A stretch of 64,000 nucleotides of DNA from Vicinamibacterales bacterium (GCA_965229825.1 CBDDJQ010000012.1:364067-428066); one strand, 5' to 3'. Positions 1-64,000 are shown, counted from the stretch's first letter. Notes: a model not told the origin generated them from the letters alone. A program made the numbers and translations.

Positions 1-1
1 T

Positions 2-229
2 CTGGCGGCCAACGGGCGCGACATGCAGGTTCGCATCCGGTATCTCGGCGCATCCCTGTCGCGCGACGGCGCGACGGTCATCGAGCAGCTTCTGTCCCGT
101 TCCGGACCCGACGGGGTGCCGCTCGAACGGCTGCGGCAATCGATGCGCACGGTGGTGCTGGGGCGCGGCCCGGAGGACGACGGCGCCGACTTCTGCGAGC
201 TGACCACGGCCCTGCCCGAAGTTTCCTAG
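2..229 (+). CDS. hypothetical protein, C-terminal part (ORF open to window edge)
   Basis: Frame open from position 2 with no upstream stop and ends at TAG 227-229. Third-position GC is high. No recognisable motif. Confidence 0.3.
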   Translation: MAANGRDMQVRIRYLGASLSRDGATVIEQLLSRSGPDGVPLERLRQSMRTVVLGRGPEDDGADFCELTTALPEVS

Positions 230-232
230 CCC

Positions 233-240
233 TCCTAGCC
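233..240. repeat. 8-bp direct repeat TCCTAGCC (left target-site duplication of IS4-like element)
   Basis: Identical octamer at 2684-2691, immediately outside the terminal inverted repeats. Confidence 0.6.
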
Positions 241-2683
241 CTGCCCGTGCCCCATAACTTTTCGCTGGACTTCATGAAGCCACTTCGCTACGGTGGCCGG
301 CATGGAGATTCAGAATCAGGTTGGGCGCAGCCTGCGGGGCAACCTCACGCGACTGCGCGAGGTGCTGGAGGGGGCGGTATCGCAGGGCATTCACGGCCTC
401 GGGCAGGTTGCCGATCGGGTCTGTGAAGCGTTCGATTTTCGCGATGGCCGCGGCCGGTGGCAGCGCGCGAGCTGCTGCGCGGCGTTGGCCGACCTCGAAG
501 CGGCAGGCCACGTCTCGCTGCCTCGGGGGCGGCCCGCTCGCGGCGGTGTGTGGCGCCCGCGTGGCTCCCGCACCCGGTGGCGCCAGCGGTTGACGTGCCC
601 GGCACGGTCGGCGAGGTTCGGGACTTGGCGCTGGTGCGGGTGGAGACCGGCGACCAGCGCCGGGTCTGGAACACGCTGATGGCGCATGAGCACCCGCGCG
701 GCGCCGGACCCTTTGTCGGCCCTCAACTGCGGTATCTGGTGGGCTCCGGGCATGGCTGGCTGGGCGGGGTGGGGTTGGCGGCCTGTGCGCGGCGCCTGCG
801 GTCCCGCGACGCCTGGATCGGCTGGGACGACACGCGCCGGCGCGCTCACCTGCACCGGGTGCTGGGACTGTGCCGGCTGCTGATACGTCCCGACATTTCG
901 TGCCGCAACTTGGCCTCCCACGTGTTGGGACGGGCCGCTCGGGCGGTCGGCGACGACTGCGAGCGCCTCTACGGCTATCGGCCCTGGCTGCTGGAGACGT
1001 TCGTCGACGAGACCGAACACACCGGGGCGAGCGTGCGTGCGGCGAACTGGGTGCGAGTAGGTGAGACCCGCGGACGCGGGCGCCAGGACCGTACGCACGC
1101 GGCGCGGGAAACGTGCAAGGCGGTGTATATGTACGCGTTGGAGCCGGCGTGGCGCGATACCCTCCAGGCGCCCGCACCGAGGGTGGCGCCGCTGGCGGTC
1201 GGCGACGGGCTCGACGCCGAGTCCTGGGCGGGCCGCGAGTTCGGCGGGGCGCGGCTGGGCGACGCGCGGCTGAGCGCACGCTTGGTGTTGAGCGCCCATC
1301 AGATGGCCGAGTCTCCGATGCGCGCCATCACGGGCGCCGCGACCGGCGGGAGAGCGTTGGTGAAGGGACATTACCGGCTGATCGATCAGCCCGCGGAGAG
1401 CGCGGTGACGGTCGAGAACATTCTCGCTCCCCATCGCGAGCGCACGCTGCGACGGATGCGGACGCATGACACGGTGCTGTGCCTCCAGGACGGCACCCGC
1501 CTGAGCTTCACCGGGCGCAGCCAGACCGAGGGGCTTGGGGTGATCGGCTCGAATCAGACCGGCGCCGTGGCCCGCGGCCTTGACCTGCACACCACGCTGG
1601 CGGTCAATCCGGACGGGGTGGCCTTGGGCGTCCTGCGGGCGGCGTTCGACGCGCCCGCGCCCCCGAATCCCGAGGAGAAAGGCCAGCCGAAGCCGCGCGA
1701 GGCGCGGAAGTCGTTCCGCTGGGTCGAGGGGCTGCGCGACTGCGCGGCGGCGGCCGAGCGGCTGGGTGAGACGCGGGTGGTGTGCACGATGGACCGTGAG
1801 GCCGACTTTCTCGACCTGTTCATCGAGCGCCGGGCGCACGCCCCGCGGGTCGACCTGCTGGTCCGGGCGAAGGTCGACCGCGTCCTCGGCCGGGAGAAGA
1901 CGGCCCCGGGCAGACGGTCTCGCGCCGTCTGTTCGAGGAGGTGCGCAACGCGCCGGCCCGCGGCGCCGCCCTGGTCGAGGTGCGGCGGCTGAGCGCGCGG
2001 GTGAAGGCCAGCAAACAGCCCCGCAAGGACGGCCGGGCCGCTCGCGTCGCCGAGGTGACCCTGCGCTACCGGCAGGTGTCGCTGCCGTGCCCCGGCGCCG
2101 AGCCGGTCGAGCTGTTTGTCGTCCATGCGCGCGAGGAACAGCCGCCGCCCGCGGTCAAGCCGCTGGAGTGGTTTGTGCTGACCACGCTGCCGGTGACCAG
2201 CGCCGATGACGCCACGCGCATCCTGGGCTGGTACGCCCTGCGGTGGCGCATCGAAGAGTCTTCCGGGTCATCAAGTCCGGCTGCAAGGTCGAGGAGTTGC
2301 AGCACCACACGGCGGAGCGGCTCGAGCGGGCCATTGCCATCAAGATGGTCGTGGGGTGGCGGATCCAGTTGATGGTCCAGCTCGGGCGCGAGACGCCCGA
2401 CTTGCCGGGGGACCTGCTGTTTTCCGACGGCGAGTTGCGCGTGCTGGCCACCTTCGCCCGCTCCCGCAATCTGCCGGCACCCACGCGCCTCGGGGACGCC
2501 GTCGGTCTGGTGGCCCGCCTCGGCGGGTGGCTGGGGCGCAAGCGCGCCCCGCCCGGCGCGCAGCTCCTGTGGTATGGCTACGCCAAGCTCGTCGCCATGA
2601 GCTTCGCCTTCGAGCTGCGGGACGAGTACGGATGAGTTCACATGCATTACGAGTCCAGCCGGAGAGATCCGGGGCACGGGCAG
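241..2683 (+). mobile_element. IS4-family (Tn5-like) insertion sequence, transposase decayed
   Basis: Terminal inverted repeats: left end from 241 reads CTGCCCGTGCCCCATAACTTTTCGCTGGACT; the reverse complement of the right end at 2683 reads CTGCCCGTGCCCCGGATCTCTCCGGCTGGACT. Flanked by 8-bp direct repeats TCCTAGCC. The interior encodes a Tn5-type DDE transposase. Confidence 0.75.
293..2635 (+). pseudogene. DUF4338-like N-terminal domain fused to Tn5/IS4-type DDE transposase, at least 3 frameshifts
   Basis: ORF pieces 293-679, 457-1992, 1941-2372 and 2243-2635 join into one protein. DUF4338-like part: DLEAAGHVSLP, VWNTLMAHEHPRG, LRYLV, RDAWIGWD. Tn5-like part: GDARLSARLV, GHYRLIDQP, LCLQDGT, CTMDREADF, YALRWRIEE then FRVIKSGCKVEELQ. 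Frame changes near 540, 1900 and 2255 lie at G/C or T runs. Confidence 0.7.
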
Positions 2684-2691
2684 TCCTAGCC
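2684..2691. repeat. 8-bp direct repeat TCCTAGCC (right target-site duplication of IS4-like element)
   Basis: Identical to 233-240. Its last 2 nt are the first 2 nt of the IS1380 left inverted repeat. Confidence 0.6.
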
Positions 2692-4511
2692 TGCATTATT
2701 CATGAAGCTCGGGCGTCCGTCACGGACGGGGCATGATCGGCCGCGAGCAGGGCCTCGGACGTGGTGGCGCGCGCACCGCGGCGTAGAGTAGCCGGTCGTG
2801 CCGTCGGGCGGTGGCGGAGAGGCGGGCGGCAGGGAAGGCTCTGCTGGGGCCGGGCCTGCTTGACCGCGAGCGGAGCCTCTCGGACGCGGCGACGGACGCG
2901 GCAGGAGGCGTGGAGTGGCCCTTCACGGGCACCGGGCGGTTGCGGAGGCCAAGTGGGGGGAAGGTTCTGCCGGAACGGGCGGTGCCGCCCGGGACCGAGA
3001 CGTGCGCCGAGCCCCCGCGCGGGCTCTGACTAACCCGCGCGGGCGCCGAGCGCGAGCGCGATGCGCCGCCACGCGTGGAGATGGGGCGTCGCCCGTGGTA
3101 GATGCAGGACGATGCGGCGCGCCGAGCCGACGACATGCACCCCCAGCTTCAGCAGCCGGTCGCGCAGCCACGTCACTTGGGTGCGGGCACAGCCGGTGCG
3201 CGCCGCCCGCAGCCGCAGCTCCTGCATGAGTACGTAGGCCGCCGCGGTCAGCAACACGCGCAACTGGTTCGCCAGGAACTTGCAGCAGCTCGTGCGGTCG
3301 ATCTGCAGGCCATCCAGCAACTCCTTGATCCGGTTCTCGATGTCCCCGCGGGCGCAGTAGACCCTCTCGTAGACGAAGCGCGAGCTCTCCAAGAGATTCG
3401 TCACGACGAAGCGCGGATTGTCCCGCGGCTCGCGACCCTTGAGCCGGACCACTTCCGCCTTGATCACGACCCGGCGTTCGCGGCCCCACGTGCGGGCCGC
3501 GTAGCGGGTGTCGGTATAGACGTGCTCGGTTCGGCCACTGGCCTCGCTCTGCGCGCGGGCCACGGCCATCGCGGATTCGGCATGCCGCTGCAACACCGCG
3601 TTCTTCCCCATCGCGACCACGTAGTCGAGCCCAGGTTCGGCATCCAGGAAATCGAGGATCTCCGGGGTCGCAAAGCCCCCGTCGAGCCGGACGAGAAACC
3701 GAGTCGCCGGAAACGCCGCCCGCAGCATCGGCAGCAGCCGACACAGCAAGCTCAGGGTCCCGTCGGCCGCCACCGCCTTGCCCGGCCGCAGCACCGCCGC
3801 GCACAGATACTGCTCCTTCTCGTCGTTGAAAGTCAGGAACGCGAGCAGCGGCAGATAGCACCAACTGTCGTAGTGCCCGTTGAAGAACGTCAGTTGTTGC
3901 GCGCCATGCGTCCGGTCGTCGGTCGGGTCCAGATCGATGGTGACCCGCCACACCCGCCGCCGCAGGCGGCGTCGATGCCGCTCGATCACGCACGCCGCCA
4001 ACTCCCGCGCCATTCGGTAGAGCGCGCCGCGGCCCGGGCCGTTCTCGAACCGCGAAATCGTTGGTTGCGACGCCAAGGGCGCGCCGGCCACGGGGTCCCG
4101 CCCGAGCAGCAGCTTGTGGATGGGATCCTCCGCCAAGTGGTCGGCGTCGTTGCCGTCGGGATGACCGCACGCGATGCCGAAGATCCGCTGTCCGATCAGC
4201 TCCGCGAGCGTGTGCCGAATCTTCTCCGGCGCGCGCTTGTCGGCGAGACACCCGGCAAACGCCTTGACGAGGCCGTACACCCGCTCGGCCGCCTTGAGGA
4301 GGACGGCGCCACCATCCGAGCTCGCCTGCTCGCGGTCGAACGTGGCGACGACGGGCTTGTCGAAGAGCTCCGGGAACAGGACAGTCTGTGATATCTTGTC
4401 AGCCGCCATGCAGGGGCCTCCATCGTGGCTAAACGTTTGTCAGCACTGCGTTTGTACCACATGGAGGCTCCTGTGTCTCTCCAGAATCAGCACCTTCACG
4501 AATAATCCGGG
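2690..4511 (-). mobile_element. IS1380-family insertion sequence (1822 bp), apparently intact
   Basis: Inverted repeats: CCTGCATTATTCATGAAGCT at 2690, and CCCGGATTATTCGTGAAGGT as the reverse complement ending at 4511 (16/20 match). Flanked by 4-bp direct repeats CTAG (2686-2689 and 4512-4515), as expected for IS1380 elements. Contains a single 459-aa transposase ORF. Confidence 0.85.
3030..4409 (-). CDS. IS1380-family DDE transposase
   Basis: Uninterrupted 459-aa ORF with family-typical strings: FDREQASSDGGAVLL, GHPDGNDADHL, QPTISRFEN, IDLDPTDD, FFNGHYDSWCYLPL, ARGDIENRIKEL. Confidence 0.9.
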   Translation of the reverse strand: MAADKISQTVLFPELFDKPVVATFDREQASSDGGAVLLKAAERVYGLVKAFAGCLADKRAPEKIRHTLAELIGQRIFGIACGHPDGNDADHLAEDPIHKLLLGRDPVAGAPLASQPTISRFENGPGRGALYRMARELAACVIERHRRRLRRRVWRVTIDLDPTDDRTHGAQQLTFFNGHYDSWCYLPLLAFLTFNDEKEQYLCAAVLRPGKAVAADGTLSLLCRLLPMLRAAFPATRFLVRLDGGFATPEILDFLDAEPGLDYVVAMGKNAVLQRHAESAMAVARAQSEASGRTEHVYTDTRYAARTWGRERRVVIKAEVVRLKGREPRDNPRFVVTNLLESSRFVYERVYCARGDIENRIKELLDGLQIDRTSCCKFLANQLRVLLTAAAYVLMQELRLRAARTGCARTQVTWLRDRLLKLGVHVVGSARRIVLHLPRATPHLHAWRRIALALGARAG

Positions 4512-4534
4512 CTAGGAGTCTCCACCCGAGGCGG

Positions 4535-5950
4535 ATGCGTCTTTACAACACCCTGACCCGTCAGGAGGAGCCGTTCACGCCGCTGCGTGGCCGGACGGTG
4601 CGCATGTACACGTGCGGGCTGACCGTCTATGCGCGCGGCCATATCGGCAACTTCCGTACCTTCGTCGCCCTCGACGTGCTGAGACGGACGTTGAAGCACG
4701 TGGCCGGACTCGACGTGCGGCAGGTGATGAACTTCACCGACGTCGACGATCGGACCATCGTCGAGTCGAGAGCCGCGCAAATCCCGCTGCGCGAGTACAC
4801 CGATCGCTTCATTGCCGCGTTTCGTGAAGATGCGGCGTCGCTCGGGCTGGAGTCGGTCGAAGCGTACCCCCGCGCGACCGACGAAGAGAATCTGCGCTCG
4901 ATGGTCGAGATGATTCAGGCGCTGGAGACCAACGGGCACACCTACCGCAGCGACGGATCGGTCTACTTTCGGATAGCGACGCTGCCCGCCTACGGCAAGC
5001 TGGCCCGGCTCGACCACGACGGGATCAAGCCGGGCGCCCGCATCGACTCGGATCGCTACGAGAAAGACGATGCGCGCGACTTCGTTCTCTGGAAGGCGAC
5101 CGGGCCGGATGAGCCGACCTGGGACTTCGGGGTCGGGCCGGGGCGTCCCGGATGGCATATCGAGTGCTCGGCGATGGCGCATCGTCTGCTCGACGGCTCC
5201 CCGATCGACATTCACGCCGGCGGCGTCGACCTCGTGTTTCCGCATCACGAGAACGAGATCGCCCAGGCGGAAGGGGCGACCGGTCAGAACTTCTCGCGGT
5301 TCTGGGTCCACGTCGAGCATCTGCTGCTCGACGAGGGCTCCAAGATGTCGAAGTCGATGGGCAACGTCTTCACGGTGCCCGACGTGCTCGAGCGGGGATA
5401 CCGGGCCTCGGCCCTGCGCTATGCGCTGCTGTCGGTCCACTACCGGAAGCAGTTGCGGTTCACGTGGAGAGGACTCGATCAGGCCGAAGAGGCGTTGAAA
5501 CGGGTCATGGCGTGTCTCTCGCGACTCGACGCCATCCGCGGCGGCGCGGCGCATGCCGAGATCGGGGCGCGGGTCGAGGCGGCGCGGCGCGATTTCGACG
5601 ACCGGCTGGCGCACGACCTGAACGTGCCGGGCGGTCTCGGCGTCATGTTCGAGCTGGTGCGCTACGTCAACACCGCGATCGACGACGTCGAGATCGGCGA
5701 GCCCGACGTCGAGATCGTCAAGGCGGCCTTCGACGGCTTCGATCGGGTCCTGGGTGTCCTTGCCCTGCGGCGGGCCGAGGTGACCCTGGCGGATGTGCCC
5801 GTCGAAGAGATCGAACGGTTGATTGCCGAACGGAAGGCGGCCCGGGCGCGCCGCGACTTCGCGGCGGCGGACGGCATTCGCAACGATCTCGACGCGCGCG
5901 GCATCGTGCTGGAAGACACGCCCGCCGGCACTCGCTGGCAGAGGAAATAG
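4535..5950 (+). CDS. cysS: cysteine--tRNA ligase
   Basis: 471 aa. N-terminus MRLYNTLTRQEEPF, a HIGN signature (ARGHIGNFRT), GWHIECSAM, and KMSKS (KMSKSMGN). Confidence 0.97.
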   Translation: MRLYNTLTRQEEPFTPLRGRTVRMYTCGLTVYARGHIGNFRTFVALDVLRRTLKHVAGLDVRQVMNFTDVDDRTIVESRAAQIPLREYTDRFIAAFREDAASLGLESVEAYPRATDEENLRSMVEMIQALETNGHTYRSDGSVYFRIATLPAYGKLARLDHDGIKPGARIDSDRYEKDDARDFVLWKATGPDEPTWDFGVGPGRPGWHIECSAMAHRLLDGSPIDIHAGGVDLVFPHHENEIAQAEGATGQNFSRFWVHVEHLLLDEGSKMSKSMGNVFTVPDVLERGYRASALRYALLSVHYRKQLRFTWRGLDQAEEALKRVMACLSRLDAIRGGAAHAEIGARVEAARRDFDDRLAHDLNVPGGLGVMFELVRYVNTAIDDVEIGEPDVEIVKAAFDGFDRVLGVLALRRAEVTLADVPVEEIERLIAERKAARARRDFAAADGIRNDLDARGIVLEDTPAGTRWQRK

Positions 5951-5984
5951 CTGGTCCGGTTCTTGCGTACTCTGCAACCGGACG

Positions 5985-6359
5985 ATGACGCACGCACGCC
6001 AATCGCTCGGTCGGTACGGCGAGGACCTCGCCTGTCGTGAGTTGCGGCGCCGGGGGTACGCAATTCTTGCCCGCCGGTTTCGCACCCGCTTCGGCGAAAT
6101 CGACATCATCGCGCGGGATGGCCGGACGCTGGTGTTCGTCGAGGTCAAGACCCGGCGAAGCGCCGCGTTCGGCGGGCCGATGGCGGCCGTGAACGCCGGC
6201 AAGCAGCGGCGGCTCGTCAACATGGCGCGCAGCTATCTGCTCGGCGTCGGCGGCGGAGCGCCGCCGTGCCGTTTCGACGTCGTCGGCGTCACCGTCGGCG
6301 CCGGCCGGCCGCCGGTCCTCGAGGTGGTGAGCGCCGCGTTCGGGGCGCACCCGCCTTGA
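5985..6359 (+). CDS. YraN-family (UPF0102) endonuclease-like protein
   Basis: Start taken at ATG 5985 inside ORF 5823-6359. Motifs GEDLACRELRRRGYAILARRFR, GEIDIIARDG, LVFVEVKTR are typical of UPF0102. Confidence 0.8.
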   Translation: MTHARQSLGRYGEDLACRELRRRGYAILARRFRTRFGEIDIIARDGRTLVFVEVKTRRSAAFGGPMAAVNAGKQRRLVNMARSYLLGVGGGAPPCRFDVVGVTVGAGRPPVLEVVSAAFGAHPP

Positions 6360-6403
6360 TGCCGCCCTGCGCCTGTGGTACCGTACTTTGCAGGCCGCGA
6401 CGG

Positions 6404-6478
6404 GCGGGAGTAACTCAGTGGTAGAGTGCGACCTTGCCAAGGTCGAAGTCGCGGGTTCGAATCCCGTTTCCCGCTCCA
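6404..6478 (+). tRNA. tRNA-Gly (anticodon GCC)
   Basis: Cloverleaf folded by hand. Acceptor GCGGGAG pairs with TTCCCGC, anticodon loop TTGCCAA (GCC at 6436-6438), T arm GCGGG-TTCGAAT-CCCGT, encoded CCA. Confidence 0.9.
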
Positions 6479-6562
6479 TCTCTTCTCGCGCGATGCGCCT
6501 CGCCGCATCGTCCGGGACGGCCGGCCCTCCAGGCGGTAACGCCTGTTGATCTCCCGCCCGTT

Positions 6563-6636
<74 letters not shown>

Positions 6637-6646
6637 ATTTTTCCAG

Positions 6647-7864
6647 ATGCGATCCTCGATACGGAGCCTGGGGCTCTCCGTCTATCTGCCCTCGAGCCTC
6701 ATGGCGGTGGCGCAGATGGCGCTGCTGGTCGTGCTGCCGCTCTACGTGCTCGACCTCGGAGGGACCCTCTCGGTAGCGGCCCTGGTGTTCGCGATGCGCG
6801 GCCTCGGCAGCGTGATCGTGAACGTGCCGGCGAGCCTGGTCATCGAGCGCCATGGGCACAAGGTGGGCATGCTGCTCGGCAACGGCTTGATGGCGGCCAG
6901 TGCGCTGGTCATCGCCCAGTCCACGTCCACCGTCGTTCTGGCCCTGGCCACGCTGCTGTTCGGGGCCGGCATGGGCACTTGGCTGCTGGCCAGGCTGTCC
7001 TGCATCACCGAGCAGGTTCCCACCCACCAGCGGGGAACGGCCATGTCCGGCCTGGCCGGCCTGCAGCGCCTCGGCATGCTGCTCGGCCCGTTGCTGGGCG
7101 GCATAGGGGCGGAGCAACTCGGGTTTCGGATGGTGTTCCTGACCATCGCCGGCGTCGCGATGCTGACCATGGCGCTGATCTGGAAGGTGGCGCCGGGGGC
7201 GCCGGGGGCAGGCGCGCCGCACGGCGAGGTGCCGGCGCCGGCCCGCGCCCATCCGGGAACCCCGATGCTGATGCTGGTGCCGCGCATGCTCGGCCGTTAC
7301 CGCCACATCTTCCTGGGCGCCGGCATCTTTGCGTTCTGCGTGCAGCTCCTGCGCGAGCAGCGCCGCCTGCTGGTCGTGCTCTGGGGCACCAGCATCGGGA
7401 TCGATGCCGAGGCGATCGGGCTGATCGTGAGCAGCGGCGCGGCCGTCGACATGGCGATGTTTCCCCTGGCGGGTCACGTCATGGACCACTGGGGACGCAA
7501 GGTGGCGGGCATCGGCTGCGTCGGCATCCTGGGGACTGCGATGGGACTCCTGCCGCTGACCGGCACCGCGATGCCGTATCTGTGCGTGGTCATGTTGGCG
7601 AGCATCGGCAACGGGTTGGGAAGCGGCATTCTGCTCACCCTGGGCGCCGATCTGGCTCCGGCGGATGAACCCAGCCGATTCCTGGGGGTGTGGCGGCTGG
7701 TGGGCGACTGCGGGACGCTCGTAGGACCGCTGCTGACCTCGGTGGTGGCGTCGCTGGGCGCGGCCCTGACCCTGACCTGGCTGATCGCAATCATCGGCGG
7801 CGCGGTGATGTGGCGGCGGGTGCCGGAGACGCTGCGGCCCGCCGTGACGGCCGCCGAAGGCTGA
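6647..7864 (+). CDS. MFS transporter
   Basis: 405-aa polytopic hydrophobic protein with about 12 predicted helices and an MFS-like loop (ERHGHKVGML). The start lies only 10 nt after tRNA-Cys. Confidence 0.8.
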   Translation: MRSSIRSLGLSVYLPSSLMAVAQMALLVVLPLYVLDLGGTLSVAALVFAMRGLGSVIVNVPASLVIERHGHKVGMLLGNGLMAASALVIAQSTSTVVLALATLLFGAGMGTWLLARLSCITEQVPTHQRGTAMSGLAGLQRLGMLLGPLLGGIGAEQLGFRMVFLTIAGVAMLTMALIWKVAPGAPGAGAPHGEVPAPARAHPGTPMLMLVPRMLGRYRHIFLGAGIFAFCVQLLREQRRLLVVLWGTSIGIDAEAIGLIVSSGAAVDMAMFPLAGHVMDHWGRKVAGIGCVGILGTAMGLLPLTGTAMPYLCVVMLASIGNGLGSGILLTLGADLAPADEPSRFLGVWRLVGDCGTLVGPLLTSVVASLGAALTLTWLIAIIGGAVMWRRVPETLRPAVTAAEG

Positions 7865-7879
7865 GAGTCTGCGCCGTAG
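7865..7879. repeat. short interspersed intergenic motif GAGTCTGCGCCGTAG
   Basis: Directly follows the MFS stop codon. Related copies at 15776-15805 (as a palindrome), 36312-36326, 36361-36375 and 38628-38643. Confidence 0.5.
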
Positions 7880-7962
7880 GACGGCACGGATTCCCGGAGG
7901 GTTGGTTGGGCCGGAAGTGGAGCCGGAAGGCGACGACGCCGGGGTCAGGCCCGCGGCCGGCA

Positions 7963-9279
7963 TCAGGGCGTTCCGCCGCGGCTGCGCTCGGCGGTCAGCC
8001 GGCGCAACAGCTCGATCGTCGGCGTCGGCGCCTCGTACTCCGCCTCTTCGAGCGGCGTCCGCCCGTGATGATCCCGGGCGTCGAAGTCGGCGCCGTGGGC
8101 CGCCAGATACTCGACGATGGCATCTTCGCCGACGCGTATCGCGGTGTGCAGCGCGCTCGGGCGGCCGGCGGGGTGGACGTTCACGTCCAGCCCCAGCTCG
8201 ACCATCAACTGCACCGCCTCGAGATTGCGGCCGCGGGTGGCGAGCAGCACCCCGCCCGCGCCCTCGTCGGACCGCGCGGCGGGGTCGGCCCCGAGACCGA
8301 GCAGGGCTCGCAGCATGTCCACCTCGCCGGCCTGGGCGGCGGTCAGAAAGGGCGTGAGGCCGCTGGTGCGCCGTGCTGCCGCCGCGGCCCAGTCGCCGCC
8401 CCGCCCGGTGCGGGCGTTCAGATCGGCCCCGCGGGCGACGAGCGTCCTGATCATGTCGAGGCTGCCCTGCCGCACCGCGGCATGCAGCGGCGTGCTGCCG
8501 GTGCGGTCCCGGGCATTGACGTCGGCGCCCTGGTCGAGCATCAGCCGGGTGACGGCGTCGCTGCCGGCGGCGAGGGCCAGCAGAAACGCGGTGCTTCCGT
8601 CGGCGGTCGTAACGTGGGGGTCGGCGCCGGCCCCAATCAACGCCTGCGCACTCGCGGCGTCCCCGTGCTGCGCCGCGAACAGGATGGGCCGAAAGCCATT
8701 GCGGGAGACGGCGTGGACGTCGGCGCCGCGCTCGATGAGGAGGCGGGCGATGGACGAATGCCCGCCGGCGATGGCCCACATCAGCGGCGTCTGTTCCATA
8801 CGCGATTCGGTCACGTTCACCGCGGCGTTCCGGTCGAGCAACAGCCGCACCAGCGCCTCGTTGCCGCCGTGCGCCGCGGCCAGCAGCGGCGTGTCGCCGC
8901 TCCAGCGGGCGGCGTCCACGTCCGCGCCGGCATCGAGGAGCAGGCGGGCGAGCGCCAGATTGCCGTTGGCGCAGGCGAACAGCAGCGGGGTCTCCCCGTT
9001 CTCGTCCGCGGGGTCGGGGTCGGCTCCCGCGCGCAGCAGGGCGGCGGCGATGCCGGCGTCGTCACGGAACGCGGCCCACGACAGCGGGGTGGAGCCGTCG
9101 GCCCGGACGGGGTTGACGTCCACCCCGTCCGCGACGAGCGCCTGCACCGCGGCGTGGTCGCGCCGCTGCACCGCGTCGAACAGGCGGTCGGCCGGGGCCT
9201 GCGCCGCCGCCGGTTGCGCTCCCGCCAACGCGACGACGATCAATAGGGCACCGGCGCGGCGCCACTGCAAGGCGGTCAT
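7963..9279 (-). CDS. secreted ankyrin-repeat protein
   Basis: Signal peptide (ALLIVVALAGAQPAAAQA) followed by about 12 tandem 33-aa ankyrin repeats (G.TPL..AA..G....V.LLL..GAD.N pattern throughout). Confidence 0.9.
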   Translation of the reverse strand: MTALQWRRAGALLIVVALAGAQPAAAQAPADRLFDAVQRRDHAAVQALVADGVDVNPVRADGSTPLSWAAFRDDAGIAAALLRAGADPDPADENGETPLLFACANGNLALARLLLDAGADVDAARWSGDTPLLAAAHGGNEALVRLLLDRNAAVNVTESRMEQTPLMWAIAGGHSSIARLLIERGADVHAVSRNGFRPILFAAQHGDAASAQALIGAGADPHVTTADGSTAFLLALAAGSDAVTRLMLDQGADVNARDRTGSTPLHAAVRQGSLDMIRTLVARGADLNARTGRGGDWAAAAARRTSGLTPFLTAAQAGEVDMLRALLGLGADPAARSDEGAGGVLLATRGRNLEAVQLMVELGLDVNVHPAGRPSALHTAIRVGEDAIVEYLAAHGADFDARDHHGRTPLEEAEYEAPTPTIELLRRLTAERSRGGTP

Positions 9280-9285
9280 GGGGTA

Positions 9286-11715
9286 ATGGTAAACTGCGGC
9301 GTCGTGTCTCGCCAGAGCGCCCGTCGGTTGAAGCGGGGACCGGTCTGGAGCATCGCCTGCGCCGCCATGCTCACGCTCCTGCCGTGGCCGATGACGGCAC
9401 GGGGCGCGGCCGGTCAGCCGGTCTCGGCGGGGCGGTCCGTCGCGCCCGCGCCGGCCGCGTCCGCGTTGCCGGCCGAGCCCGGTCAGACGGTATCGCCGTC
9501 AGCCGGTGACCTGCTGCGGACCACCCTCGACCGCTACTGTCTCGCGTGCCACAACGACCGGAACCGAACCGCCGGCTTGACCCTGGCCGGCGTGAGCGCC
9601 GCGGCCGTGGCGGGGCAGGCGCCGGTGCTCGAGAAGGTCCTGCACAAGCTCCGCGCCGGAGAGATGCCGCCGGCCGGGCGGCCGTCCCCGAACCCCGGCG
9701 TCCGGGCGCAGCTCGTGGCTTGGCTCGAGACCGAGCTCGACCGGTCGGCGGCAGAGCGGCCTGACCCCGGTGCGCCGGCCATTCACCGGTTGAATCGGGC
9801 CGAGTACCGCAATGCCGTGCGCGATCTGCTTGGGCTGGACCTCGATCACGCGCGCGACCTGCCGGCCGACGACTCCGGCTACGGGTTCGACAACATCGGC
9901 GACGTGCTGACGGTGTCGCCGCTGCACGTCGAGAAGTACGTCAGCGCGGCGCGGCGCGTCAGCCGGCTCGCGGTCGGCACGGGAACCCCGCGTCCGGTCG
10001 TGCAACGCTACCGCGCCGTGCGCGGGGCGGCGGGCGAGGAGATCGACGGACTGCCGCCCAACGAGCGCGGCGGCATCCTGTTTCGCCACTACTTTCCCTT
10101 CGACGCCGAGTACACGATTCAGGTACGGGTTCGGGGGCGGCGCGCCCCCGGCATGCCGCCGCCCAAGCTCGACGTGCGGGTCGACGGTGCGCGGGTCCGC
10201 CTGCTGGACGCCGATTTCGACACCCAGGAGGCGAACCAGGGCAGCCGCACCTTCGAGGTGCGGTCGGTGCTCGCGGCCGGCGACCACGAGATCGCGGCGG
10301 GTTTCCTCACCGAGTACGCGAAACGCGAGGGCGCCGGAGGCGGGACGACCAACGACCCGGCCGTCGACTACGTGCTGGTCGGCGGTCCCTACGATCCATC
10401 CGGGCCGGGCGACACCGAGAGCCGCCGGCGTCTGTTCATTTGCCGGCCGGCGGCCGGAGAGCCGGAGACACCGTGCGCGCGCCGGATTCTGACCGCGCTG
10501 GCCCGGCGGGCGTACCGGCGTCCGGTCACCGACGTCGACGTCGAGCCGCTCCTGGGCCTGTTCGCGATGGGGCGCGCCGACGGCGAGAGCTTCGACCACG
10601 GCATCGAGATGGCCCTCAGCGGGGTGCTCGTCTCCCCGAACTTTCTGTTCCGGGTGCCCGGGGTCCCGGCCGGCGCGCGGCCCGGCACGGTGTATCGGCT
10701 CGCGGACGTCGATCTCGCCTCCCGGCTCTCGTTCTTCCTCTGGAGCAGCATTCCCGACGAGGAGCTCCTGCAGGCGGCCGAGCAGCAGCGGCTCGGCACG
10801 GCGGACGAGTTGTCCGCCCGGATCACCCGCATGCTCGCCGACCCGAAGGCGCGAGCGCTCGTCGAGAATTTCGCGGGGCAGTGGCTCCATCTGCGCAACG
10901 TCGCCGATTGGACGCCGGACCCCGAGCATTTTCCGCATTTCGACGACGGAATTCGCCATGGGTTCCAGCGCGAGACGGAGCTGTTCCTGGAGCACCTCGT
11001 TCGGGACGACCGCAGCGTGCTGGAGCTGATCGACGCCGACTACACCTTTCTCAACGAGCGGCTGGCCGACTTCTACGGGATCGACGGGGTCGAGGGCGGG
11101 TACTTCCGCCGCGTGCCCCTCGCCGGCACCCACCGCGGCGGCATCCTGACCCAGGGCGGGGTCCTGATGGTGACGTCGTATCCGACTCGCACGTCGCCGG
11201 TGCTGCGCGGCAAGTGGATTCTCGAGACCCTTCTGGGGGCGCCGCCGCCCCCGCCGCCCCCGGACGTGCCCGAGCTCGCGGCCAGCGCCGGCTCGTCGTC
11301 CGGCGGCCTGCGGGCGGCGCTGGAGCGGCACCGCGCCAACCCCGCCTGCGCCGTCTGTCATGCCCGTCTGGACCCGTTGGGGTTCGCGTTGGAGAACTTC
11401 GATGCGGTGGGCGCCTGGCGGGCAGAGGATGACGGGGTCGCGGTGGACGCCTCCGGCGCCCTGCCCGACGGCACCCTCGTCGCCGGCCCCGGCGGGCTGC
11501 GGGCGATGCTGCTGGCCCGCCGCCGCGAGTTCGTCGAGGCGCTGGCCGAGAAGCTGCTGACCTATGCGATCGGCCGGGGCCTGGAGCCCCATGATCGGCC
11601 GGCGGTGCGGGAGATCCGGCGCCGGGTCGAATCGGACGGCTACCGGTTCTCGGCCCTGGTCGCCGCCGTCGTGGACAGCGTACCATTCAGGATGAGGAGG
11701 ATTCCGGAGCCATGA
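9286..11715 (+). CDS. DUF1592/DUF1588/DUF1587/DUF1585-type protein with haem-binding CxxCH motif
   Basis: 809 aa with CLACHNDRNR and C-terminal CAVCHARLDPLGFALENFD. The architecture is typical of the family that pairs with DUF1552. Start uncertain (9286, 9304 or 9367). Confidence 0.8.
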   Translation: MVNCGVVSRQSARRLKRGPVWSIACAAMLTLLPWPMTARGAAGQPVSAGRSVAPAPAASALPAEPGQTVSPSAGDLLRTTLDRYCLACHNDRNRTAGLTLAGVSAAAVAGQAPVLEKVLHKLRAGEMPPAGRPSPNPGVRAQLVAWLETELDRSAAERPDPGAPAIHRLNRAEYRNAVRDLLGLDLDHARDLPADDSGYGFDNIGDVLTVSPLHVEKYVSAARRVSRLAVGTGTPRPVVQRYRAVRGAAGEEIDGLPPNERGGILFRHYFPFDAEYTIQVRVRGRRAPGMPPPKLDVRVDGARVRLLDADFDTQEANQGSRTFEVRSVLAAGDHEIAAGFLTEYAKREGAGGGTTNDPAVDYVLVGGPYDPSGPGDTESRRRLFICRPAAGEPETPCARRILTALARRAYRRPVTDVDVEPLLGLFAMGRADGESFDHGIEMALSGVLVSPNFLFRVPGVPAGARPGTVYRLADVDLASRLSFFLWSSIPDEELLQAAEQQRLGTADELSARITRMLADPKARALVENFAGQWLHLRNVADWTPDPEHFPHFDDGIRHGFQRETELFLEHLVRDDRSVLELIDADYTFLNERLADFYGIDGVEGGYFRRVPLAGTHRGGILTQGGVLMVTSYPTRTSPVLRGKWILETLLGAPPPPPPPDVPELAASAGSSSGGLRAALERHRANPACAVCHARLDPLGFALENFDAVGAWRAEDDGVAVDASGALPDGTLVAGPGGLRAMLLARRREFVEALAEKLLTYAIGRGLEPHDRPAVREIRRRVESDGYRFSALVAAVVDSVPFRMRRIPEP

Positions 11716-13055
11716 TCACCGGCACAGCTCTGCCGCGTCGGACCTTCCTGCGAGGGCTCGGAACCGCGGTCGCCCTCCCGTTCCTGGACGCGATGACCCC
11801 CGCGTTCGCGTCCGCGTCCGCGCCGATCACCCGGGTGGCGTTCATCTATACCGCCAACGGCGTGATCATGCGCGACTGGACCCCGGTCGAGACCGGCGCC
11901 GGATTCGCCCTCACGAAGACGCTGCACGCGCTCGAGCCGTTTCGCGATCGGCTCCTCGTGCTCAGCGGCCTCGCGCACCGCAACGGCGAGGCGCTCGGGG
12001 ACGGCCCCGGCGACCACGCGCGCGCGGGCGCGAGCTGGCTCACCGGCGTGCACCCGAAGAAGACGCAGGGGGCGGACATCCGGAACGGCATGTCGGTGGA
12101 CCAGATGCTGGCGCAGGACATCGGTCGCTCGACGCCGCTGCCGTCGCTCGAGCTGGGGCTGCAGGACGTGCGGATGGTGGGGGGGTGCGATTCCGGCTAC
12201 AGCTGCGCCTACAGCAACACCGTCTCGTGGAGCTCGCCGACGGCCCCGCTTCCCTACGAGACCAACCCGCGCCGGGTGTTCGAGCGGTTGTTCGGCGACG
12301 GTGACACCACCGATCCAGCGGTGCGCGCGGTGCGCGCGCGGCAGAACCGGAGCCTGCTCGACTTCGTCCGCGAGGACGCCGGCCGGCTGCGGGCCGGCCT
12401 CGGGGCCGGCGACCGCCGCAAGCTGGGCGACTACCTGGACTCGGTGCGCGAGGTCGAGCGCCGCATTCAGAACGCCGAGCGCCGCGACGCCTCCGGCGTC
12501 GACCTGCCGGCCCTCGCCCGGCCGGACGGCGTGCCCCCGACCTTCGAGGAGCACGTCCGGATGATGTCCGACCTGATCGCGATCGCGTTCCAGGCGGACC
12601 TGACCCGGGTCGTGAGCCTGATGTACAGCCGCGAGGGCGGCAACCGGACCTACCGGTCCATCGGCGTGCCCGATGCGCACCACGGCCTGTCGCACCATCA
12701 GAACGACCCGGCCCGCATGGCGCGTCTCCAGTTGATCGATCAGCATCACGTCGCGCTGTTCGCCTACTTGCTCGGGAAGCTCCGCGACGCCGACGACGGG
12801 ACCGGGTCGCTGCTCGACCACGCGATGGTCCTCTACGGCAGCAGCCTCTGCGACTCGAACGCGCATACGCACGACAACCTGCCGGCCCTGCTGGCCGGCG
12901 GCGGCAGCGGCACCCTCCGCGGCGGGCGGCATCTGCGCTACCCCGACCGCACGCCGATGGCGAATCTGTTCGTGACCATGCTCGACAAGCTGGGCTCGTA
13001 CCGGGAGCAGGTCGGCGACAGCACCGGGCGCATCGAGCACCTGAGCGATCTGTGA
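11712..13055 (+). CDS. DUF1552-family protein with Tat signal
   Basis: 447 aa. 4-nt overlap with the upstream gene. Twin-arginine signal LPRRTFLRGLGTAVALPFLDAM. Family-typical strings SLELG and HHGLSHH. Confidence 0.8.
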   Translation: MITGTALPRRTFLRGLGTAVALPFLDAMTPAFASASAPITRVAFIYTANGVIMRDWTPVETGAGFALTKTLHALEPFRDRLLVLSGLAHRNGEALGDGPGDHARAGASWLTGVHPKKTQGADIRNGMSVDQMLAQDIGRSTPLPSLELGLQDVRMVGGCDSGYSCAYSNTVSWSSPTAPLPYETNPRRVFERLFGDGDTTDPAVRAVRARQNRSLLDFVREDAGRLRAGLGAGDRRKLGDYLDSVREVERRIQNAERRDASGVDLPALARPDGVPPTFEEHVRMMSDLIAIAFQADLTRVVSLMYSREGGNRTYRSIGVPDAHHGLSHHQNDPARMARLQLIDQHHVALFAYLLGKLRDADDGTGSLLDHAMVLYGSSLCDSNAHTHDNLPALLAGGGSGTLRGGRHLRYPDRTPMANLFVTMLDKLGSYREQVGDSTGRIEHLSDL

Positions 13056-13117
13056 TCGGGGGGCGCGGCGGCCGCGGGGTGACGGGCTCCGGCGCGCGCA
13101 GCTCCGCGCCCGGAAGC

Positions 13118-13495
13118 CTGTCGGACCGTGCCCCGCGCGGGGTGCGCGCGGCGCTGAACTTCACCCGGCAGCCCGTGGCGAAAGTCCCCGCTGCATTCGA
13201 GCGGCGATGCATCCCGCCTGACTGCGTTGTTCGGACGAACTGCGTAGCAGTCCGCGGTTGCCATATGCCCAATATGCGCCCTCCTCACGCCCTGTCAGGC
13301 GGGCGCCTCGCCGCTCTCGGTGCAACGCGGGGTTCCACCACGGGCTGCCAGGGGCGATCGAACCGCACATCGACGTCGAGCCCGGCCGCGCGCGGGGTGC
13401 ACGCGGCGTTGAACTTTGTCCATAGGCGACCGAACCGCGCATCGACGCTGAGCCCGGTCCTGTGGGGGGTGCGCGCGGCGCTGACGGTTGCGGCG
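13118..13495. repeat. degenerate direct repeats copying the 5' end of the downstream metalloprotease gene
   Basis: GGGGTGCGCGCGGCGCTGA(A/C) occurs at 13139, 13394 (one variant base) and 13466. The last two copies sit in adjacent ~71-bp units (13354-13425 and 13425-13495) that share CGAACCGC.CATCGACG..GAGCCCGG. Confidence 0.55.
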
Positions 13496-14116
13496 CTGGC
13501 GGGCTGGAGCCTGACCGCGGCAGCCGGCGAGCCGCCCGGCGCCCCGCGCGGCAACCCGACGATCCTCGTCCTGACCCCGTCGGCGGCCGACGACCGCGTC
13601 GCGCCGTCGCGCGAGGCGATCGAGTACTGGAACGACCGGCTGGCCGAGCTGGGGGTTGCTACCCGGTTCGCCGCGCCGCGCGTCGTGGCCGAATCGGCGG
13701 TCGAACGCGCCTTGGAGAACTACGCCCGGCAGGTGGCCCAGCGCGCCACCCGGTTGCCGGCCGGCGACGCCGAGCCCCCGCCCCCGGCGGCCCTCGTCGA
13801 CCTCGAGGCCGACGTGGTCCTGCTGCTGTCACGCCAGGACATCCTGTCGTTCACCTGGCCGCTGCCGCGGGTCTCGCCGCCGCGCTATCTGGTGGTGATC
13901 CGCAAGGTCCGGGGACCGTATCGGACCGACCCGATGGTGACGAAGCACGTCGTGGCCCACGAGCTGGGCCACGCGCTGGGGCTCGACCACAACGCCGAGC
14001 CGCACACCCTCATGTGCGGCCCGTGCCAGCCGCTGACGGCCGAGCCGGACGCCACCGGCTTCCTGCCCCTGACCGTCGGCGACCGCGCGCGGCTCGTCGA
14101 GCTGCACGGCCGCTGA
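13469..14116 (+). CDS. secreted zinc metalloprotease (matrixin/metzincin-like, HExxHxxGxxH)
   Basis: HELGHALGLDH followed by a Met-turn-like LMCGPC. A GTG at 13469 gives the signal peptide VRAALTVAALAGWSLTAAAG. The part of the ORF upstream of 13469 is Arg-rich, repeat-derived sequence. Confidence 0.65.
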   Translation: MRAALTVAALAGWSLTAAAGEPPGAPRGNPTILVLTPSAADDRVAPSREAIEYWNDRLAELGVATRFAAPRVVAESAVERALENYARQVAQRATRLPAGDAEPPPPAALVDLEADVVLLLSRQDILSFTWPLPRVSPPRYLVVIRKVRGPYRTDPMVTKHVVAHELGHALGLDHNAEPHTLMCGPCQPLTAEPDATGFLPLTVGDRARLVELHGR

Positions 14117-14309
14117 CCGACACCGGACTGCAGGGGGGCGACTGGCACACTTCATGCGCGCGACTGCCGGTCTCCCCTTGTGCGCCGGTCAGGCGCTCGG
14201 GCGCAGCCGCCGTCGAGCATCTGCGGTCCTTGCACACGACCTGTGCCACAATGCCCCGGGATGCACATCGTCGGCAAGGTTGATGCGGCAGAACGGCAGG
14301 AGGCAGCGG

Positions 14310-14555
14310 ATGAAGACCGCTTCGATATTCGTCCGGGCGTTCTGGGACGATGAGGCGAAGGTGTGGGTGGCGACGAGCAACGACATTGAGGGATTGTCGG
14401 TGGAAGGCGCGACCCACGAGGAGCTGACCGACAAGGTCGTGGCCGCAGTCGCCGATCTCATCGAGTTCAACGGAATAGAGACGGACCTTCCGGAGATTCC
14501 GGTCCACATCATGACGGATGACGTACGGCGGGTCGACAACCCGCGCGTCGCATGA
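14310..14555 (+). CDS. DUF1902/HicB-like small protein (possible orphan antitoxin)
   Basis: ATG 14310 is preceded by GGCAGGAGG. The 81-aa product reads MKTASIFVRAFWDDEAKVWVATSNDIEGLSVEGATHEEL, typical of the DUF1902 HicB-fold family. Confidence 0.65.
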   Translation: MKTASIFVRAFWDDEAKVWVATSNDIEGLSVEGATHEELTDKVVAAVADLIEFNGIETDLPEIPVHIMTDDVRRVDNPRVA

Positions 14556-14805
14556 TCGGCGGCGGGGTTTTATCGAACGGTTGGTACGTATTTTCCGCGA
14601 TCGTCCGGAACGAGAGCCTGCGCTTTGCCGGGGGCCTCCGGCGAGTGCTACATTGGAGGCATGGGGAGGTCCGACCGGATCACCCTCCTGCTGTCGGTCG
14701 CGGCGCTCTGCGCAACCATCTACAGGTCGGCCGCTGTCCAGATCGGTTGGGCGAGGGGATAGGAGGGTGGTGGCGGGTCCAAGGGCGGCCGCCGTGTGCA
14801 GGTTG

Positions 14806-14832
14806 CCCCCCGGCGTTCGGCACGCCGGGGGG
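14806..14832. terminator. GC-rich hairpin between convergent genes (possible terminator)
   Basis: CCCCCCGGCG-ttcggca-CGCCGGGGGG forms a 10-bp perfect stem. It lies 8 nt beyond the stop of the minus-strand gene ending at 14840. There is no T tract. Confidence 0.35.
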
Positions 14833-14839
14833 AAGCCCG

Positions 14840-15760
14840 CTATTCCTTGACGCTAACCGTGACGTCGATCGGGGTGGTGGTGATCGAGTCGTCGGCGTAG
14901 GCGCGCAGCACGTGCGTGCCGGGTTCGGTGAACGTGACGGTGGTCTCGAACTGGCCGCCCCGGCCGCCCTCGATCGAAGCGCTCATCGGGTCGAAGGTGA
15001 CCCTGCCGGGTCCGCGATAATGGAGCCACGTGATGCCGAGCCCGGTCTCGCTGGCGGCGCGCGCGTTCACAATCGCCTGGTTCGTGGGGTGGGGGCGGCT
15101 CGCCCGCCGGGCACGGTCCGCGGCGAGCCTGGCCGCACGTTGCGGGTCGTCGTCGTCGTTGGTCGTCTCGGCGGGGCGCGGCCTCGGCCCGGGAATGCCG
15201 TCGTCGCCGACCACCGCGGTAATCGTCAGCGTGTCGGGCAGGGTCACCGTCAGGTCGGTGCCGGCGGGGATGACAATCGACGGGTTCTGGTTGTCGGCCG
15301 GCGCCCCGCGGGCCCCCATGCCGCGGTTGGCCCGTATCACCCCGTCATCCATCTCCCAGTTCGGCCTGAGCCTTCCCAACGCCTGGTCGGTGCGGCCGTT
15401 GGTGGTCACGGTCCAGACAAGGTCCTGCTCGCCCCAGTCGGCCGGCACCTGCACCCTGAACACGAACTGCTGGCGCCGCGGATAGAAGCGCGTCGGCTGG
15501 CCGCGATCGGCCGGGCCTGGCTCGAACGAGTTCGCGGCGCCGACCGGGGCCTCCGGCATCTCCTGGTAGTTCCGGTTCATGTACCCGAACACCATGTTGA
15601 AGGTGCCGTCCAGGTTGCGCTCCCAGCCTTCGAAGACCGGGGCCACGTTCTGGCTCCGGTCGTAGCGAATCTGGGCATCGACCGCGGGTGCTGCGACCAG
15701 CGCGACCAAGGCCGCCGCCGCGCACACCATCACGACCGGTTGAGGAGTGCGTATCTTCAT
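14840..15760 (-). CDS. secreted hypothetical protein
   Basis: Start at ATG 15760 (MKIRTPQPVVMVCAAAALVALVAAPAVDA signal peptide). 306 aa, acidic/Arg-rich linker, no recognised domain. Lies downstream of the PHM-like gene on the same strand. Confidence 0.65.
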   Translation of the reverse strand: MKIRTPQPVVMVCAAAALVALVAAPAVDAQIRYDRSQNVAPVFEGWERNLDGTFNMVFGYMNRNYQEMPEAPVGAANSFEPGPADRGQPTRFYPRRQQFVFRVQVPADWGEQDLVWTVTTNGRTDQALGRLRPNWEMDDGVIRANRGMGARGAPADNQNPSIVIPAGTDLTVTLPDTLTITAVVGDDGIPGPRPRPAETTNDDDDPQRAARLAADRARRASRPHPTNQAIVNARAASETGLGITWLHYRGPGRVTFDPMSASIEGGRGGQFETTVTFTEPGTHVLRAYADDSITTTPIDVTVSVKE

Positions 15761-15775
15761 CGTTTCTGGCTCCAA

Positions 15776-15805
15776 GCGTCTGCGCCGTATCTGCGGCGCA
15801 GACGC
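15776..15805. repeat. perfect 12-bp-stem palindrome built from the GTCTGCGCCG motif
   Basis: GCGTCTGCGCCG-tatctg-CGGCGCAGACGC, located between two co-oriented minus-strand genes. Confidence 0.6.
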
Positions 15806-15856
15806 CTGCAGGACTGGTTGGGCGGGCATCGGCGCCGCAAGGCGGCGATGTCCGGG

Positions 15857-17149
15857 TTAGTTGTCGTTCGCGTTCTGGGTCTCGCGTTCCTCGACCGCTG
15901 CCGCGAACTCCTCGTCGTCCATCTCGTAGTAGCTGGTCCAGGTGAACGACATGTCGTCGCTCGAGCGCTGGCCGAAGCCGGCCCAGTTGTCCGGATCGGG
16001 GTTCCACCGGTTGCCGGCCGAGTTGTCGTGCCACGTGATGGTGTGCAGGAACGAGCCTGCCGGCAGCAGCGGCTGCACGTCATCGGCGTAGTTGTAGACG
16101 ATGTGCCACCCGAAGTCCCAGGTGGCGCAGTTTATCGTCTGAGTGTTGCCGTCGGGCAGAATCGCCTCGATGCACTGCCGCTTTCCGCGGTTGTGCAGGT
16201 GGGGCTGGAACCCGGTCAGCCGCACGTTGGTGGTGAACGGATGATAGCTGTCGTGCCGCACGTCGTCCTCGCCCGGCGGAATGTCGAGGTCGAAGTTCTG
16301 GGCCAGCCCCCGCGAGAAGAGCTCCTTCTCCGGCTCTTCACCCTCGGGATAGAACTGCAGCCCCACGCTGGTGCGGTCGGTGGTGTCGCGCCCGATCGAG
16401 GCGTAGTGCATGTTGAACCGGATGATCGAGTTCGCCTTGACAAGGCGACCGGTGCCCGGGGGAAAGATGTCGCCGTTCTTGCCCTGGGCGTACTCGTTCA
16501 GGAAGTCGCCCTCCTCGGCGTCCTCCGTCTCCTGGATCCGGGTCACCGCGTGGTGCACCACCGGGAAGCCCTCGGCCGACGGCTTGGTCTCGACCGCCTT
16601 GATCCAGCGGTCTTCGGTCAGCCCGGACGGCGAGAACAGGTCGCCCCACCAGTTGGCGCCCTCGGCCGGCACCGTGAACGGCTCCGGAATCGGCACGACC
16701 CAGTCGGGCTCGCCGATGTGCCAGATGTCGCGCTGGGCGAACTGCCGCGGCGCCGGCAGGTCCGCGGGGTTGCCGCGCGGGGCGCCGGCATCGACCCAGG
16801 ACACGATGGTGTCGATCTGCTCATCGCTCAGCGAGCGGTCGTACTTGAAGCCCTGGACGCCCACGTTCGGGTCGATGTACCAGGGAGGCATGGTGCGCGA
16901 CGACACCTTGTCGCGGATTGCCCGCGCCCACGGGCGCGTCTCTTCGTAGCTCATCAGCGACATCGGGGCGATGGCGCCTTCCCGATGGCAGGTCTGGCAC
17001 GAGTCCTGGAGAATCGGCATCACGTCGCGGGTGAACGTGACCTCCTGGTCCTGCGCCGACGCGCCGGCGGGCAGGGCCGCCACCGCGAGCAGTGCGCCGA
17101 CGACGACGCCGAGCGAGCCGGACCCGAAGGTTCTGACGCGGGTGTTCAT
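15857..17149 (-). CDS. secreted CxxCH-motif protein with copper type-II ascorbate-dependent monooxygenase (PHM/DBH)-like domain
   Basis: Signal peptide, then CQTCHREGAIAPMSL. His clusters VVHHAV, FNMHYAS and FQPHLHNRGK resemble the CuH/CuM ligand pattern of PHM-like proteins. Confidence 0.65.
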   Translation of the reverse strand: MNTRVRTFGSGSLGVVVGALLAVAALPAGASAQDQEVTFTRDVMPILQDSCQTCHREGAIAPMSLMSYEETRPWARAIRDKVSSRTMPPWYIDPNVGVQGFKYDRSLSDEQIDTIVSWVDAGAPRGNPADLPAPRQFAQRDIWHIGEPDWVVPIPEPFTVPAEGANWWGDLFSPSGLTEDRWIKAVETKPSAEGFPVVHHAVTRIQETEDAEEGDFLNEYAQGKNGDIFPPGTGRLVKANSIIRFNMHYASIGRDTTDRTSVGLQFYPEGEEPEKELFSRGLAQNFDLDIPPGEDDVRHDSYHPFTTNVRLTGFQPHLHNRGKRQCIEAILPDGNTQTINCATWDFGWHIVYNYADDVQPLLPAGSFLHTITWHDNSAGNRWNPDPDNWAGFGQRSSDDMSFTWTSYYEMDDEEFAAAVEERETQNANDN

Positions 17150-17511
17150 CGGGATGTCCTCCTAATCAGCGTAATCATGCGCCTGTGGCAAGGGCTTGTC
17201 AATCCTGCGGTCGCCTCCCGAGCGAGGCGCCCAGCGCCCGCGCGTGCGCTGTCAAGATGTGGACTTCAACGGTGTATGGTATGCCTTGATGGATGAGAAC
17301 ATCGCGCCGGGGCGCGGGGGGCGCAGGAACCTCCTGGAACTGAGTGGCGAACTGGACTTCGCCCCGGACTTCGATCTCAAGGCTCTGCGCGCGTTGCGCG
17401 AACCGGGGGGCGTTGCGTCTGTCGCTCCGGGCGAGACGAGCCCGCGTGTCGAGGCTGCGGCTTCGCAACCGCGTCGGGCTGTGCGAGGATGACCGCAACG
17501 AGGAGGAACCC

Positions 17512-18462
17512 ATGCTGAAGAAGCTTGCGTTGGTCGCGTTGGCGGCGGCGGTCGGCGTGGTCTCGCTGGGAGGCCAGGAGGGGGGTGGCGCGAACGACTA
17601 CACCCCCAAGCGGATCAACAAGGCCATCGAGCTGCTCGAGCAGGATCAGCCTATCTATTACACCCAGGTCAGCGGGGGCGGCTACGAGGAAGGCAAGGCG
17701 CTGGCCCAGACCTGGGCCGACTACATCACCTACAACCTCGAGCACAGCCCGTTCGACATGACCGATCTGCGCGCGTTCATGCAGGGGCTGGTCGACGGCG
17801 GACCGACGAAGAGCGGGCACCGGACCCCGACGGTCATCGCGGTGCTGCCGTTCGGCGGCGTCAACGAGACGGTCATGTGGGCGAACTACTGGATGGTCGA
17901 ACACCTGCTCGGCTCGGGGGTCCACGGCGTGCTGCTGGCCCACGCGCGGTCGCCCGAAGCCGTGAAGGTCATGGTCGAGGCGGCCCGGTATCCGCATGCG
18001 AAGAAGGTCGACGGCCTTGAGGAGGGTCTGCGCGGCAGCGGTGGGCAGGGGTTCGCGGCCCGCATCTGGGGCGTGTCGAACGCCGAGTATCAGCAGATGG
18101 CGGATACGTGGCCCATCAATCCGGACGGGGAGCTGCTGCTCGGCCTGAAGATCGAAGACCGGCACGCGCTGCAGAACGCCGAGGCGAGCACCGGAGTGCC
18201 GGGCGTCGGGTTCGCGGAGTGGGGGCCCGGCGACATGAGCATGTCCTACAACGTCTCGCGCGGCGAGAACCCGCAGGTGCTCGCCGACGCGCGGGCGCGG
18301 GTCTTCGCGGCCACGAAGGCGGCGGGCATCCCGTTCCTCAACGGCATGAACGCGGACAACATCATCGCGATGCTCGACGAAGGGGTGCGCATCGGGTCGA
18401 ATCCGGGCCCCGAGGCGGCCGACATGGGCCGCCGCCACACCGGACGGCAGATGCCCTGGTAG
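17512..18462 (+). CDS. HpcH/HpaI-family aldolase-like protein with N-terminal hydrophobic signal-like segment
   Basis: ATG 17512 follows AGGAGGAA. N-terminus MLKKLALVALAAAVGVVSLGG, then aldolase-like strings NLEHSPFD, GVLLAHARS, LLLGLKIED, GFAEWGPGDM. Confidence 0.7.
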   Translation: MLKKLALVALAAAVGVVSLGGQEGGGANDYTPKRINKAIELLEQDQPIYYTQVSGGGYEEGKALAQTWADYITYNLEHSPFDMTDLRAFMQGLVDGGPTKSGHRTPTVIAVLPFGGVNETVMWANYWMVEHLLGSGVHGVLLAHARSPEAVKVMVEAARYPHAKKVDGLEEGLRGSGGQGFAARIWGVSNAEYQQMADTWPINPDGELLLGLKIEDRHALQNAEASTGVPGVGFAEWGPGDMSMSYNVSRGENPQVLADARARVFAATKAAGIPFLNGMNADNIIAMLDEGVRIGSNPGPEAADMGRRHTGRQMPW

Positions 18463-18504
18463 ACAGACGGCTATCGGCGCGGGTCGAAGGCAGCGGGACC
18501 TGCG

Positions 18505-19140
18505 CTACTCGGTCTCGACGGTGAACCGCACCGAAGCCAGGGTCTGCTCCCAGAGCAGGGCGAGGGTGCCGCCGGTGTCCGTCACGTCCAGAAACTGCCA
18601 CGAGAGCTGATCGAAGGAGTGATCGAGCGGTTCGACGGTCATCGGCGCCCGCACGACGTCCCGGTCCGGTGTGTACTCGTAGGCGCCCCACAGCCCGTCC
18701 CGGTTGTCGATGTCGTAGGTGAGCTGGGCCGGCCACCGCGAGATGACGAGTTCCCACGGGGTGGCCTGCAGGTCGATGAAGACGGTGTACTCGCCGGGCG
18801 GCACCGTCGTCGTCCCGAAGACCAGCGCCGTCTCGCTGATCAGGCGGGTGGTCTGGTCGGCCCCGGCTCGCCAGATGTCCGCTCCGTCGTTCAGAAACTC
18901 GCGATAGTCGTCCGGTCCGAAGATGTCCCGGCCCCGCCGGATGGGCCGGCCGTAGCGCACTTCGACCCAGCGGCCGCCGACGTTGCCGGCCCGGACGTCG
19001 TAGCGTCCGCCCACCTGGGTGGCCGACCGTCCGGCCGGACTCGCGAGACGGCGTTCCTGGGCGGAGGCCGCTCCCGCCGCGATGAGGCAGACGCCGGCCG
19101 CGGCCGGCAGGATTCGCCAGAGAGTCATGCGCCTTTTCAT
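18505..19140 (-). CDS. DUF2911-family secreted protein
   Basis: Start at ATG 19140 with a signal peptide. Strings VEVRYGRP, WRAGADQTT and PPGEYTVFI are typical of DUF2911. Confidence 0.7.
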   Translation of the reverse strand: MKRRMTLWRILPAAAGVCLIAAGAASAQERRLASPAGRSATQVGGRYDVRAGNVGGRWVEVRYGRPIRRGRDIFGPDDYREFLNDGADIWRAGADQTTRLISETALVFGTTTVPPGEYTVFIDLQATPWELVISRWPAQLTYDIDNRDGLWGAYEYTPDRDVVRAPMTVEPLDHSFDQLSWQFLDVTDTGGTLALLWEQTLASVRFTVETE

Positions 19141-19318
19141 GCGGCAAAGGATAACGCGGCGGGGTCTCACGCAGGTATAATCGCTTCCTTTGGTATTGCT
19201 CGTACCCGGCACGGGGTGCTTGATGTTCGCCGGTTGGGGCCGCTTCGGGCGGAATGTCCGTCCCCGCGGTCACGTCCCGTGCCCGCAACCCCGGCAACCA
19301 AGGTTCGGAGGGAATGGA

Positions 19319-21382
19319 ATGAGAGCACAGGCACAACGTCGCGGGTGGGCCCGACGCCTCGGGTGGATCACGCTGCTGGCGGTGACTCTGGCGGTCACCG
19401 GCGCGGTCGCCCAGGATCGCGGCTCACCCCACGGGGAATGGCGGTATCAGAGCGGCGATGCCTGGGGGACCCGGTTCTCACCGCTCGACCAGGTCAACGG
19501 TGAGAACTTCGAGGACCTCGAGGTGGCATGGGTCTGGCGCGGCGACAACTTCAGCCCGCACACCAACTACGCGTCGCGTTCGACGCCCAGCTACATCGAC
19601 GGCGTTCTCTACACCGTCGCCGGCTACCGGCGCACGGTGGTGGCCATCGACCCGATGAGCGGCGAGACGCTGTGGACGTACCGCGAGCCGCACACGACCC
19701 GCTGGGAGCAGTCGATGCGGTCCGCCTACGGCAAGGGCGTGGCCTATGCCGAGCTCGACGGCCAGGGAGTCATCTTCGTGGTCACGCCGGCGTTCTTCCT
19801 GCATGCGCTGGACGCCAAGAGTGGACAGCACATCGAGGGATTCGGGGCGCCGGTGGACGTACCCGGGTTCCCGGAGACCGGCGTCGTCGACCTGCTGGCC
19901 GGCTTGGGCCACCCCTACGACCCGGACAGCGGGCTCGACCCGGCGCTGGGCTACATCACCAGCTCGTCGCCCCCCATCGTCGTCAACGACACCATCGTCG
20001 TCGGCAACTCGCACGAGCAGGGCTACAGCCAGAGCCGCGTCGAGAACGTGCCGGGCGACATCCTCGGCTACGACGTGCGCAGCGGTCAGCTCAAGTGGAA
20101 GTTCAACGTCATTCCGCAGACCGAGAGCGAGTTGGGGTTCGACACGTGGGAGAACGACGCGTGGCAATGGACCGGAGACGTGTCGTCGTGGGCGCCGCTC
20201 TCCGCCGACCTCGAGCGGGGCATCGTCTACATTCCGACCAACGCGCCGACCATCGACTACTACGGCGGGTTCAGGCCGGGGGACAACCTGTTCGGCACGA
20301 GCACCATCGCCCTCGACGTCGAGACGGGTGAACGCGTCTGGCACTTCCAGACCGTGCATCATCCAATCTGGAACTACGACCTGCCCAACGTCCCGATCCT
20401 CGTGGACGTCACCGTCGACGGCGAAGAGGTGCCGATGGCCATCCAGACCACCAAGCAGGGTCTGACCTTCGCCTTCAACCGCGAGACCGGCGAGCCGGTC
20501 TGGCCGATCGAAGAGGTAGAGGTGCCGGAGTCGGTCGTGCCCGGCGAGCAGCTCTCGCCGACCCAGCCGATTCCGACGAGGCCCGCGCCGCTCGAGGCCC
20601 TCGGCCTGCCCGAGGAGAACGTCATCGACTTCACTCCCGAGCTGCGCGCCGAGGCGCTCGAGATCATGAGCAACTTCCAGATCGGCGGACCCTACATGCC
20701 GCCGCTGCCGGAAGGCCACAACGAGCCGGTCCAGGGGTGGATCGCCTGCTCGGGCGGGCTCAACATCACCAACCCGGCCGCGCTCGACCCGACCACCGGC
20801 ATCCTCTATCAGCCGTCGGGACCGCAGTGCTCGGGCCGGCTGGTGCAGCCGGGCACGAACACCGACGGCGATACCCACTCGTGCACGTCGTCCGAGGGCG
20901 ACTGCTGGACGACGGGCACGACGATATCCGACTGGGTGCAGGGCGGCGGAGTCGGCTGGGGCGGCCCGCAGGGTCTGCCGATGCACAAGCCTCCCTACAA
21001 CCGCATCACCGCCATCGACATGAACACCGGTGAGCATCTCTGGTGGCAGCCGGTGGGCGAGGCGCCCGAGCGGATGCAGCGGCATCCGGCGCTGCAGGGC
21101 GTCGACCTGACCGGGGTCGGCGGTGGCAGCCGGGCGGTGTCCATGGTGACCGGCAGCCTGCTGGTGACCACGCGGGGCATGAACGGGCCGGCCCTGCTCG
21201 ACGCGCGGGACAAGGCGACGGGCGAGATCGTCGGGTCCGTCGAGCTGCCGGCGCCGGGTCAGTACGGCATGATGACCTACGAGCATGAGGGCCAGCAGTA
21301 CATCGTCGTGCAGGTCGCGCAGGGCGGCAGCTTCCCCGCGTCGCTCGCGGCGCTGCGGCTGCCGGCCGGCGACGGTCACTGA
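19319..21382 (+). CDS. PQQ-dependent dehydrogenase (quinoprotein, 8-bladed propeller)
   Basis: ATG 19319 follows GGAGGGA, with a signal peptide. N-terminal GEWRYQSGDAWGTRFSPLDQVN, followed by repeated W-motif blades of the methanol/glucose dehydrogenase family. Confidence 0.85.
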   Translation: MRAQAQRRGWARRLGWITLLAVTLAVTGAVAQDRGSPHGEWRYQSGDAWGTRFSPLDQVNGENFEDLEVAWVWRGDNFSPHTNYASRSTPSYIDGVLYTVAGYRRTVVAIDPMSGETLWTYREPHTTRWEQSMRSAYGKGVAYAELDGQGVIFVVTPAFFLHALDAKSGQHIEGFGAPVDVPGFPETGVVDLLAGLGHPYDPDSGLDPALGYITSSSPPIVVNDTIVVGNSHEQGYSQSRVENVPGDILGYDVRSGQLKWKFNVIPQTESELGFDTWENDAWQWTGDVSSWAPLSADLERGIVYIPTNAPTIDYYGGFRPGDNLFGTSTIALDVETGERVWHFQTVHHPIWNYDLPNVPILVDVTVDGEEVPMAIQTTKQGLTFAFNRETGEPVWPIEEVEVPESVVPGEQLSPTQPIPTRPAPLEALGLPEENVIDFTPELRAEALEIMSNFQIGGPYMPPLPEGHNEPVQGWIACSGGLNITNPAALDPTTGILYQPSGPQCSGRLVQPGTNTDGDTHSCTSSEGDCWTTGTTISDWVQGGGVGWGGPQGLPMHKPPYNRITAIDMNTGEHLWWQPVGEAPERMQRHPALQGVDLTGVGGGSRAVSMVTGSLLVTTRGMNGPALLDARDKATGEIVGSVELPAPGQYGMMTYEHEGQQYIVVQVAQGGSFPASLAALRLPAGDGH

Positions 21383-21389
21383 TCCCGGC

Positions 21390-21416
21390 GTGCGGCGGTC
21401 ATGCAGGCCGCCGCAC
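21390..21416 (+). terminator. hairpin after the PQQ dehydrogenase gene (possible terminator)
   Basis: GTGCGGCGG-tcatgcagg-CCGCCGCAC begins 8 nt after the stop. No T tract. Confidence 0.3.
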
Positions 21417-21611
21417 GTCGCGGTGGTGCGCGACCGAGGCGCATCACTGCGGCGAGTCCGTGATGGACGGTTCGTCGACACTTGGGCGGGTCCGGGAACG
21501 TCCCCGGGCTCGCCTTCGTTTTCTCTGGCCGGCGATGGGCGGGCCGGCGTAGCCGGACATGATGCAGACGGCGGGCGCGCACGTCCCCATCCCGTGCGGC
21601 ATTGGAGGGTG

Positions 21612-22520
21612 ATGGTGGTCAAGGGCAGATTGGTCGTCGTCGTGATGGCCGGCGTGGTCCTCCTCGGCGCCGCCGCGACCGAGGCGCAGGAGCGCGGGCG
21701 CCGGCTGACCGCCGAGGAGATGTTCCGGCGCAACGTCGGGTCCCCCGAGGATCAGGTGAGGCCCTTTCCGCCGCACAAGATCGTCGGGAATCTGTACTAC
21801 GTCGGGACGCGCAGCCTCGCCTCCTTCCTGGTCGCGACGCCCGAGGGGCACGTCCTGATCAACACCAACTGGGAGCGGGCGGTCGATGGCTTGAAGTCGT
21901 CGGTCGAGGCGCTGGGCTTCGCCTTCGATGACATCCGGATCATCCTGGGGAGCCATGCGCATGCCGACCACATGGAAGGCGATGCGCTGGTGAAGCAGAT
22001 GAGCGGTGCTCGCGTGATGGCGATGGCCGGCGACGTGCCGGCCCTCGAGCGGATGCGTCCCGGCGGCAAGCCGCATCCGATCGACCGAGTGCTGCAGGAC
22101 GGGGCGACGGTCACGCTCGGCGGCACGACGTTGACGGCCCGCTTGACGCCGGGACACTCGCGCGGCTGCACTACCTGGACGATGCAGATCGAGGAGGGCG
22201 GCGAGCTGCACGACGTGGTGATCATCGGCAGCATGGGAAGCAACCCGAACTTCCGGTTCGTCGACAATCCCGACAATCCGACCATCGTCGAGCAATACCG
22301 ACAGGGTTTCCGGGTCTTGCGGTCACTCCGGCCGGATGTACCCCTGGGGTCGCACCCGGCGATGTATCGAATGGCCGAGAAGTACGCGCGTCTCGGCGAC
22401 GGCCCGAACCCGTTCATCGATCCTGACGGCTACTGGGAGGAGCTCGACGCCGTCGAGACGCTGTTCAACGAGGTGTTGGTCCGGCAGACCGCGGAGGCTG
22501 CGTCCGACCCGCGCCGATGA
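21612..22520 (+). CDS. subclass B3 metallo-beta-lactamase-fold hydrolase
   Basis: ATG 21612 follows GGAGGG, with a signal peptide. HAHADH (HxHxDH), TPGHSRGCTTW, and LGSHP (late His). Confidence 0.8.
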   Translation: MVVKGRLVVVVMAGVVLLGAAATEAQERGRRLTAEEMFRRNVGSPEDQVRPFPPHKIVGNLYYVGTRSLASFLVATPEGHVLINTNWERAVDGLKSSVEALGFAFDDIRIILGSHAHADHMEGDALVKQMSGARVMAMAGDVPALERMRPGGKPHPIDRVLQDGATVTLGGTTLTARLTPGHSRGCTTWTMQIEEGGELHDVVIIGSMGSNPNFRFVDNPDNPTIVEQYRQGFRVLRSLRPDVPLGSHPAMYRMAEKYARLGDGPNPFIDPDGYWEELDAVETLFNEVLVRQTAEAASDPRR

Positions 22521-22578
22521 CCGGCTGGGGGCGGTGCGACTCGGTCCGCGCGGAGCGCGAGCAGATGGGAGCCCATTC

Positions 22579-23460
22579 TTGAACGGTGACGGCAACTTGG
22601 CGGTCTTTTGCGATTTCGAGAACGTGGCCCTCGGGGTTCGCGATGCCGAGCTCAAGCGGTTCGACGTGCGGCCGGTGCTCGAACGGCTCCTGCTGAAGGG
22701 CAGCATCATCGCCAAGAAGGCGTACTGCGACTGGGATCGATACAAGGAGTTCAAGGCGCCGATGCACGAGGCGGCGTTCGAGCTCATCGAGATTCCGCAC
22801 GCGCGGCAGTCGGGCAAGAACTCGGCCGACATCCGCATGGTGGTCGATGCTCTCGACCTGTGCTACACGAAGGAGCACATCGATACGTTCGTCGTGATCT
22901 CCGGCGATTCCGACTTCTCCCCGCTGGTCAGCAAGCTGCGCGAGAACGCCAAATCGGTCATCGGGGTGGGGGTGAAGAACTCCACGTCGGATCTGCTCGT
23001 CAACAACTGCGACGAGTTCATCTTCTACGACGATCTGGTGGCGGAGGGCCAGCCCGCCCGCCGTCGATCCCGGGGCAAGTCGCGGTCGAAGACGACCGAC
23101 GGCAAGACGACCGACGGCAAGTCGACCGACGGCAAGTCGACCGACGGCAACACGACCGACGGAAAGCGGAAGAAGGCCGCCGCCGCGGCGCCCGCGAACA
23201 ACGATCCGGTACAGCAGGCGATCGACCTGGTGATCCAGACGGCCGAGGCGATCTACGCCGAGCGCGGAGATCGGGCGAAGCTGTGGGGGTCCATGATCAA
23301 GCAGACCCTCAAGCGGCGGCGTCCCGGATTCAACGAGTCGGCCTACGGCTTCGGGTCGTTCAACGATCTCCTCGAGGAGGCGCAGGCGCGCGGTCACCTC
23401 GAGCTCGACCTCGACGAGCGGTCCGGCGGCTACATCATCGGGAAGATCACGCGAGACTGA
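22579..23460 (+). CDS. NYN-domain / LOTUS (OST-HTH) domain protein
   Basis: A TTG at 22579 with GGGAG 7 nt upstream is the probable start. NYN core: LAVFCDFENV, KAYCDW, SGKNSADIRMVVDA, VISGDSDFSPLV. C-terminal OST-HTH-like region: LWGSMIKQTLKRRRPGFNESAYGFGSFNDLLEEA. Confidence 0.8.
   Translation: MNGDGNLAVFCDFENVALGVRDAELKRFDVRPVLERLLLKGSIIAKKAYCDWDRYKEFKAPMHEAAFELIEIPHARQSGKNSADIRMVVDALDLCYTKEHIDTFVVISGDSDFSPLVSKLRENAKSVIGVGVKNSTSDLLVNNCDEFIFYDDLVAEGQPARRRSRGKSRSKTTDGKTTDGKSTDGKSTDGNTTDGKRKKAAAAAPANNDPVQQAIDLVIQTAEAIYAERGDRAKLWGSMIKQTLKRRRPGFNESAYGFGSFNDLLEEAQARGHLELDLDERSGGYIIGKITRD
23092..23166 (+). repeat. 5 x 15-bp in-frame tandem repeat encoding (T/S)TDGK
   Basis: ACGACCGACGGCAAG repeated five times with minor variants, in the linker between the NYN and LOTUS domains. 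Confidence 0.9.
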
Positions 23461-23604
23461 TCACGCGGGCCGACTACCGCCACCATCGCGTGGTCCGGGC
23501 GGAGACGCATTCCCCTCAAGGCGGCGCCGGCGCTTCGGCACGGGCAACCGGACGTCTCTTACACCGCGCCGGCCAAGGGCGAGATACCTGCGCTCCCGCC
23601 GGGG

Positions 23605-25146
23605 TCACCCGGCCATCCGAAATCCCGCCAGCAGGTACAGGACCACCGCGAGTCCTGCCGCGGCCATGGCGTACGGGGCCTGGGTGCGCACATGCTCGAT
23701 GTGGTCGCTCCCGGCCGCCGCCGACGCGATCACGGTGGTATCGCTGATCGGCGAACAGTGGTCCCCGAACACGCCGCCGCCCAGCACCGCGCTGACGACC
23801 AGGGGCAGGGAGACCCCGGCGCCGTCGACCTGCATGGCTGCGGCGAGGGGCACGGCCAGCGGGATCATGATGGCGAAGGTGCCCCAGCTCGACCCCGTCG
23901 CGAACGCGATGACCCCGGAGGTCAGGAAGACGACCGGAGCGGCCAGCGCCGGCGTGAGCAACGGGGCGGCCCGGGCCGCGATGAACGGCCCCGTGCCCAG
24001 GGCCTCGCAGACGTCGCCGATGCCGAGGGCCAGCACCAGCAGGGTGGCGATCGGCAGCATCGATCCCGCCCCGCGCCATCCCGCAACCAGCAGCTCGCGG
24101 GGACGAACGGCGCCGGAGGCGGTCGCCGACACGCCCAGGACGCCGATGGCGGAGAGGACGCTCGCGAGCACCGCCGTCGATCCGGAGGCGTGCTCGAGGT
24201 AGTCCATCAGCGTGGGGGCAGCGATGCCCGCCGCGCGCACGCCGGCGATGCCGGTGGCGGCGATGCCCGCCAGGACCGTCCCCATCATCACCGCGAGCGG
24301 CACTGCGAGGTGCCGCGCCCGCCCCGATTCCGGCCGGTTGTCGGCGAGCCCTTCCGCCCCGCCGGGTGCCGCTTCGTACGAGGCCCCGCCGGCCGCCTCG
24401 CTGGGTGAATCCGCGTCAGGGGCCTCGTACGCCGGCGGCTCGGCCTCCCGGGCTCGGCGCTCGGCCCCCCGCATCGGTCCGATGTCGTACCCGGTCGCCG
24501 CCACCGCGAAGACCAGCAATACCGACAGTGCGGCGTAGAAGTTCAGGGGGACGGCGGCGAGGAAGACCCCCAGAGGTGTCCGGTCGCCCAGCCGGCCCAG
24601 CTCGGCCTGGGCCGCCAGCAGGGCGAGCACCACCGCGCCCCAGCTGTTGAGCGGGATGAGCATGCACACCGGGGCCGACGTGGCGTCGCAGATATACGCC
24701 AGCTTCTCGCGTGCGATGCGGTGCCGATCGAAGAGCGGCCGGGCCACCGTGCCCACGACGAGACAGGTGATCGTCGATTCGATGAACACCCCCAGCCCCA
24801 CCGCGGCCGCCATCATCCGGGCGCCGCGCCGGGTGTTCGACCAACGCCGTCGGCCGGCCCACCGCAGGAATCCGGCGACCCCGCCGCTCCGCTGGATCCA
24901 CTGGATGAGCACCCCCATGAGAATCGTGAACAGGACCACGCGGGCCTGGCCGGGATTCGTGAGGACGCTGCCGATGCCGCGCAGGGTGGCGGCGGTCGCG
25001 GGGAACAGCCGCCACCCCGTCAGGATGAGCCAGCCGACCCAGATGCCGGCGAGCAGCGAGGGCACCGCCCGCCGGCTGGCGATCGCCAAGCCGATGGCCA
25101 GCGCCGGCGGCAGGAGCGACAGCCACCCGAACGGGTTCAGGTCCAC
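23605..25146 (-). CDS. NhaC-family Na+/H+ antiporter-like membrane protein
   Basis: 513-aa polytopic protein with N-terminus FGWLSLLPPALAIGLAI and a family-like overall pattern. It carries an unusual Ala/Pro/Glu-rich cytoplasmic insertion in the middle. Confidence 0.7.
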   Translation of the reverse strand: MDLNPFGWLSLLPPALAIGLAIASRRAVPSLLAGIWVGWLILTGWRLFPATAATLRGIGSVLTNPGQARVVLFTILMGVLIQWIQRSGGVAGFLRWAGRRRWSNTRRGARMMAAAVGLGVFIESTITCLVVGTVARPLFDRHRIAREKLAYICDATSAPVCMLIPLNSWGAVVLALLAAQAELGRLGDRTPLGVFLAAVPLNFYAALSVLLVFAVAATGYDIGPMRGAERRAREAEPPAYEAPDADSPSEAAGGASYEAAPGGAEGLADNRPESGRARHLAVPLAVMMGTVLAGIAATGIAGVRAAGIAAPTLMDYLEHASGSTAVLASVLSAIGVLGVSATASGAVRPRELLVAGWRGAGSMLPIATLLVLALGIGDVCEALGTGPFIAARAAPLLTPALAAPVVFLTSGVIAFATGSSWGTFAIMIPLAVPLAAAMQVDGAGVSLPLVVSAVLGGGVFGDHCSPISDTTVIASAAAGSDHIEHVRTQAPYAMAAAGLAVVLYLLAGFRMAG

Positions 25147-25378
25147 GCGGGTTCATCGTATCAGGGGGTGACGGGGCCGGCCGCGGCCGGAGATTGGCCG
25201 GAACCCTTCGCGGATTCAGTAGAATGAAGCTCCGCTCGTCACCGGAGGTGGCGCATCTGATCTACGTGCTGACGGAAGAGGACGACGCCGCCCTGCTTCG
25301 GATCGAGCCGGTCGACGACGTTCCGGAAGAGAAGAGATGACGCGGCTTCTCCCAACGGGATGACGACAGGATCTGTCG

Positions 25379-27100
25379 ATGGATGACTACAAGCTCGCGA
25401 CGAACCGGCGGCACTTTCTGGGGGCGCTGTCGGCGGCCGGGCTCGGCTCGACGCTGCTGCCCGGCGCCCTCGTGGCGGTGGCCCAGGATGCGGACGTGGT
25501 CACGGTGGAGATGCTCGAGGCCGCGCAGCGGCTCGCCGGGCTGCAGTTCACCCCCGACGAGCTCCAGCGCCTGGCCGAGCGTCTGAACGGTCCCGGCGAC
25601 CGGCGGCGCGACTTCGAGTCGCTGCGGGCGGCAAACCTCGGGAACGCCCAGCAGCCGGCCATCGTGTTCAATCCGGTGCCGCCGGGGATGACCCTGCCCA
25701 CGGAACGCGGCCCGAACCGCCGCGAGCCGGTCACCGTCACCATGCCCGGCAGCGACGATGCGCTGGCCTTCCTCCCGGTCACCCACCTGGCGCGGCTGAT
25801 CGAGACGCGGCAGGTCAAGCCGTCGGAGCTGACCGAGCTCTATCTGGGGCGGCTGAAGCAGCACGATCCGACGCTGCACTGCGTGGTCAGCTACACCGAG
25901 GATCTGGCTCGTCGTCAGGCTCGGCAGGCCGACGAGGAGATTGCCGCGGGGACCTACCGGGGCCCGTTGCACGGGATTCCCTGGGGCGCCAAGGACCTGC
26001 TCGCGGTGCGGGGGACCCGGACCACCTGGGGCGCCTCGCCCTATCGGGAGCAGGTGATCGATACCGACGCCACCGTCTATCGCCGGCTCACCGATGCCGG
26101 CGCGATCCTGGTGGCCAAGCTGTCGATGGGCGCTCTGGCGTCCGGTGACCGCTGGTTCGGGGGCCGCACCCGCAACCCGTGGAACCCCGAGCAGGGGTCG
26201 AGCGGATCGTCGGCCGGTCCGGGGGCGGCGACGGCGGCCGGTCTGGTCGGCTTCTCGATCGGCACCGAGACCCGGGGGTCGATCATCTCGCCCTCGACCC
26301 GGAACGGGGTCACCGGCCTGCGGCCGACCTTCGGCAGGGTGAGCCGGCATGGGGCGATGGCCCTGAGCTGGACCATGGACAAGATCGGACCGATGTGCCG
26401 GTCGGCCGAGGACTGTGCACTCGTGTTCGCGGCTATCCAGGGGCCGGACGGGCGTGACAACACCCTGTTCGACGTGCCGTTCAACTGGGACGCGGCCAGC
26501 GACCTCACCGCCCTGCGGGTCGCCTATCTGCGCTCGGCGTTCGAAGACGACGATGCCGGGGAAGGCGAGAACACGCAGCGTGTTGCCGGCCGCCGGCAGA
26601 CGCTGGCCAACAACCGCGCCTCGCTCGACGTGATACGCGGTCTCGGGGTGCAGGTGGCGCCGCTCGACCTGCCCGACCTGCCGACCGGGGCGATCGGGTT
26701 CATTCTCGGCACCGAGGCGGCGGCGGCGTTCGACGTGCCGACGCTGAACGCCCAGCTCGACAGCATGCGGGACGAGCCCGAGCGCAGCCGGTGGCCGGAC
26801 AGCTTCCGGGCGTCGCGCTTCGTGCCGGCGATCGAGTATCTGCAGGCCAATCGCCTGCGCATGCGGATCATCGAAGACCTGCACGACGCGCTCGGCGACT
26901 TCGACCTCTTCGTCGGCAGCAATCTCGGGTTGACGAATCTGACCGGGCATCCCGAGATCAGCCTGCCCGGCGGGTTCCACGAGGGAACCCCGACCAGTCT
27001 GCGATTCACCGGCAAGCTGTTCGGCGAGCGGGAGATTCTGCGGTTGGCCCACGCGTTCCAGATGGCCACCGAACACCATCTGCAGCATCCGACGCTGTAG
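25379..27100 (+). CDS. amidase (amidase-signature family) with Tat signal
   Basis: NRRHFLGALSAAGLG twin-arginine signal. GPLHGIPWGAKDL and a GSSGSSAG Gly/Ser-rich signature. Confidence 0.88.
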   Translation: MDDYKLATNRRHFLGALSAAGLGSTLLPGALVAVAQDADVVTVEMLEAAQRLAGLQFTPDELQRLAERLNGPGDRRRDFESLRAANLGNAQQPAIVFNPVPPGMTLPTERGPNRREPVTVTMPGSDDALAFLPVTHLARLIETRQVKPSELTELYLGRLKQHDPTLHCVVSYTEDLARRQARQADEEIAAGTYRGPLHGIPWGAKDLLAVRGTRTTWGASPYREQVIDTDATVYRRLTDAGAILVAKLSMGALASGDRWFGGRTRNPWNPEQGSSGSSAGPGAATAAGLVGFSIGTETRGSIISPSTRNGVTGLRPTFGRVSRHGAMALSWTMDKIGPMCRSAEDCALVFAAIQGPDGRDNTLFDVPFNWDAASDLTALRVAYLRSAFEDDDAGEGENTQRVAGRRQTLANNRASLDVIRGLGVQVAPLDLPDLPTGAIGFILGTEAAAAFDVPTLNAQLDSMRDEPERSRWPDSFRASRFVPAIEYLQANRLRMRIIEDLHDALGDFDLFVGSNLGLTNLTGHPEISLPGGFHEGTPTSLRFTGKLFGEREILRLAHAFQMATEHHLQHPTL

Positions 27101-27332
27101 ACGCTCTCCGCCAACGTCCCGCCTGGCGCCGACCGCCGGTCCGATGCAGCGGCGGCTCTCGTTGCGGGCCGCCGGCATCGGAAGACCGCGGGGTGTGGAG
27201 CCGGCTCCGCCCCCCGCCGCCGGCCGTCCCGTCACGCAATTACACAACTATTACATCCATCGTGCGCGGCACCTGTTAGGCTGGCCTTCGGTCAGGGCAG
27301 TGGTGCCCCGACCGATTCTCCAAGGAGCTGCC

Positions 27333-28199
27333 GTGCCCACGAAGGAGATCGATTTCGCCAGCGGAGACAAGGTCAGTTGGGTGACCGCGTCCGCGTTCGC
27401 TATCTTCCACGTCCTGGCGGTAGTGGCGCTGTTTCATACGACCTGGCAGGCGGTGGTCGTGGCCGCGGTGTTGCACTGGATGTGCGTCGGTTGGGGCATC
27501 GGGTTGGGCTATCACCGGCTCCACACGCATCGTTCCTACAAGACGCCGAAGCTCGTCGAGTACTTCCTGGCGATCTGCGGCGCGTTGACCCTGCAGGGCG
27601 GGCCGGTGTTCTGGACCGCGTTGCATCGCATTCATCACCAGCATTCCGACAAGAACGGCGATCCGCATACGCCGCGCGACGGCAAGTGGTGGTCGCACAT
27701 GCTGTGGGTCTTCTTCGGCGAGGAACTGCACCATGATACCGCGGTCATGGGGAAGTACGCCCCCGATCTCGTGAAGGACCGGTTCTACCAGGTGCTCACG
27801 CGCTGGCACTGGGTGCCGTTGGTGGTCCTGGGGCTGGCCCTGCTCGCGGTCGGCGGCTTGTCCTGGCTGTTGTGGGGCGTGTTTCTCCGCGTCGTCGTCG
27901 GTCTCCACTGCACCTGGCTCGTCAACTCGGCGACCCATATCTGGGGCAGCCGCCGCTTCAATACCACCGACGACTCGAAGAACTCGTTCTGGGTGGCCCT
28001 CATCACCTTCGGGGAAGGCTGGCACAACAACCACCATGCCCACCCCCGGTCCGCCCGGCACGGCATGACCTGGTGGGAGGTCGACCTGAGCTGGATGCAG
28101 ATTCGCGTCATGCAATGGCTGGGGCTCGCCTGGGACGTGCAGGTTCCGAGCGCCGCCCAGATCGCCCAGAAGACCGTGCCCGTCGAGAGCGCCACCTAG
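27333..28199 (+). CDS. acyl-CoA/acyl-lipid delta-9-type fatty acid desaturase
   Basis: GTG 27333 follows AAGGAG. Three histidine boxes: HRLHTH, HRIHHQHSD, HNNHH. Confidence 0.9.
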   Translation: MPTKEIDFASGDKVSWVTASAFAIFHVLAVVALFHTTWQAVVVAAVLHWMCVGWGIGLGYHRLHTHRSYKTPKLVEYFLAICGALTLQGGPVFWTALHRIHHQHSDKNGDPHTPRDGKWWSHMLWVFFGEELHHDTAVMGKYAPDLVKDRFYQVLTRWHWVPLVVLGLALLAVGGLSWLLWGVFLRVVVGLHCTWLVNSATHIWGSRRFNTTDDSKNSFWVALITFGEGWHNNHHAHPRSARHGMTWWEVDLSWMQIRVMQWLGLAWDVQVPSAAQIAQKTVPVESAT

Positions 28200-28254
28200 C
28201 AGCAGGCCGACGGCGCGGATTGGTCGCGGAGGACGGGCCGGGGACGCTATCCTT

Positions 28255-29166
28255 ATGCGTATGGATCGCTCCGGCGGGAATCGCAAGCGCACCGTCCTGG
28301 TCGCCCTGCTCGGCGGCGGCCTGATCGCCGTCGCGGTCGCGCTGAACATCAACTTCATCGTCGTCAACTGGCGGACGGGGCTGCTGCTGCTGCTCGGCGT
28401 GGTCAGCTTCGTGGTCCTGGTCGGCGGTCTCACCCTGAACACCGCCTTCCTGATCCGCGAGATTCGGAAGAGCGAGCAGCACGACGCCTTCATCCACGCG
28501 GTGACGCACGAGCTGAAGACACCCCTCGCGAGCATCAAGCTGTATCTGCAGACGCTGCGCCAGCGCGAGCTGCCGGCCGGCACCCGGCACGAAATCATCG
28601 ACACGATGCTCGACGATTCCGATCGCCTGCAGCGGACCATCGATCAGATCCTGCTGGCCGGCAAGACCGGCGACGCCCGCCGGGTCCACAACCGGACCGA
28701 CGTCGACCTGTCCGAGGTCGTGGGGGAGTGCGTCTCGCTCGCAGGGAAGCGGCATCATCTCGTGAACGGCGAGGTGGAGCTGGTCGGCCGTCCACCGCAC
28801 GGCGCGTTCGTCGTCCAGGGCGACCGGGAGGAGCTGTCGGCGGCGGTGACCAACCTCGTCGACAACGCCATCAAGTACTCGGGCGACCGGGTGCGGGTGG
28901 CGGTGGACGTGGCGCGCATCGGGGCGCGTCGGGTGGCCGTCAGCGTGCGGGACCAGGGCATGGGCATCACCGGCCACGAGCTGAAGCGCGTGTTCCGCCG
29001 CTTCTACCGGCTGCCGGCCGCCCTCCAGTCGCGGGTGCGGGGGACGGGACTCGGGTTGTCGATCGTGCTCGCGGTGGCGCGGCGGCACGGCGGGCGCGCG
29101 TACGCGGACAGCCGGGGGGCCGAGCGGGGGAGCACGTTCACCCTCGAGCTGCCGTTGAAGTCATGA
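28255..29166 (+). CDS. sensor histidine kinase, intramembrane-sensing type
   Basis: Two TM helices separated by about 8 residues, then directly the HisKA H-box (FIHAVTHELKTPL) and HATPase_c motifs (DNAIKYS, DQGMGI, GTGLGLSIV). No periplasmic or HAMP domain. Confidence 0.9.
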   Translation: MRMDRSGGNRKRTVLVALLGGGLIAVAVALNINFIVVNWRTGLLLLLGVVSFVVLVGGLTLNTAFLIREIRKSEQHDAFIHAVTHELKTPLASIKLYLQTLRQRELPAGTRHEIIDTMLDDSDRLQRTIDQILLAGKTGDARRVHNRTDVDLSEVVGECVSLAGKRHHLVNGEVELVGRPPHGAFVVQGDREELSAAVTNLVDNAIKYSGDRVRVAVDVARIGARRVAVSVRDQGMGITGHELKRVFRRFYRLPAALQSRVRGTGLGLSIVLAVARRHGGRAYADSRGAERGSTFTLELPLKS

Positions 29167-29897
29167 GCCGTATCCTCATCGTCGAAGACGAAGACCATCT
29201 CGCGGCCGGGTTGAAGCTCAATCTCGAGGCCGAGGGGTTCACGGCCGACGTCGAGGACAACGGCGAGGCCGCCCTGGCGCGGCTCGTCGACGGGAGCGCG
29301 GCCGAGAATCCCTTCGACGTCGTGCTGCTCGACGTCATGCTGCCCGGCCTCGACGGGTTCGAGGTCGTGCGGCGGCTGCGCGAGGCGCGCCAGTTCGTCC
29401 CGGTCATGCTGTTGACGGCGCGCTCGCATACCGACGACGTCCTCCGCGGATTCGAAGCGGGCGCCGACGACTATCTGCCCAAGCCGTTCGATCTGTCCAT
29501 TCTTCTGGCACGGATCCAGGGGCTGCTCCGCCGCCGCCGGTGGCTGCAGGGGGACGAGGCGGGGCAGGCGCCGGAGGCCGACGAGTACCGCTTCGCCGGC
29601 CGGCACATCGATTTTCGCAACCAGGTGCTGCGCCGAAACGGCGCCGAGCAGCCGCTGACGCTGATGGAGGGGACCCTGCTGCGCCATCTCGTGGAGCACG
29701 CGGGCGAGACGGTGTCGCGGCAGACCCTCCTCGAAGAGGTCTGGGGGGTGCGCCAGGACACCGATACCCGGACCGTCGACAACTTCGTGGCGCGCCTGCG
29801 TCGCTACATCGAGACGGAACCGGCCCACCCCCGCCATCTGCTGACGGTGCGCGGCGTCGGCTATCGGTTCGTGGAGGAGCCTGACGATGCGCGTTGA
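29163..29897 (+). CDS. OmpR-family response regulator
   Basis: The ATG overlaps the kinase stop (ATGA). Receiver domain: ILIVEDE, LLDVMLPGLDG, KPF. Winged-helix C-terminus: LTLMEGTLLRHL, VRGVGYRF. Confidence 0.93.
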   Translation: MSRILIVEDEDHLAAGLKLNLEAEGFTADVEDNGEAALARLVDGSAAENPFDVVLLDVMLPGLDGFEVVRRLREARQFVPVMLLTARSHTDDVLRGFEAGADDYLPKPFDLSILLARIQGLLRRRRWLQGDEAGQAPEADEYRFAGRHIDFRNQVLRRNGAEQPLTLMEGTLLRHLVEHAGETVSRQTLLEEVWGVRQDTDTRTVDNFVARLRRYIETEPAHPRHLLTVRGVGYRFVEEPDDAR

Positions 29898-29932
29898 CGG
29901 CCAGCCGGCGGACGCATCATCCGATTGAACCC

Positions 29933-30571
29933 ATGCGAAAACAGACCCTCGTGAAGCTCGGCCTCGGACTGATCGCCTTGATCGTGGTGCCCTGGCTGTT
30001 CGTGCGGACGCTGCAGGACACCATCGCCGAACCGTACGCGGTCGAGACGGAGGCGTTGTCCGGCTGGACCCTGGTGCTGGCCGACCCCGCGCGGCCCGGG
30101 GTGTGGGCGGCGGGGCTGCAACCGCCGGACCTGTTCCGGGCCGGCCTCTTCGATCAACTGTTCGATCGGACCATGTCGTCGATGACGTCGCCGTCCGACG
30201 ACGTGCTCCCGATCGTGCTCGCCCGGGAGCTCCTCGGCAGTCCCGGCGCGCGGCTCTCGCCCGAGGCGATCCGTCAGGCGGCAGAGGAAGCCGGGCTCGA
30301 GCGGGCGCGCCTCCGTCCCGTCTGCATGGCGGTGAAGCGGGAGGCGTTCGCGGGCCGCACGCGGGAGTTCCACTTCGTGCTGTTCGACGTCCCCGAGGTG
30401 GCGGCCTTCCGCCGGCGCCTGCTTGAGCTGGCGGAGGGGGGCGCCGGGGCCGACGCACTCGGCGAGCTCGACCCGATCCTGCCCATTGCCGGTTCGGACC
30501 CGCGGTTCGAGAGCTGGTGGCCGGTGATCGTCGATCGCGAGACCGACTGCCAGGCGCCGGTCGGGTCCTGA
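29933..30571 (+). CDS. hypothetical membrane-anchored protein
   Basis: ATG 29933 with one N-terminal TM helix (LGLGLIALIVVPWLFV). No recognised domain. Co-oriented with the two-component genes. Confidence 0.5.
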   Translation: MRKQTLVKLGLGLIALIVVPWLFVRTLQDTIAEPYAVETEALSGWTLVLADPARPGVWAAGLQPPDLFRAGLFDQLFDRTMSSMTSPSDDVLPIVLARELLGSPGARLSPEAIRQAAEEAGLERARLRPVCMAVKREAFAGRTREFHFVLFDVPEVAAFRRRLLELAEGGAGADALGELDPILPIAGSDPRFESWWPVIVDRETDCQAPVGS

Positions 30572-30747
30572 CCGGCAGGAGCCGCATCCGGGCGAGATCG
30601 CACACCGAGGGCAGCCGTGACGAGTGCCCGGGCGTCGTCTTGCTTCGGCGGGCGGTGACGAGGATCCGGTCGCACGTCGGCCGTCCGGGTCAGCGCCCTG
30701 GCGACGTGTTTCGTGAGGTGGTTCGGGTGGTCGACGCTTGGCGATTT

Positions 30748-31392
30748 TCAGTCGTTCTTTACTCCGAGCGCCTTCGGGCGACGCGCCAGGTCGAGGATAG
30801 CCTGATCGCGCGGCGGGGCGAATTCGTAACCAGGCCGGGACGGTTCACGCAAGGTGATCGCGTCGTAGTAGTCATCGAGCGGGATGAAGACACCATGGGT
30901 TTCCGCCCATACGCGCATGCCGCGGTTGCACGAATGCGCCCACGACAGTACTTCCACCCGCCAGCCTCGTTTGTGCATCCGCTCCAGAGTGCTGTGGAAT
31001 CCCCGGCCATGGGCGTAGCCGGCGCCATCGCCGGTGAGCAGCACGACGATCCCCGGATCGCCGTTGTAATCCAAGCCGTCCTCCAGCATGCGCAACTGCA
31101 GCCACTGATCTGGCACGCCCTGTTCGCCCTGGTCGCGCGCGCCGCGGTCGAACAGATTGACCTCGACACCGCGGTTCTCCATCCGGTTCCAGAGCTGCTG
31201 CATTTCTGGGGGAATGGATCCGGCCGCCACAGCCCTCCTGACCGAGCGGTCAGCGTGGGCCAAGCGCAGCAGGTTATCGCAATGGACGCGTACGAGGTGC
31301 CGGGCTCCCGGTGTACCTTCCGTCTCGTCGGCGAGGCGTTGCGCCTCGTGGTAGATGTTGGAGTTGTCCCAGTAGACGCAGACATCGTTCAT
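30748..31392 (-). CDS. NYN-domain protein (stand-alone)
   Basis: Start at ATG 31392, 214 aa. NYN strings VCVYWDNSNI, VVLLTGDGAGY, WRVEVLSW. Confidence 0.7.
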   Translation of the reverse strand: MNDVCVYWDNSNIYHEAQRLADETEGTPGARHLVRVHCDNLLRLAHADRSVRRAVAAGSIPPEMQQLWNRMENRGVEVNLFDRGARDQGEQGVPDQWLQLRMLEDGLDYNGDPGIVVLLTGDGAGYAHGRGFHSTLERMHKRGWRVEVLSWAHSCNRGMRVWAETHGVFIPLDDYYDAITLREPSRPGYEFAPPRDQAILDLARRPKALGVKND

Positions 31393-31763
31393 AGCATGGC
31401 TTCCCGTCTCGCCTTCGGCCGCGCAGGCAGCGCGGAAGACGCGTATTCCGCCGTCAAGGCTGCGGGCGGGCTCAGGTGTACCAGCGTAGCACGGGGCTCC
31501 GGGGCCGAAAAAACCGGTCGTTATGACTGGACGGCTGAAGCATCGCGGGTGGGATCCGGAACGATCCCAACGAGTCGGCGGGCAGTTTCTGACGGATCCT
31601 GCACCAGCTCGCAGCCGTCGCCGGGCTCCAGGACGATGCCGGCGCCGGCGGTGTTCCCCCGACGCCGGTAGTGCGACCCCTGTGTCGAGGATGGGCCAGC
31701 CGCGGCAAGCCATCGGGGCAGCGGAGCTGCTGCCGGACTGCGGCCGCGGGCGGCGGCGGTCGG

Positions 31764-33323
31764 CTACTCGGCGCGGGTTTCCAGCCGGGCCGCGCGCAGG
31801 CCCTTCCAGAGGCTGTAACACATCGCGAGGAGCACTAGCGCGAAGGGGAAGCCGGTGGTGAGAGCGGCCGTCTGCAGCGCCACCAGCCCGCCGCTGACCA
31901 GGAGGGTGATGGCGACGATCCCTTCGAACGCGCACCAGAAGACGCGTTGGGCGACCGGCGCGTCGAGCTTGCCGCCGGCGGTGATGGAGTCGATCACCAG
32001 CGATCCGGAATCGGAAGAGGTGACGAAGAAGACGACCACCAGGACGATGGCGATGAACGAGGTGACGCCGGTGAACGGAAGCACTTCCAGCATCCTGAAC
32101 AGGGCCAGCTCCGGTTGCTGGGCCTGCACCGCCTCGACCACTCCGGTATGGCCCTCGTCGAGATAGAGGGACAGCGCGGTTGCGCCGAACGCGTTCATCC
32201 AGAGCGCGGACAGGAGCACCGGGATGACCAGCATGCAGCCGATCAGGCCGCGCACGGTGCGGCCTCGCGAGACCCGGGCGATGAACATGCCGACGAAGGG
32301 CGACCACGAGAGCCACCACGCCCAGAAGAAGGTGGTCCAGCCGTGCATGAAGTCGAAGTCGTCGCGGCCCACCCAGTTGCTGAGCGGTCCGATCGCCGCG
32401 ACATAGTCGCCGACGCTGACGACGAACCCCGCGAGCAGGTCGAGGGTCGGCCCGACCGCCAGCACGAACGCAAGCAGCAGCAGGGCCAGCAGCAGGTTGG
32501 CCTGGCTCAGGCGCTTGACGCCCTTGTCCAGCCCCGCGACCACCGACGCCAGCGCGATGGACGTGATGCCGGCGATCAGCAGCACCTTGGTGGTGTTGGT
32601 AGCCGGCACGCCGAACAGGTGGTTCAGCCCCGCCGCCGTCTGCTCGGCGCCCAGACCGAGCGAGGTCGCCAGCCCGAACAGCGTGGCGAACACGGCGAGG
32701 ATGTCGATGACGTGGCCGAACGGGCCCCACACCGCGTCGCCCAGGATCGGGTAGAACGCCGATCGCAGGGTCAGCGGCAACCCGAGGTTGTAGGCCGCGA
32801 AGGCGAGTGCGACCGCGACCACCGCGAACATGGCCCAGGGGTGCACGCCCCAGTGGAAGATGGCAGAAGCGATGGCAAGGCGGTGCGCGGCGTCGGTGTC
32901 CGCGGCGTCGACGCCGAGCGGCGGATTCTGGAAGTGCTCGACCGGCTCCGCCACGCCGAAGAACATCAGGCCGATGCCGATCCCGGCCGCGAACAGCATG
33001 GCGAACCACGACCAGGTGGAGTAGTCCGGCCTGGCGTCCGGACCGCCCAGGCGGACGCGGCCGAGGGGCGTCGCCAGCAACAGCAGGCAGAAGAGGACGA
33101 AGACGTTGCCCGCGGCCATGAACACCCAGTCGAACGTCGAGGTGAGCCAAGCGTACAGTGCGTCGAAGGCGCCCCCGGCGGCGTCCCGGAACACGAGCAC
33201 CCCGGCGACGAAGGCGATGATGGTGAGGCTGGAGACGACGAAGACCGGGTTGTGAACGTCGAGGCCGAGGAACCGGACGTTGTCCTGGCCGAGCTCGTAG
33301 TCGGTTTGCGCGGCGATGGCCAT
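31764..33323 (-). CDS. BCCT-family (betaine/carnitine/choline) transporter
   Basis: 519 aa. WSWFAMLFAAGIGIGLMFFGVAEP and WTTFFWAWWLSWSPFVGMFIARVSRGRT are hallmark BCCT strings. Confidence 0.92.
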   Translation of the reverse strand: MAIAAQTDYELGQDNVRFLGLDVHNPVFVVSSLTIIAFVAGVLVFRDAAGGAFDALYAWLTSTFDWVFMAAGNVFVLFCLLLLATPLGRVRLGGPDARPDYSTWSWFAMLFAAGIGIGLMFFGVAEPVEHFQNPPLGVDAADTDAAHRLAIASAIFHWGVHPWAMFAVVAVALAFAAYNLGLPLTLRSAFYPILGDAVWGPFGHVIDILAVFATLFGLATSLGLGAEQTAAGLNHLFGVPATNTTKVLLIAGITSIALASVVAGLDKGVKRLSQANLLLALLLLAFVLAVGPTLDLLAGFVVSVGDYVAAIGPLSNWVGRDDFDFMHGWTTFFWAWWLSWSPFVGMFIARVSRGRTVRGLIGCMLVIPVLLSALWMNAFGATALSLYLDEGHTGVVEAVQAQQPELALFRMLEVLPFTGVTSFIAIVLVVVFFVTSSDSGSLVIDSITAGGKLDAPVAQRVFWCAFEGIVAITLLVSGGLVALQTAALTTGFPFALVLLAMCYSLWKGLRAARLETRAE

Positions 33324-33456
33324 GCGGAACCTGCGTTACTGGAAATGCAGTGGCGGATCGTGCCGTCACTGACGACAACCTGTTTGACGTCTCCGCCCCA
33401 CGGGACCCCTGGGTCGGTTTGGCGGGCAGCGGCGCCGCAAAGGCGACGATTGCCGG

Positions 33457-34713
33457 CTACTGCTCGTCGACGATGGCTTCGTGGACGAGATCCTTGAACT
33501 CCTCTCGGAATCCGCCCCCGCGCGACGGCGAGACCGCCGCCATGATCACGGTGATGAGGCCGTGCTCGGGATCGATCGAGAACCGGGTTCCGGACGATCC
33601 GTCCCACCAGTACTCGCCGTCGCCGACCGGGAACGGATAGCGGCGGGGCTCGAGCACGACGTTGAATCCCAGGCCCCAGCCGGATCCCGCCATGTAGCCG
33701 GAGGGGGACAGCGGAAGCACCGCGTCGGGCACGTGGTTGCGGGTCATCAGGGCGACGGTGTCGGAAGCGAGCACCCGCACGCCGTTCAGCGTTCCGCCGT
33801 TCAACAGCATCTGCGAGAAGCGGAGATAGTCGGTGACCGTCGACAGCAGACCGACGCCGCCCTCGATGAGAGTGGGACGCTCGGTGAACGGCACGTCCTC
33901 GATGGCGTAGGGGTAGAGTTCGCCGCTGCCGTCGTCGAGGCGGTAGACGGTGGTGAGGCGATCGGCGCGCTCTCCCTCGGCCCGGAACACGGTGTCGGTC
34001 ATCCCCAGCGGCGCGAACAGCCGCTCGGCCAGGAACTCGTCGAACGGCTGTCCGGACCAGATCTCCACCAGCCGGCCGAGGATGGTGGTGGAGATGCCGT
34101 ACCGGAACCGCGTGCCGGGGTCTTCGAACAGGGGCACGCGGGCGGCGTTGTCCACCATCTGCGGCAGGGTGATGGACCGCAGCCGGACCTGCTCGGCGCG
34201 GTAGATGGGGGTGCTGCGGCTGCCGATTCCGGAGGTGTGGGTGAGCAGATGGCGCACGGTGATGTCGCCGGTGCGCGGGCGGGTCCGGGCGAGGTCGGGG
34301 TCGCCGGCGTCCACGAACACCCGCTGGCCGGCGAACTGCGGCAGGTACTGCGCGATCGGATCGTCGAGGCCGAACCGGCCCTCCTCCCACAACATCATGA
34401 CTGCGGTGCTCGTGATCGGCCGGGTCATCGAGTACAGGCGGAAGAGGGCGTCGCGGGTCATCGCGCTGCCGGTCTCCCGGTCGCGTTGTCCGAGGGCCTC
34501 GAAGTACACGAGCTGGCCTTGGCGGGCCACCGCCGCCACCACCCCGGCGATATCCGACGCGTTGACGTGGGCCTGCAGCGCCTCGGTGGCCTCGGCGAGG
34601 CGGCTCGACGACATGCCCATGGATTCGGGCGAGGCGGTTGCGAGGTCCTGGGCCGCGGCGGGCAGCGTCAGGGTCAGGCACGCGACGGCAATCAGGGCGG
34701 GTCGAACATTCAT
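33457..34713 (-). CDS. beta-lactamase-family serine hydrolase homologue with SxxR in place of SxxK
   Basis: Signal peptide followed by class C/EstB-like strings, but the nucleophile motif reads YSMTRPITS (Arg98, codon CGG at 34420-34422) instead of SMTKP. Confidence 0.85.
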   Translation of the reverse strand: MNVRPALIAVACLTLTLPAAAQDLATASPESMGMSSSRLAEATEALQAHVNASDIAGVVAAVARQGQLVYFEALGQRDRETGSAMTRDALFRLYSMTRPITSTAVMMLWEEGRFGLDDPIAQYLPQFAGQRVFVDAGDPDLARTRPRTGDITVRHLLTHTSGIGSRSTPIYRAEQVRLRSITLPQMVDNAARVPLFEDPGTRFRYGISTTILGRLVEIWSGQPFDEFLAERLFAPLGMTDTVFRAEGERADRLTTVYRLDDGSGELYPYAIEDVPFTERPTLIEGGVGLLSTVTDYLRFSQMLLNGGTLNGVRVLASDTVALMTRNHVPDAVLPLSPSGYMAGSGWGLGFNVVLEPRRYPFPVGDGEYWWDGSSGTRFSIDPEHGLITVIMAAVSPSRGGGFREEFKDLVHEAIVDEQ

Positions 34714-35070
34714 GCAGCTCTCCAGTCAGACGGTATCCAGGGTCGTGTGTCGCATCCTATAATCATCAGTCGTCGTACGCGAAGTCCGCCGGGGTCGTGG
34801 TGGCAACCGCGGACTGCACGCAGTCCGGCGAACGGCGCAGTCCACGCGGGAACCGCCGGTCGAATGCGGCGGGGCTTTCGCCCCCGGCTCCCGGATCCGG
34901 CGAGCCGGTTCGGGCGGACGGCGCGGGGCCGTATGCCGGGGCAGCGGCCCGAGGTGGGATGCGGAGATCGTGACGTGGTGACGGCCCGTGGCGGAACTTC
35001 CGGGTCGCGCCGATACGGGGCACAGCGGGACGGCTCGCGGACGGCGGGCCGATATCGAGGAGAAGAAATA

Positions 35071-36311
35071 GTGCTGAAGCGTCTGACGGTGATCGGAATC
35101 GCGCTGATGATTGGGGTGACGATGGCGCCGGCGCCGGTGGCCGGCCAGGACACGTCGCAGTGGCGGGGACCGAATCGGGACGGCGCGGTGACCGGGTTCG
35201 ACGTGCCCGCGTCCTGGCCCGACGGGCTCACCCGGCAGTGGACCGTCGACGTGGGATTCGGCTGGCCGGCCATCGCAGTCGTCGTGCCCGCGGGGATCGG
35301 CTCTACCTGTTCAGCCGGCAGGGTGACGACGAAGTGATGCAGGCGCTCGACCCCGCCACCGGTGCGACCCTCTGGCGATCGAGCTATCCGGCGCCGTTCG
35401 ACATGATGCCGGCCACCCTTAATCACGGGCCCGGACCCAAGTCGACCCCGGCCTACGCCGACGGGCGCCTCTTCACGCTCGGCATTAGCGGCATCGTGAC
35501 CGCGTTCGACGCCGCGGACGGCCGGCAGTTGTGGCAGCGGCCCGCCGATCGGGTCCAGCCGCTCTACCACACCGGCCAGTCGGCGATCGTCGACGGCGAT
35601 CGGGTGATTCTGCACGTCGGCGGCCAGGACGACGGTGCGCTGACTGCGTTCGACGTGGCCACCGGCGAGGTCCGGTGGAGCTGGGACGGTGACGGGCCCG
35701 CCTACGGGTCGCCGATCATCGCCGAGGTCGAAGGTGCGCGGCAGGTGATCACCTTCACCCAGGAGCACTTCGTCGGCGTCGCGGCCGAGACCGGCCAGTT
35801 GCTGTGGAGCCGGCCGTTCACGACTCCGTCGACGACCACGTCGCAGACACCGCATCTCTATGAGGGCGACCTGATCGAAACCGGGCGCGGCAACGGCGTC
35901 ACCCGCTTCCGCATCGTCCGCGAGGGGAATGCCTGGACCACCGAGAACGTGTGGCACACCGACGAGGTGGGGTTGCACATGACCAACGGGGTGGTCGTCG
36001 ACGGCGTGCTGTACGGGCTGTCGCACCTGAACAGCGGCCAGTACTTCGGCCTGGACCTCGACACCGGCGAGGTGCTCTGGACGAGCGCACCGCGGCAGGC
36101 CGAGAACGCCGCCATCCTGAACGCGGGCACCACCATCCTGTCCCTGGAGGACGATGCCGAGCTGGTCGTCCTGCCGCACAGCCGCACCGGTTTCGAGCCG
36201 GTGCAGCGGTACGAAGTGGCAGAGAGCTCGACCTGGGCGCAGCCCACGCTGGCCGGGAACCGGGTGTTCGTCAGGGACATCGAGTCGCTGACGCTCTGGA
36301 CCGTCGAGTAG
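35071..36311 (+). pseudogene. PQQ-like/BamB-like beta-propeller repeat protein, one frameshift near 35285-35295
   Basis: GTG 35071 follows GAGGAGAAG and gives signal peptide VLKRLTVIGIALMIGVTMAPAPVAG and WRGPNRDG in frame 1. The protein continues in the frame of ORF 35160-36311 from RGDRLYLFSRQGDDEV, with repeated G..LW propeller motifs. The junction lies in GTGCCCGCGGGG. Confidence 0.65.
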
Positions 36312-36326
36312 GAGTCTGCGCCGCCG
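36312..36326. repeat. GAGTCTGCGCCG motif copy
   Basis: Starts immediately after stop codon 36309-36311. A second copy lies 49 nt downstream. Confidence 0.5.
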
Positions 36327-36360
36327 GGCGGCGGCGGGCAGAGGCAGGATCGCAAGGTGG

Positions 36361-36375
36361 GAGTCTGCGCCGCAG
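36361..36375. repeat. GAGTCTGCGCCG motif copy
   Basis: GAGTCTGCGCCGCAG, 44 nt upstream of the peroxiredoxin start. Confidence 0.5.
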
Positions 36376-36418
36376 AGCGGAGCGGAATCCTGCAGGTCAA
36401 CCGAAGAGGGGAATCCAG

Positions 36419-37078
36419 ATGTCGCTACGCATCAACCAAGTTGCTCCGGACTTCACGGCGGAGTCGACACAGGGCACCATCAACTTTCACGAATGGATCG
36501 GGGACGGCTGGGCCATCCTGTGCTCGCACCCCAAGGATTTCACGCCGGTGTGCACGACGGAATTGGGCTACATGGCCGGGCTGCAACCGGAATTCGAGAA
36601 GCGCAACTGCAAGATTCTCGGCATCAGCGTCGACGGCGTGAGCAATCACGCCGCCTGGTCCAAGGACATCGAGGCGTCGCAGGGACACGCCGTGACCTAT
36701 CCCCTCATCGGCGATCCCAAGCTGAAGATCGTCAAGCAGTACGACATGCTGCCGGCCGATGCCGGGGATACCAGCGAGGGGCGGACCCCGGCCGACAACG
36801 CGACGGCGCGATCGGTGTTCGTCATCGGTCCCGACAAGCGGATCAAGGCGACCATCACCTATCCGATGAGCACCGGCCGCAACTTCGACGAGATCCTGCG
36901 CCTGCTGGACTCGTGTCAGCTCACGGCGTCGAAGAAGGTGGCCACTCCCGTGAACTGGAAGCAGGGCGAGGACGTCATCATTCTGCCCGCGGTGTCCGAC
37001 GAAGACGCAAGGGCCGCCTATCCCGGCGGCTGGCAGCAGCCCTTGCCGTACATCCGGATCGTGCCGCAGCCGAAGTAG
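36419..37078 (+). CDS. 1-Cys peroxiredoxin (Prx6-type)
   Basis: 219 aa. APDFTAESTQG, HPKDFTPVCTTE (peroxidatic Cys), and a C-terminal region typical of Prx6. Confidence 0.93.
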   Translation: MSLRINQVAPDFTAESTQGTINFHEWIGDGWAILCSHPKDFTPVCTTELGYMAGLQPEFEKRNCKILGISVDGVSNHAAWSKDIEASQGHAVTYPLIGDPKLKIVKQYDMLPADAGDTSEGRTPADNATARSVFVIGPDKRIKATITYPMSTGRNFDEILRLLDSCQLTASKKVATPVNWKQGEDVIILPAVSDEDARAAYPGGWQQPLPYIRIVPQPK

Positions 37079-37166
37079 GACCTGCCTTTTCGCGCTGGCG
37101 GCGATTGAGGGTTGCATCGAGCGGGCAGGTATCAGAGGATCGGCTGCAACCGGGAGGAGAATAGTC

Positions 37167-38354
37167 ATGCAGAAAGACAAGGGACGACGACTGGCGTTCG
37201 GGGCGGTGTGCCTCGCGCTGGTCGCACTGATCGGGGCGGGCGCCATGCTCGGCCGCACGGAGGCCACGCAGGGCGACCTGGTCTGGGGTCCGGTATTCGA
37301 AGTGGATCCGCTCTGGCCGAAGCCGCTGCCGAACCACTGGTTGCTGGGCACCACCATCGGGGTGTCGGTCGACAACCGGGACCACGTCTGGATCATCCAC
37401 CGCGGCGATTCGCTGTCGGCCGGCGAGGTGCCGGCGGCGCAGGATCCGCCGAACGCGGCCGAGTGCTGCTTCCCGGCGCCGCCCGTGCTCGAGTTCGATC
37501 AGGCGGGCACGCTGGTCAACTACTGGGGCGGTCCCGGCGAGGGCTACGAGTGGCCGGCCTCGAACCACGGCGTCTTCGTCGACCACATGGACAACGTGTG
37601 GATCGGCGGCAACGGCGGTCCCGATTCGCATCTCCTGAAGTTCACCCGGCAGGGTAACTTCCTGCTGCAGGTGGGCAGCTCGGGCGGCAACGCCGGCAGC
37701 AACGACGAGGAGAACTTCGGCCGCGTCGCGAAGATCTACGTGGACCCGAAGGACAACGAGGCGTACATCGCCGACGGCTACCTCAACAAGCGCGTCGTGG
37801 TGCTGGACGCCGACACCGGCGCCTTCAAGCGCTTCTGGGGCGCGTACGGCAACACGCCGGACGATACCGACCTGGGCCGCTACGACCCGAGCGCCGAGCC
37901 CGCGCAGCAGTTCCGGACCCCGGTGCACTGCGCCGAGCTCTCCCTCGACGGCCTGGTCTACGTCTGCGACCGCGTGAACGACCGGATCCAGGTGTTCCAG
38001 AAGGACGGCACCTTCGTCGAAGAGCTGATCGTCGCCAGGGACACCCTCGGCGCCGGTTCGGCCTGGGACCTCGCGTTCTCGCGTGACGCCGACCAGAAGT
38101 ACATCTACATGGCCGACGGCGTGAACGAGAAGGTCTACATCATCGATCGCAAGGAGATGGAAGTGCTGTCGAGCTTCGGCGACGGCGGGCGCCAGCCCGG
38201 CCAGTTCTACGGCGCCCACAGCATCATGACCGACTCGAGCGGCAACATCTACACGACGGAGACGTTCGAGGGCAAGCGCGTGCAGAAGTTCGTGTACAAG
38301 GGCGAGGGTCCGATTCGCGCCGGCGACCAGGGCGTGGTCTGGCCGTCCAACTGA
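37167..38354 (+). CDS. NHL-repeat six-bladed propeller, peptidyl-alpha-hydroxyglycine alpha-amidating lyase (PAL)-like
   Basis: Signal/anchor segment, then repeated V.VD...N.W/YV.D..N.R.. blades (VDNRDHVWIIHRG, VDHMDNVWIGG, YIADGYLNKRVVVLD, YVCDRVNDRIQVF, IYTTETFEGKRVQKF). Confidence 0.7.
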   Translation: MQKDKGRRLAFGAVCLALVALIGAGAMLGRTEATQGDLVWGPVFEVDPLWPKPLPNHWLLGTTIGVSVDNRDHVWIIHRGDSLSAGEVPAAQDPPNAAECCFPAPPVLEFDQAGTLVNYWGGPGEGYEWPASNHGVFVDHMDNVWIGGNGGPDSHLLKFTRQGNFLLQVGSSGGNAGSNDEENFGRVAKIYVDPKDNEAYIADGYLNKRVVVLDADTGAFKRFWGAYGNTPDDTDLGRYDPSAEPAQQFRTPVHCAELSLDGLVYVCDRVNDRIQVFQKDGTFVEELIVARDTLGAGSAWDLAFSRDADQKYIYMADGVNEKVYIIDRKEMEVLSSFGDGGRQPGQFYGAHSIMTDSSGNIYTTETFEGKRVQKFVYKGEGPIRAGDQGVVWPSN

Positions 38355-38382
38355 TCCGCCCACCGCGGATCGGGTAGTTCGG

Positions 38383-38421
38383 AACGGGGATCGGGACCGA
38401 GGTCCTGGTCCCCGTTTTCTT
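38383..38421 (+). terminator. rho-independent terminator
   Basis: AACGGGGA..GGACC-ga-GGTCC..TCCCCGTT stem followed by TTTCTT, 29 nt after the stop at 38354. Confidence 0.6.
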
Positions 38422-38627
38422 GTACGCAGGCAATTCGCACGCTTGTGCTTCCGATGCGCGGGCAATCCGTCGACCGCCCCGGCCCGGATTCCCCCGGGTT
38501 GCGCCCGGTTGGGCGTCGACGCGGTGCCTGGCGGTTTCCGCTTCGCTCGCCGGCGCGCCGCCGTTGGCGGGGTGACAGGGGAGACGCGATTGCGGCACAC
38601 TGTGGCCGATGGGTCTCCTCGGGGCCG

Positions 38628-38643
38628 GGCGTCTGCGCCGTAG
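38628..38643. repeat. GTCTGCGCCGTAG motif copy
   Basis: GGCGTCTGCGCCGTAG upstream of the preferred GTG start of the multicopper oxidase. Confidence 0.45.
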
Positions 38644-38716
38644 AACAGCGCGGACTCCTGCAGGATGGGCAGGGTGGTCAGCGGCGCCCCAAGGCGGCGT
38701 CCGGGCCGGCGCCTGC

Positions 38717-40876
38717 GTGCGGCTGAGCCTCTTCGTGTGTCTCGCGGCGTTGCCGGCGTTGTCGGCGTTCGCGCCACCCGCCGCGGCCGGCCAGCCGGTC
38801 GCCGACAACGTCCGGTGTCCGGCCCTCGACCCGCGCGGACCCGCGGCCGACCCCGACCTGTACTGCATCGACCTGGTTCACGTTCCCGATTTGCCCGGCG
38901 TCTCGGGCTACGTCGAGCTCACGCCGTCGCCCTCGCCGTTCGGCGCCTCGGTCACCGCCGAGGGCCATCACCGCTTCGACCTGACCATCCACGCCGCCGG
39001 CCTGCCCGATCCGGCGGAGCTCGGCGCCTACCGCGGCTACGTGGCCTGGGCCACCACGCCGCGCCTGCGGCCGGTGCTGAACCTGGGCCCGGTCGCGAAC
39101 GGCCGCACCGCCCTCCCGCCCGTCGACCTCGACAAGTTTCTGGTGCTCGTCACCGCCGAGCCGGCGCCGGACGGGACGGCGTGGGGCGGACGCATCGTGC
39201 TGCGGGGCACCTCGGCCGGCATGCGCATGGAGCCGGAGGACCTGCTGGCCGTGACCGGCATGGTCCGGGGCGCCGCGCCGCCCTCGGCTCCGCCCGGGTG
39301 GACGCGTCCGCCCATGCACCCCGCGGTCGAGATGATGCCGGGGGTCGACCGTCTCGCTCCGCCCGTCGACCCGTTCCTGCCGTCGTCGTCGGAACCCCTG
39401 CCCGGCGCCCGTCCGCGCGAGGTCGTCCGCCTCGGCGACGGCGGCACGCTCGACCTCGAGGCGGGCCTCGTCCGCCGGACGATCGCGGGCCGCACGTTCA
39501 CGATGTACGGCTTCAACGGACAGTACCCCGGCCCGCTCATCCGGGTGCCGCAAGGGGCCGCGATCACCGTGAACGTCATCAACCGGCTCGAGGTGCCGAC
39601 GGCCGTGCATTGGCACGGCATCCGCCTCGAGAACCGGTTCGACGGCGTCCCCGGCCTCACCCAGGACCCCATCGCCCCGGGCGAGACCTTCCGGTACCGG
39701 ATTCACTTTCCGGACGCCGGCCTCTACTGGTATCACCCGCATCACCGCGAGGACATCCAGCAGGATCTGGGGCTGTACGGGAACCTGCGGGTGGATGCAG
39801 CCGACCCGGCGTACTTCGGCCCGGCGAACCGCGAGCAGGTGTTGATGCTGGACGACCTGCTGGTGGGCGAGACGGGCCTCCTGCCGTTCGGCCGCGACCG
39901 GGCGACGCATGCGCTGATGGGCCGGTTCGGGAACCTGCTGCTCGTCAACGGCGAGCCCGACTATCGCCTGACGGTGGCGCGGGGCGAGGTCGTCCGTTTC
40001 TTCCTGACCAACGTCTCGAATACGCGCACGTTCAACGTCTCGTTCGGCGGCGCCGCGATCAAGCTGGTGGCGTCGGACGTCGGGAAGTTCGAGCGGCAGA
40101 CCTGGGTCGACAGCGTGGTGATCGCGCCGGCCGAGCGCTACATCGTCGAGGTCCGGTTCGACGAATCGGGGGAGACCCCGTTCGTCAATCGCGTGCGCGC
40201 CATCGACCATGTCTACGGGAACTACTTTCCCGACGAGACGGCGCTGGGCGCGATCTCCGTCACCGATACCCCGGCCGCGCCGGACCACGGGGCGAGCTTC
40301 CGGACACTGCGGAGCCACCCGGACGTCGGGGCCGATGTCGACCGCTACCGGGATGCATTCGATCGGCCGGTCGACCACCGGCTCCTCCTGACCCTCGAGC
40401 TCGACGACCTGCCCGACCCGCTCGAGCTGCTGCTGAACCTGGACCGGTCGTTCTTCAACCCCGTCGAGTGGAGCGGCACCATGCCCCGCATGAACTGGGT
40501 CACGACCGCGGACCGGGTGCGGTGGATACTGCGCGACCTCGATACCGGCCTCGAGAACGACGCCATCGACTGGCGCTTCGCCCGGGGCGACGTGGTCAAG
40601 ATTCGCCTGCGCAACGACCGCGGCGCCGTGCACGCGATGCAGCACCCGGTGCACATCCACGGGCAGCGGTTTCTCGTGCTGCGCCGAGACGGGGTTCCGA
40701 ACGACAATCTGGTCTGGAAGGATACGCTGCTGCTGCCGGTCGGGTCGACCGCCGACCTCCTGCTGGAGCTGTCCAACCCGGGCCGCTGGATGCTGCACTG
40801 TCACATCGCGGAGCATCTCGAATCGGGGATGAATCTGGTCTTCGATGTCGCGGCGGGTCCGCCGCCGGGGCGCTGA
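38717..40876 (+). CDS. multicopper oxidase with about 280-aa N-terminal extension
   Basis: All four Cu motifs are present: HWHG, WYHPH, HPVHIHG, HCHIAEH. GTG 38717 gives signal peptide RLSLFVCLAALPALSAFAPPAAAG. The alternative ATG at 38609 would place an intergenic repeat motif inside the gene. Confidence 0.85.
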   Translation: MRLSLFVCLAALPALSAFAPPAAAGQPVADNVRCPALDPRGPAADPDLYCIDLVHVPDLPGVSGYVELTPSPSPFGASVTAEGHHRFDLTIHAAGLPDPAELGAYRGYVAWATTPRLRPVLNLGPVANGRTALPPVDLDKFLVLVTAEPAPDGTAWGGRIVLRGTSAGMRMEPEDLLAVTGMVRGAAPPSAPPGWTRPPMHPAVEMMPGVDRLAPPVDPFLPSSSEPLPGARPREVVRLGDGGTLDLEAGLVRRTIAGRTFTMYGFNGQYPGPLIRVPQGAAITVNVINRLEVPTAVHWHGIRLENRFDGVPGLTQDPIAPGETFRYRIHFPDAGLYWYHPHHREDIQQDLGLYGNLRVDAADPAYFGPANREQVLMLDDLLVGETGLLPFGRDRATHALMGRFGNLLLVNGEPDYRLTVARGEVVRFFLTNVSNTRTFNVSFGGAAIKLVASDVGKFERQTWVDSVVIAPAERYIVEVRFDESGETPFVNRVRAIDHVYGNYFPDETALGAISVTDTPAAPDHGASFRTLRSHPDVGADVDRYRDAFDRPVDHRLLLTLELDDLPDPLELLLNLDRSFFNPVEWSGTMPRMNWVTTADRVRWILRDLDTGLENDAIDWRFARGDVVKIRLRNDRGAVHAMQHPVHIHGQRFLVLRRDGVPNDNLVWKDTLLLPVGSTADLLLELSNPGRWMLHCHIAEHLESGMNLVFDVAAGPPPGR

Positions 40877-41036
40877 GCTGCCGGGCCGCCGGGATGCTGC
40901 ATTGCCACATCGCGGAGCATCTCGAGTCGGGGATGAAGCGGGTGTTCGACGTGGCGGCGGGTCCGGCGCCGGGGCCCCGAGCGCTGAATCGGGGATGAAG
41001 CGGAGTGTTCGACGTCGTGGCAGGTCCGCTCCGGGG
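40788..41036 (+). repeat. about 104-bp tandem duplication (2.5 copies) of the multicopper oxidase 3' end
   Basis: Copy 1 (40788-40876) is the true gene end (MLHCHIAEHLESGMNLVFDVAAGPPPGR stop). Copy 2 (40892-40987) would encode MLHCHIAEHLESGMKRVFDVAAGPAPG. A partial copy 3 occupies 40987-41036. Confidence 0.85.
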
Positions 41037-41148
41037 TGGTGAGGCGGGCCGCGACCGTTGGCGGCCGACCGATGACACGCTGACGTGTTCGTCGCGTGCA
41101 GGGGGCGCCGCTCCGAACAGTACGAGATCCAGGACGGTGGAGGAAACC

Positions 41149-42567
41149 ATGCGCAGACTGATCGCCACGCTCGTCATTCTGGCCGCGTCCGCGGCTCCCG
41201 GCGCGGCCCAGCCCGCGAGCTCGCTGTCCGACGCGGTGCGGCAGTTCGTCGAGGTCGACGACGCGGTGGTCGCGCTGACCGGCGTGCAGGTGGTGGACGG
41301 CACCGGCCGACCCGCCGCCGCCGGCCAGACCGTCCTGATCCGGGACGGCCGCATCGCCGCGGTGGGGCCCGACGCCGAGGTCGCGGTCCCTGCCGGGGCC
41401 CGCACGCTGGCCCTCCCCGGGCACACCGTCTTGCCCGGGTTCGTCGGCCTCCACGACCACACGTTCTACATGACCCGCGGCCGGCGGGTGCAGCTCAACT
41501 TCAGCGCGCCGCGTCTCTATCTGGCGAGCGGGGTGACGACCATCCGGACCACCGGCGCCTTCTCGCCGTACAGCGAGCTGAACCTCAAGCACGCGATCGC
41601 CGAGGGCCGCGAGATCGGACCGCGGATGTACATCACCGGACCGTATCTGTCGGGCGCCGGTGCGTCGTCGCAGATGTTCCAGGTCGGGACCCCGGAGGAC
41701 GCGCGGCGGGTCGTGGCGTACTGGGCCGACGAGGGCGTGGACTGGTTCAAGGCCTACACCCGCATCGGCGACGAGGAGCTGGCCGCGGCCATCGACGAGG
41801 CGCATCGGCGGGGCGTCAAGGTCACCGGGCACCTGTGCTCGGTCTCGTTCCAGGAGGCGGTTGACCTCGGCATCGACAACATCGAGCACGGCTTCTTCAC
41901 CAACAGCGACTACGTCCCCGGCAAGGAGCCGGGGGTCTGTCCGCCCGGCGTGCAGCGCAGCCTGCTCGAGGTCGACGTGGAGGGCGACGCCGTCGCCGCC
42001 ACCATCCGCGCCATGGTCGAGGGCGGCGTCGCCATGACCTCGACCCTCGCCGTCTACGAGCTCGCGGTCCCGAACCGTCCCCCCCTCGAGGACCGGGTGC
42101 TCGAGATGCTCGCTCCCGGCGCCCGCGACGAGTACCTCGCGTCGCGCGCCGACATCGCATCGCGCGACGACGCGCCGATGGCGACCCTGTTTCCCAAAGC
42201 GCAGCGTTTCGAGAAGCTGTTCGTCGACGCGGGCGGGCTGCTCGCGGCCGGGGTCGACCCCACCGGCATGGGCGGGGCCCTGCCCGGCTACGGCGACCAG
42301 CGGAACTACGAGCTGCTGCTCGAGGCCAAGTTCACGCCCGAGCAGGTCATCGAGATCATGACCCTGAACGGTGCCCGCGTCCTGGGCGAGGACGCCCGGT
42401 TCGGCTCGGTCGAGGCCGGCAAGCTGGCCGACCTGATCGTCATCGACGGCGATCCGGTGCGCCGCCCGGCCGAGATCCGCGACGTCACCCTGGTCTTCAA
42501 GGAGGGCGTCGGTTACGACGCCGCCGCCCTCGCCGAGTCCGTGAAGGGCATCGTCGGCTTGCGCTGA
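41149..42567 (+). CDS. amidohydrolase-family metallohydrolase, secreted
   Basis: ATG 41149 follows GGAGGAAA, with a signal peptide. VLPGFVGLHDH metal-binding start and a C-terminal GKLADLIVIDGDP pattern. Confidence 0.85.
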   Translation: MRRLIATLVILAASAAPGAAQPASSLSDAVRQFVEVDDAVVALTGVQVVDGTGRPAAAGQTVLIRDGRIAAVGPDAEVAVPAGARTLALPGHTVLPGFVGLHDHTFYMTRGRRVQLNFSAPRLYLASGVTTIRTTGAFSPYSELNLKHAIAEGREIGPRMYITGPYLSGAGASSQMFQVGTPEDARRVVAYWADEGVDWFKAYTRIGDEELAAAIDEAHRRGVKVTGHLCSVSFQEAVDLGIDNIEHGFFTNSDYVPGKEPGVCPPGVQRSLLEVDVEGDAVAATIRAMVEGGVAMTSTLAVYELAVPNRPPLEDRVLEMLAPGARDEYLASRADIASRDDAPMATLFPKAQRFEKLFVDAGGLLAAGVDPTGMGGALPGYGDQRNYELLLEAKFTPEQVIEIMTLNGARVLGEDARFGSVEAGKLADLIVIDGDPVRRPAEIRDVTLVFKEGVGYDAAALAESVKGIVGLR

Positions 42568-42659
42568 GCTGTGGGTCCCTCCGGGACTCCCATCTTTCCT
42601 TCCGTGGGTGGAGTTCGTCAGCAGTCAGCCGGCGCTCGATTGAGGAGCCGTAGCGGCTG

Positions 42660-42793
42660 ATGATCGGTCTCGACACCAACGCTTGGTGCGCTACATCATG
42701 CAGGGCGATCCCGATCAGTCGGCCGCCGCCGTCCGCCTCATCGAAGGTCGATGTACCGCGCAAGAACCCGGATACCTCGGCGTTCCGGTGCTG
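42660..42793 (+). pseudogene. vapC-type PIN toxin, N-terminal fragment with a 1-nt deletion
   Basis: MIGLDTN, then after a frame change LVRYIMQGDPDQSAAAVRLIEGRCTAQEPGYLGVPVL. Homology stops abruptly at about 42793. Only about 90 nt of possible antitoxin tail remains upstream. Confidence 0.6.
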
Positions 42794-42905
42794 CCAGGAA
42801 GTCGTCGATGACGTGCGCCAGTGCGGGGTTCGACGGCCCGAAGCCGGTGGCGAGAAAGTCGCGGAGCGCGCCGGCCACCTCGTCGGCGACGACGGAGGGA
42901 ATCAT
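42792..42905 (-). pseudogene. 38-codon 5' remnant of a second giant DruE/Hhe-like helicase gene
   Basis: MIPSVVADEVAGALRDFLATGFGPSNPALAHVIDDFLA versus the N-terminus of the 2219-aa protein, MIPSVVAAEVTGALHDFLATGFGPSNSGLAHVIDDFLA (33/38 identical). About 86% nucleotide identity to 53338-53448, counted by hand. The ATG overlaps the Fic stop (ATGA). Confidence 0.75.
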
Positions 42906-44461
42906 CGCGACCGGACCTCCGGCACGATTCGCGTCGCCCTGTGCCCCCCGTCCGTCAGCCCGGCCAGGAAATCGGTGAACGGGCCGATGTCCCCGCGCAC
43001 GCTCGCGTCTTCCAGCGCCGCCATGTACGCGTCCCGCTGTTCCACCGGAATGATGGTCCAGGGATAGCCGGCGGCCGTCAGCATCAGGTTCATCAGGAAC
43101 CGGGCGATGCGGCCGTTGCCGTCCGGGTAAGGATGGACGTAGACGAACACGAAGTGGCCGAGCACGATCTGCACGGGCGGGTCGGGTTCTTCGCGCAGCA
43201 GATCGAAGAAGGCCGGCACCGCGTCGCGGACCGCCGCGGGCGCCGGCGGCACGTGCCTGGAGCCCTGGATGTAGACGGGGCCGTCGCGGTAGCCCGCGAG
43301 GTCGGCCGGCCGCGCGAGACCCCCCGCGACGCTCGGCGCGAACAGCTCCCGGTACCAGATCCGGTGATCCGCCTCCGCGACCGCGCCGGGCGATTCGCCC
43401 GCGAACACGCGGCGGACGCCGGCGCGCACGGCTTGGTGAGCCTGCCAGTAGCCACGGGCGGCGAGCGCGTCGCGGTGCGCGCGGTCCTGGGGGTGGAGTT
43501 CCGGGTTCCAGGCCCCGCTCCGCACCCGGTCGATCAGGGCCGGGCTGACGCGGTAGCCCTCGATGGAGAGCGAATGGTAGGCGTCCGTCACGTAGGCGTC
43601 CGCGATCCGGGTGACCACGGCGTCGACGTCCGCGGAGCGGCCGGGCGGCGCGGGAAAGCCCTCGAGAACGCGGCTTCGCATTGCGTCCCACAGCGAACGG
43701 AGGCGCTGAACCACCGGGGAAGCGCCGTGGCGGACGGGCAGGCTGGGGGGCGGCGCCGCGAAGGGATTGGACTCGCGCACGTCGAAGTCGGCCGTGCGCA
43801 TGGTGGCGGCGACCTCGTCCGCGACCTGGTCCCGGCCGACATCGCGGAAGGCGGCGGCCAGACGCCCGGCGACCGTCGCGTGGCCCCCGGCGAGGAGGCG
43901 CGGCAGCAGATCCGACGCATCGCGCACGAGGGCGAGCGCTGCCCGTGCATCGACCGGGAACCGGAGAAAGAACCGCGCCGGGCACGCGACCAGCGCGGCG
44001 GGCAGACTGAACGCGCGCATCCCCTCCAGCTCCACGACGCCACCGGCGTCAGGCGTTGCGGCGCGGACCTCGAGCAGGGACGTGCCATGCAGCAACGGGG
44101 TGACCCGATTGCGACCGCGGGGCGCCCGGACGAGAAGCTGCTCCGGCACCGTCCGGTTGCCGGCGTGGAGCGCGATCGACTGCTCGGGCGACAGACACCA
44201 CGCCGCGCCGAAGCGGACGTCCAGGTACCCGGCGCAGAAGCCCCAGAACGACGCGTACCACGCCGTACTGTCGCCCGTGCCCCGATCCGGCGCCCGGGCG
44301 ACGTACCATCCCTTCATCACCGGCGCCAGGAACCCGTGCCGGACGAGACGCTCGCGGTGCGTCCGCGCGAGATCCGCGGCGCGGATCGCGACCACGCCAC
44401 GCTTCTGAAGGGACCGCAGGAGGTCCAGCGAACCGGCCAGCTTCTCTGACGGCGGCGTCAT
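42902..44461 (-). CDS. Fic-family protein (class II, intramolecular inhibitory motif)
   Basis: 519 aa. Fic motif HPYPDGNGRIAR. Inhibitory (S/T)xxxE(G/N) motif in YHSLSIEGY upstream of it. Confidence 0.9.
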   Translation of the reverse strand: MTPPSEKLAGSLDLLRSLQKRGVVAIRAADLARTHRERLVRHGFLAPVMKGWYVARAPDRGTGDSTAWYASFWGFCAGYLDVRFGAAWCLSPEQSIALHAGNRTVPEQLLVRAPRGRNRVTPLLHGTSLLEVRAATPDAGGVVELEGMRAFSLPAALVACPARFFLRFPVDARAALALVRDASDLLPRLLAGGHATVAGRLAAAFRDVGRDQVADEVAATMRTADFDVRESNPFAAPPPSLPVRHGASPVVQRLRSLWDAMRSRVLEGFPAPPGRSADVDAVVTRIADAYVTDAYHSLSIEGYRVSPALIDRVRSGAWNPELHPQDRAHRDALAARGYWQAHQAVRAGVRRVFAGESPGAVAEADHRIWYRELFAPSVAGGLARPADLAGYRDGPVYIQGSRHVPPAPAAVRDAVPAFFDLLREEPDPPVQIVLGHFVFVYVHPYPDGNGRIARFLMNLMLTAAGYPWTIIPVEQRDAYMAALEDASVRGDIGPFTDFLAGLTDGGHRATRIVPEVRSR

Positions 44462-44477
44462 CTCTGGCGCGCTCCCG

Positions 44478-44517
44478 TTAGCTTTTCGCGCTGTGTTGAT
44501 TTTAGCTTATCGTGCTG
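44478..44517 (-). promoter_or_regulatory. paired 16-bp direct repeats upstream of fic (candidate operator)
   Basis: TTAGCTTTTCGCGCTG (44478-44493) and TTAGCTTATCGTGCTG (44502-44517), with a third related TCATCGTGCTCA at about 44577. They lie 17-56 nt upstream of the fic ATG in a locally AT-richer spacer. Confidence 0.35.
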
Positions 44518-44680
44518 ACGCGCGGCCGATCAGGGCGATGGCGCGTCGCGGCGTCCTGTGCGAAGTTAACGTATGTTCATCGTGCTCATGACGGAACCTT
44601 GGGACGACTTGGCAATACCTGGCAAGGGGCCTGGGCGGTCATCGACGAGGTACGTCACTCCGTGACCTCGGCGCTCCGAG

Positions 44681-46789
44681 CTACAGCAGGCGGCTCGGCG
44701 TGTCGAAGCTCAGAACCAGCAGCTCCTTCTTCGCGCGCGTCGACGCTACGTAGATCAGCGCACGTTCCTCCGTCTCCGCCGATTCCCGCTCCACGGCGTC
44801 GCCGCGGGCGTCGATGGCGGCAGGTAGCGGCACCAGGTCGGCGTTGATGCTGGCCATGACGACGCGGTCGAACTCCAGCCCCTTGACGCGATGCATGGTG
44901 GCTAGTCGGACGCCCTCCGTCTCCGCCGTGTCGACCGCGCCGGCTTCGAGTGCGACGTGCGCAAGATTGTGTTCCCGGAGCGTGCCCGCGATGGCGTCGC
45001 GCTCGCGCCGGGTACGGGCGACGACGCAGACTCCGCGCAACGACGAGTCTTCCGCCTGGACTTCTTTCAGGTAGGCGACGATGAACGCGGACTGCTCCTC
45101 GCGGCTCTCGAAGTGTCTGAGCAGCGGTTCCGGGCCGCGGGTCAGCGACGTTATGCCCCTGTCGTCGTCCGAACCGCCGTCGAGGTCGTCGATCGCGCGG
45201 CCAGCCAGTAGGCGAGCGGCCCAACGGCGGGTTTCCTCGGTAGTGCGGTAGTTCAGCCGCAGCTTCCGCGATCGGCCGCGGACGTCGATGCCGCAACGGC
45301 CGAGCACGACCCTGTTCCGGCCGTAGATGCGCTGGTGGCCGTCGCCGACCACGAAGAGATCGTCGGCGGCGACGGGCACGATGTTGCGGATCAGGCGATA
45401 CGCCTGCGCGCCCATGTCTTGCGCCTCATCCACGATCACCGCGGCGTAGTCCAGCGCGCCCCGGTCGTTCTGGAGCAGCACGGCGGTATCGCGGTACGCG
45501 TCGTCCACTTCCTTCAGACCCCGCTCCGCCAGTTGAGTGCGGTACTCGTCGAATACGCGCCACGCCTTCGCGCGGGCGGCCCGGTTGAGGCGGCTGCCGC
45601 GGCCGACGCGAGAGACGCGCAGGTACTCGTCCAGCGTCGTCACGCCTTGGGCCTGCACGACCTGCTCCCACTCGTCGTCGTAGAACCCGTCGGGAAAGTC
45701 CAGGTCGGGGGGTTTCAGGTCCAACGCCCGCTGCCACGCGTCGTGGTCGCGGCCGAAGACGATGCGGAACTGGTAGCGACGGCCCCGCAGGAAGCGCACC
45801 ACCCAGTGGTCGAGGTTCGTGACGTCGATGCGCGCCAGCTCCTCGGGCTTGCAGATCGCGCCCAGGTTGTGCTTGATGTCGGCGGCCAGGTTCCTCGTGA
45901 AGGTAGTGAACAGGATGCGGCTGCGTCCCGGCAAGTTCCGCGCGAGCCACCGCGCGCGGTGCATGGCCACCACCGTCTTGCCGGTGCCGGCCGCGCCCAG
46001 CACCCGCGCGGGACCGTTCCATTGCCGTTCCACGAGGCGGCGCTGCGACGGGTGGAGGAACACCCGCCAGCGCTCCAGCGGCGCGTTGAGCATTGCCTCG
46101 AGCTCCAGCTCGTCTTCGACCACCACGAAGCGGCCCCGCGACTCGTGGCGGGCCAGCGCGGTGGCGAAGTCTCCGGTGTCGACCGGCTCAGGTGGAGCCT
46201 CCCGGTCGCGGACGAGCTGCTCGTAGCTCTCGCCCGCCAAGTAGAGGAAGAGGGCCTCGTAGGCTTCCAGGGGCAGGCGAGGCTGCATCCCGTCCAGCTC
46301 GGCGTCGTCCCGCACCGTGCGCACCTCGGCGAGCATGGCGGACGGGACTCCGAGCCGGGCCAGCTCCCGGTCCCGCAGCTTGCCGAAGGCCGGCGCCGAC
46401 GCCGCCGCATCCGCCGGCGGCGCCTGTGCCTCGGTCGCCGGTTCGCTGCTGGGTTCGTACACCTGCAGCGCGCCCGTCTCGGGGTTGATGCGGCACTCGT
46501 GCCGTCCCGCCCACGCGTAGGCTGCGTCGTGCTTGTCCGCCCACAGCAGCATGTGGACATCGCCCTGGTCGGGCTTGAGCACGATCGCGCGGTAGCCCTG
46601 GTCGATGCGGAGCGACCGCATGGCCGGATCGCGGGCGGTGTGGATCTTCTCGTAGTTCAGCCCGCTGGCCGTGGAGTCGACGTTGAACCGGGAGATGAGC
46701 GTCCTGACCCCGCGCTGCTGCGGCCTCGGCAGCCGCGCGAAGGCGTCCAGGAAGTCGCTCGACATCGCCATCTTCGTTCGTCCGGCCAT
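44681..46789 (-). CDS. SF1 UvrD/Rep-like helicase with about 110-aa N-terminal RelE/ParE-like domain
   Basis: ATG 46789 overlaps the upstream stop (TGATG). Walker A is GAAGTGKT. UvrD_C end: ATMHRVKGLEFDRV, YVASTRAKKEL. The N-terminal pattern (FLDAFARLPRPQQ, YEKIHTARDPAMRSLRIDQGYRAIV, VHMLLWADKHDAAYAWA) resembles toxin-fold domains; this last point is inference. Confidence 0.85.
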   Translation of the reverse strand: MAGRTKMAMSSDFLDAFARLPRPQQRGVRTLISRFNVDSTASGLNYEKIHTARDPAMRSLRIDQGYRAIVLKPDQGDVHMLLWADKHDAAYAWAGRHECRINPETGALQVYEPSSEPATEAQAPPADAAASAPAFGKLRDRELARLGVPSAMLAEVRTVRDDAELDGMQPRLPLEAYEALFLYLAGESYEQLVRDREAPPEPVDTGDFATALARHESRGRFVVVEDELELEAMLNAPLERWRVFLHPSQRRLVERQWNGPARVLGAAGTGKTVVAMHRARWLARNLPGRSRILFTTFTRNLAADIKHNLGAICKPEELARIDVTNLDHWVVRFLRGRRYQFRIVFGRDHDAWQRALDLKPPDLDFPDGFYDDEWEQVVQAQGVTTLDEYLRVSRVGRGSRLNRAARAKAWRVFDEYRTQLAERGLKEVDDAYRDTAVLLQNDRGALDYAAVIVDEAQDMGAQAYRLIRNIVPVAADDLFVVGDGHQRIYGRNRVVLGRCGIDVRGRSRKLRLNYRTTEETRRWAARLLAGRAIDDLDGGSDDDRGITSLTRGPEPLLRHFESREEQSAFIVAYLKEVQAEDSSLRGVCVVARTRRERDAIAGTLREHNLAHVALEAGAVDTAETEGVRLATMHRVKGLEFDRVVMASINADLVPLPAAIDARGDAVERESAETEERALIYVASTRAKKELLVLSFDTPSRLL

Positions 46790-49700
46790 CAACGTGTTCC
46801 CTCGCGCTCGGTCGGCACTGTACCACCCGCAAGCACGTTGCCGAGCGCTTCGGCAAGGTCGTCGGTGCCCGTCGTGAATGCCTGCCAGGCCGCCGCCCTG
46901 AACGCGGAAACGTCCGCGTGCTCATCGGCGAGCAGCACTGCGACCTGGAGCTCCGGCCAAGCGAGTTCGGCCTCGGCGAGTACCGCTCCTCTCGTTCCGA
47001 CGAGCTCGAAGCCGACTTCCGGTACGGGCGCGCCGCGGCCGGACAGCTCCCCGAGCAGGTCGTGAACCTCGGGAGCCGCGAGTTCCGTGGCATCCTTCCA
47101 GTCCTCGGCCGAGAGGCCTGACGCGGGTTGGGGTGGGGTCGGACTCTCGGCCGGGGGCGGAAACTCCGGATAGACGTCGCGCTCGACGCCGGTTCGCGTG
47201 GTCCACCAGGCGCCGGGCAGGAACTGGAGCAGGGTGAAGAGTCGCAGGACGCCGTTCCAGACGCGCCGATAGCCATCGCCCTCACGACTCGCCTGGTCGT
47301 CATGCAGGTGCACCACGACGGCTGCGGCGGCCGGGTCTCCCTGCTGCACGGCGGCCAGCGGGAAGGCAGTGAACAAGTCGAAGAACGCCGGAACTGTCCC
47401 GGTCCAGGCTCCGATGCCGGCCACGGCGATCGGGGGCGGCAGCTCGCCCAACGCCTCGCAGACCTGGCCGGGCAGCGCGCCCGCGGTGGCGCGGTCGAAC
47501 CCGGCGCGCATCGCACCGCTCAACATGTCCTGCCGATCGAACAAACCGAACAGCACCGTGAACACGGCCTGCTTCCACCGGGCCGGCTCCGGCGCCCGCA
47601 GGTAGTTCACGAGCAGCATCAACGTCGGTTCGGCGAGCCGGGACCGCAGACCCGCGGTGTCCCAGCGGCCGTCGAGGGTGCGCTGCAGCGCCGCCATGTC
47701 GTCGCTCGCCTTCGCGCCGGCGAGGAGGTCGGGAACGTCGGGCGCCTTGCCGAAGACGAACTCCAGATCGTGCCAGGTGAGCGACCAGACGAGGAACCCG
47801 GCCCGGACCAGAGCCATGCGCTTGAGCGAGTCGGCGTCCGTCGCGTCGCGATGGAACTCGAAGCCGTCGGTGAAGACCGCCACCGGGGGTTGGCCGGGCT
47901 CGGGTCGCGCGGGCCGGATCAGGAAGTCGGGGCGGCTGGGCTCGACGACGCCGTCGGAGGCGCCGAGGTCCGCCTGCGTCTCCATGTAGTAGGTGTGCGT
48001 GCCGATCTTCAGCACGTAGCCCGGCTTGCCATTCACGAGGTCGGCCCGCACCTGCACGGCCCGCGCGCCGTCCACCTCGACCCGGCGCAGCGCCTCGACG
48101 AAGCGCGCCTCGAGCTCGCTGTCGAACGTCGCATTGATGGTCAATCCGCCCAGGCTCGGTACCTCCTCCAACTCGTCCTTGTGGGCGAGGATGCGGTCGA
48201 GCATCTCGACCGCGGTGTCCCGGGATGTCTCGGCCATCTCCCGGCTGCGGCGGTAGGCGAACACGCAGCGATAGCAGCCGTCCGTCTCCGGGTCCTGGTT
48301 GCAGATGCAGGACTTGAGCGCTTCTCTTGCCTTCTCGAAGACCGACAGCAGCTTCTCGGGCTCGGTCATCAACTCCTTGAGGTAGCCGGTGCCGCTCGGC
48401 ACGGTGTCGTACAGCAGCAGGTACTGATGGGCCGCGCCCCCGCCGTCTTCCGGCGCGGCTCCCGGTCCCCGGCCGGCGGTCGCACCCTGCCGGGCGCTCC
48501 GGCGGGTCGTGGCCCGCAGGTGGTCGATCCGACCGCTGAAATGGCGTCGGAGACCGAGCTCCAGGGCCGCGACGAAGGAGCTGACGCGCCGCTCGGACCC
48601 CGGCGTGTCCAGCACCGGCAGCAACATCTGCACCGCCTCGGAGCTGAACTCGCGGTACAGGTAGAGGCAGTCGGCGATGTCGGCCGGCTCCGCCTTGCGG
48701 GCGCTGCAGGTCGAAGTGTGTTGGGCGTCGTCGTCGCCTCGCTTCTGCACCGTGCCGCAACGCCGGCAGACGCGGAAGCCGTCGCGGGGCAGCGCCAACC
48801 CGGCGAACGTCACCGGTTGCCCGCCGGTGCCCAGCCGCCCGAAGTTCATCTCGCGGAACGTCGCCGTCGCGATGTACTCGAAGCCGAACGCCGCGTCCGA
48901 CCGGGTCATGGCATAGGCGCGCTTGACGGCGGTGGGCTCGAAGTCCGCCGCAAGCTGCCGTGTGTGGAACAGCGGCTCGCGGTCATCGCGGTCGTCCGCG
49001 ATGCGGGCGCGCCGGTCGGAAGTCGCCGCATGCACCATCCGCAAGGGGAGCATCTCGCGGCGCTGGCCGGCGTCGGACCACATCACGTCGCCGCAGCGGG
49101 GACAGGCGACGTGATCGTCCGTGACGTCGACCCGCTCGCAGTGGTCGCAAGAGGGACAGAGCCGCCACGTCTCGATCGGCGACACGCGCAGATCGATCCT
49201 GTCTATGCTCACGCGGTTGCCACCGGCGTAGAACTCGTTCTCGGGGGCGAGTTCGCTGAGCGCGGAGGCGGCGGGGCGGACGTACTCGTAGACGTCGCGT
49301 TCGTCGCCCTGCTCGCCGGCGTCTTCCTCGTCCTGCTCGCGCGACCGGAAGATCACCGACTTCAGCATCACCCCGGCCTCCGGGAAGGCGTAGTTCGGCA
49401 AGAGCCCTTCGTCGGTCAGGAAGTTGAAGGTCTCGCGTCCGTTCAACCTGCGGAGCAGCCCCTGCAGGCCGCCGCGCTCCCGCGTGAGCCGCTTGATCTC
49501 CTTCGTCGTCGCTTCGTCCTGCGGCGCGCGCTTCAGGACCTGGATGCGGCGTCCCAGCGCGTCGACGTCGGCGCGCAGGGCCTTGCGCTCCTTCGCGATC
49601 TCGTGGAACCGGTTCACCATTCGGAACCGTAGCGACAGCCGAGGCTCGCCATCGCCATCGAGAGCGACGTCGCCATGGAGAAACCTGGTCAGGTAGTCGC

Positions 49701-52700
49701 GGGACTGATCGGACAGCTCGCCGGCCAACGCGTCACAGAACGTCTCCAGCAGGTCGTCGCCGTGGCGTTGCACGAAGTCGAAGAACGGATAGGGAAAGCG
49801 GGTCAGCGTGCCCTGCTCCACGTTGTCGAGCACCTGCCGAATGGTTCGCGGAACGGCGTCGTCGGGCAGACCGATCGCGGCCCAGCCGTCGAGACAGAAG
49901 GCGGTGAGCTGGCGTTCGAGCACGGCCGGCGCGTTCAGGAACACGCCCGGCGGCTCGATACGGCCAGCGAGCATGGCCAAGGGTTCGGCGTAGAAGTACA
50001 GATCGTGGGACTGGCCCGTCGCCACCGTGGCGGTGAACGCGTTGCCGTCGCGGCGGCCGGCGCGTCCGATGCGTTGCAGGTAGTTCGCTTGCGCCGGCGG
50101 CACCGAGCAGAGGACCACCGTGGAGAGGTCGCCGACGTCGATGCCGAGCTCCAGGGTGGGCGTCGCCGACAGCAGGTTCGGCTCCCACGGCGGCGGGTTC
50201 GGATTGGAGAAGCGCTGCTGCAGGCGGTCGCGCTCGTCGCGGGTCAGCAGCGCGGTGTGCTCGGCTGCGACAAGGCGCCGAACCAGGGTCTCGCGATACA
50301 GGCGTCCGAACCAGGTGGGCGGCTCCACCGCGTGGCGCTCGTAGACCGCCTGCACGCCGAGGTCCAGGCAGGAAACGCCCAGCCACAGGTCCGCCTCGTG
50401 CTCGGGCACGACGAGGGTCCGGTTCGACCCGGCGCAGCGCATCACCGCGGTGCGCGCGGTGGCGTAGAAGCGCGCCGGGTCGAGCGCCCAGGCGCGGCCG
50501 CCCCGCCCGGCCTCGATGCGGCAGACGAGACCCGCGTCCTCCAGCGCGTGCAGCGCTTCCAGCAGCACGTCGGGGGCCTCGCGCGTGGCGGCGAGCACGT
50601 CGACGGGCGTCAGGACCCTCTCGACCCATGCCTGGTACCAGGACCTCCGTCCGCCGTTCCTGGAGAACAGTGGTTCGATGCCGTCGCTGGCGTGAGGCGT
50701 GTCGACCGGGAAGATGGGCCGGGGGGACCGAGGACCGAAGTCCTGCAGCGCGGGTTGTCGCGTCAGCCACCAGCGTTCGCCCCCCGCCGCCAGCCATGCG
50801 CTCGCCACGTCGCTCCGGATGGCGCCGCGGTCCTTCATGCGCCGCAGGACGCCGAGGATCAGCGAGCGCACCGCCGCCGGGGCCAGATCGCGCATCGCCC
50901 CGAACTTCTCCCGGATGCGCAGATGCGCGCCGCGGCACGCCCGCTCCAGGGCCTCGCGGTCCACGCCGACCGCGGCGGCGCGCGTTCGTTCCAGGGTACG
51001 GCCGATGGCCGACCGGTAGCCGAGCTCGGCCAGGGTATCCCAGCGCAGCCGCTCTGCGACCGCCTCCGGCAGCCGGGAGCCGGCCGGCAGCCGGCCCTCG
51101 CGTTGCAACGTCACGAAGTCGCGCCGCCACAGCCGGTCGGGGGCGATGAACTCGCTGACGAAGCGCTCGTCGTCGAACGCCCCGGGGTTGATCTTGGTAT
51201 CGCGCCACCACGTCTCCACCCTCTCGGGAAGGTCCGCCAGCGCGATGCCGTCGTGCCGTTCGACGACTTGGGCGATGGCCGCCCGGACCCCGACGTTCGC
51301 GGTCCGCGCCGCGAAGAACCCGGCGCGATGGGCGGCGTCCTGCACGTTGTCCGAGAAGGCGATCACCTTGCGGTCGTCGTTGTAGCGCGACCCCTGGGCC
51401 TGACCCAGCGTAACGCTCAGCAGGCTGGCGGCGCGGGCGCCGACGATGATCAGCGCCCCTCGCGCTCCGCAGTACGGACAGTCCCGGCTCAGTCTCATCG
51501 ACCGGGACTCGCCGCGGCCTCGGGACTCGACCGAGACGGGCCGGAAGACGCGCACGAGGCGTTCCGAACGGCACCCGGTGCAGGTCGTGGCGTCCGCGGC
51601 CAGCACCATGCCGCACGCCCCGCAGACCATCACGTCCAGGCCGCGGACCCCGGGCGGCGCGGCGGCCGGGAACAGGTACGCCACGTCGACGTCGCGGAGG
51701 AAGAACCGGTTGTAGAACACCCGCAGGTCGCCTTCCAGGCGTTGCTCCGCGGGACGCTTGACGGCGCCCCAGCCGGTGACGTGACACTCGCGGCACTGGA
51801 TGAGGGGCAGGTGGATCGAGGGCTCGTCCGGCTTCAGGTCGTCGAAGAAGCGCAGCCGGCGCGGAATCGCCGCGCCGTCGACGGCGTGCGCCGCCGGGGT
51901 CGCGATGGTGCGACGCGCCGAGGTGGGCGGCCCGACGGCCGCGCCCTTCACCGCCGCGGGCGGCGCCCCGTTCGAGGCGGGCGTCTCGAGGCCGGACCCG
52001 ACCGGCGGATCGGCCCCGCTCGTGCCACCGGCGCGCCGGTCCGGCGATTCCTCGACCGACCCCTCGGTCTCGTCCTCGTACAGGCTGCACACCATGCGTC
52101 GCAGCTCGCGCACCCAGAGATGCAGGCCGACCTGGAGAAACGGCCGCAACGCAGCTCCGCCGCCCGTCCCCTCGTGGCGGCGCGCTACCGAGATCAGGGC
52201 ACACAGACCGTTCAACACCCCGAGCGCCTCGCGGTCGTTGGCCGCCGGCAGACTGTGGCGCAGCCGACCAACGATGTCCGACATCGGCGTCGGGCGCCCG
52301 TCGAGCACGCGCAGCAGGTTCACGAACGTCGAGTGCTCGCGCAGGCGGTCCCCGAGGGCCGGCCGCCACGCGTCGGATGCGAAGTCGCCCTCGATGGGCG
52401 CGCCGAAGAAGAGCTCGTGCTGGGCTCGAATGTACGCCTCGGCCGTCGCATGCCGCGTGGGTTCCACGCGGGCCGCCAGATCGTCGGCCGCATGCAGGTG
52501 GCGGCTGATGACCGCGTCGCCGAGAAAGGCGTCGATGCTCTGACGGACCTCGCCGACGATCGCCCCCGGCTCGAAGGGCTGGTCGAAGATGCGCGAGAAG
52601 TACGCCAGCAGCTCCGCCTCGTCGGACTCCGCGCCGAGGGTGGCCGACGTCCCGGCGCAGATCAGCGTGTCGCGCGACGCGCCGAGCCGTACCCGCAGGC

Positions 52701-53448
52701 GCCGGATCAGGCACGCAAGGTCTGTCCCCTGGGCGCCGTCGAACGCGTGCAGTTCGTCGACCACCAGGTACCGCAGCGTGTCCGGCCCGTTGTGCCGCCA
52801 GAGCCGGAAGTCGAACGGCCGGACCAGCAGGTAGTCCAGCATCTTGTAGTTCGTCAGCAGGATGTCCGGCGGCCGTTCGCGCAGCGTGTCACGGTCGGTG
52901 ATGACGTGGTCCCGGCCCATCGTCTTGTGGGCCGACCGCTGCGGCTGGTTGTCGCGGCCGACGAAGACTCCCGCGGTGACCCGGCCGCGCAGCGCCGGCG
53001 TGCGGTCGATGGTCTGGGCGATGCGCCGCGCCTGGTCCGCCGCCAGCGCGTTCATCGGGTAGACGAGGATGGCCTTGATGCCCGGCGCACCGGCCCGTTC
53101 GCGACAGTAGTCGAGGATGGGGAAGAGGAAGCACTCCGTCTTGCCCGAGCCGGTGCCGGTGGCGACCGTCGTCGACCGCCCGACGCCCGCGGCCAGACGC
53201 GAGAACGCCGTGCGCTGGTGGCGGTACGGGGTGAACCCGAGCGGCACCTCGGGGAACGGCTCGCCGCCGTCGGGCGCGGGCTGGAACGGCAGGGCGATGG
53301 AGAGGTACGGCCCCTTGGCGAGGGTGTCGGGCTGGGCGAGGAAGTCGTCGATGACGTGCGCCAAGCCGGAATTCGACGGTCCGAAACCGGTGGCGAGGAA
53401 GTCGTGCAGAGCGCCCGTGACCTCGGCGGCGACGACGGAGGGAATCAT
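46789..53448 (-). CDS. 2219-aa DEAD/DEAH-box helicase with DUF1998-like zinc-ribbon module and C-terminal Vsr/DUF559-like nuclease-fold domains (DruE/Hhe-like)
   Basis: Motif I ATGTGSGKTE, motif II VVDELH, motifs V-VI LELGIDVGDL and YLQRIGRAGRR. Cys4 clusters: CRECH, CGACG..CTGC, CPYCG, CPSCDHC..CPRCG, CRRCG. C-terminal region: SELEARFVEAL, PDFLIRP, VAVFTDGFEFH, then a second AEAELAWPELQVAVLLAD unit. Confidence 0.9.
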   Translation of the reverse strand: MIPSVVAAEVTGALHDFLATGFGPSNSGLAHVIDDFLAQPDTLAKGPYLSIALPFQPAPDGGEPFPEVPLGFTPYRHQRTAFSRLAAGVGRSTTVATGTGSGKTECFLFPILDYCRERAGAPGIKAILVYPMNALAADQARRIAQTIDRTPALRGRVTAGVFVGRDNQPQRSAHKTMGRDHVITDRDTLRERPPDILLTNYKMLDYLLVRPFDFRLWRHNGPDTLRYLVVDELHAFDGAQGTDLACLIRRLRVRLGASRDTLICAGTSATLGAESDEAELLAYFSRIFDQPFEPGAIVGEVRQSIDAFLGDAVISRHLHAADDLAARVEPTRHATAEAYIRAQHELFFGAPIEGDFASDAWRPALGDRLREHSTFVNLLRVLDGRPTPMSDIVGRLRHSLPAANDREALGVLNGLCALISVARRHEGTGGGAALRPFLQVGLHLWVRELRRMVCSLYEDETEGSVEESPDRRAGGTSGADPPVGSGLETPASNGAPPAAVKGAAVGPPTSARRTIATPAAHAVDGAAIPRRLRFFDDLKPDEPSIHLPLIQCRECHVTGWGAVKRPAEQRLEGDLRVFYNRFFLRDVDVAYLFPAAAPPGVRGLDVMVCGACGMVLAADATTCTGCRSERLVRVFRPVSVESRGRGESRSMRLSRDCPYCGARGALIIVGARAASLLSVTLGQAQGSRYNDDRKVIAFSDNVQDAAHRAGFFAARTANVGVRAAIAQVVERHDGIALADLPERVETWWRDTKINPGAFDDERFVSEFIAPDRLWRRDFVTLQREGRLPAGSRLPEAVAERLRWDTLAELGYRSAIGRTLERTRAAAVGVDREALERACRGAHLRIREKFGAMRDLAPAAVRSLILGVLRRMKDRGAIRSDVASAWLAAGGERWWLTRQPALQDFGPRSPRPIFPVDTPHASDGIEPLFSRNGGRRSWYQAWVERVLTPVDVLAATREAPDVLLEALHALEDAGLVCRIEAGRGGRAWALDPARFYATARTAVMRCAGSNRTLVVPEHEADLWLGVSCLDLGVQAVYERHAVEPPTWFGRLYRETLVRRLVAAEHTALLTRDERDRLQQRFSNPNPPPWEPNLLSATPTLELGIDVGDLSTVVLCSVPPAQANYLQRIGRAGRRDGNAFTATVATGQSHDLYFYAEPLAMLAGRIEPPGVFLNAPAVLERQLTAFCLDGWAAIGLPDDAVPRTIRQVLDNVEQGTLTRFPYPFFDFVQRHGDDLLETFCDALAGELSDQSRDYLTRFLHGDVALDGDGEPRLSLRFRMVNRFHEIAKERKALRADVDALGRRIQVLKRAPQDEATTKEIKRLTRERGGLQGLLRRLNGRETFNFLTDEGLLPNYAFPEAGVMLKSVIFRSREQDEEDAGEQGDERDVYEYVRPAASALSELAPENEFYAGGNRVSIDRIDLRVSPIETWRLCPSCDHCERVDVTDDHVACPRCGDVMWSDAGQRREMLPLRMVHAATSDRRARIADDRDDREPLFHTRQLAADFEPTAVKRAYAMTRSDAAFGFEYIATATFREMNFGRLGTGGQPVTFAGLALPRDGFRVCRRCGTVQKRGDDDAQHTSTCSARKAEPADIADCLYLYREFSSEAVQMLLPVLDTPGSERRVSSFVAALELGLRRHFSGRIDHLRATTRRSARQGATAGRGPGAAPEDGGGAAHQYLLLYDTVPSGTGYLKELMTEPEKLLSVFEKAREALKSCICNQDPETDGCYRCVFAYRRSREMAETSRDTAVEMLDRILAHKDELEEVPSLGGLTINATFDSELEARFVEALRRVEVDGARAVQVRADLVNGKPGYVLKIGTHTYYMETQADLGASDGVVEPSRPDFLIRPARPEPGQPPVAVFTDGFEFHRDATDADSLKRMALVRAGFLVWSLTWHDLEFVFGKAPDVPDLLAGAKASDDMAALQRTLDGRWDTAGLRSRLAEPTLMLLVNYLRAPEPARWKQAVFTVLFGLFDRQDMLSGAMRAGFDRATAGALPGQVCEALGELPPPIAVAGIGAWTGTVPAFFDLFTAFPLAAVQQGDPAAAAVVVHLHDDQASREGDGYRRVWNGVLRLFTLLQFLPGAWWTTRTGVERDVYPEFPPPAESPTPPQPASGLSAEDWKDATELAAPEVHDLLGELSGRGAPVPEVGFELVGTRGAVLAEAELAWPELQVAVLLADEHADVSAFRAAAWQAFTTGTDDLAEALGNVLAGGTVPTEREGTR

Positions 53449-53484
53449 CGGATCCGGCCCGGGGCGATCCCGACCGTCAGCGGA

Positions 53485-53965
53485 TCACAGTCCTGCGCTT
53501 TCATCGTCTTCGAAGAGCGGAAGGGCCGACCCCATGTTCGGCCTCCCGATGATCAACGGCGGCTCGCCCAGCTTGCCGGAAAAACGGCTCAGCGGAACGT
53601 CGAACGTGTCGATCTGTTCGATGGGTACGTCGCGTTTCAGCGCTGTCGCCAAGTGAACCGCGTCTTTCGGCTTCACGTTGTGTCTCCACACCAGCGCCCT
53701 GGCGTCTTCGGCGATGAATCTGTCCCAGTTCCCTGATGACGATCCACTCGTGCCTGAAGAATGCCTCCACCTTGGCCGCAGAATCCGCCGATATGCGGTC
53801 CTGTCCCTTTATCCAGAGCACCTCGGGAATTGTCAGGGCAGAGGTCAGAATTCTCACTCTTCCCGCCTCGGCCGCCTCGATGACCGGGCGACAATAGTCG
53901 ACCTTGTCGGATTCCTCGGCGAGCCACCCCAGGAACGCGTTCGAGTCCCAGTATCGAAAGTCCAC
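53485..53965 (-). pseudogene. PIN-domain nuclease gene with one frameshift (extra G/C at 53724-53726)
   Basis: GTG 53965 overlaps the upstream TAG by 1 nt. VDFRYWDSNAFLGWL...ILTSALTIPEV...EWIVIREL is in one frame. DRFIAEDARALVWRHNVKPKDAVHLATAL...DTFD is in the next frame, ending at 53485. Confidence 0.75.
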
Positions 53966-54786
53966 TATTGCGCGTCCCTGAGCAGTCCGCGAACCTCCTG
54001 CGCGGAGGGCAGCTCGTCCTCGCGCGGGAACACGTAGTACGACGACACGTTGATCGACGCTCGATATCCCGACCGCCGCGACCGGATCTCGCCGGTGACC
54101 GCCATCCGCTTACCGAAGACGTCCCTGAGTCGCTCCCACGAGATCGCATTACCGAAGTAGCAGACCACCTGCCGTCCCGTCAGTCGGTCGTACAGAAGGA
54201 ACCGCTTCGTGCCATGGATGATCAAGCCCTCGAGCTCCCCCTCGATCGTGCCGATGGTACGCACCTCTGGCGACAGCACGGACTCCACATGGGCCAGCAG
54301 CTTGGACGTCAGCGCGACCGGCCGCTCTCGTGCAGTGCTCACGCTGAGCGCCGGCGTCTCCGGACCGACGAGTCTCGCCAACTCCCGGAGCTTGACCAGC
54401 GCGTCGTCGCTGAAGTGGCGGGGCCGCTTCGCCGTCTGGCGCAGCTCTTCGATCCCGGAGGCTACGGTCCGGGCGATCTCGGGCATCGCGAACGCAGGTA
54501 CGTTCTCCCTCGCCGGTTCCGGCCGCACGCAGAGAGCGAAACTGCCCCCCGACGCCTCCGTGATCACGTAACGAACCGCATCCTTCGCCGGCCTTCCCGT
54601 GACCCCTCTACCGACCTCCCCGAGAAAGTCCCTCCACGACTCGACGAGCCGCGTCAAGGTCGCAAGCGTGACCTGACCCTCGACGTGCAAACGGATGCGC
54701 CCGTCCCGTTCCGTGTCCGACGGCGACCCCAAGTGCTTCTCAGCCATCGCGGCGTATTCTGCCCTCACCTCACCGGCCATCCGCAT
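53965..54786 (-). CDS. hypothetical 273-aa protein in the antitoxin position upstream of PIN
   Basis: Uninterrupted ORF with coding-like composition and no motif I recognise. The stop is shared with the PIN start (TAGTG). Confidence 0.55.
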   Translation of the reverse strand: MRMAGEVRAEYAAMAEKHLGSPSDTERDGRIRLHVEGQVTLATLTRLVESWRDFLGEVGRGVTGRPAKDAVRYVITEASGGSFALCVRPEPARENVPAFAMPEIARTVASGIEELRQTAKRPRHFSDDALVKLRELARLVGPETPALSVSTARERPVALTSKLLAHVESVLSPEVRTIGTIEGELEGLIIHGTKRFLLYDRLTGRQVVCYFGNAISWERLRDVFGKRMAVTGEIRSRRSGYRASINVSSYYVFPREDELPSAQEVRGLLRDAQ

Positions 54787-54879
54787 ACAAGCGGAGCGCT
54801 GGACGGCGGCCCGGCCCGTCTCGTGGACCGGGCGTTCGGCGTGTGTCGCGTTCCTCGGCGAGCTGCGTCAGCCGCACGA

Positions 54880-55562
54880 TCAGCTCGTCGCCGCTGTCGG
54901 CCCGCACGATCCACTCGTCCTCCCCGCCGGTCGGCGCCAGCCGCGTCGCCGCAACTCGGGGTCGTGCGGGTCGCTCAGCTTCGCCTGCAGCGCCTCCACG
55001 ACACGGGCCAAGTCGGCCGCCGAGCCGCTCCGCTCGAGATCCACCAGCGACCTCACCAGATTGTCGCCCGGGAGATCGTCTTCCGCCAAGTGGTGCCCGT
55101 CAACCACGTCGTGCCGCTGAGCCGGTTGATACTGCGCCGGATCCGGCCCCACCGTCGCGATCAACTCGTGCATCTCCCGAGCCGCCCGCCATGGCCGCGC
55201 GCCGTTGTACAGCACCACAGGCAGCACGGCCGGCAGGGGTTCGCCCGACGCCACCGCCACTCGAGAGCCCCACCAGGTACAAGCCAACCGCCGCGCAGGC
55301 GGACCCGCCACACGGTATCCTCGTGCCGCCTGAGCAGGTCGTCGCTGACGTACTCGGCCGACAGCTTCGGCAGCGTCGTCGAAAAGTCGATGTCGTCCAC
55401 CCGCAGACCGGCCACGAAGCCGCGCAGCAGGTCTTCGATCATGCGCGGGAATGCGAATAGCTCTTGTGGGTCTCGTCGTACATCTTCTCCAGTGCCGCCC
55501 TGTGGTCCCCCCGCTCCGCTCGCCCTCCGGTAGCCTGACGGCAAAAACGCCGTGCCCAACAT
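54880..55562 (-). pseudogene. Rpn-family (YhgA-like, PD-(D/E)xK) recombination-promoting nuclease/transposase, decayed
   Basis: LFAFPRMIEDLLRGFV, DDLLRRHEDTVWRVRL in one frame and PLPAVLPVVLYNGARPW in another. The central LLEFQS-type segment appears deleted. Confidence 0.55.
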
Positions 55563-55630
55563 CGGCTCGCGCCCCTTGACGGTTGCCAGCTCGCCGTTTC
55601 GACGACGGGTATCATGGCCGGAGGAGGCGC

Positions 55631-55999
55631 ATGTCATCGGTACCCGGACAGTACCTCGCGCTCGTCATCAAGGAGGAGGGCAGCGACTGGAATGTCGTGT
55701 TCCCCGATCTGCCCGGCTGCGTCACGGCCGGACGTTCGCTCGACGAAGCCGTGGCATTCGCCGAGGAGGCCCTGGCGCTGCACGTCCACGGCCTGCGAGA
55801 GGATGGCGAAGCCCCGCCGGCGCCATCGGGCATCGAGGACATGATGGCCGATCCGGAGTCGGCCGGCGCACTGTTCTACCTGGTTCCCCTGAAACCCCTT
55901 GAGGGCCGCACGTCACGGGTCGACATCACCCTCGGCGGCGTCAGGGCCGCCAGCTGCTTCATGAGGAAACCGTTGGGCAGGTCCGACGAAGCGTCGTAG
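55631..55999 (+). CDS. HicB-family antitoxin-like protein, orphan, C-terminus aberrant
   Basis: ATG 55631 follows GGAGGAGG. YLALVIKEEGSDWNVVFPDLPGCVTAGRSLDEAVAFAEEALALHV is typical HicB. After RVDITL the expected RHH tail is absent. No hicA gene is adjacent. Confidence 0.7.
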   Translation: MSSVPGQYLALVIKEEGSDWNVVFPDLPGCVTAGRSLDEAVAFAEEALALHVHGLREDGEAPPAPSGIEDMMADPESAGALFYLVPLKPLEGRTSRVDITLGGVRAASCFMRKPLGRSDEAS

Positions 56000-56364
56000 C
56001 GGGCGCGGCGACTGTGCCCGCCCGTGTAGGCGTAGCACTCTGCCCGGCCGTGATTGTCCAGGAGGACGACCACGGAACCGGGCGAATCCGGCGACTTGAA
56101 GTGGATGGCGACCTCAGCATCGCGAGTGGGATAGACCGTGGGCGCCCACGGGTGCCGCGCCAAGCCGACGATGATCCGCTCGGCTTCCTTCCTGACGGAC
56201 GCCCCGATTTCCGGAAGGCCGTCCTCCACGATCTCGTCGTCCAGTTCCGCGAGCGCCTGCAGGGCATCCGCCAGCCAAGCCGACGGCGTTGTGCGCGATC
56301 CTTGAACTCCGATCGTCCGTGCCCCGACCGACATCCGTGATTCGTCTGCGCTTCGATCACGCAT
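55876..56364 (-). CDS. hypothetical protein
   Basis: 162-aa ORF whose start overlaps the PIN_3 stop by 8 nt. It overlaps the hicB-like 3' end convergently by 124 nt. No recognised motif. Confidence 0.35.
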   Translation of the reverse strand: MRDRSADESRMSVGARTIGVQGSRTTPSAWLADALQALAELDDEIVEDGLPEIGASVRKEAERIIVGLARHPWAPTVYPTRDAEVAIHFKSPDSPGSVVVLLDNHGRAECYAYTGGHSRRARYDASSDLPNGFLMKQLAALTPPRVMSTRDVRPSRGFRGTR

Positions 56365-56795
56365 CGGTTCTGCCTGTCCTCAAGTTCACGAGCTCCAGGA
56401 CTGCTGCGGGAGCGAGAATCCGGATTCCGTGGTACGGATCCAGCTCCAGCAGGTGTCTATCGCCGGTCGCGATAGCATCCGCACGCGCCCCCAACGCCGC
56501 CCCAATCACGTGATCGTCGTCGGCGTCCGCGGGCACGGCCCGATCCACCGGCATCGGTCCGACCAGCGTCGTGACCGCCCCGTACCGCCGCGTCAGGAAC
56601 GCCGGCGTGAGGTCGCGTGAAGTCAACGCCGCGACGAACTTTCCGCGTTCAAGAACTCCGGCCAACTCGTCGAGAAAGGACAGCGCTCGAGAACAGCGCG
56701 ATCTCGCCGCTCACGGCCAAGTCGAGGAGTCGCTCGGGCGGTCCGTCCCAAATCAGCGCCGACACGACCACGTTGGTGTCAAGCACCAGCCGCAC
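56357..56795 (-). pseudogene. PIN-family toxin (PIN_3/TIGR00305-like) with one frameshift near 56680-56690
   Basis: GTG 56795 gives VRLVLDTNVVVSALIWDGPPERLLDLAVSGEIALFSSAV. After a frame change the protein continues LDELAGVLERGKF...DDDHVIGAALGARADAIATGDRHLL. Confidence 0.7.
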
Positions 56796-57024
56796 GCCGG
56801 CGCCTCTCCGCCCGGACGGCATCCACTTCCCTCTGAATTTCCGCCATGGTCATCGGCGCAAGCTCGGCCGCAGCCAACTCCTTCGCAGCATCCAGAAGCT
56901 CCCGTCCCGCGCGCCGACGAAGCGCATCGCGAATCATGGCCTCAACCGCGCGGCCGGCAAGCAGTCCCTGGCTCCTCGCTTCCTCCGCCAACTCATCCGG
57001 CAATTCGATGGTGATCGTCGTCAT
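56779..57024 (-). CDS. putative antitoxin of the PIN_3 module
   Basis: 81 aa, MTTITIELPDELAEEARSQG. Its 3' end overlaps the toxin GTG by 17 nt. Confidence 0.55.
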   Translation of the reverse strand: MTTITIELPDELAEEARSQGLLAGRAVEAMIRDALRRRAGRELLDAAKELAAAELAPMTMAEIQREVDAVRAERRRRAAGA

Positions 57025-57401
57025 GGGTCCTCCACGCAGAAACTCCGCCGTTCGTCACGCTTCGACACCCTCAGTACTCAGAATCATCGCAAAGAGCCGT
57101 CGACGACAACCGTGCGAACGTGGATTCCTTCTTCTTCCGACAAGCGCTCCGCTTGCTGTCGCAGATCCTCTCGCGCCGACTTCATGGACGGCCACTTCGG
57201 GCGATGGCTCTCTCGAAGCTCGCCCGGCCGAGGAAGGCTCATCCAGACGACGACGTAGACTCCATGACTCGCGCCGAGCTGGGGCATGTAATACGGATCG
57301 CATCGCCTGACATCGTTCCGCGGCCCGGCACCTGAACCAGAATATCGACCTCGGACCCCGGCTCGCCGCCACGAGCAAGCGCAACGCTGCGCCTATGGAT
57401 C

Positions 57402-57526
57402 TCCACTTCCCGATCGGCAGCAACCGCGTAGTCCCGCATGTACAAACGAACCACCGCGCACAGCTTCCACTTCCCGATCGGCGACCGCGTAGTCCCGCAT
57501 GTACAAACGAACCACCGCGCACAGCT
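57402..57526. repeat. tandem duplication, 64-bp + 61-bp copies
   Basis: TCCACTTCCCGATCGGC(AGCA/G)ACCGCGTAGTCCCGCATGTACAAACGAACCACCGCGCACAGCT occurs twice. It encodes KLCAVVRLYMRDYAVA(A)DREVE twice and shifts the frame. Confidence 0.9.
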
Positions 57527-58668
57527 TGCGCGATACGTGTTCCTCGGCCTTCGGCGTCTGAACCGCGCCTTTGGCCGCATTCCACAGGTCTTCCGGACTC
57601 TCTCCGTCGTCCCGCCTCAGCGCGGTCGCGTAGTTCTCCAAGGCGTATTCGATTCCGTCGACGACGTCATCCTCCGACCGAATCAATCGCTTCGCCTCCG
57701 CGCCAACTACGCTGGCAACTACATCCACGCAAAATGGGGACCAGCGCGAAAGCCGCAGAGCGCGCTCCGCCTCGGATCTCGGCCGTCTGAGCCACGGATA
57801 ACGCCCACCGAAACCGCGTTCCAGATTCCGCAGCGCGACCACGGATTCGACATCCTCCAAACCGCCGAGGTACGAAATCAAGCGGCTCCTCAACGTGCGT
57901 ACCGACTCGTCCGCCGTGACCTCGTGAACACCCTCGAAGACTCGATCGGTCTCCGGCGGAAACAGCTCAATCAGGATCTCCGCCAACTCGCCCACTTGCT
58001 GCGTAGAAACCGACTTGAGAAGCCTCGATTCGCCTTCGTGAGCCAATCTCCCCATGACTCGGCGCCCTCGTTCGTCCCCAGAACACACAAATGCCTTCAG
58101 CGAATCCCAGGTCTCCCCCGCTCGCCAGCGCAACAACGATACCGCGACCGTTTCAACGACCGGCTCGTCCATCCCTTCCACCGCGCCGTTCAGAATATCC
58201 AGGCACACGGGGATCGATATCTCCGGCGCGCGCGTCAACACGAACTTCCCGACGGTGTTGACGTTGCGCTCCGAAATCGCGTTTGCCCGCATTGCCGCAC
58301 ACAGCTTCTCGTCGAGTTCGGTATTGGGCTTCTCCAGCAACAACGGCAGCAAACTCGGCAAGATGTCGCCAAAGTCGTCGTCCTGTCCCGACGCGAGCCC
58401 CAAAACCTCCTGACACACGGTAGCTGGACTATTCTCATTGAGAAGCCCCAAGATCCCCTGCTTGGGTTCGCTGGGTTCACCGGCTAGGTCCGGTATCACC
58501 CCACGAAGAATGTACCAACACCAGCTCTTCCACCACGACTCCGCACGCGACTCCAGCCAGCCCGCATCGCGTTCCAGAATGAGCCACATTGCTCCGAGAA
58601 CATCCCCAGGAATCGATCTCGGCGCCAAGTCGCGCGAAGCCTCGGACGCAATGTCCTCCTCAGACAGG

Positions 58669-58676
58669 TATCTTCT
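58669..58676. repeat. 8-bp target-site duplication TATCTTCT (left)
   Basis: Identical to 60416-60423, directly abutting the ISL3 inverted repeats. Confidence 0.85.
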
Positions 58677-60415
58677 GAGTCTCCTCAAATGCGTGTGGGT
58701 AGCGGCGGCGCCAGTTCTATGCCTCCACAGCAGAGGAACAGCATCGAGATCAACGCGCCGGGCGAGTGGAAGCCATAGGCGCGACGCGCGATCACCCGCA
58801 GCTTGTTGTTGATGCCCTCCACCGGACCGTTCGTCATCTTCGTGTCCAGGTACGCCAGGATGCCTTCAGCGTGTTTCCGAATCGTACGCCCCAGCTTCAC
58901 GAACGGCGTCAGGCGGGACCGCGCAGCCCACTCCAGCCACTCATCGAGCAGCGCCGGCGCATCCTCGGGTGTCGCCTGCCCCAGGATCGTCGCCAGGTAC
59001 TCCTTCAGTTCGTAGGCCCGGTCCAGCGCCCGGTTCTTACGACGCAACGTCTCCAGACGCCGGGCCTCACCAGGCCTCAGCCGCGCCGGGTGCTTCAGCA
59101 ACGCATAGCGCGTCCCCTTGAGCGCCTTCGCATCCTCCGGCTCCGAGGCCAGCCGCCGCTGCTCCGAACGCCGCACCTCGTCAACCGCATCCGCCGCAAG
59201 CCGTTCAACGTGAAACCGGTCGAACACCACCCGCGCGTGCGGAACCCACGCCCGCAGCGCCTTCTGCCAGCTCGACGCCAGGTCCGCCGTCACCAACTCG
59301 ATCCGCGCACAGCCACCAGGTCCCAACTGCTCGAAGAAGGCCCCCAGCGTCTCGGCGCTGCGCCCCCGCCCCGCCCAAACCACCCGACGCTCGTCATGGT
59401 CAACCACGATCGTCAGGTAGCGGTGACGCTTCCGGTAGCTGAACTCATCGACGCCGATTCGTCTCAGCTTGGCGAACCGAGCCCCGTCCAGCCGCCGCGC
59501 CACAACCCGTTCCACGATGCTGCCCACCGTCACCCACGATATCCCCAGCAGGCGGCTCACCGCCGTCCGGTCCGTCACCTGCGCCAGATACGCCGCCAAT
59601 TCCTCGAACCCCGACGTGAACACGCTGCTGCCGCTCGCCCACGGCACCTGCTCCACCTTCACCCCGCGGCAACGCCGGCACGACACCCGCCACGGCGCAT
59701 ACCGCAGCCACGCCGGCATCCGGCCCCAGGACAGATGCCGCCACTCGCGCACCGGCTGCCGGTCATACCGCGGCGACCGCTTCCCGCACGTCCCGCACCG
59801 GGAACGCCGCCACGCCGGCTCCACCGACACCGTCAACGGACCGTCGGCGGCCATTTCCACCTGCTTGACGTACATCTGCGTGACACCCAACAGCCGCCGT
59901 AGTAACGTAGTCAGACGCATGGGGCTCTCCTCCTCGCGGGTCGTGGTGATACACGCCCATGAGACCAGGAAGCCCCTTGCGTTTGCAACCGCTTCCGCCA
60001 AGCGAGACGACGCACGCGGCCCCGACAACACCCTTGGCCCCGCCCAACGGGCGTCCGCCGCCGGCGCCGGGACCCGAGGTGGCCGTTGGGGCAATCAGCC
60101 AGCGTCTATCCCCGAACCGCCAGCCGTCGCGCTTTCCGCGTTGTCGTGGACGGCCGGGACGCCCCCGTCCAGGCCGGGCCGCAAGGCCCATATCTGCTGC
60201 TTGAGCGGAGGGACGGACGGTGTGTCACCCGAAGGGCCGCAGCGCAGCGAAGGACGCGCGTAGCGCGTTGACACGCCGGCCGGCCCGCAGCTACTCCGCT
60301 CCGACTATATCCCGCCACGGTGCGCCACGCCCGCCGCCGGTCAGGTGAACTGCCAGCACCCCTCGCCGACCCGCCGATCGCGCCTCAACCCACCCACACC
60401 CGTTTGAGGAGAGCC
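58677..60415 (-). mobile_element. ISL3-family insertion sequence (1739 bp)
   Basis: Inverted repeats: GAGTCTCCTCAAATGCGTGTGGGT at 58677, and GGCTCTCCTCAAACGGGTGTGGGT as the reverse complement ending at 60415. 8-bp TSD TATCTTCT. Single intact transposase ORF. Confidence 0.9.
58685..59920 (-). CDS. ISL3-family transposase
   Basis: ATG 59920 follows GAGGAGGAG. N-terminal zinc finger CGTCG..CRRC, then GVDEFSYRKRHRYLTIVVD and DRFHV. 411 aa. Confidence 0.9.
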   Translation of the reverse strand: MRLTTLLRRLLGVTQMYVKQVEMAADGPLTVSVEPAWRRSRCGTCGKRSPRYDRQPVREWRHLSWGRMPAWLRYAPWRVSCRRCRGVKVEQVPWASGSSVFTSGFEELAAYLAQVTDRTAVSRLLGISWVTVGSIVERVVARRLDGARFAKLRRIGVDEFSYRKRHRYLTIVVDHDERRVVWAGRGRSAETLGAFFEQLGPGGCARIELVTADLASSWQKALRAWVPHARVVFDRFHVERLAADAVDEVRRSEQRRLASEPEDAKALKGTRYALLKHPARLRPGEARRLETLRRKNRALDRAYELKEYLATILGQATPEDAPALLDEWLEWAARSRLTPFVKLGRTIRKHAEGILAYLDTKMTNGPVEGINNKLRVIARRAYGFHSPGALISMLFLCCGGIELAPPLPTRI

Positions 60416-62940
60416 TATCTTCTTGCCACGTCCACGATCCGGTCCCGTGTTTGGCAGTCGGCCTCCCGCCACCCCGGGGTCCGGGTCAGGAACCGCTCAA
60501 GGCGGCCGTAGTAGGTGCTGGTCAGTTCGAGCGTAAGCTCCCTGCAAAGGTCCCTAAAGTGTCGTATGTCCTTCGTCTCGGCCAAGCGCAGACGCTGCAG
60601 AACACGGTTGCGTGGCGGCGGATCTAGCGCCCGGGACTCATGCTGGCGTGAGCGGCCCGCGTTCGTCCTCCAATCTTCTCGAAGCTCTCTTGCCTCGCCG
60701 GAAGCCAGGTCAACAGACTTCTGGTTGCCCAGAATCGACTTCACCGGTTCGTCATCACATACCCGCAGCCATGCACTGATATTCTCTGGCCTGTTCCACC
60801 AGCGAAGCGGCCAAGCCAAGTGTAAATAGTTCTGCCGCGCAGCCATCTTTCGCCGCCGGTCGCAAGCTCGGGCCAAGAGCCAAGGAAAGTCGATCTCCTG
60901 CGATAGGCCCGGGGTCAACTGCACCAGTGTCAAGAGTTCTTCGCGGGTCTCGACGACCCTCACCAGCTCAGCGATCAATCTCCGCCGCGCACCAGGTGTC
61001 GTCCGAAGCGGCGCCTTCTCTTCCGCCTCAGCGCCCGACCGGTCTTCAAGTCGATTCTGGGGCAACCAGACAAGGCTGCTGTAGTGCCTGGCCCAATGTC
61101 GAATCAATGCCGTCAACTTGCCCGAAACCCGTGCATCCTCCAGTTCGTGCAGCGCCCGCTGCGCGATCCGCATTGCAATTCGGTGGAGTACATCCGCATC
61201 ACTCGGTTGCGTCGATTGGGTGGTCGCCCAGCGTAGCCCCGCTGCGACGTGGCCGGCGGCGGCGAATTCCTCACTATCCAATTGCGCCAGAAAGCTTTCG
61301 TATGCTCCGTAGAGGGTCGGTCGACGTCGCGGCGTCAGAGCCCGGAGGAGATCAGGGGTGGATAGGTGGTCGGGCCAGTTGCATCGCAAGGCAATGCCCT
61401 TCAGGTCATCGTCCCTATCCTCCGGAACGCCCTCGATGAGCGGCTGGAGGCGTTGCCGCGCCGTGGCGTGGCCGCACTGCTCGAGCGCGTAGCCGGCTGC
61501 GGTGCGCATCCGAAGGGGTGCTGCGGAGTCCAGAACGAGGTCAGCCAAATCGTCGCTCAACGAGGAGAGCTCCCAACTGGCTGCGAGTCGGACGGCGCAC
61601 TCAAGTACGTCGTCGCAACCGCTTCCGCTGTCATGGAGCACGGGCCGAAGATCCACGTCGGCATGGTCGTACCGGAGGCCCTTGAGTTCAAGGACGCCGG
61701 GCAACAACTGGGCGTCAGTCATCTCTCCCCGCCGAAACCGGTCCAGCAGCGCAAGGGTGGCTGCCCGTCGGGTGGAGTCTGCGACATCCGATAGGCCGAT
61801 CACCTCGGGATCGCGAGCGGCGATCCAATCCGCCACATCGGCGCTGAACATGGCGGTGAATGCCGCGGTCTCTCGGAGGGGCCCGGCAACACCAGCCTTC
61901 CAACCGTCCGGACCCGCGAGGAACGCGGTCGCCTGATGGGTCGGCAACCGCGCAAGCCGACGGCCTGCCAGGTACTCCGCGAACTGTCGATGGCCGAAAC
62001 GGAACGACAGCGGCGACGTGTAGTCAGAGATTCCGGACAACCTTATGGCACGTAGCTCTTCCGCTGTGACCCTGCCTGACAGGTCGTGAAGACTCAGTTG
62101 ATGCGGCGGTGGCTCGTCACCGAGGTGCACGGTCTCCCGGCCAGAAAGGATCATGTAGCATGCCAGACGCTCTGCGGCTTCAAGCAGTTCGGTGGGCGGG
62201 ACGGGATTCTGCGTGTCGATTTCGTGGCGGTCCTCCGGGTCGGACACGAGCAGTTCGAGGCCCCTCCCGAAGAGGTCCTTCTGGGAAGCAGGTAGTCCGT
62301 GCCTGGATTGATGATGCAGCCGCATCAGCATTCGGAGCGAAAGGGGTTGGCCGGCGAGACTTCGAGCACCGGAACTGTGAATCCGTTCAAGGAACGCAAC
62401 GGGATCGTTCACATGGGAGGTGGCGGCGGTCAGGATGTGCTCATCGCTGAGCGGTTGGAGAAGCGCGGTGGCGAACGATTGGTCCCCGGCGAAATCGCGG
62501 ATGACCTGAGTGAGCTCGGGAGGCCAGACGGCCGATCGACATGTGATTCTGATCGACGCTCGGGTGCCTTGCAGTCGCTCGGTGACCCAACGCTTGATCG
62601 CGAGCCAGCGGCCGCGTGCAGGTATCATCGCCTCGTCCAAGGCATCCAGGTAGAAGGCCGTCTTGTGGTCGGCGCCGGTCGAGAGTGCGGCGAGGTGTTC
62701 ACGAAGCTCGGTGGACGATTCGGCGAACTCGGCCAATCTGCACTCGTGCAGGGAGGCGTCGGAAGCGCGCTCGTGTTCGGCGAGTCGCTCGGCCTCGGTG
62801 GTCTTGCCGGCGCCCGCGGCGCCGAGCATGACGACAGCGCGAAAGCGAGATAGCTCAACGGTGCGGAGCTGTTCTGTCTTGTCCTCGGTGGTGACGGACC
62901 AGAGGCGCTCGATACCCCACGTCGTGGATTGCGCGGTCAT
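60415..62940 (-). pseudogene. N-terminal portion of STAND (NACHT-like) P-loop NTPase gene, truncated by ISL3
   Basis: ATG 62940 overlaps the upstream stop (ATGA). Walker A MLGAAGAGKTT lies about 40 aa from the start, and Walker B is FYLDALDEA. A long helical (HEAT/ARM-like) region follows. The TAG at 60415-60417 is created at the IS junction. Confidence 0.8.
60416..60423. repeat. 8-bp target-site duplication TATCTTCT (right)
   Basis: See 58669-58676. Confidence 0.85.
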
Positions 62941-64000
62941 GACCTGCGGGGCCCGTTCTCGGTGGTCCAACGCGCGAACGCTTGCCATGCCGTGCGGTAG
63001 TCCTGCTCGCGGTCGCATCGGTCGAAGGGCGCCCGGTACTCGATCTGGCGCTCCACGGGGCCGCCGGGGAGTGTGTCGTCGATGATGCGCCGGGTGATGA
63101 CGCCGTCCTGGAGATCGCGGACGTCCTCCCACCCAAGGGCGGTGTCAGCGCGGACGGCGGCGGGGGTGCGCAGGGTCCAGGCCGTGTCACCCGTGACGGC
63201 CTTGCGAGGCAGGCCGACGCGGGGGAGGCCCTTCGAGGCGGTGAAGACGATGCGGCCGTTGGCGTCGTACCACGTGTCCACCTCGTACTGGCGCATGACG
63301 GGAAACTGCACGCGGTAGATGGTTAGCAACTCGTCGAGCGTCAGACCAAGTGCCAGCGCCGCCAGCACGTCGATCTCCACAAGCGCCTGGCGGCGGGCGT
63401 AGTCGCTGCGCAGGGCGACGCCACGGCGCCAGTCGGGCGGCAGGCCGAGGAAATCGGCGGCCAGACGGGGATCGGGGCGGGTCCAGGCGTCGCCGCGAAA
63501 CGCGTCCAGGCAGGGGACGCTGGCGCCGGGCAGGCGAGCCCGGCAGGCGTCCCGCCAGAGGTCGGCGTAGTGGACGGTGATGCAGGAGAGGCGGAGCGCC
63601 CGCAGGTGCAGGGCACTGCGCAGGCGGGGATGGCAGTCGTCGGTGAGAATGGGGAGGCGGCTGAGCCACGCGCGTTGGACGTGCCCGATGCCGGTGCTCT
63701 TGACAAAGAAGTCGAGGACGAGGGATATCGACAGGGCCGCGAAGTCTAGGCAGGCGCTCGCATCGTGGAAGATGCTCGCAACAGCGGTGTGTATGTGGGC
63801 CGTCCCCCCAGCGATCAACGCGGTGATGAGCGTGCGTTCCGCGGACGGGCCAACCATCTCCCGATTCAAGACGCGGTAGTACGCGGTCACCTTTCGGGGC
63901 GCGCTCTCGCCGGGCTCCCGCCACGGGACCGCGGGTGTGCGGCGCCGATATTCGTCCGGCTCACAGGCGGGCACGTAGTTGGTACGCGGCAGGTAGTCGT
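62937..64000 (-). CDS. C-terminal part of a large DNA methyltransferase / type IIG-IIL RM-like protein (partial, continues past window end)
   Basis: The frame is open to position 64000. ERTLITALIAGGTAHIHTAV and LVLDFFVKS resemble the TaqI_C-like target-recognition region. The C-terminal strings ALVEIDVLAALALGLTLDELLTIY and YRAPFDRCDREQDYRTAW recall RM-type methylase tails. This is recognition by memory only. Confidence 0.45.
   Translation of the reverse strand, partial: DYLPRTNYVPACEPDEYRRRTPAVPWREPGESAPRKVTAYYRVLNREMVGPSAERTLITALIAGGTAHIHTAVASIFHDASACLDFAALSISLVLDFFVKSTGIGHVQRAWLSRLPILTDDCHPRLRSALHLRALRLSCITVHYADLWRDACRARLPGASVPCLDAFRGDAWTRPDPRLAADFLGLPPDWRRGVALRSDYARRQALVEIDVLAALALGLTLDELLTIYRVQFPVMRQYEVDTWYDANGRIVFTASKGLPRVGLPRKAVTGDTAWTLRTPAAVRADTALGWEDVRDLQDGVITRRIIDDTLPGGPVERQIEYRAPFDRCDREQDYRTAWQAFARWTTENGPRRS

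Follow-up and report, generated by a model that had tools for sequence, protein, structure and literature searches.

The distal half of a probable ARMADA type II operon and its inserted cargo genes in a Vicinamibacterales bacterium

Does a block of four tightly packed genes in a Vicinamibacterales genome (Acidobacteriota) encode an undescribed defence system? The block lies in the window, a stretch of 64,000 nucleotides analysed here, and the original prediction had joined a 273-aa protein, a PIN-domain protein, a giant helicase and a RelE-like/UvrD helicase into one new system. The locus very likely represents the downstream half of an ARMADA type II operon (armA-armB-armC-armD) with the 273-aa/PIN pair as autonomous cargo; the assignment to type II draws on the genes present, their order and their homology. 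ARMADA type II has been defined and experimentally validated as an anti-phage system in E. coli (Bell et al. 2025, PMC12458937), and according to a report in mBio 2026 (PMC13463889), E. coli EDL933 carries an ARMADA II predicted by DefenseFinder. The helicase pair thought to be undescribed is ArmC-ArmD of ARMADA type II (PMC12458937, PMC13463889), and literature and homology together place the locus in a system already defined. Its nature as a defence locus was upheld.

Table 1. Features of the window on and around the four-gene block (positions counted from the first nucleotide of the window)
Feature	Position	Strand	Remarks
armD	44681..46789	-	702 aa from ATG at 46789; alternative TTG start at 46792 (703 aa)
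RelE-like domain of ArmD, about aa 6-111	46457..46774	-	predicted from AlphaFold2 model and Foldseek
armC	46789..53448	-	2219-aa YprA-family SF2 helicase-nuclease
Second Vsr-like domain of ArmC, C-terminal, aa 2112-2193, probably inactive	46870..47115	-	match to ZorE C-terminus
Vsr-like PD-(D/E)xK motif region of ArmC, aa ~1835-1895	47764..47946	-	RPDF...FTDGFEFH...KR
MZB/DUF1998 zinc-binding domain of ArmC, aa 1629-1729	48262..48564	-	PF09369 at 2.8e-9
PIN-domain gene of cargo pair	53485..53965	-	1-nt insertion near 53722 interrupts frame
273-aa protein of cargo pair	53965..54786	-	predicted C-terminal OB fold
YhgA/Rpn-like remnant	54880-55311	-	Pfam Transposase_31 at 2e-7
HicB-like gene	55583-55999	+	HicB_lk_antitox on gene calls
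162-aa ORF	55876-56364	-	decayed cargo region 54880..57024
PIN_3 remnant	56357-56665	-	Pfam PIN_3 at 1e-4
Antitoxin-like ORF	56779-57024	-	decayed cargo region 54880..57024
NTPase C-terminal part, 431 aa	57393..58688	-	joined to the 841-aa part without a break in L003, L001, L044, L052
ISL3-family insertion sequence	58680..60412	-	DDE_Tnp_ISL3 (Pfam); splits NTPase gene
NTPase N-terminal part, 841 aa	60415..62940	-	P-loop, weakly STAND-like; start overlaps armB stop by 4 nt
armB 3' end, last ~353 codons	62937..64000	-	PglX-like N6-adenine methyltransferase; gene exits window

The block (44681-54786) consists of four co-oriented minus-strand ORFs, all of them confirmed at the positions first proposed (Table 1). 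Both predicted overlaps are seen in the sequence, TAG/GTG between the 273-aa ORF and the PIN gene (caaTAGTGgac) and TGA/ATG between armC and armD (cgtTGATGgcc). The 36-nt gap described between the PIN stop and the ATG of armC has the correct length, but is valid only in the frame-repaired reading of the PIN gene. A scan of 44.3-56 kb for promoters and terminators detected no signal, a result that is uninformative at 70 % GC.

The giant protein had been described as DruE-like with a Vsr-like tail, and this description stands, the Vsr-like tail as a putative feature with a weak alignment. Pfam recognised DEAD (aa 76-274), Helicase_C (aa 1061-1133) and the MZB/DUF1998 domain. In PADLOC the protein matched DruE1 at 3e-90 and DruE3 at 8e-89, with about 300 bits and in fragments for a protein of ~2200 aa. 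Aligned to E. coli ArmC, it is collinear, at 45 % identity for aa 1-456 and 35 % for aa 531-2189, and K103 and D231, the equivalents of K110 and D234 of the E. coli protein, are conserved. The zinc-motif cysteines C1714, C1716, C1725 and C1728 were invariant across 14 relatives, the residues D1841, D1861 and H1866 of the Vsr-like motif in 41 sequences. An hhalign comparison of the tail with E. coli Vsr covered 29 columns, comprising the catalytic motif only, and was weak (probability 22 %, E 0.001); the family paper places an active Vsr domain at the corresponding position of ArmC (PMC12458937). In Pfam, the C-terminal regions of 41 ArmC proteins yielded no match to Vsr or DUF559, while two of these regions weakly matched MTES_1575 (best E 0.029). 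Families of the PLD type appeared neither in these regions nor in the Pfam scan of whole ArmC, and a PDB sequence search with the C-terminus returned chance matches only (E above 1). The C-terminal ~80 aa resemble the C-terminus of ZorE (PADLOC and NCBIfam) and carry the motif PEVGFEL...AEAELAW, conserved among relatives. The active Vsr domain of ArmC is often followed by inactivated EEP and Vsr domains (PMC12458937); the second, C-terminal Vsr-like domain of the present protein is probably inactive.

For the second helicase, a UvrD match in Pfam and a RelE-fold model bear out the predicted domain combination. UvrD-helicase and UvrD_C were located at aa 247-694, and many GajB models of PADLOC matched, the best at 5e-29; among the best 25 of 48 PADLOC matches were NERD+UvrD, GajB and DRT-associated helicase models. 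The identity to E. coli ArmD is 49 % from end to end, with conservation of the Walker residues K271 and D454, the counterparts of K266 and D454 in E. coli. A PDB sequence search with the N-terminus gave no match. The AlphaFold2 model of this region (mean pLDDT 84.8) retrieved the toxins RelE, YoeB and YafQ as top structures from the PDB in Foldseek; the alignment to 3bpq_B had an E-value of 5.5e-4, a TM-score of 0.77 normalised to the target and an rmsd of 2.4 A. According to the model, the N-terminal domain of ArmD is a RelE-like fold, and the ARMADA paper cites the same PDB entry, 3bpq, for the RelE-like domain of ArmD (PMC12458937).

The true partners of the two helicases are ArmB and ArmA, which lie upstream and partly or wholly beyond the window, in place of the four-gene unit originally drawn. 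Other assemblies of the same genome contain the full ArmB of 1729 aa, beyond the window, which is collinear with E. coli ArmB at 48-50 % identity and conserves the NPPW motif (N983) and the SAM-binding motif (G585). Its PADLOC matches were REase_MTase_IIG (7e-252), DrmMI (7e-51) and also PglX, its Pfam matches Eco57I/N6_Mtase. ArmA (984 aa) is encoded just beyond the window in the same genome (L082, 1014-3968). It combines SNF2-rel_dom, ResIII and Helicase_C domains, matched DrmD best in PADLOC (6e-100) and BrxHII at 7e-57, and is collinear with E. coli ArmA at 52 % identity; K143 and D243 are retained. The eight residues that Bell et al. mutated are all conserved here, and the E. coli numbering agrees exactly with the paper. 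Other assemblies of the genome present the order AbiEii, ArmA, MazE-like, PIN, ArmB, cargo, ArmC, ArmD: the succession armA-armB-armC-armD is kept, with a MazE-like/PIN pair at the armA-armB junction and ~9.5 kb of cargo at the armB-armC junction.

The same arrangement was found across 80 genome loci with ArmC homologues. An ArmD homologue was present in 75 of them, and the proposed linkage of the UvrD-like gene to the giant helicase was strongly positive: of 69 loci with a measurable armC-armD junction, at least 61, spread over many phyla, had the ArmD homologue starting no more than 300 bp from the ArmC homologue. Upstream of ArmC, ArmB homologues were identified in 54 loci, and ArmA and ArmB homologues occurred in that order wherever the flank was long enough. 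Inserts of more than 600 bp were observed at 1 of 31 armA-armB junctions and 6 of 69 armC-armD junctions, and at 29 of 52 armB-armC junctions, where they spanned 0.7-9 kb. Fic was not conserved beside ArmD across the loci examined.

The 273-aa protein and the PIN protein had been included in the functional unit; they proved to be no conserved partners of the helicases, and to occur elsewhere as an autonomous pair. The 273-aa protein had no family match in Pfam, NCBIfam or PADLOC, the PIN protein none in PADLOC. Once repaired, the PIN protein has 159 aa and matches PF01850 at 1.5e-11. One extra nucleotide within a GGG stretch causes the frameshift; all checked assemblies of the genome carry this insertion, and it is missing from the homologue in locus L050; intact homologues align over aa 1-157. 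The family of the 273-aa protein has 79 members. Its AlphaFold2 model (mean pLDDT 82.6) matched OB domains of LysRS and Stn1/Ten1 in Foldseek (E 1.5e-4), hence a C-terminal OB fold is predicted. A gene of the same PIN family follows members of this family at a distance of about 25 nt or less in L088 and 24 metagenome loci, and the fetched flanks of these loci contained neither ArmC nor ArmD. Together with ArmC, the pair was encountered in L050 and as a fragment in L002; the other 78 of the 80 ArmC loci lacked it. The pair is an autonomous toxin-antitoxin-like two-gene module outside the ARMADA machinery. In L120 and L123, a UvrD-like gene lies at a distance of about 1.8 kb from genes for remote homologues (25 % identity) of the 273-aa protein; this link was rejected because the UvrD-like gene is generic and 24 % identical to ArmD.

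Other defence and toxin-antitoxin genes are frequently inserted at the armB-armC junction. In other loci it housed genes for AbiE, AbiL, GmrSD, LeoA/BC-like proteins and an OLD-family ATPase. A text search of the ARMADA paper (PMC12458937) found no mention of this insertion slot. The present cargo is partly decayed and includes, besides the 273-aa/PIN pair, toxin-antitoxin remnants and an NTPase split by an insertion sequence with 21-nt terminal inverted repeats (58680-58700 and 60392-60412). The unsplit NTPase is a single ORF of 1372 aa in L003 and is likewise present in L001, L044 and L052; the matches of the 841-aa part to AAA, nSTAND3 and NACHT are weak. The surroundings proposed as a defence island, with Fic, a HicB-like gene, the YhgA/Rpn-like remnant, the P-loop NTPase, the ISL3 transposase and the 3' end of a methylase, were all recovered. 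A dedicated slot that recruits auxiliary defence or toxin-antitoxin modules may be considered, in which the undescribed OB-fold/PIN pair and the 1372-aa P-loop NTPase translationally coupled to armB would serve, in this lineage, as integrated back-up effectors and not as passengers; we regard this as possible, yet rather unlikely.

In E. coli, ARMADA II confers a direct, non-abortive phage defence for which all four genes are required (PMC12458937, PMC13463889). By homology, a similar course may be proposed for the present operon. The PglX-like methyltransferase ArmB would mark the host DNA, and the Snf2/RapA-like ArmA would engage phage DNA, unmarked or bearing single-stranded stretches, together with the YprA helicase ArmC. 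ArmC may then translocate and cleave by its putative Vsr-type domain, with ArmD as the required fourth ATPase. The outcome would be a direct, non-abortive defence dependent on the four genes, as suggested by the phenotypes in E. coli. Between armAB and armCD lie ~9.5 kb with an insertion sequence and pseudogenes; co-regulation, and therefore a function of the whole system in this genome, is putative.

This gap also speaks for a different reading, in which the locus is a decaying ARMADA remnant whose armCD was uncoupled from armAB by the insertion sequence and cargo, with no defence left. The ISL3 element, the split NTPase, the toxin-antitoxin remnants and the frameshifted PIN gene all fit such a decay, as do the further IS insertions that distinguish assemblies of the same population and the dependence of the E. 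coli system on all four genes (PMC12458937, PMC13463889). Against it stand the four arm genes themselves, all of full length and none with a damaged catalytic motif, the ORFs being intact in four independent assemblies. Inserts at the armB-armC junction are moreover the norm among the loci compared, and an interruption at this site is evidently tolerated because more than half of the measurable junctions contain one. A remnant is unlikely on this evidence.

Two further readings would leave ARMADA aside altogether. That the 273-aa protein, the PIN protein and both helicases form one undescribed system related to Druantia or Hhe was suggested by the tight packing of the co-oriented genes, by the recurrence of the 273-aa/PIN/ArmC arrangement in L050 and by PADLOC matches of 2023 to DruE and GajB without a complete system. 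The linkage counts refute it, with the pair missing from nearly all ArmC loci and present independently elsewhere, and with ArmA-ArmB consistently preceding ArmC-ArmD, this genome included; the four-gene ARMADA II is, in addition, published and validated (PMC12458937, PMC13463889). We hold this reading to be highly improbable. No greater credit can be given to a Druantia variant of a type III-like kind that had lost or replaced DruH, even if DruE1 and DruE3 are the best PADLOC matches of ArmC (~1e-90) and ArmC and DruE form sister clades (PMC12458937). The matches are fragmentary, and none to DruA-D, DruF-H or DruM was obtained for the 273-aa protein, the PIN protein or ArmD (for ArmD among the best 25 of 48 matches). 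No PLD domain was found, the C-terminus of ArmC has a Vsr-like motif instead, and in the E. coli locus DruE and ArmC are encoded by two distinct, neighbouring genes.

As an ARMADA type II operon, the locus is an Acidobacteriota example of a system known from E. coli, and this core finding changes little alone. Models of PADLOC v2.0.0 (2023), a release without ARMADA models, label such loci merely as orphan matches to DruE, GajB and type IIG methyltransferase; the locus looked new probably because these models give orphan matches only. That other defence or toxin-antitoxin genes occupy the armB-armC junction in over half of the type II loci examined bears on the transcription of the operon and on the separability of ArmAB and ArmCD. 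The pair of OB-fold protein and PIN protein is conserved, has no family annotation and is a candidate toxin-antitoxin or defence module.

Compared with known systems, ArmC resembles the helicase of Druantia (DruE with DruA-D, DruMFG or DruH) in being a very large member of the YprA family that contains DUF1998 and zinc-binding inserts. In the present locus, however, no Druantia partner was recognised among the matches listed, the C-terminus carries a Vsr-like motif and no recognised PLD domain, and the genes that go with ArmC encode a Snf2 helicase, a methyltransferase and a UvrD helicase; in the published tree ArmC forms a separate clade beside DruE (PMC12458937). The earlier view that the helicase pairing belongs neither to Druantia nor to Hhe was correct, with ArmA and ArmB as the partners. 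Hhe, a single-gene fusion of helicase and Vsr-like endonuclease, was rejected in view of the conserved four-gene context of ArmC, and none of the 25 top-ranking PADLOC families listed was Hhe. Membership in DISARM and Dpd was likewise considered and rejected. Class I DISARM (DrmA/B, DrmD, DrmMI, DrmC) resembles ARMADA in that ArmA matches DrmD best, ArmB matches DrmMI and ArmC corresponds to a fusion of DrmA with the DUF1998 protein DrmB, but ARMADA holds helicase and DUF1998 in one protein, lacks the PLD protein DrmC and has the additional UvrD-like ArmD. The helicase core of ArmD matches the GajB models of Gabija; its N-terminal RelE-like domain and operon context are different. Gabija was rejected, for no GajA-like OLD-family nuclease is located beside ArmD in the window and ArmC is the partner of ArmD in most measurable loci.

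The 273-aa/PIN pair is similar to VapBC-type modules, being a PIN gene translationally coupled to a conserved upstream partner in mobile-element contexts; unlike in these modules, the partner has ~250-270 aa and a predicted OB fold, and a small DNA-binding antitoxin domain (AbrB, RHH, PhD, HTH) was not recognised in its family. Defence genes lodged inside a system of methyltransferase and helicase are also known from the auxiliary effectors of BREX core loci (PMC12839542), while the slot described here is the armB-armC junction of ARMADA II. The closest counterpart is ARMADA II of E. coli NCTC 12900 and EDL933 (O-island 172). The host of the present locus is an acidobacterium, a MazE-like/PIN pair separates its armA and armB, ~9.5 kb of cargo separates its armB and armC where the genes of E. 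coli directly adjoin or overlap one another, and the Vicinamibacterales ArmC and ArmB are longer by ~100 aa and ~86 aa, respectively. Both loci encode the four proteins in identical order, as collinear homologues with 35-52 % identity, an ArmC with DUF1998 and a putative Vsr-like tail, and an ArmD in which a RelE-like domain is fused to a GajB-like UvrD helicase.

The original prediction had read four co-oriented minus-strand ORFs, coding for a 273-aa protein, a PIN-domain protein, a giant helicase and a UvrD-like helicase, as an undescribed defence operon. All four ORFs were present where it had placed them in this window of about 70 % GC, whose nearest relatives were metagenome-assembled genomes of Vicinamibacterales (Acidobacteriota). 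The TAGTG and TGATG gene overlaps were verified in the sequence, while the 36-nt gap exists with the PIN frame repaired, but not in the unrepaired frame. The frame is broken by one extra nucleotide in a GGG run, common to every checked assembly of the genome and missing in the homologue of L050, one of the loci compared below. The frameshift may be genuine or may stem from a systematic homopolymer error of long reads, since many ArmD-homologue fragments in the databases, which come from similar assemblies, have shifted frames as well.

Linkage was studied in 80 genome loci from many phyla with full-length relatives of the giant helicase and 10-kb flanks. Of these loci, 75 also encoded a homologue of the UvrD-like protein, N-terminal domain included. 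Where the junction was measurable, in 69 loci, the start of this homologue's gene lay no more than 300 bp from the helicase gene in 61. The genes for the 273-aa and PIN proteins accompanied the helicase only in L050, with a fragment in L002. Thus, the two helicases are a conserved unit, and the 273-aa and PIN genes lie outside it, at variance with their proposed place in the operon. Examining conservation of the UvrD-like neighbour, as had been suggested, was the right test and its result led straight to ARMADA, the system defined by Bell et al. 2025 (PMC12458937).

Table. Features of the ARMADA type II locus in the window
Feature	Coordinates	Strand	Remarks
Fic-domain gene, 519 aa	42902-44461	-	~220 nt downstream of armD; PADLOC SoFic 7e-19
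armD, 702/703-aa ORF	44681-46789 (or 46792)	-	UvrD, GajB-like
armC, 2219-aa ORF	46789-53448	-	DEAD, Helicase_C, MZB/DUF1998; PADLOC DruE1/DruE3 ~1e-90
armB-armC slot	53449-62936		NTPase gene parts, ISL3, toxin-antitoxin and YhgA/Rpn remnants, HicB-like gene, 273-aa/PIN pair
PIN gene	53485-53965	-	1-nt insertion near 53722
273-aa ORF	53965-54786	-	no match in domain/family searches including PADLOC
Decayed string	54880-57024		YhgA/Rpn-like remnant, HicB-like gene, PIN_3 C-terminal remnant, 81-aa antitoxin-like ORF, 162-aa ORF
NTPase gene parts	60415-62940 and 57393-58688		841-aa and 431-aa parts, ISL3 between
armB 3' end, truncated ORF	62937-64000		homologues upstream of ArmC in 54 loci

The gene order ArmA-ArmB-ArmC-ArmD was kept in all loci with a long enough flank. 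An Enterobacter relative (L069) led to an E. coli locus (L086) with the order DruE, ArmA, ArmB, ArmC, ArmD, in which the residue numbering agreed exactly with Bell et al. (PMC12458937). Identities to the E. coli proteins, all collinear, were 52 % for ArmA, 48-50 % for ArmB, 35-45 % for ArmC and 49 % for ArmD, and each of the eight residues that Bell et al. had mutated was retained (ArmA K136/D236, ArmB G605/N971, ArmC K110/D234, ArmD K266/D454). The locus is genuine and well observed, and we assign it with high confidence to ARMADA type II, as a fresh member of a published system and not an undescribed one. It was filed there and not under Druantia because neither a Druantia partner nor a PLD domain was present at the locus. 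The E. coli locus L086 (NZ_CP051158) carries only generic helicase and methyltransferase names in RefSeq. The initial 4 kb of the Enterobacter armC had a counterpart of about 84 % DNA identity in 526 of 5426 complete E. coli genomes, at 533 places altogether, of which 15 were plasmid-borne.

Looking up identical proteins retrieved the region from other assemblies of the same genome and revealed the genes past the window end, in the order AbiEii, ArmA, MazE-like/PIN, ArmB, 841-aa NTPase part, cargo, ArmC and ArmD. ArmA has 984 aa with SNF2-rel_dom, ResIII and Helicase_C domains, ArmB has 1729 aa. In PADLOC, ArmA matched DrmD best and BrxHII as well, ArmB matched type IIG methyltransferases, DrmMI and PglX, a profile that fits the 'disARM-related' in the name ARMADA. 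The N-terminus of ArmD was modelled by AlphaFold2 with a pLDDT of 84.8 and matched the toxins RelE, YoeB and YafQ in structure, best 3bpq (target-normalised TM-score 0.77), an entry also cited in Table S2 of the ARMADA paper (PMC12458937). In some proteins (P0217, P0222, P0224) the ArmD-type RelE-like domain and linker are fused to DUF7664 (PF24701) in place of the UvrD helicase, which suggests that this N-terminal module is exchangeable. At its C-terminus, ArmC has been described to carry a Vsr-type nuclease, behind which EEP and Vsr domains, both inactive, are often present (PMC12458937). The motif RPDF...FTDGFxxH was invariant; an hhalign comparison of ArmC with E. coli Vsr yielded a weak match of 22 % probability, and Pfam and PDB sequence searches gave no match for the Vsr domain.

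The system of E. coli NCTC 12900 confers direct, non-abortive phage protection that needs all four genes with their ATPase and methyltransferase motifs (PMC12458937), and a study in mBio 2026 (PMC13463889) bore this out in EHEC EDL933, where DefenseFinder had predicted ARMADA II. The E. coli phenotypes are carried over to the present locus by homology, and the mechanistic roles are inferred throughout: ArmB would mark self DNA, unmarked phage DNA would be engaged by ArmA and ArmC, and ArmC would unwind it and cut it via the putative Vsr-type domain. ArmD is proposed as an essential fourth ATPase, and defence would be direct. The interruption of the operon could have left the system inactive in this genome, but this appears unlikely: several assemblies show all four arm ORFs unbroken, with their motifs preserved.

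The interruption lies at a junction that often held inserts in the loci compared. Inserts above 600 bp were present at 1 of 31 armA-armB, 29 of 52 armB-armC and 6 of 69 armC-armD junctions, with lengths of 0.7-9 kb at armB-armC and 1.7-7.5 kb at armC-armD. The armB-armC gaps of the loci L001-L080 held 79 ORFs, mostly in the orientation of the operon. Among the cargo were AbiEi/AbiEii, AbiLi, GmrSD and dynamin-like LeoA/BC, furthermore OLD-family ATPases (AriA/GajA/Ppl-like), Uma2, HicB, patatin, Schlafen and YhgA-like proteins. In the present genome, the slot holds a gene for a P-loop NTPase that overlaps the end of armB with its start; an ISL3 element of 1.73 kb, bounded by inverted repeats of 21 nt, divides it. 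The gene is a single 1372-aa ORF in L003 (4810-8928) and occurs in three further Vicinamibacterales ARMADA loci (L001, L044, L052), where it likewise starts at the armB stop codon; no Pfam or PADLOC family matched it. In the decayed string, no obvious HicA stood beside the HicB-like gene, the PIN_3 remnant adjoins the antitoxin-like ORF, and the 162-aa ORF was shared with L044. The slot is polymorphic within the population, because assemblies of this genome obtained from separate samples (L081-L085), about 99.99 % identical in armC-armD, differed at 56783-58093 of the window by extra insertion sequences (DDE_Tnp_1, DUF4372/DDE_Tnp_1), a 1.65-kb segment and a deletion.

Other genes flank or enter the operon. 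An AbiEii-like nucleotidyltransferase gene stands directly upstream of armA (8-853 in the same-genome assembly L082). The Fic gene is not a conserved ArmD neighbour and perhaps constitutes a single-gene defence system of its own; together the two genes show that a small defence island surrounds ARMADA. Between armA and armB, a gene for a MazE-like antitoxin stands with another PIN gene, unrelated to the first (L082, 4032-4810); a MazE-like/PIN pair was also at this junction in the relative L002 (1604-2307), and the junction was uninterrupted elsewhere.

Two novelties remain at the locus, the cargo slot and the 273-aa/PIN pair. Embedded auxiliary effectors are known from BREX loci (PMC12839542); in the passages of the ARMADA paper (PMC12458937) reached by a targeted text search, they were not mentioned for ARMADA. 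The family of the 273-aa protein comprises only 79 members of about 250-270 aa, none of them annotated. A gene of the same PIN family lay no more than about 25 nt behind it in L088 and 24 metagenome loci, and neither ArmC nor ArmD was present on the fetched flanks. The pair (L088-L117) is a conserved, unannotated two-gene module of soil and groundwater metagenomes; one instance adjoins a relaxase and a primase, in another the PIN gene is cut by an insertion sequence. It resembles a self-contained toxin-antitoxin-like module or a small defence module, and has an unusually large partner. The AlphaFold model of this partner (pLDDT 82.6) has a five-stranded barrel at the C-terminus and matched OB domains of lysyl-tRNA synthetase and Stn1/Ten1 with an E-value of 1.5e-4 at a low whole-query TM-score of 0.24. 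With its predicted OB fold, the large partner of the PIN protein is unlike the classical VapB antitoxins.
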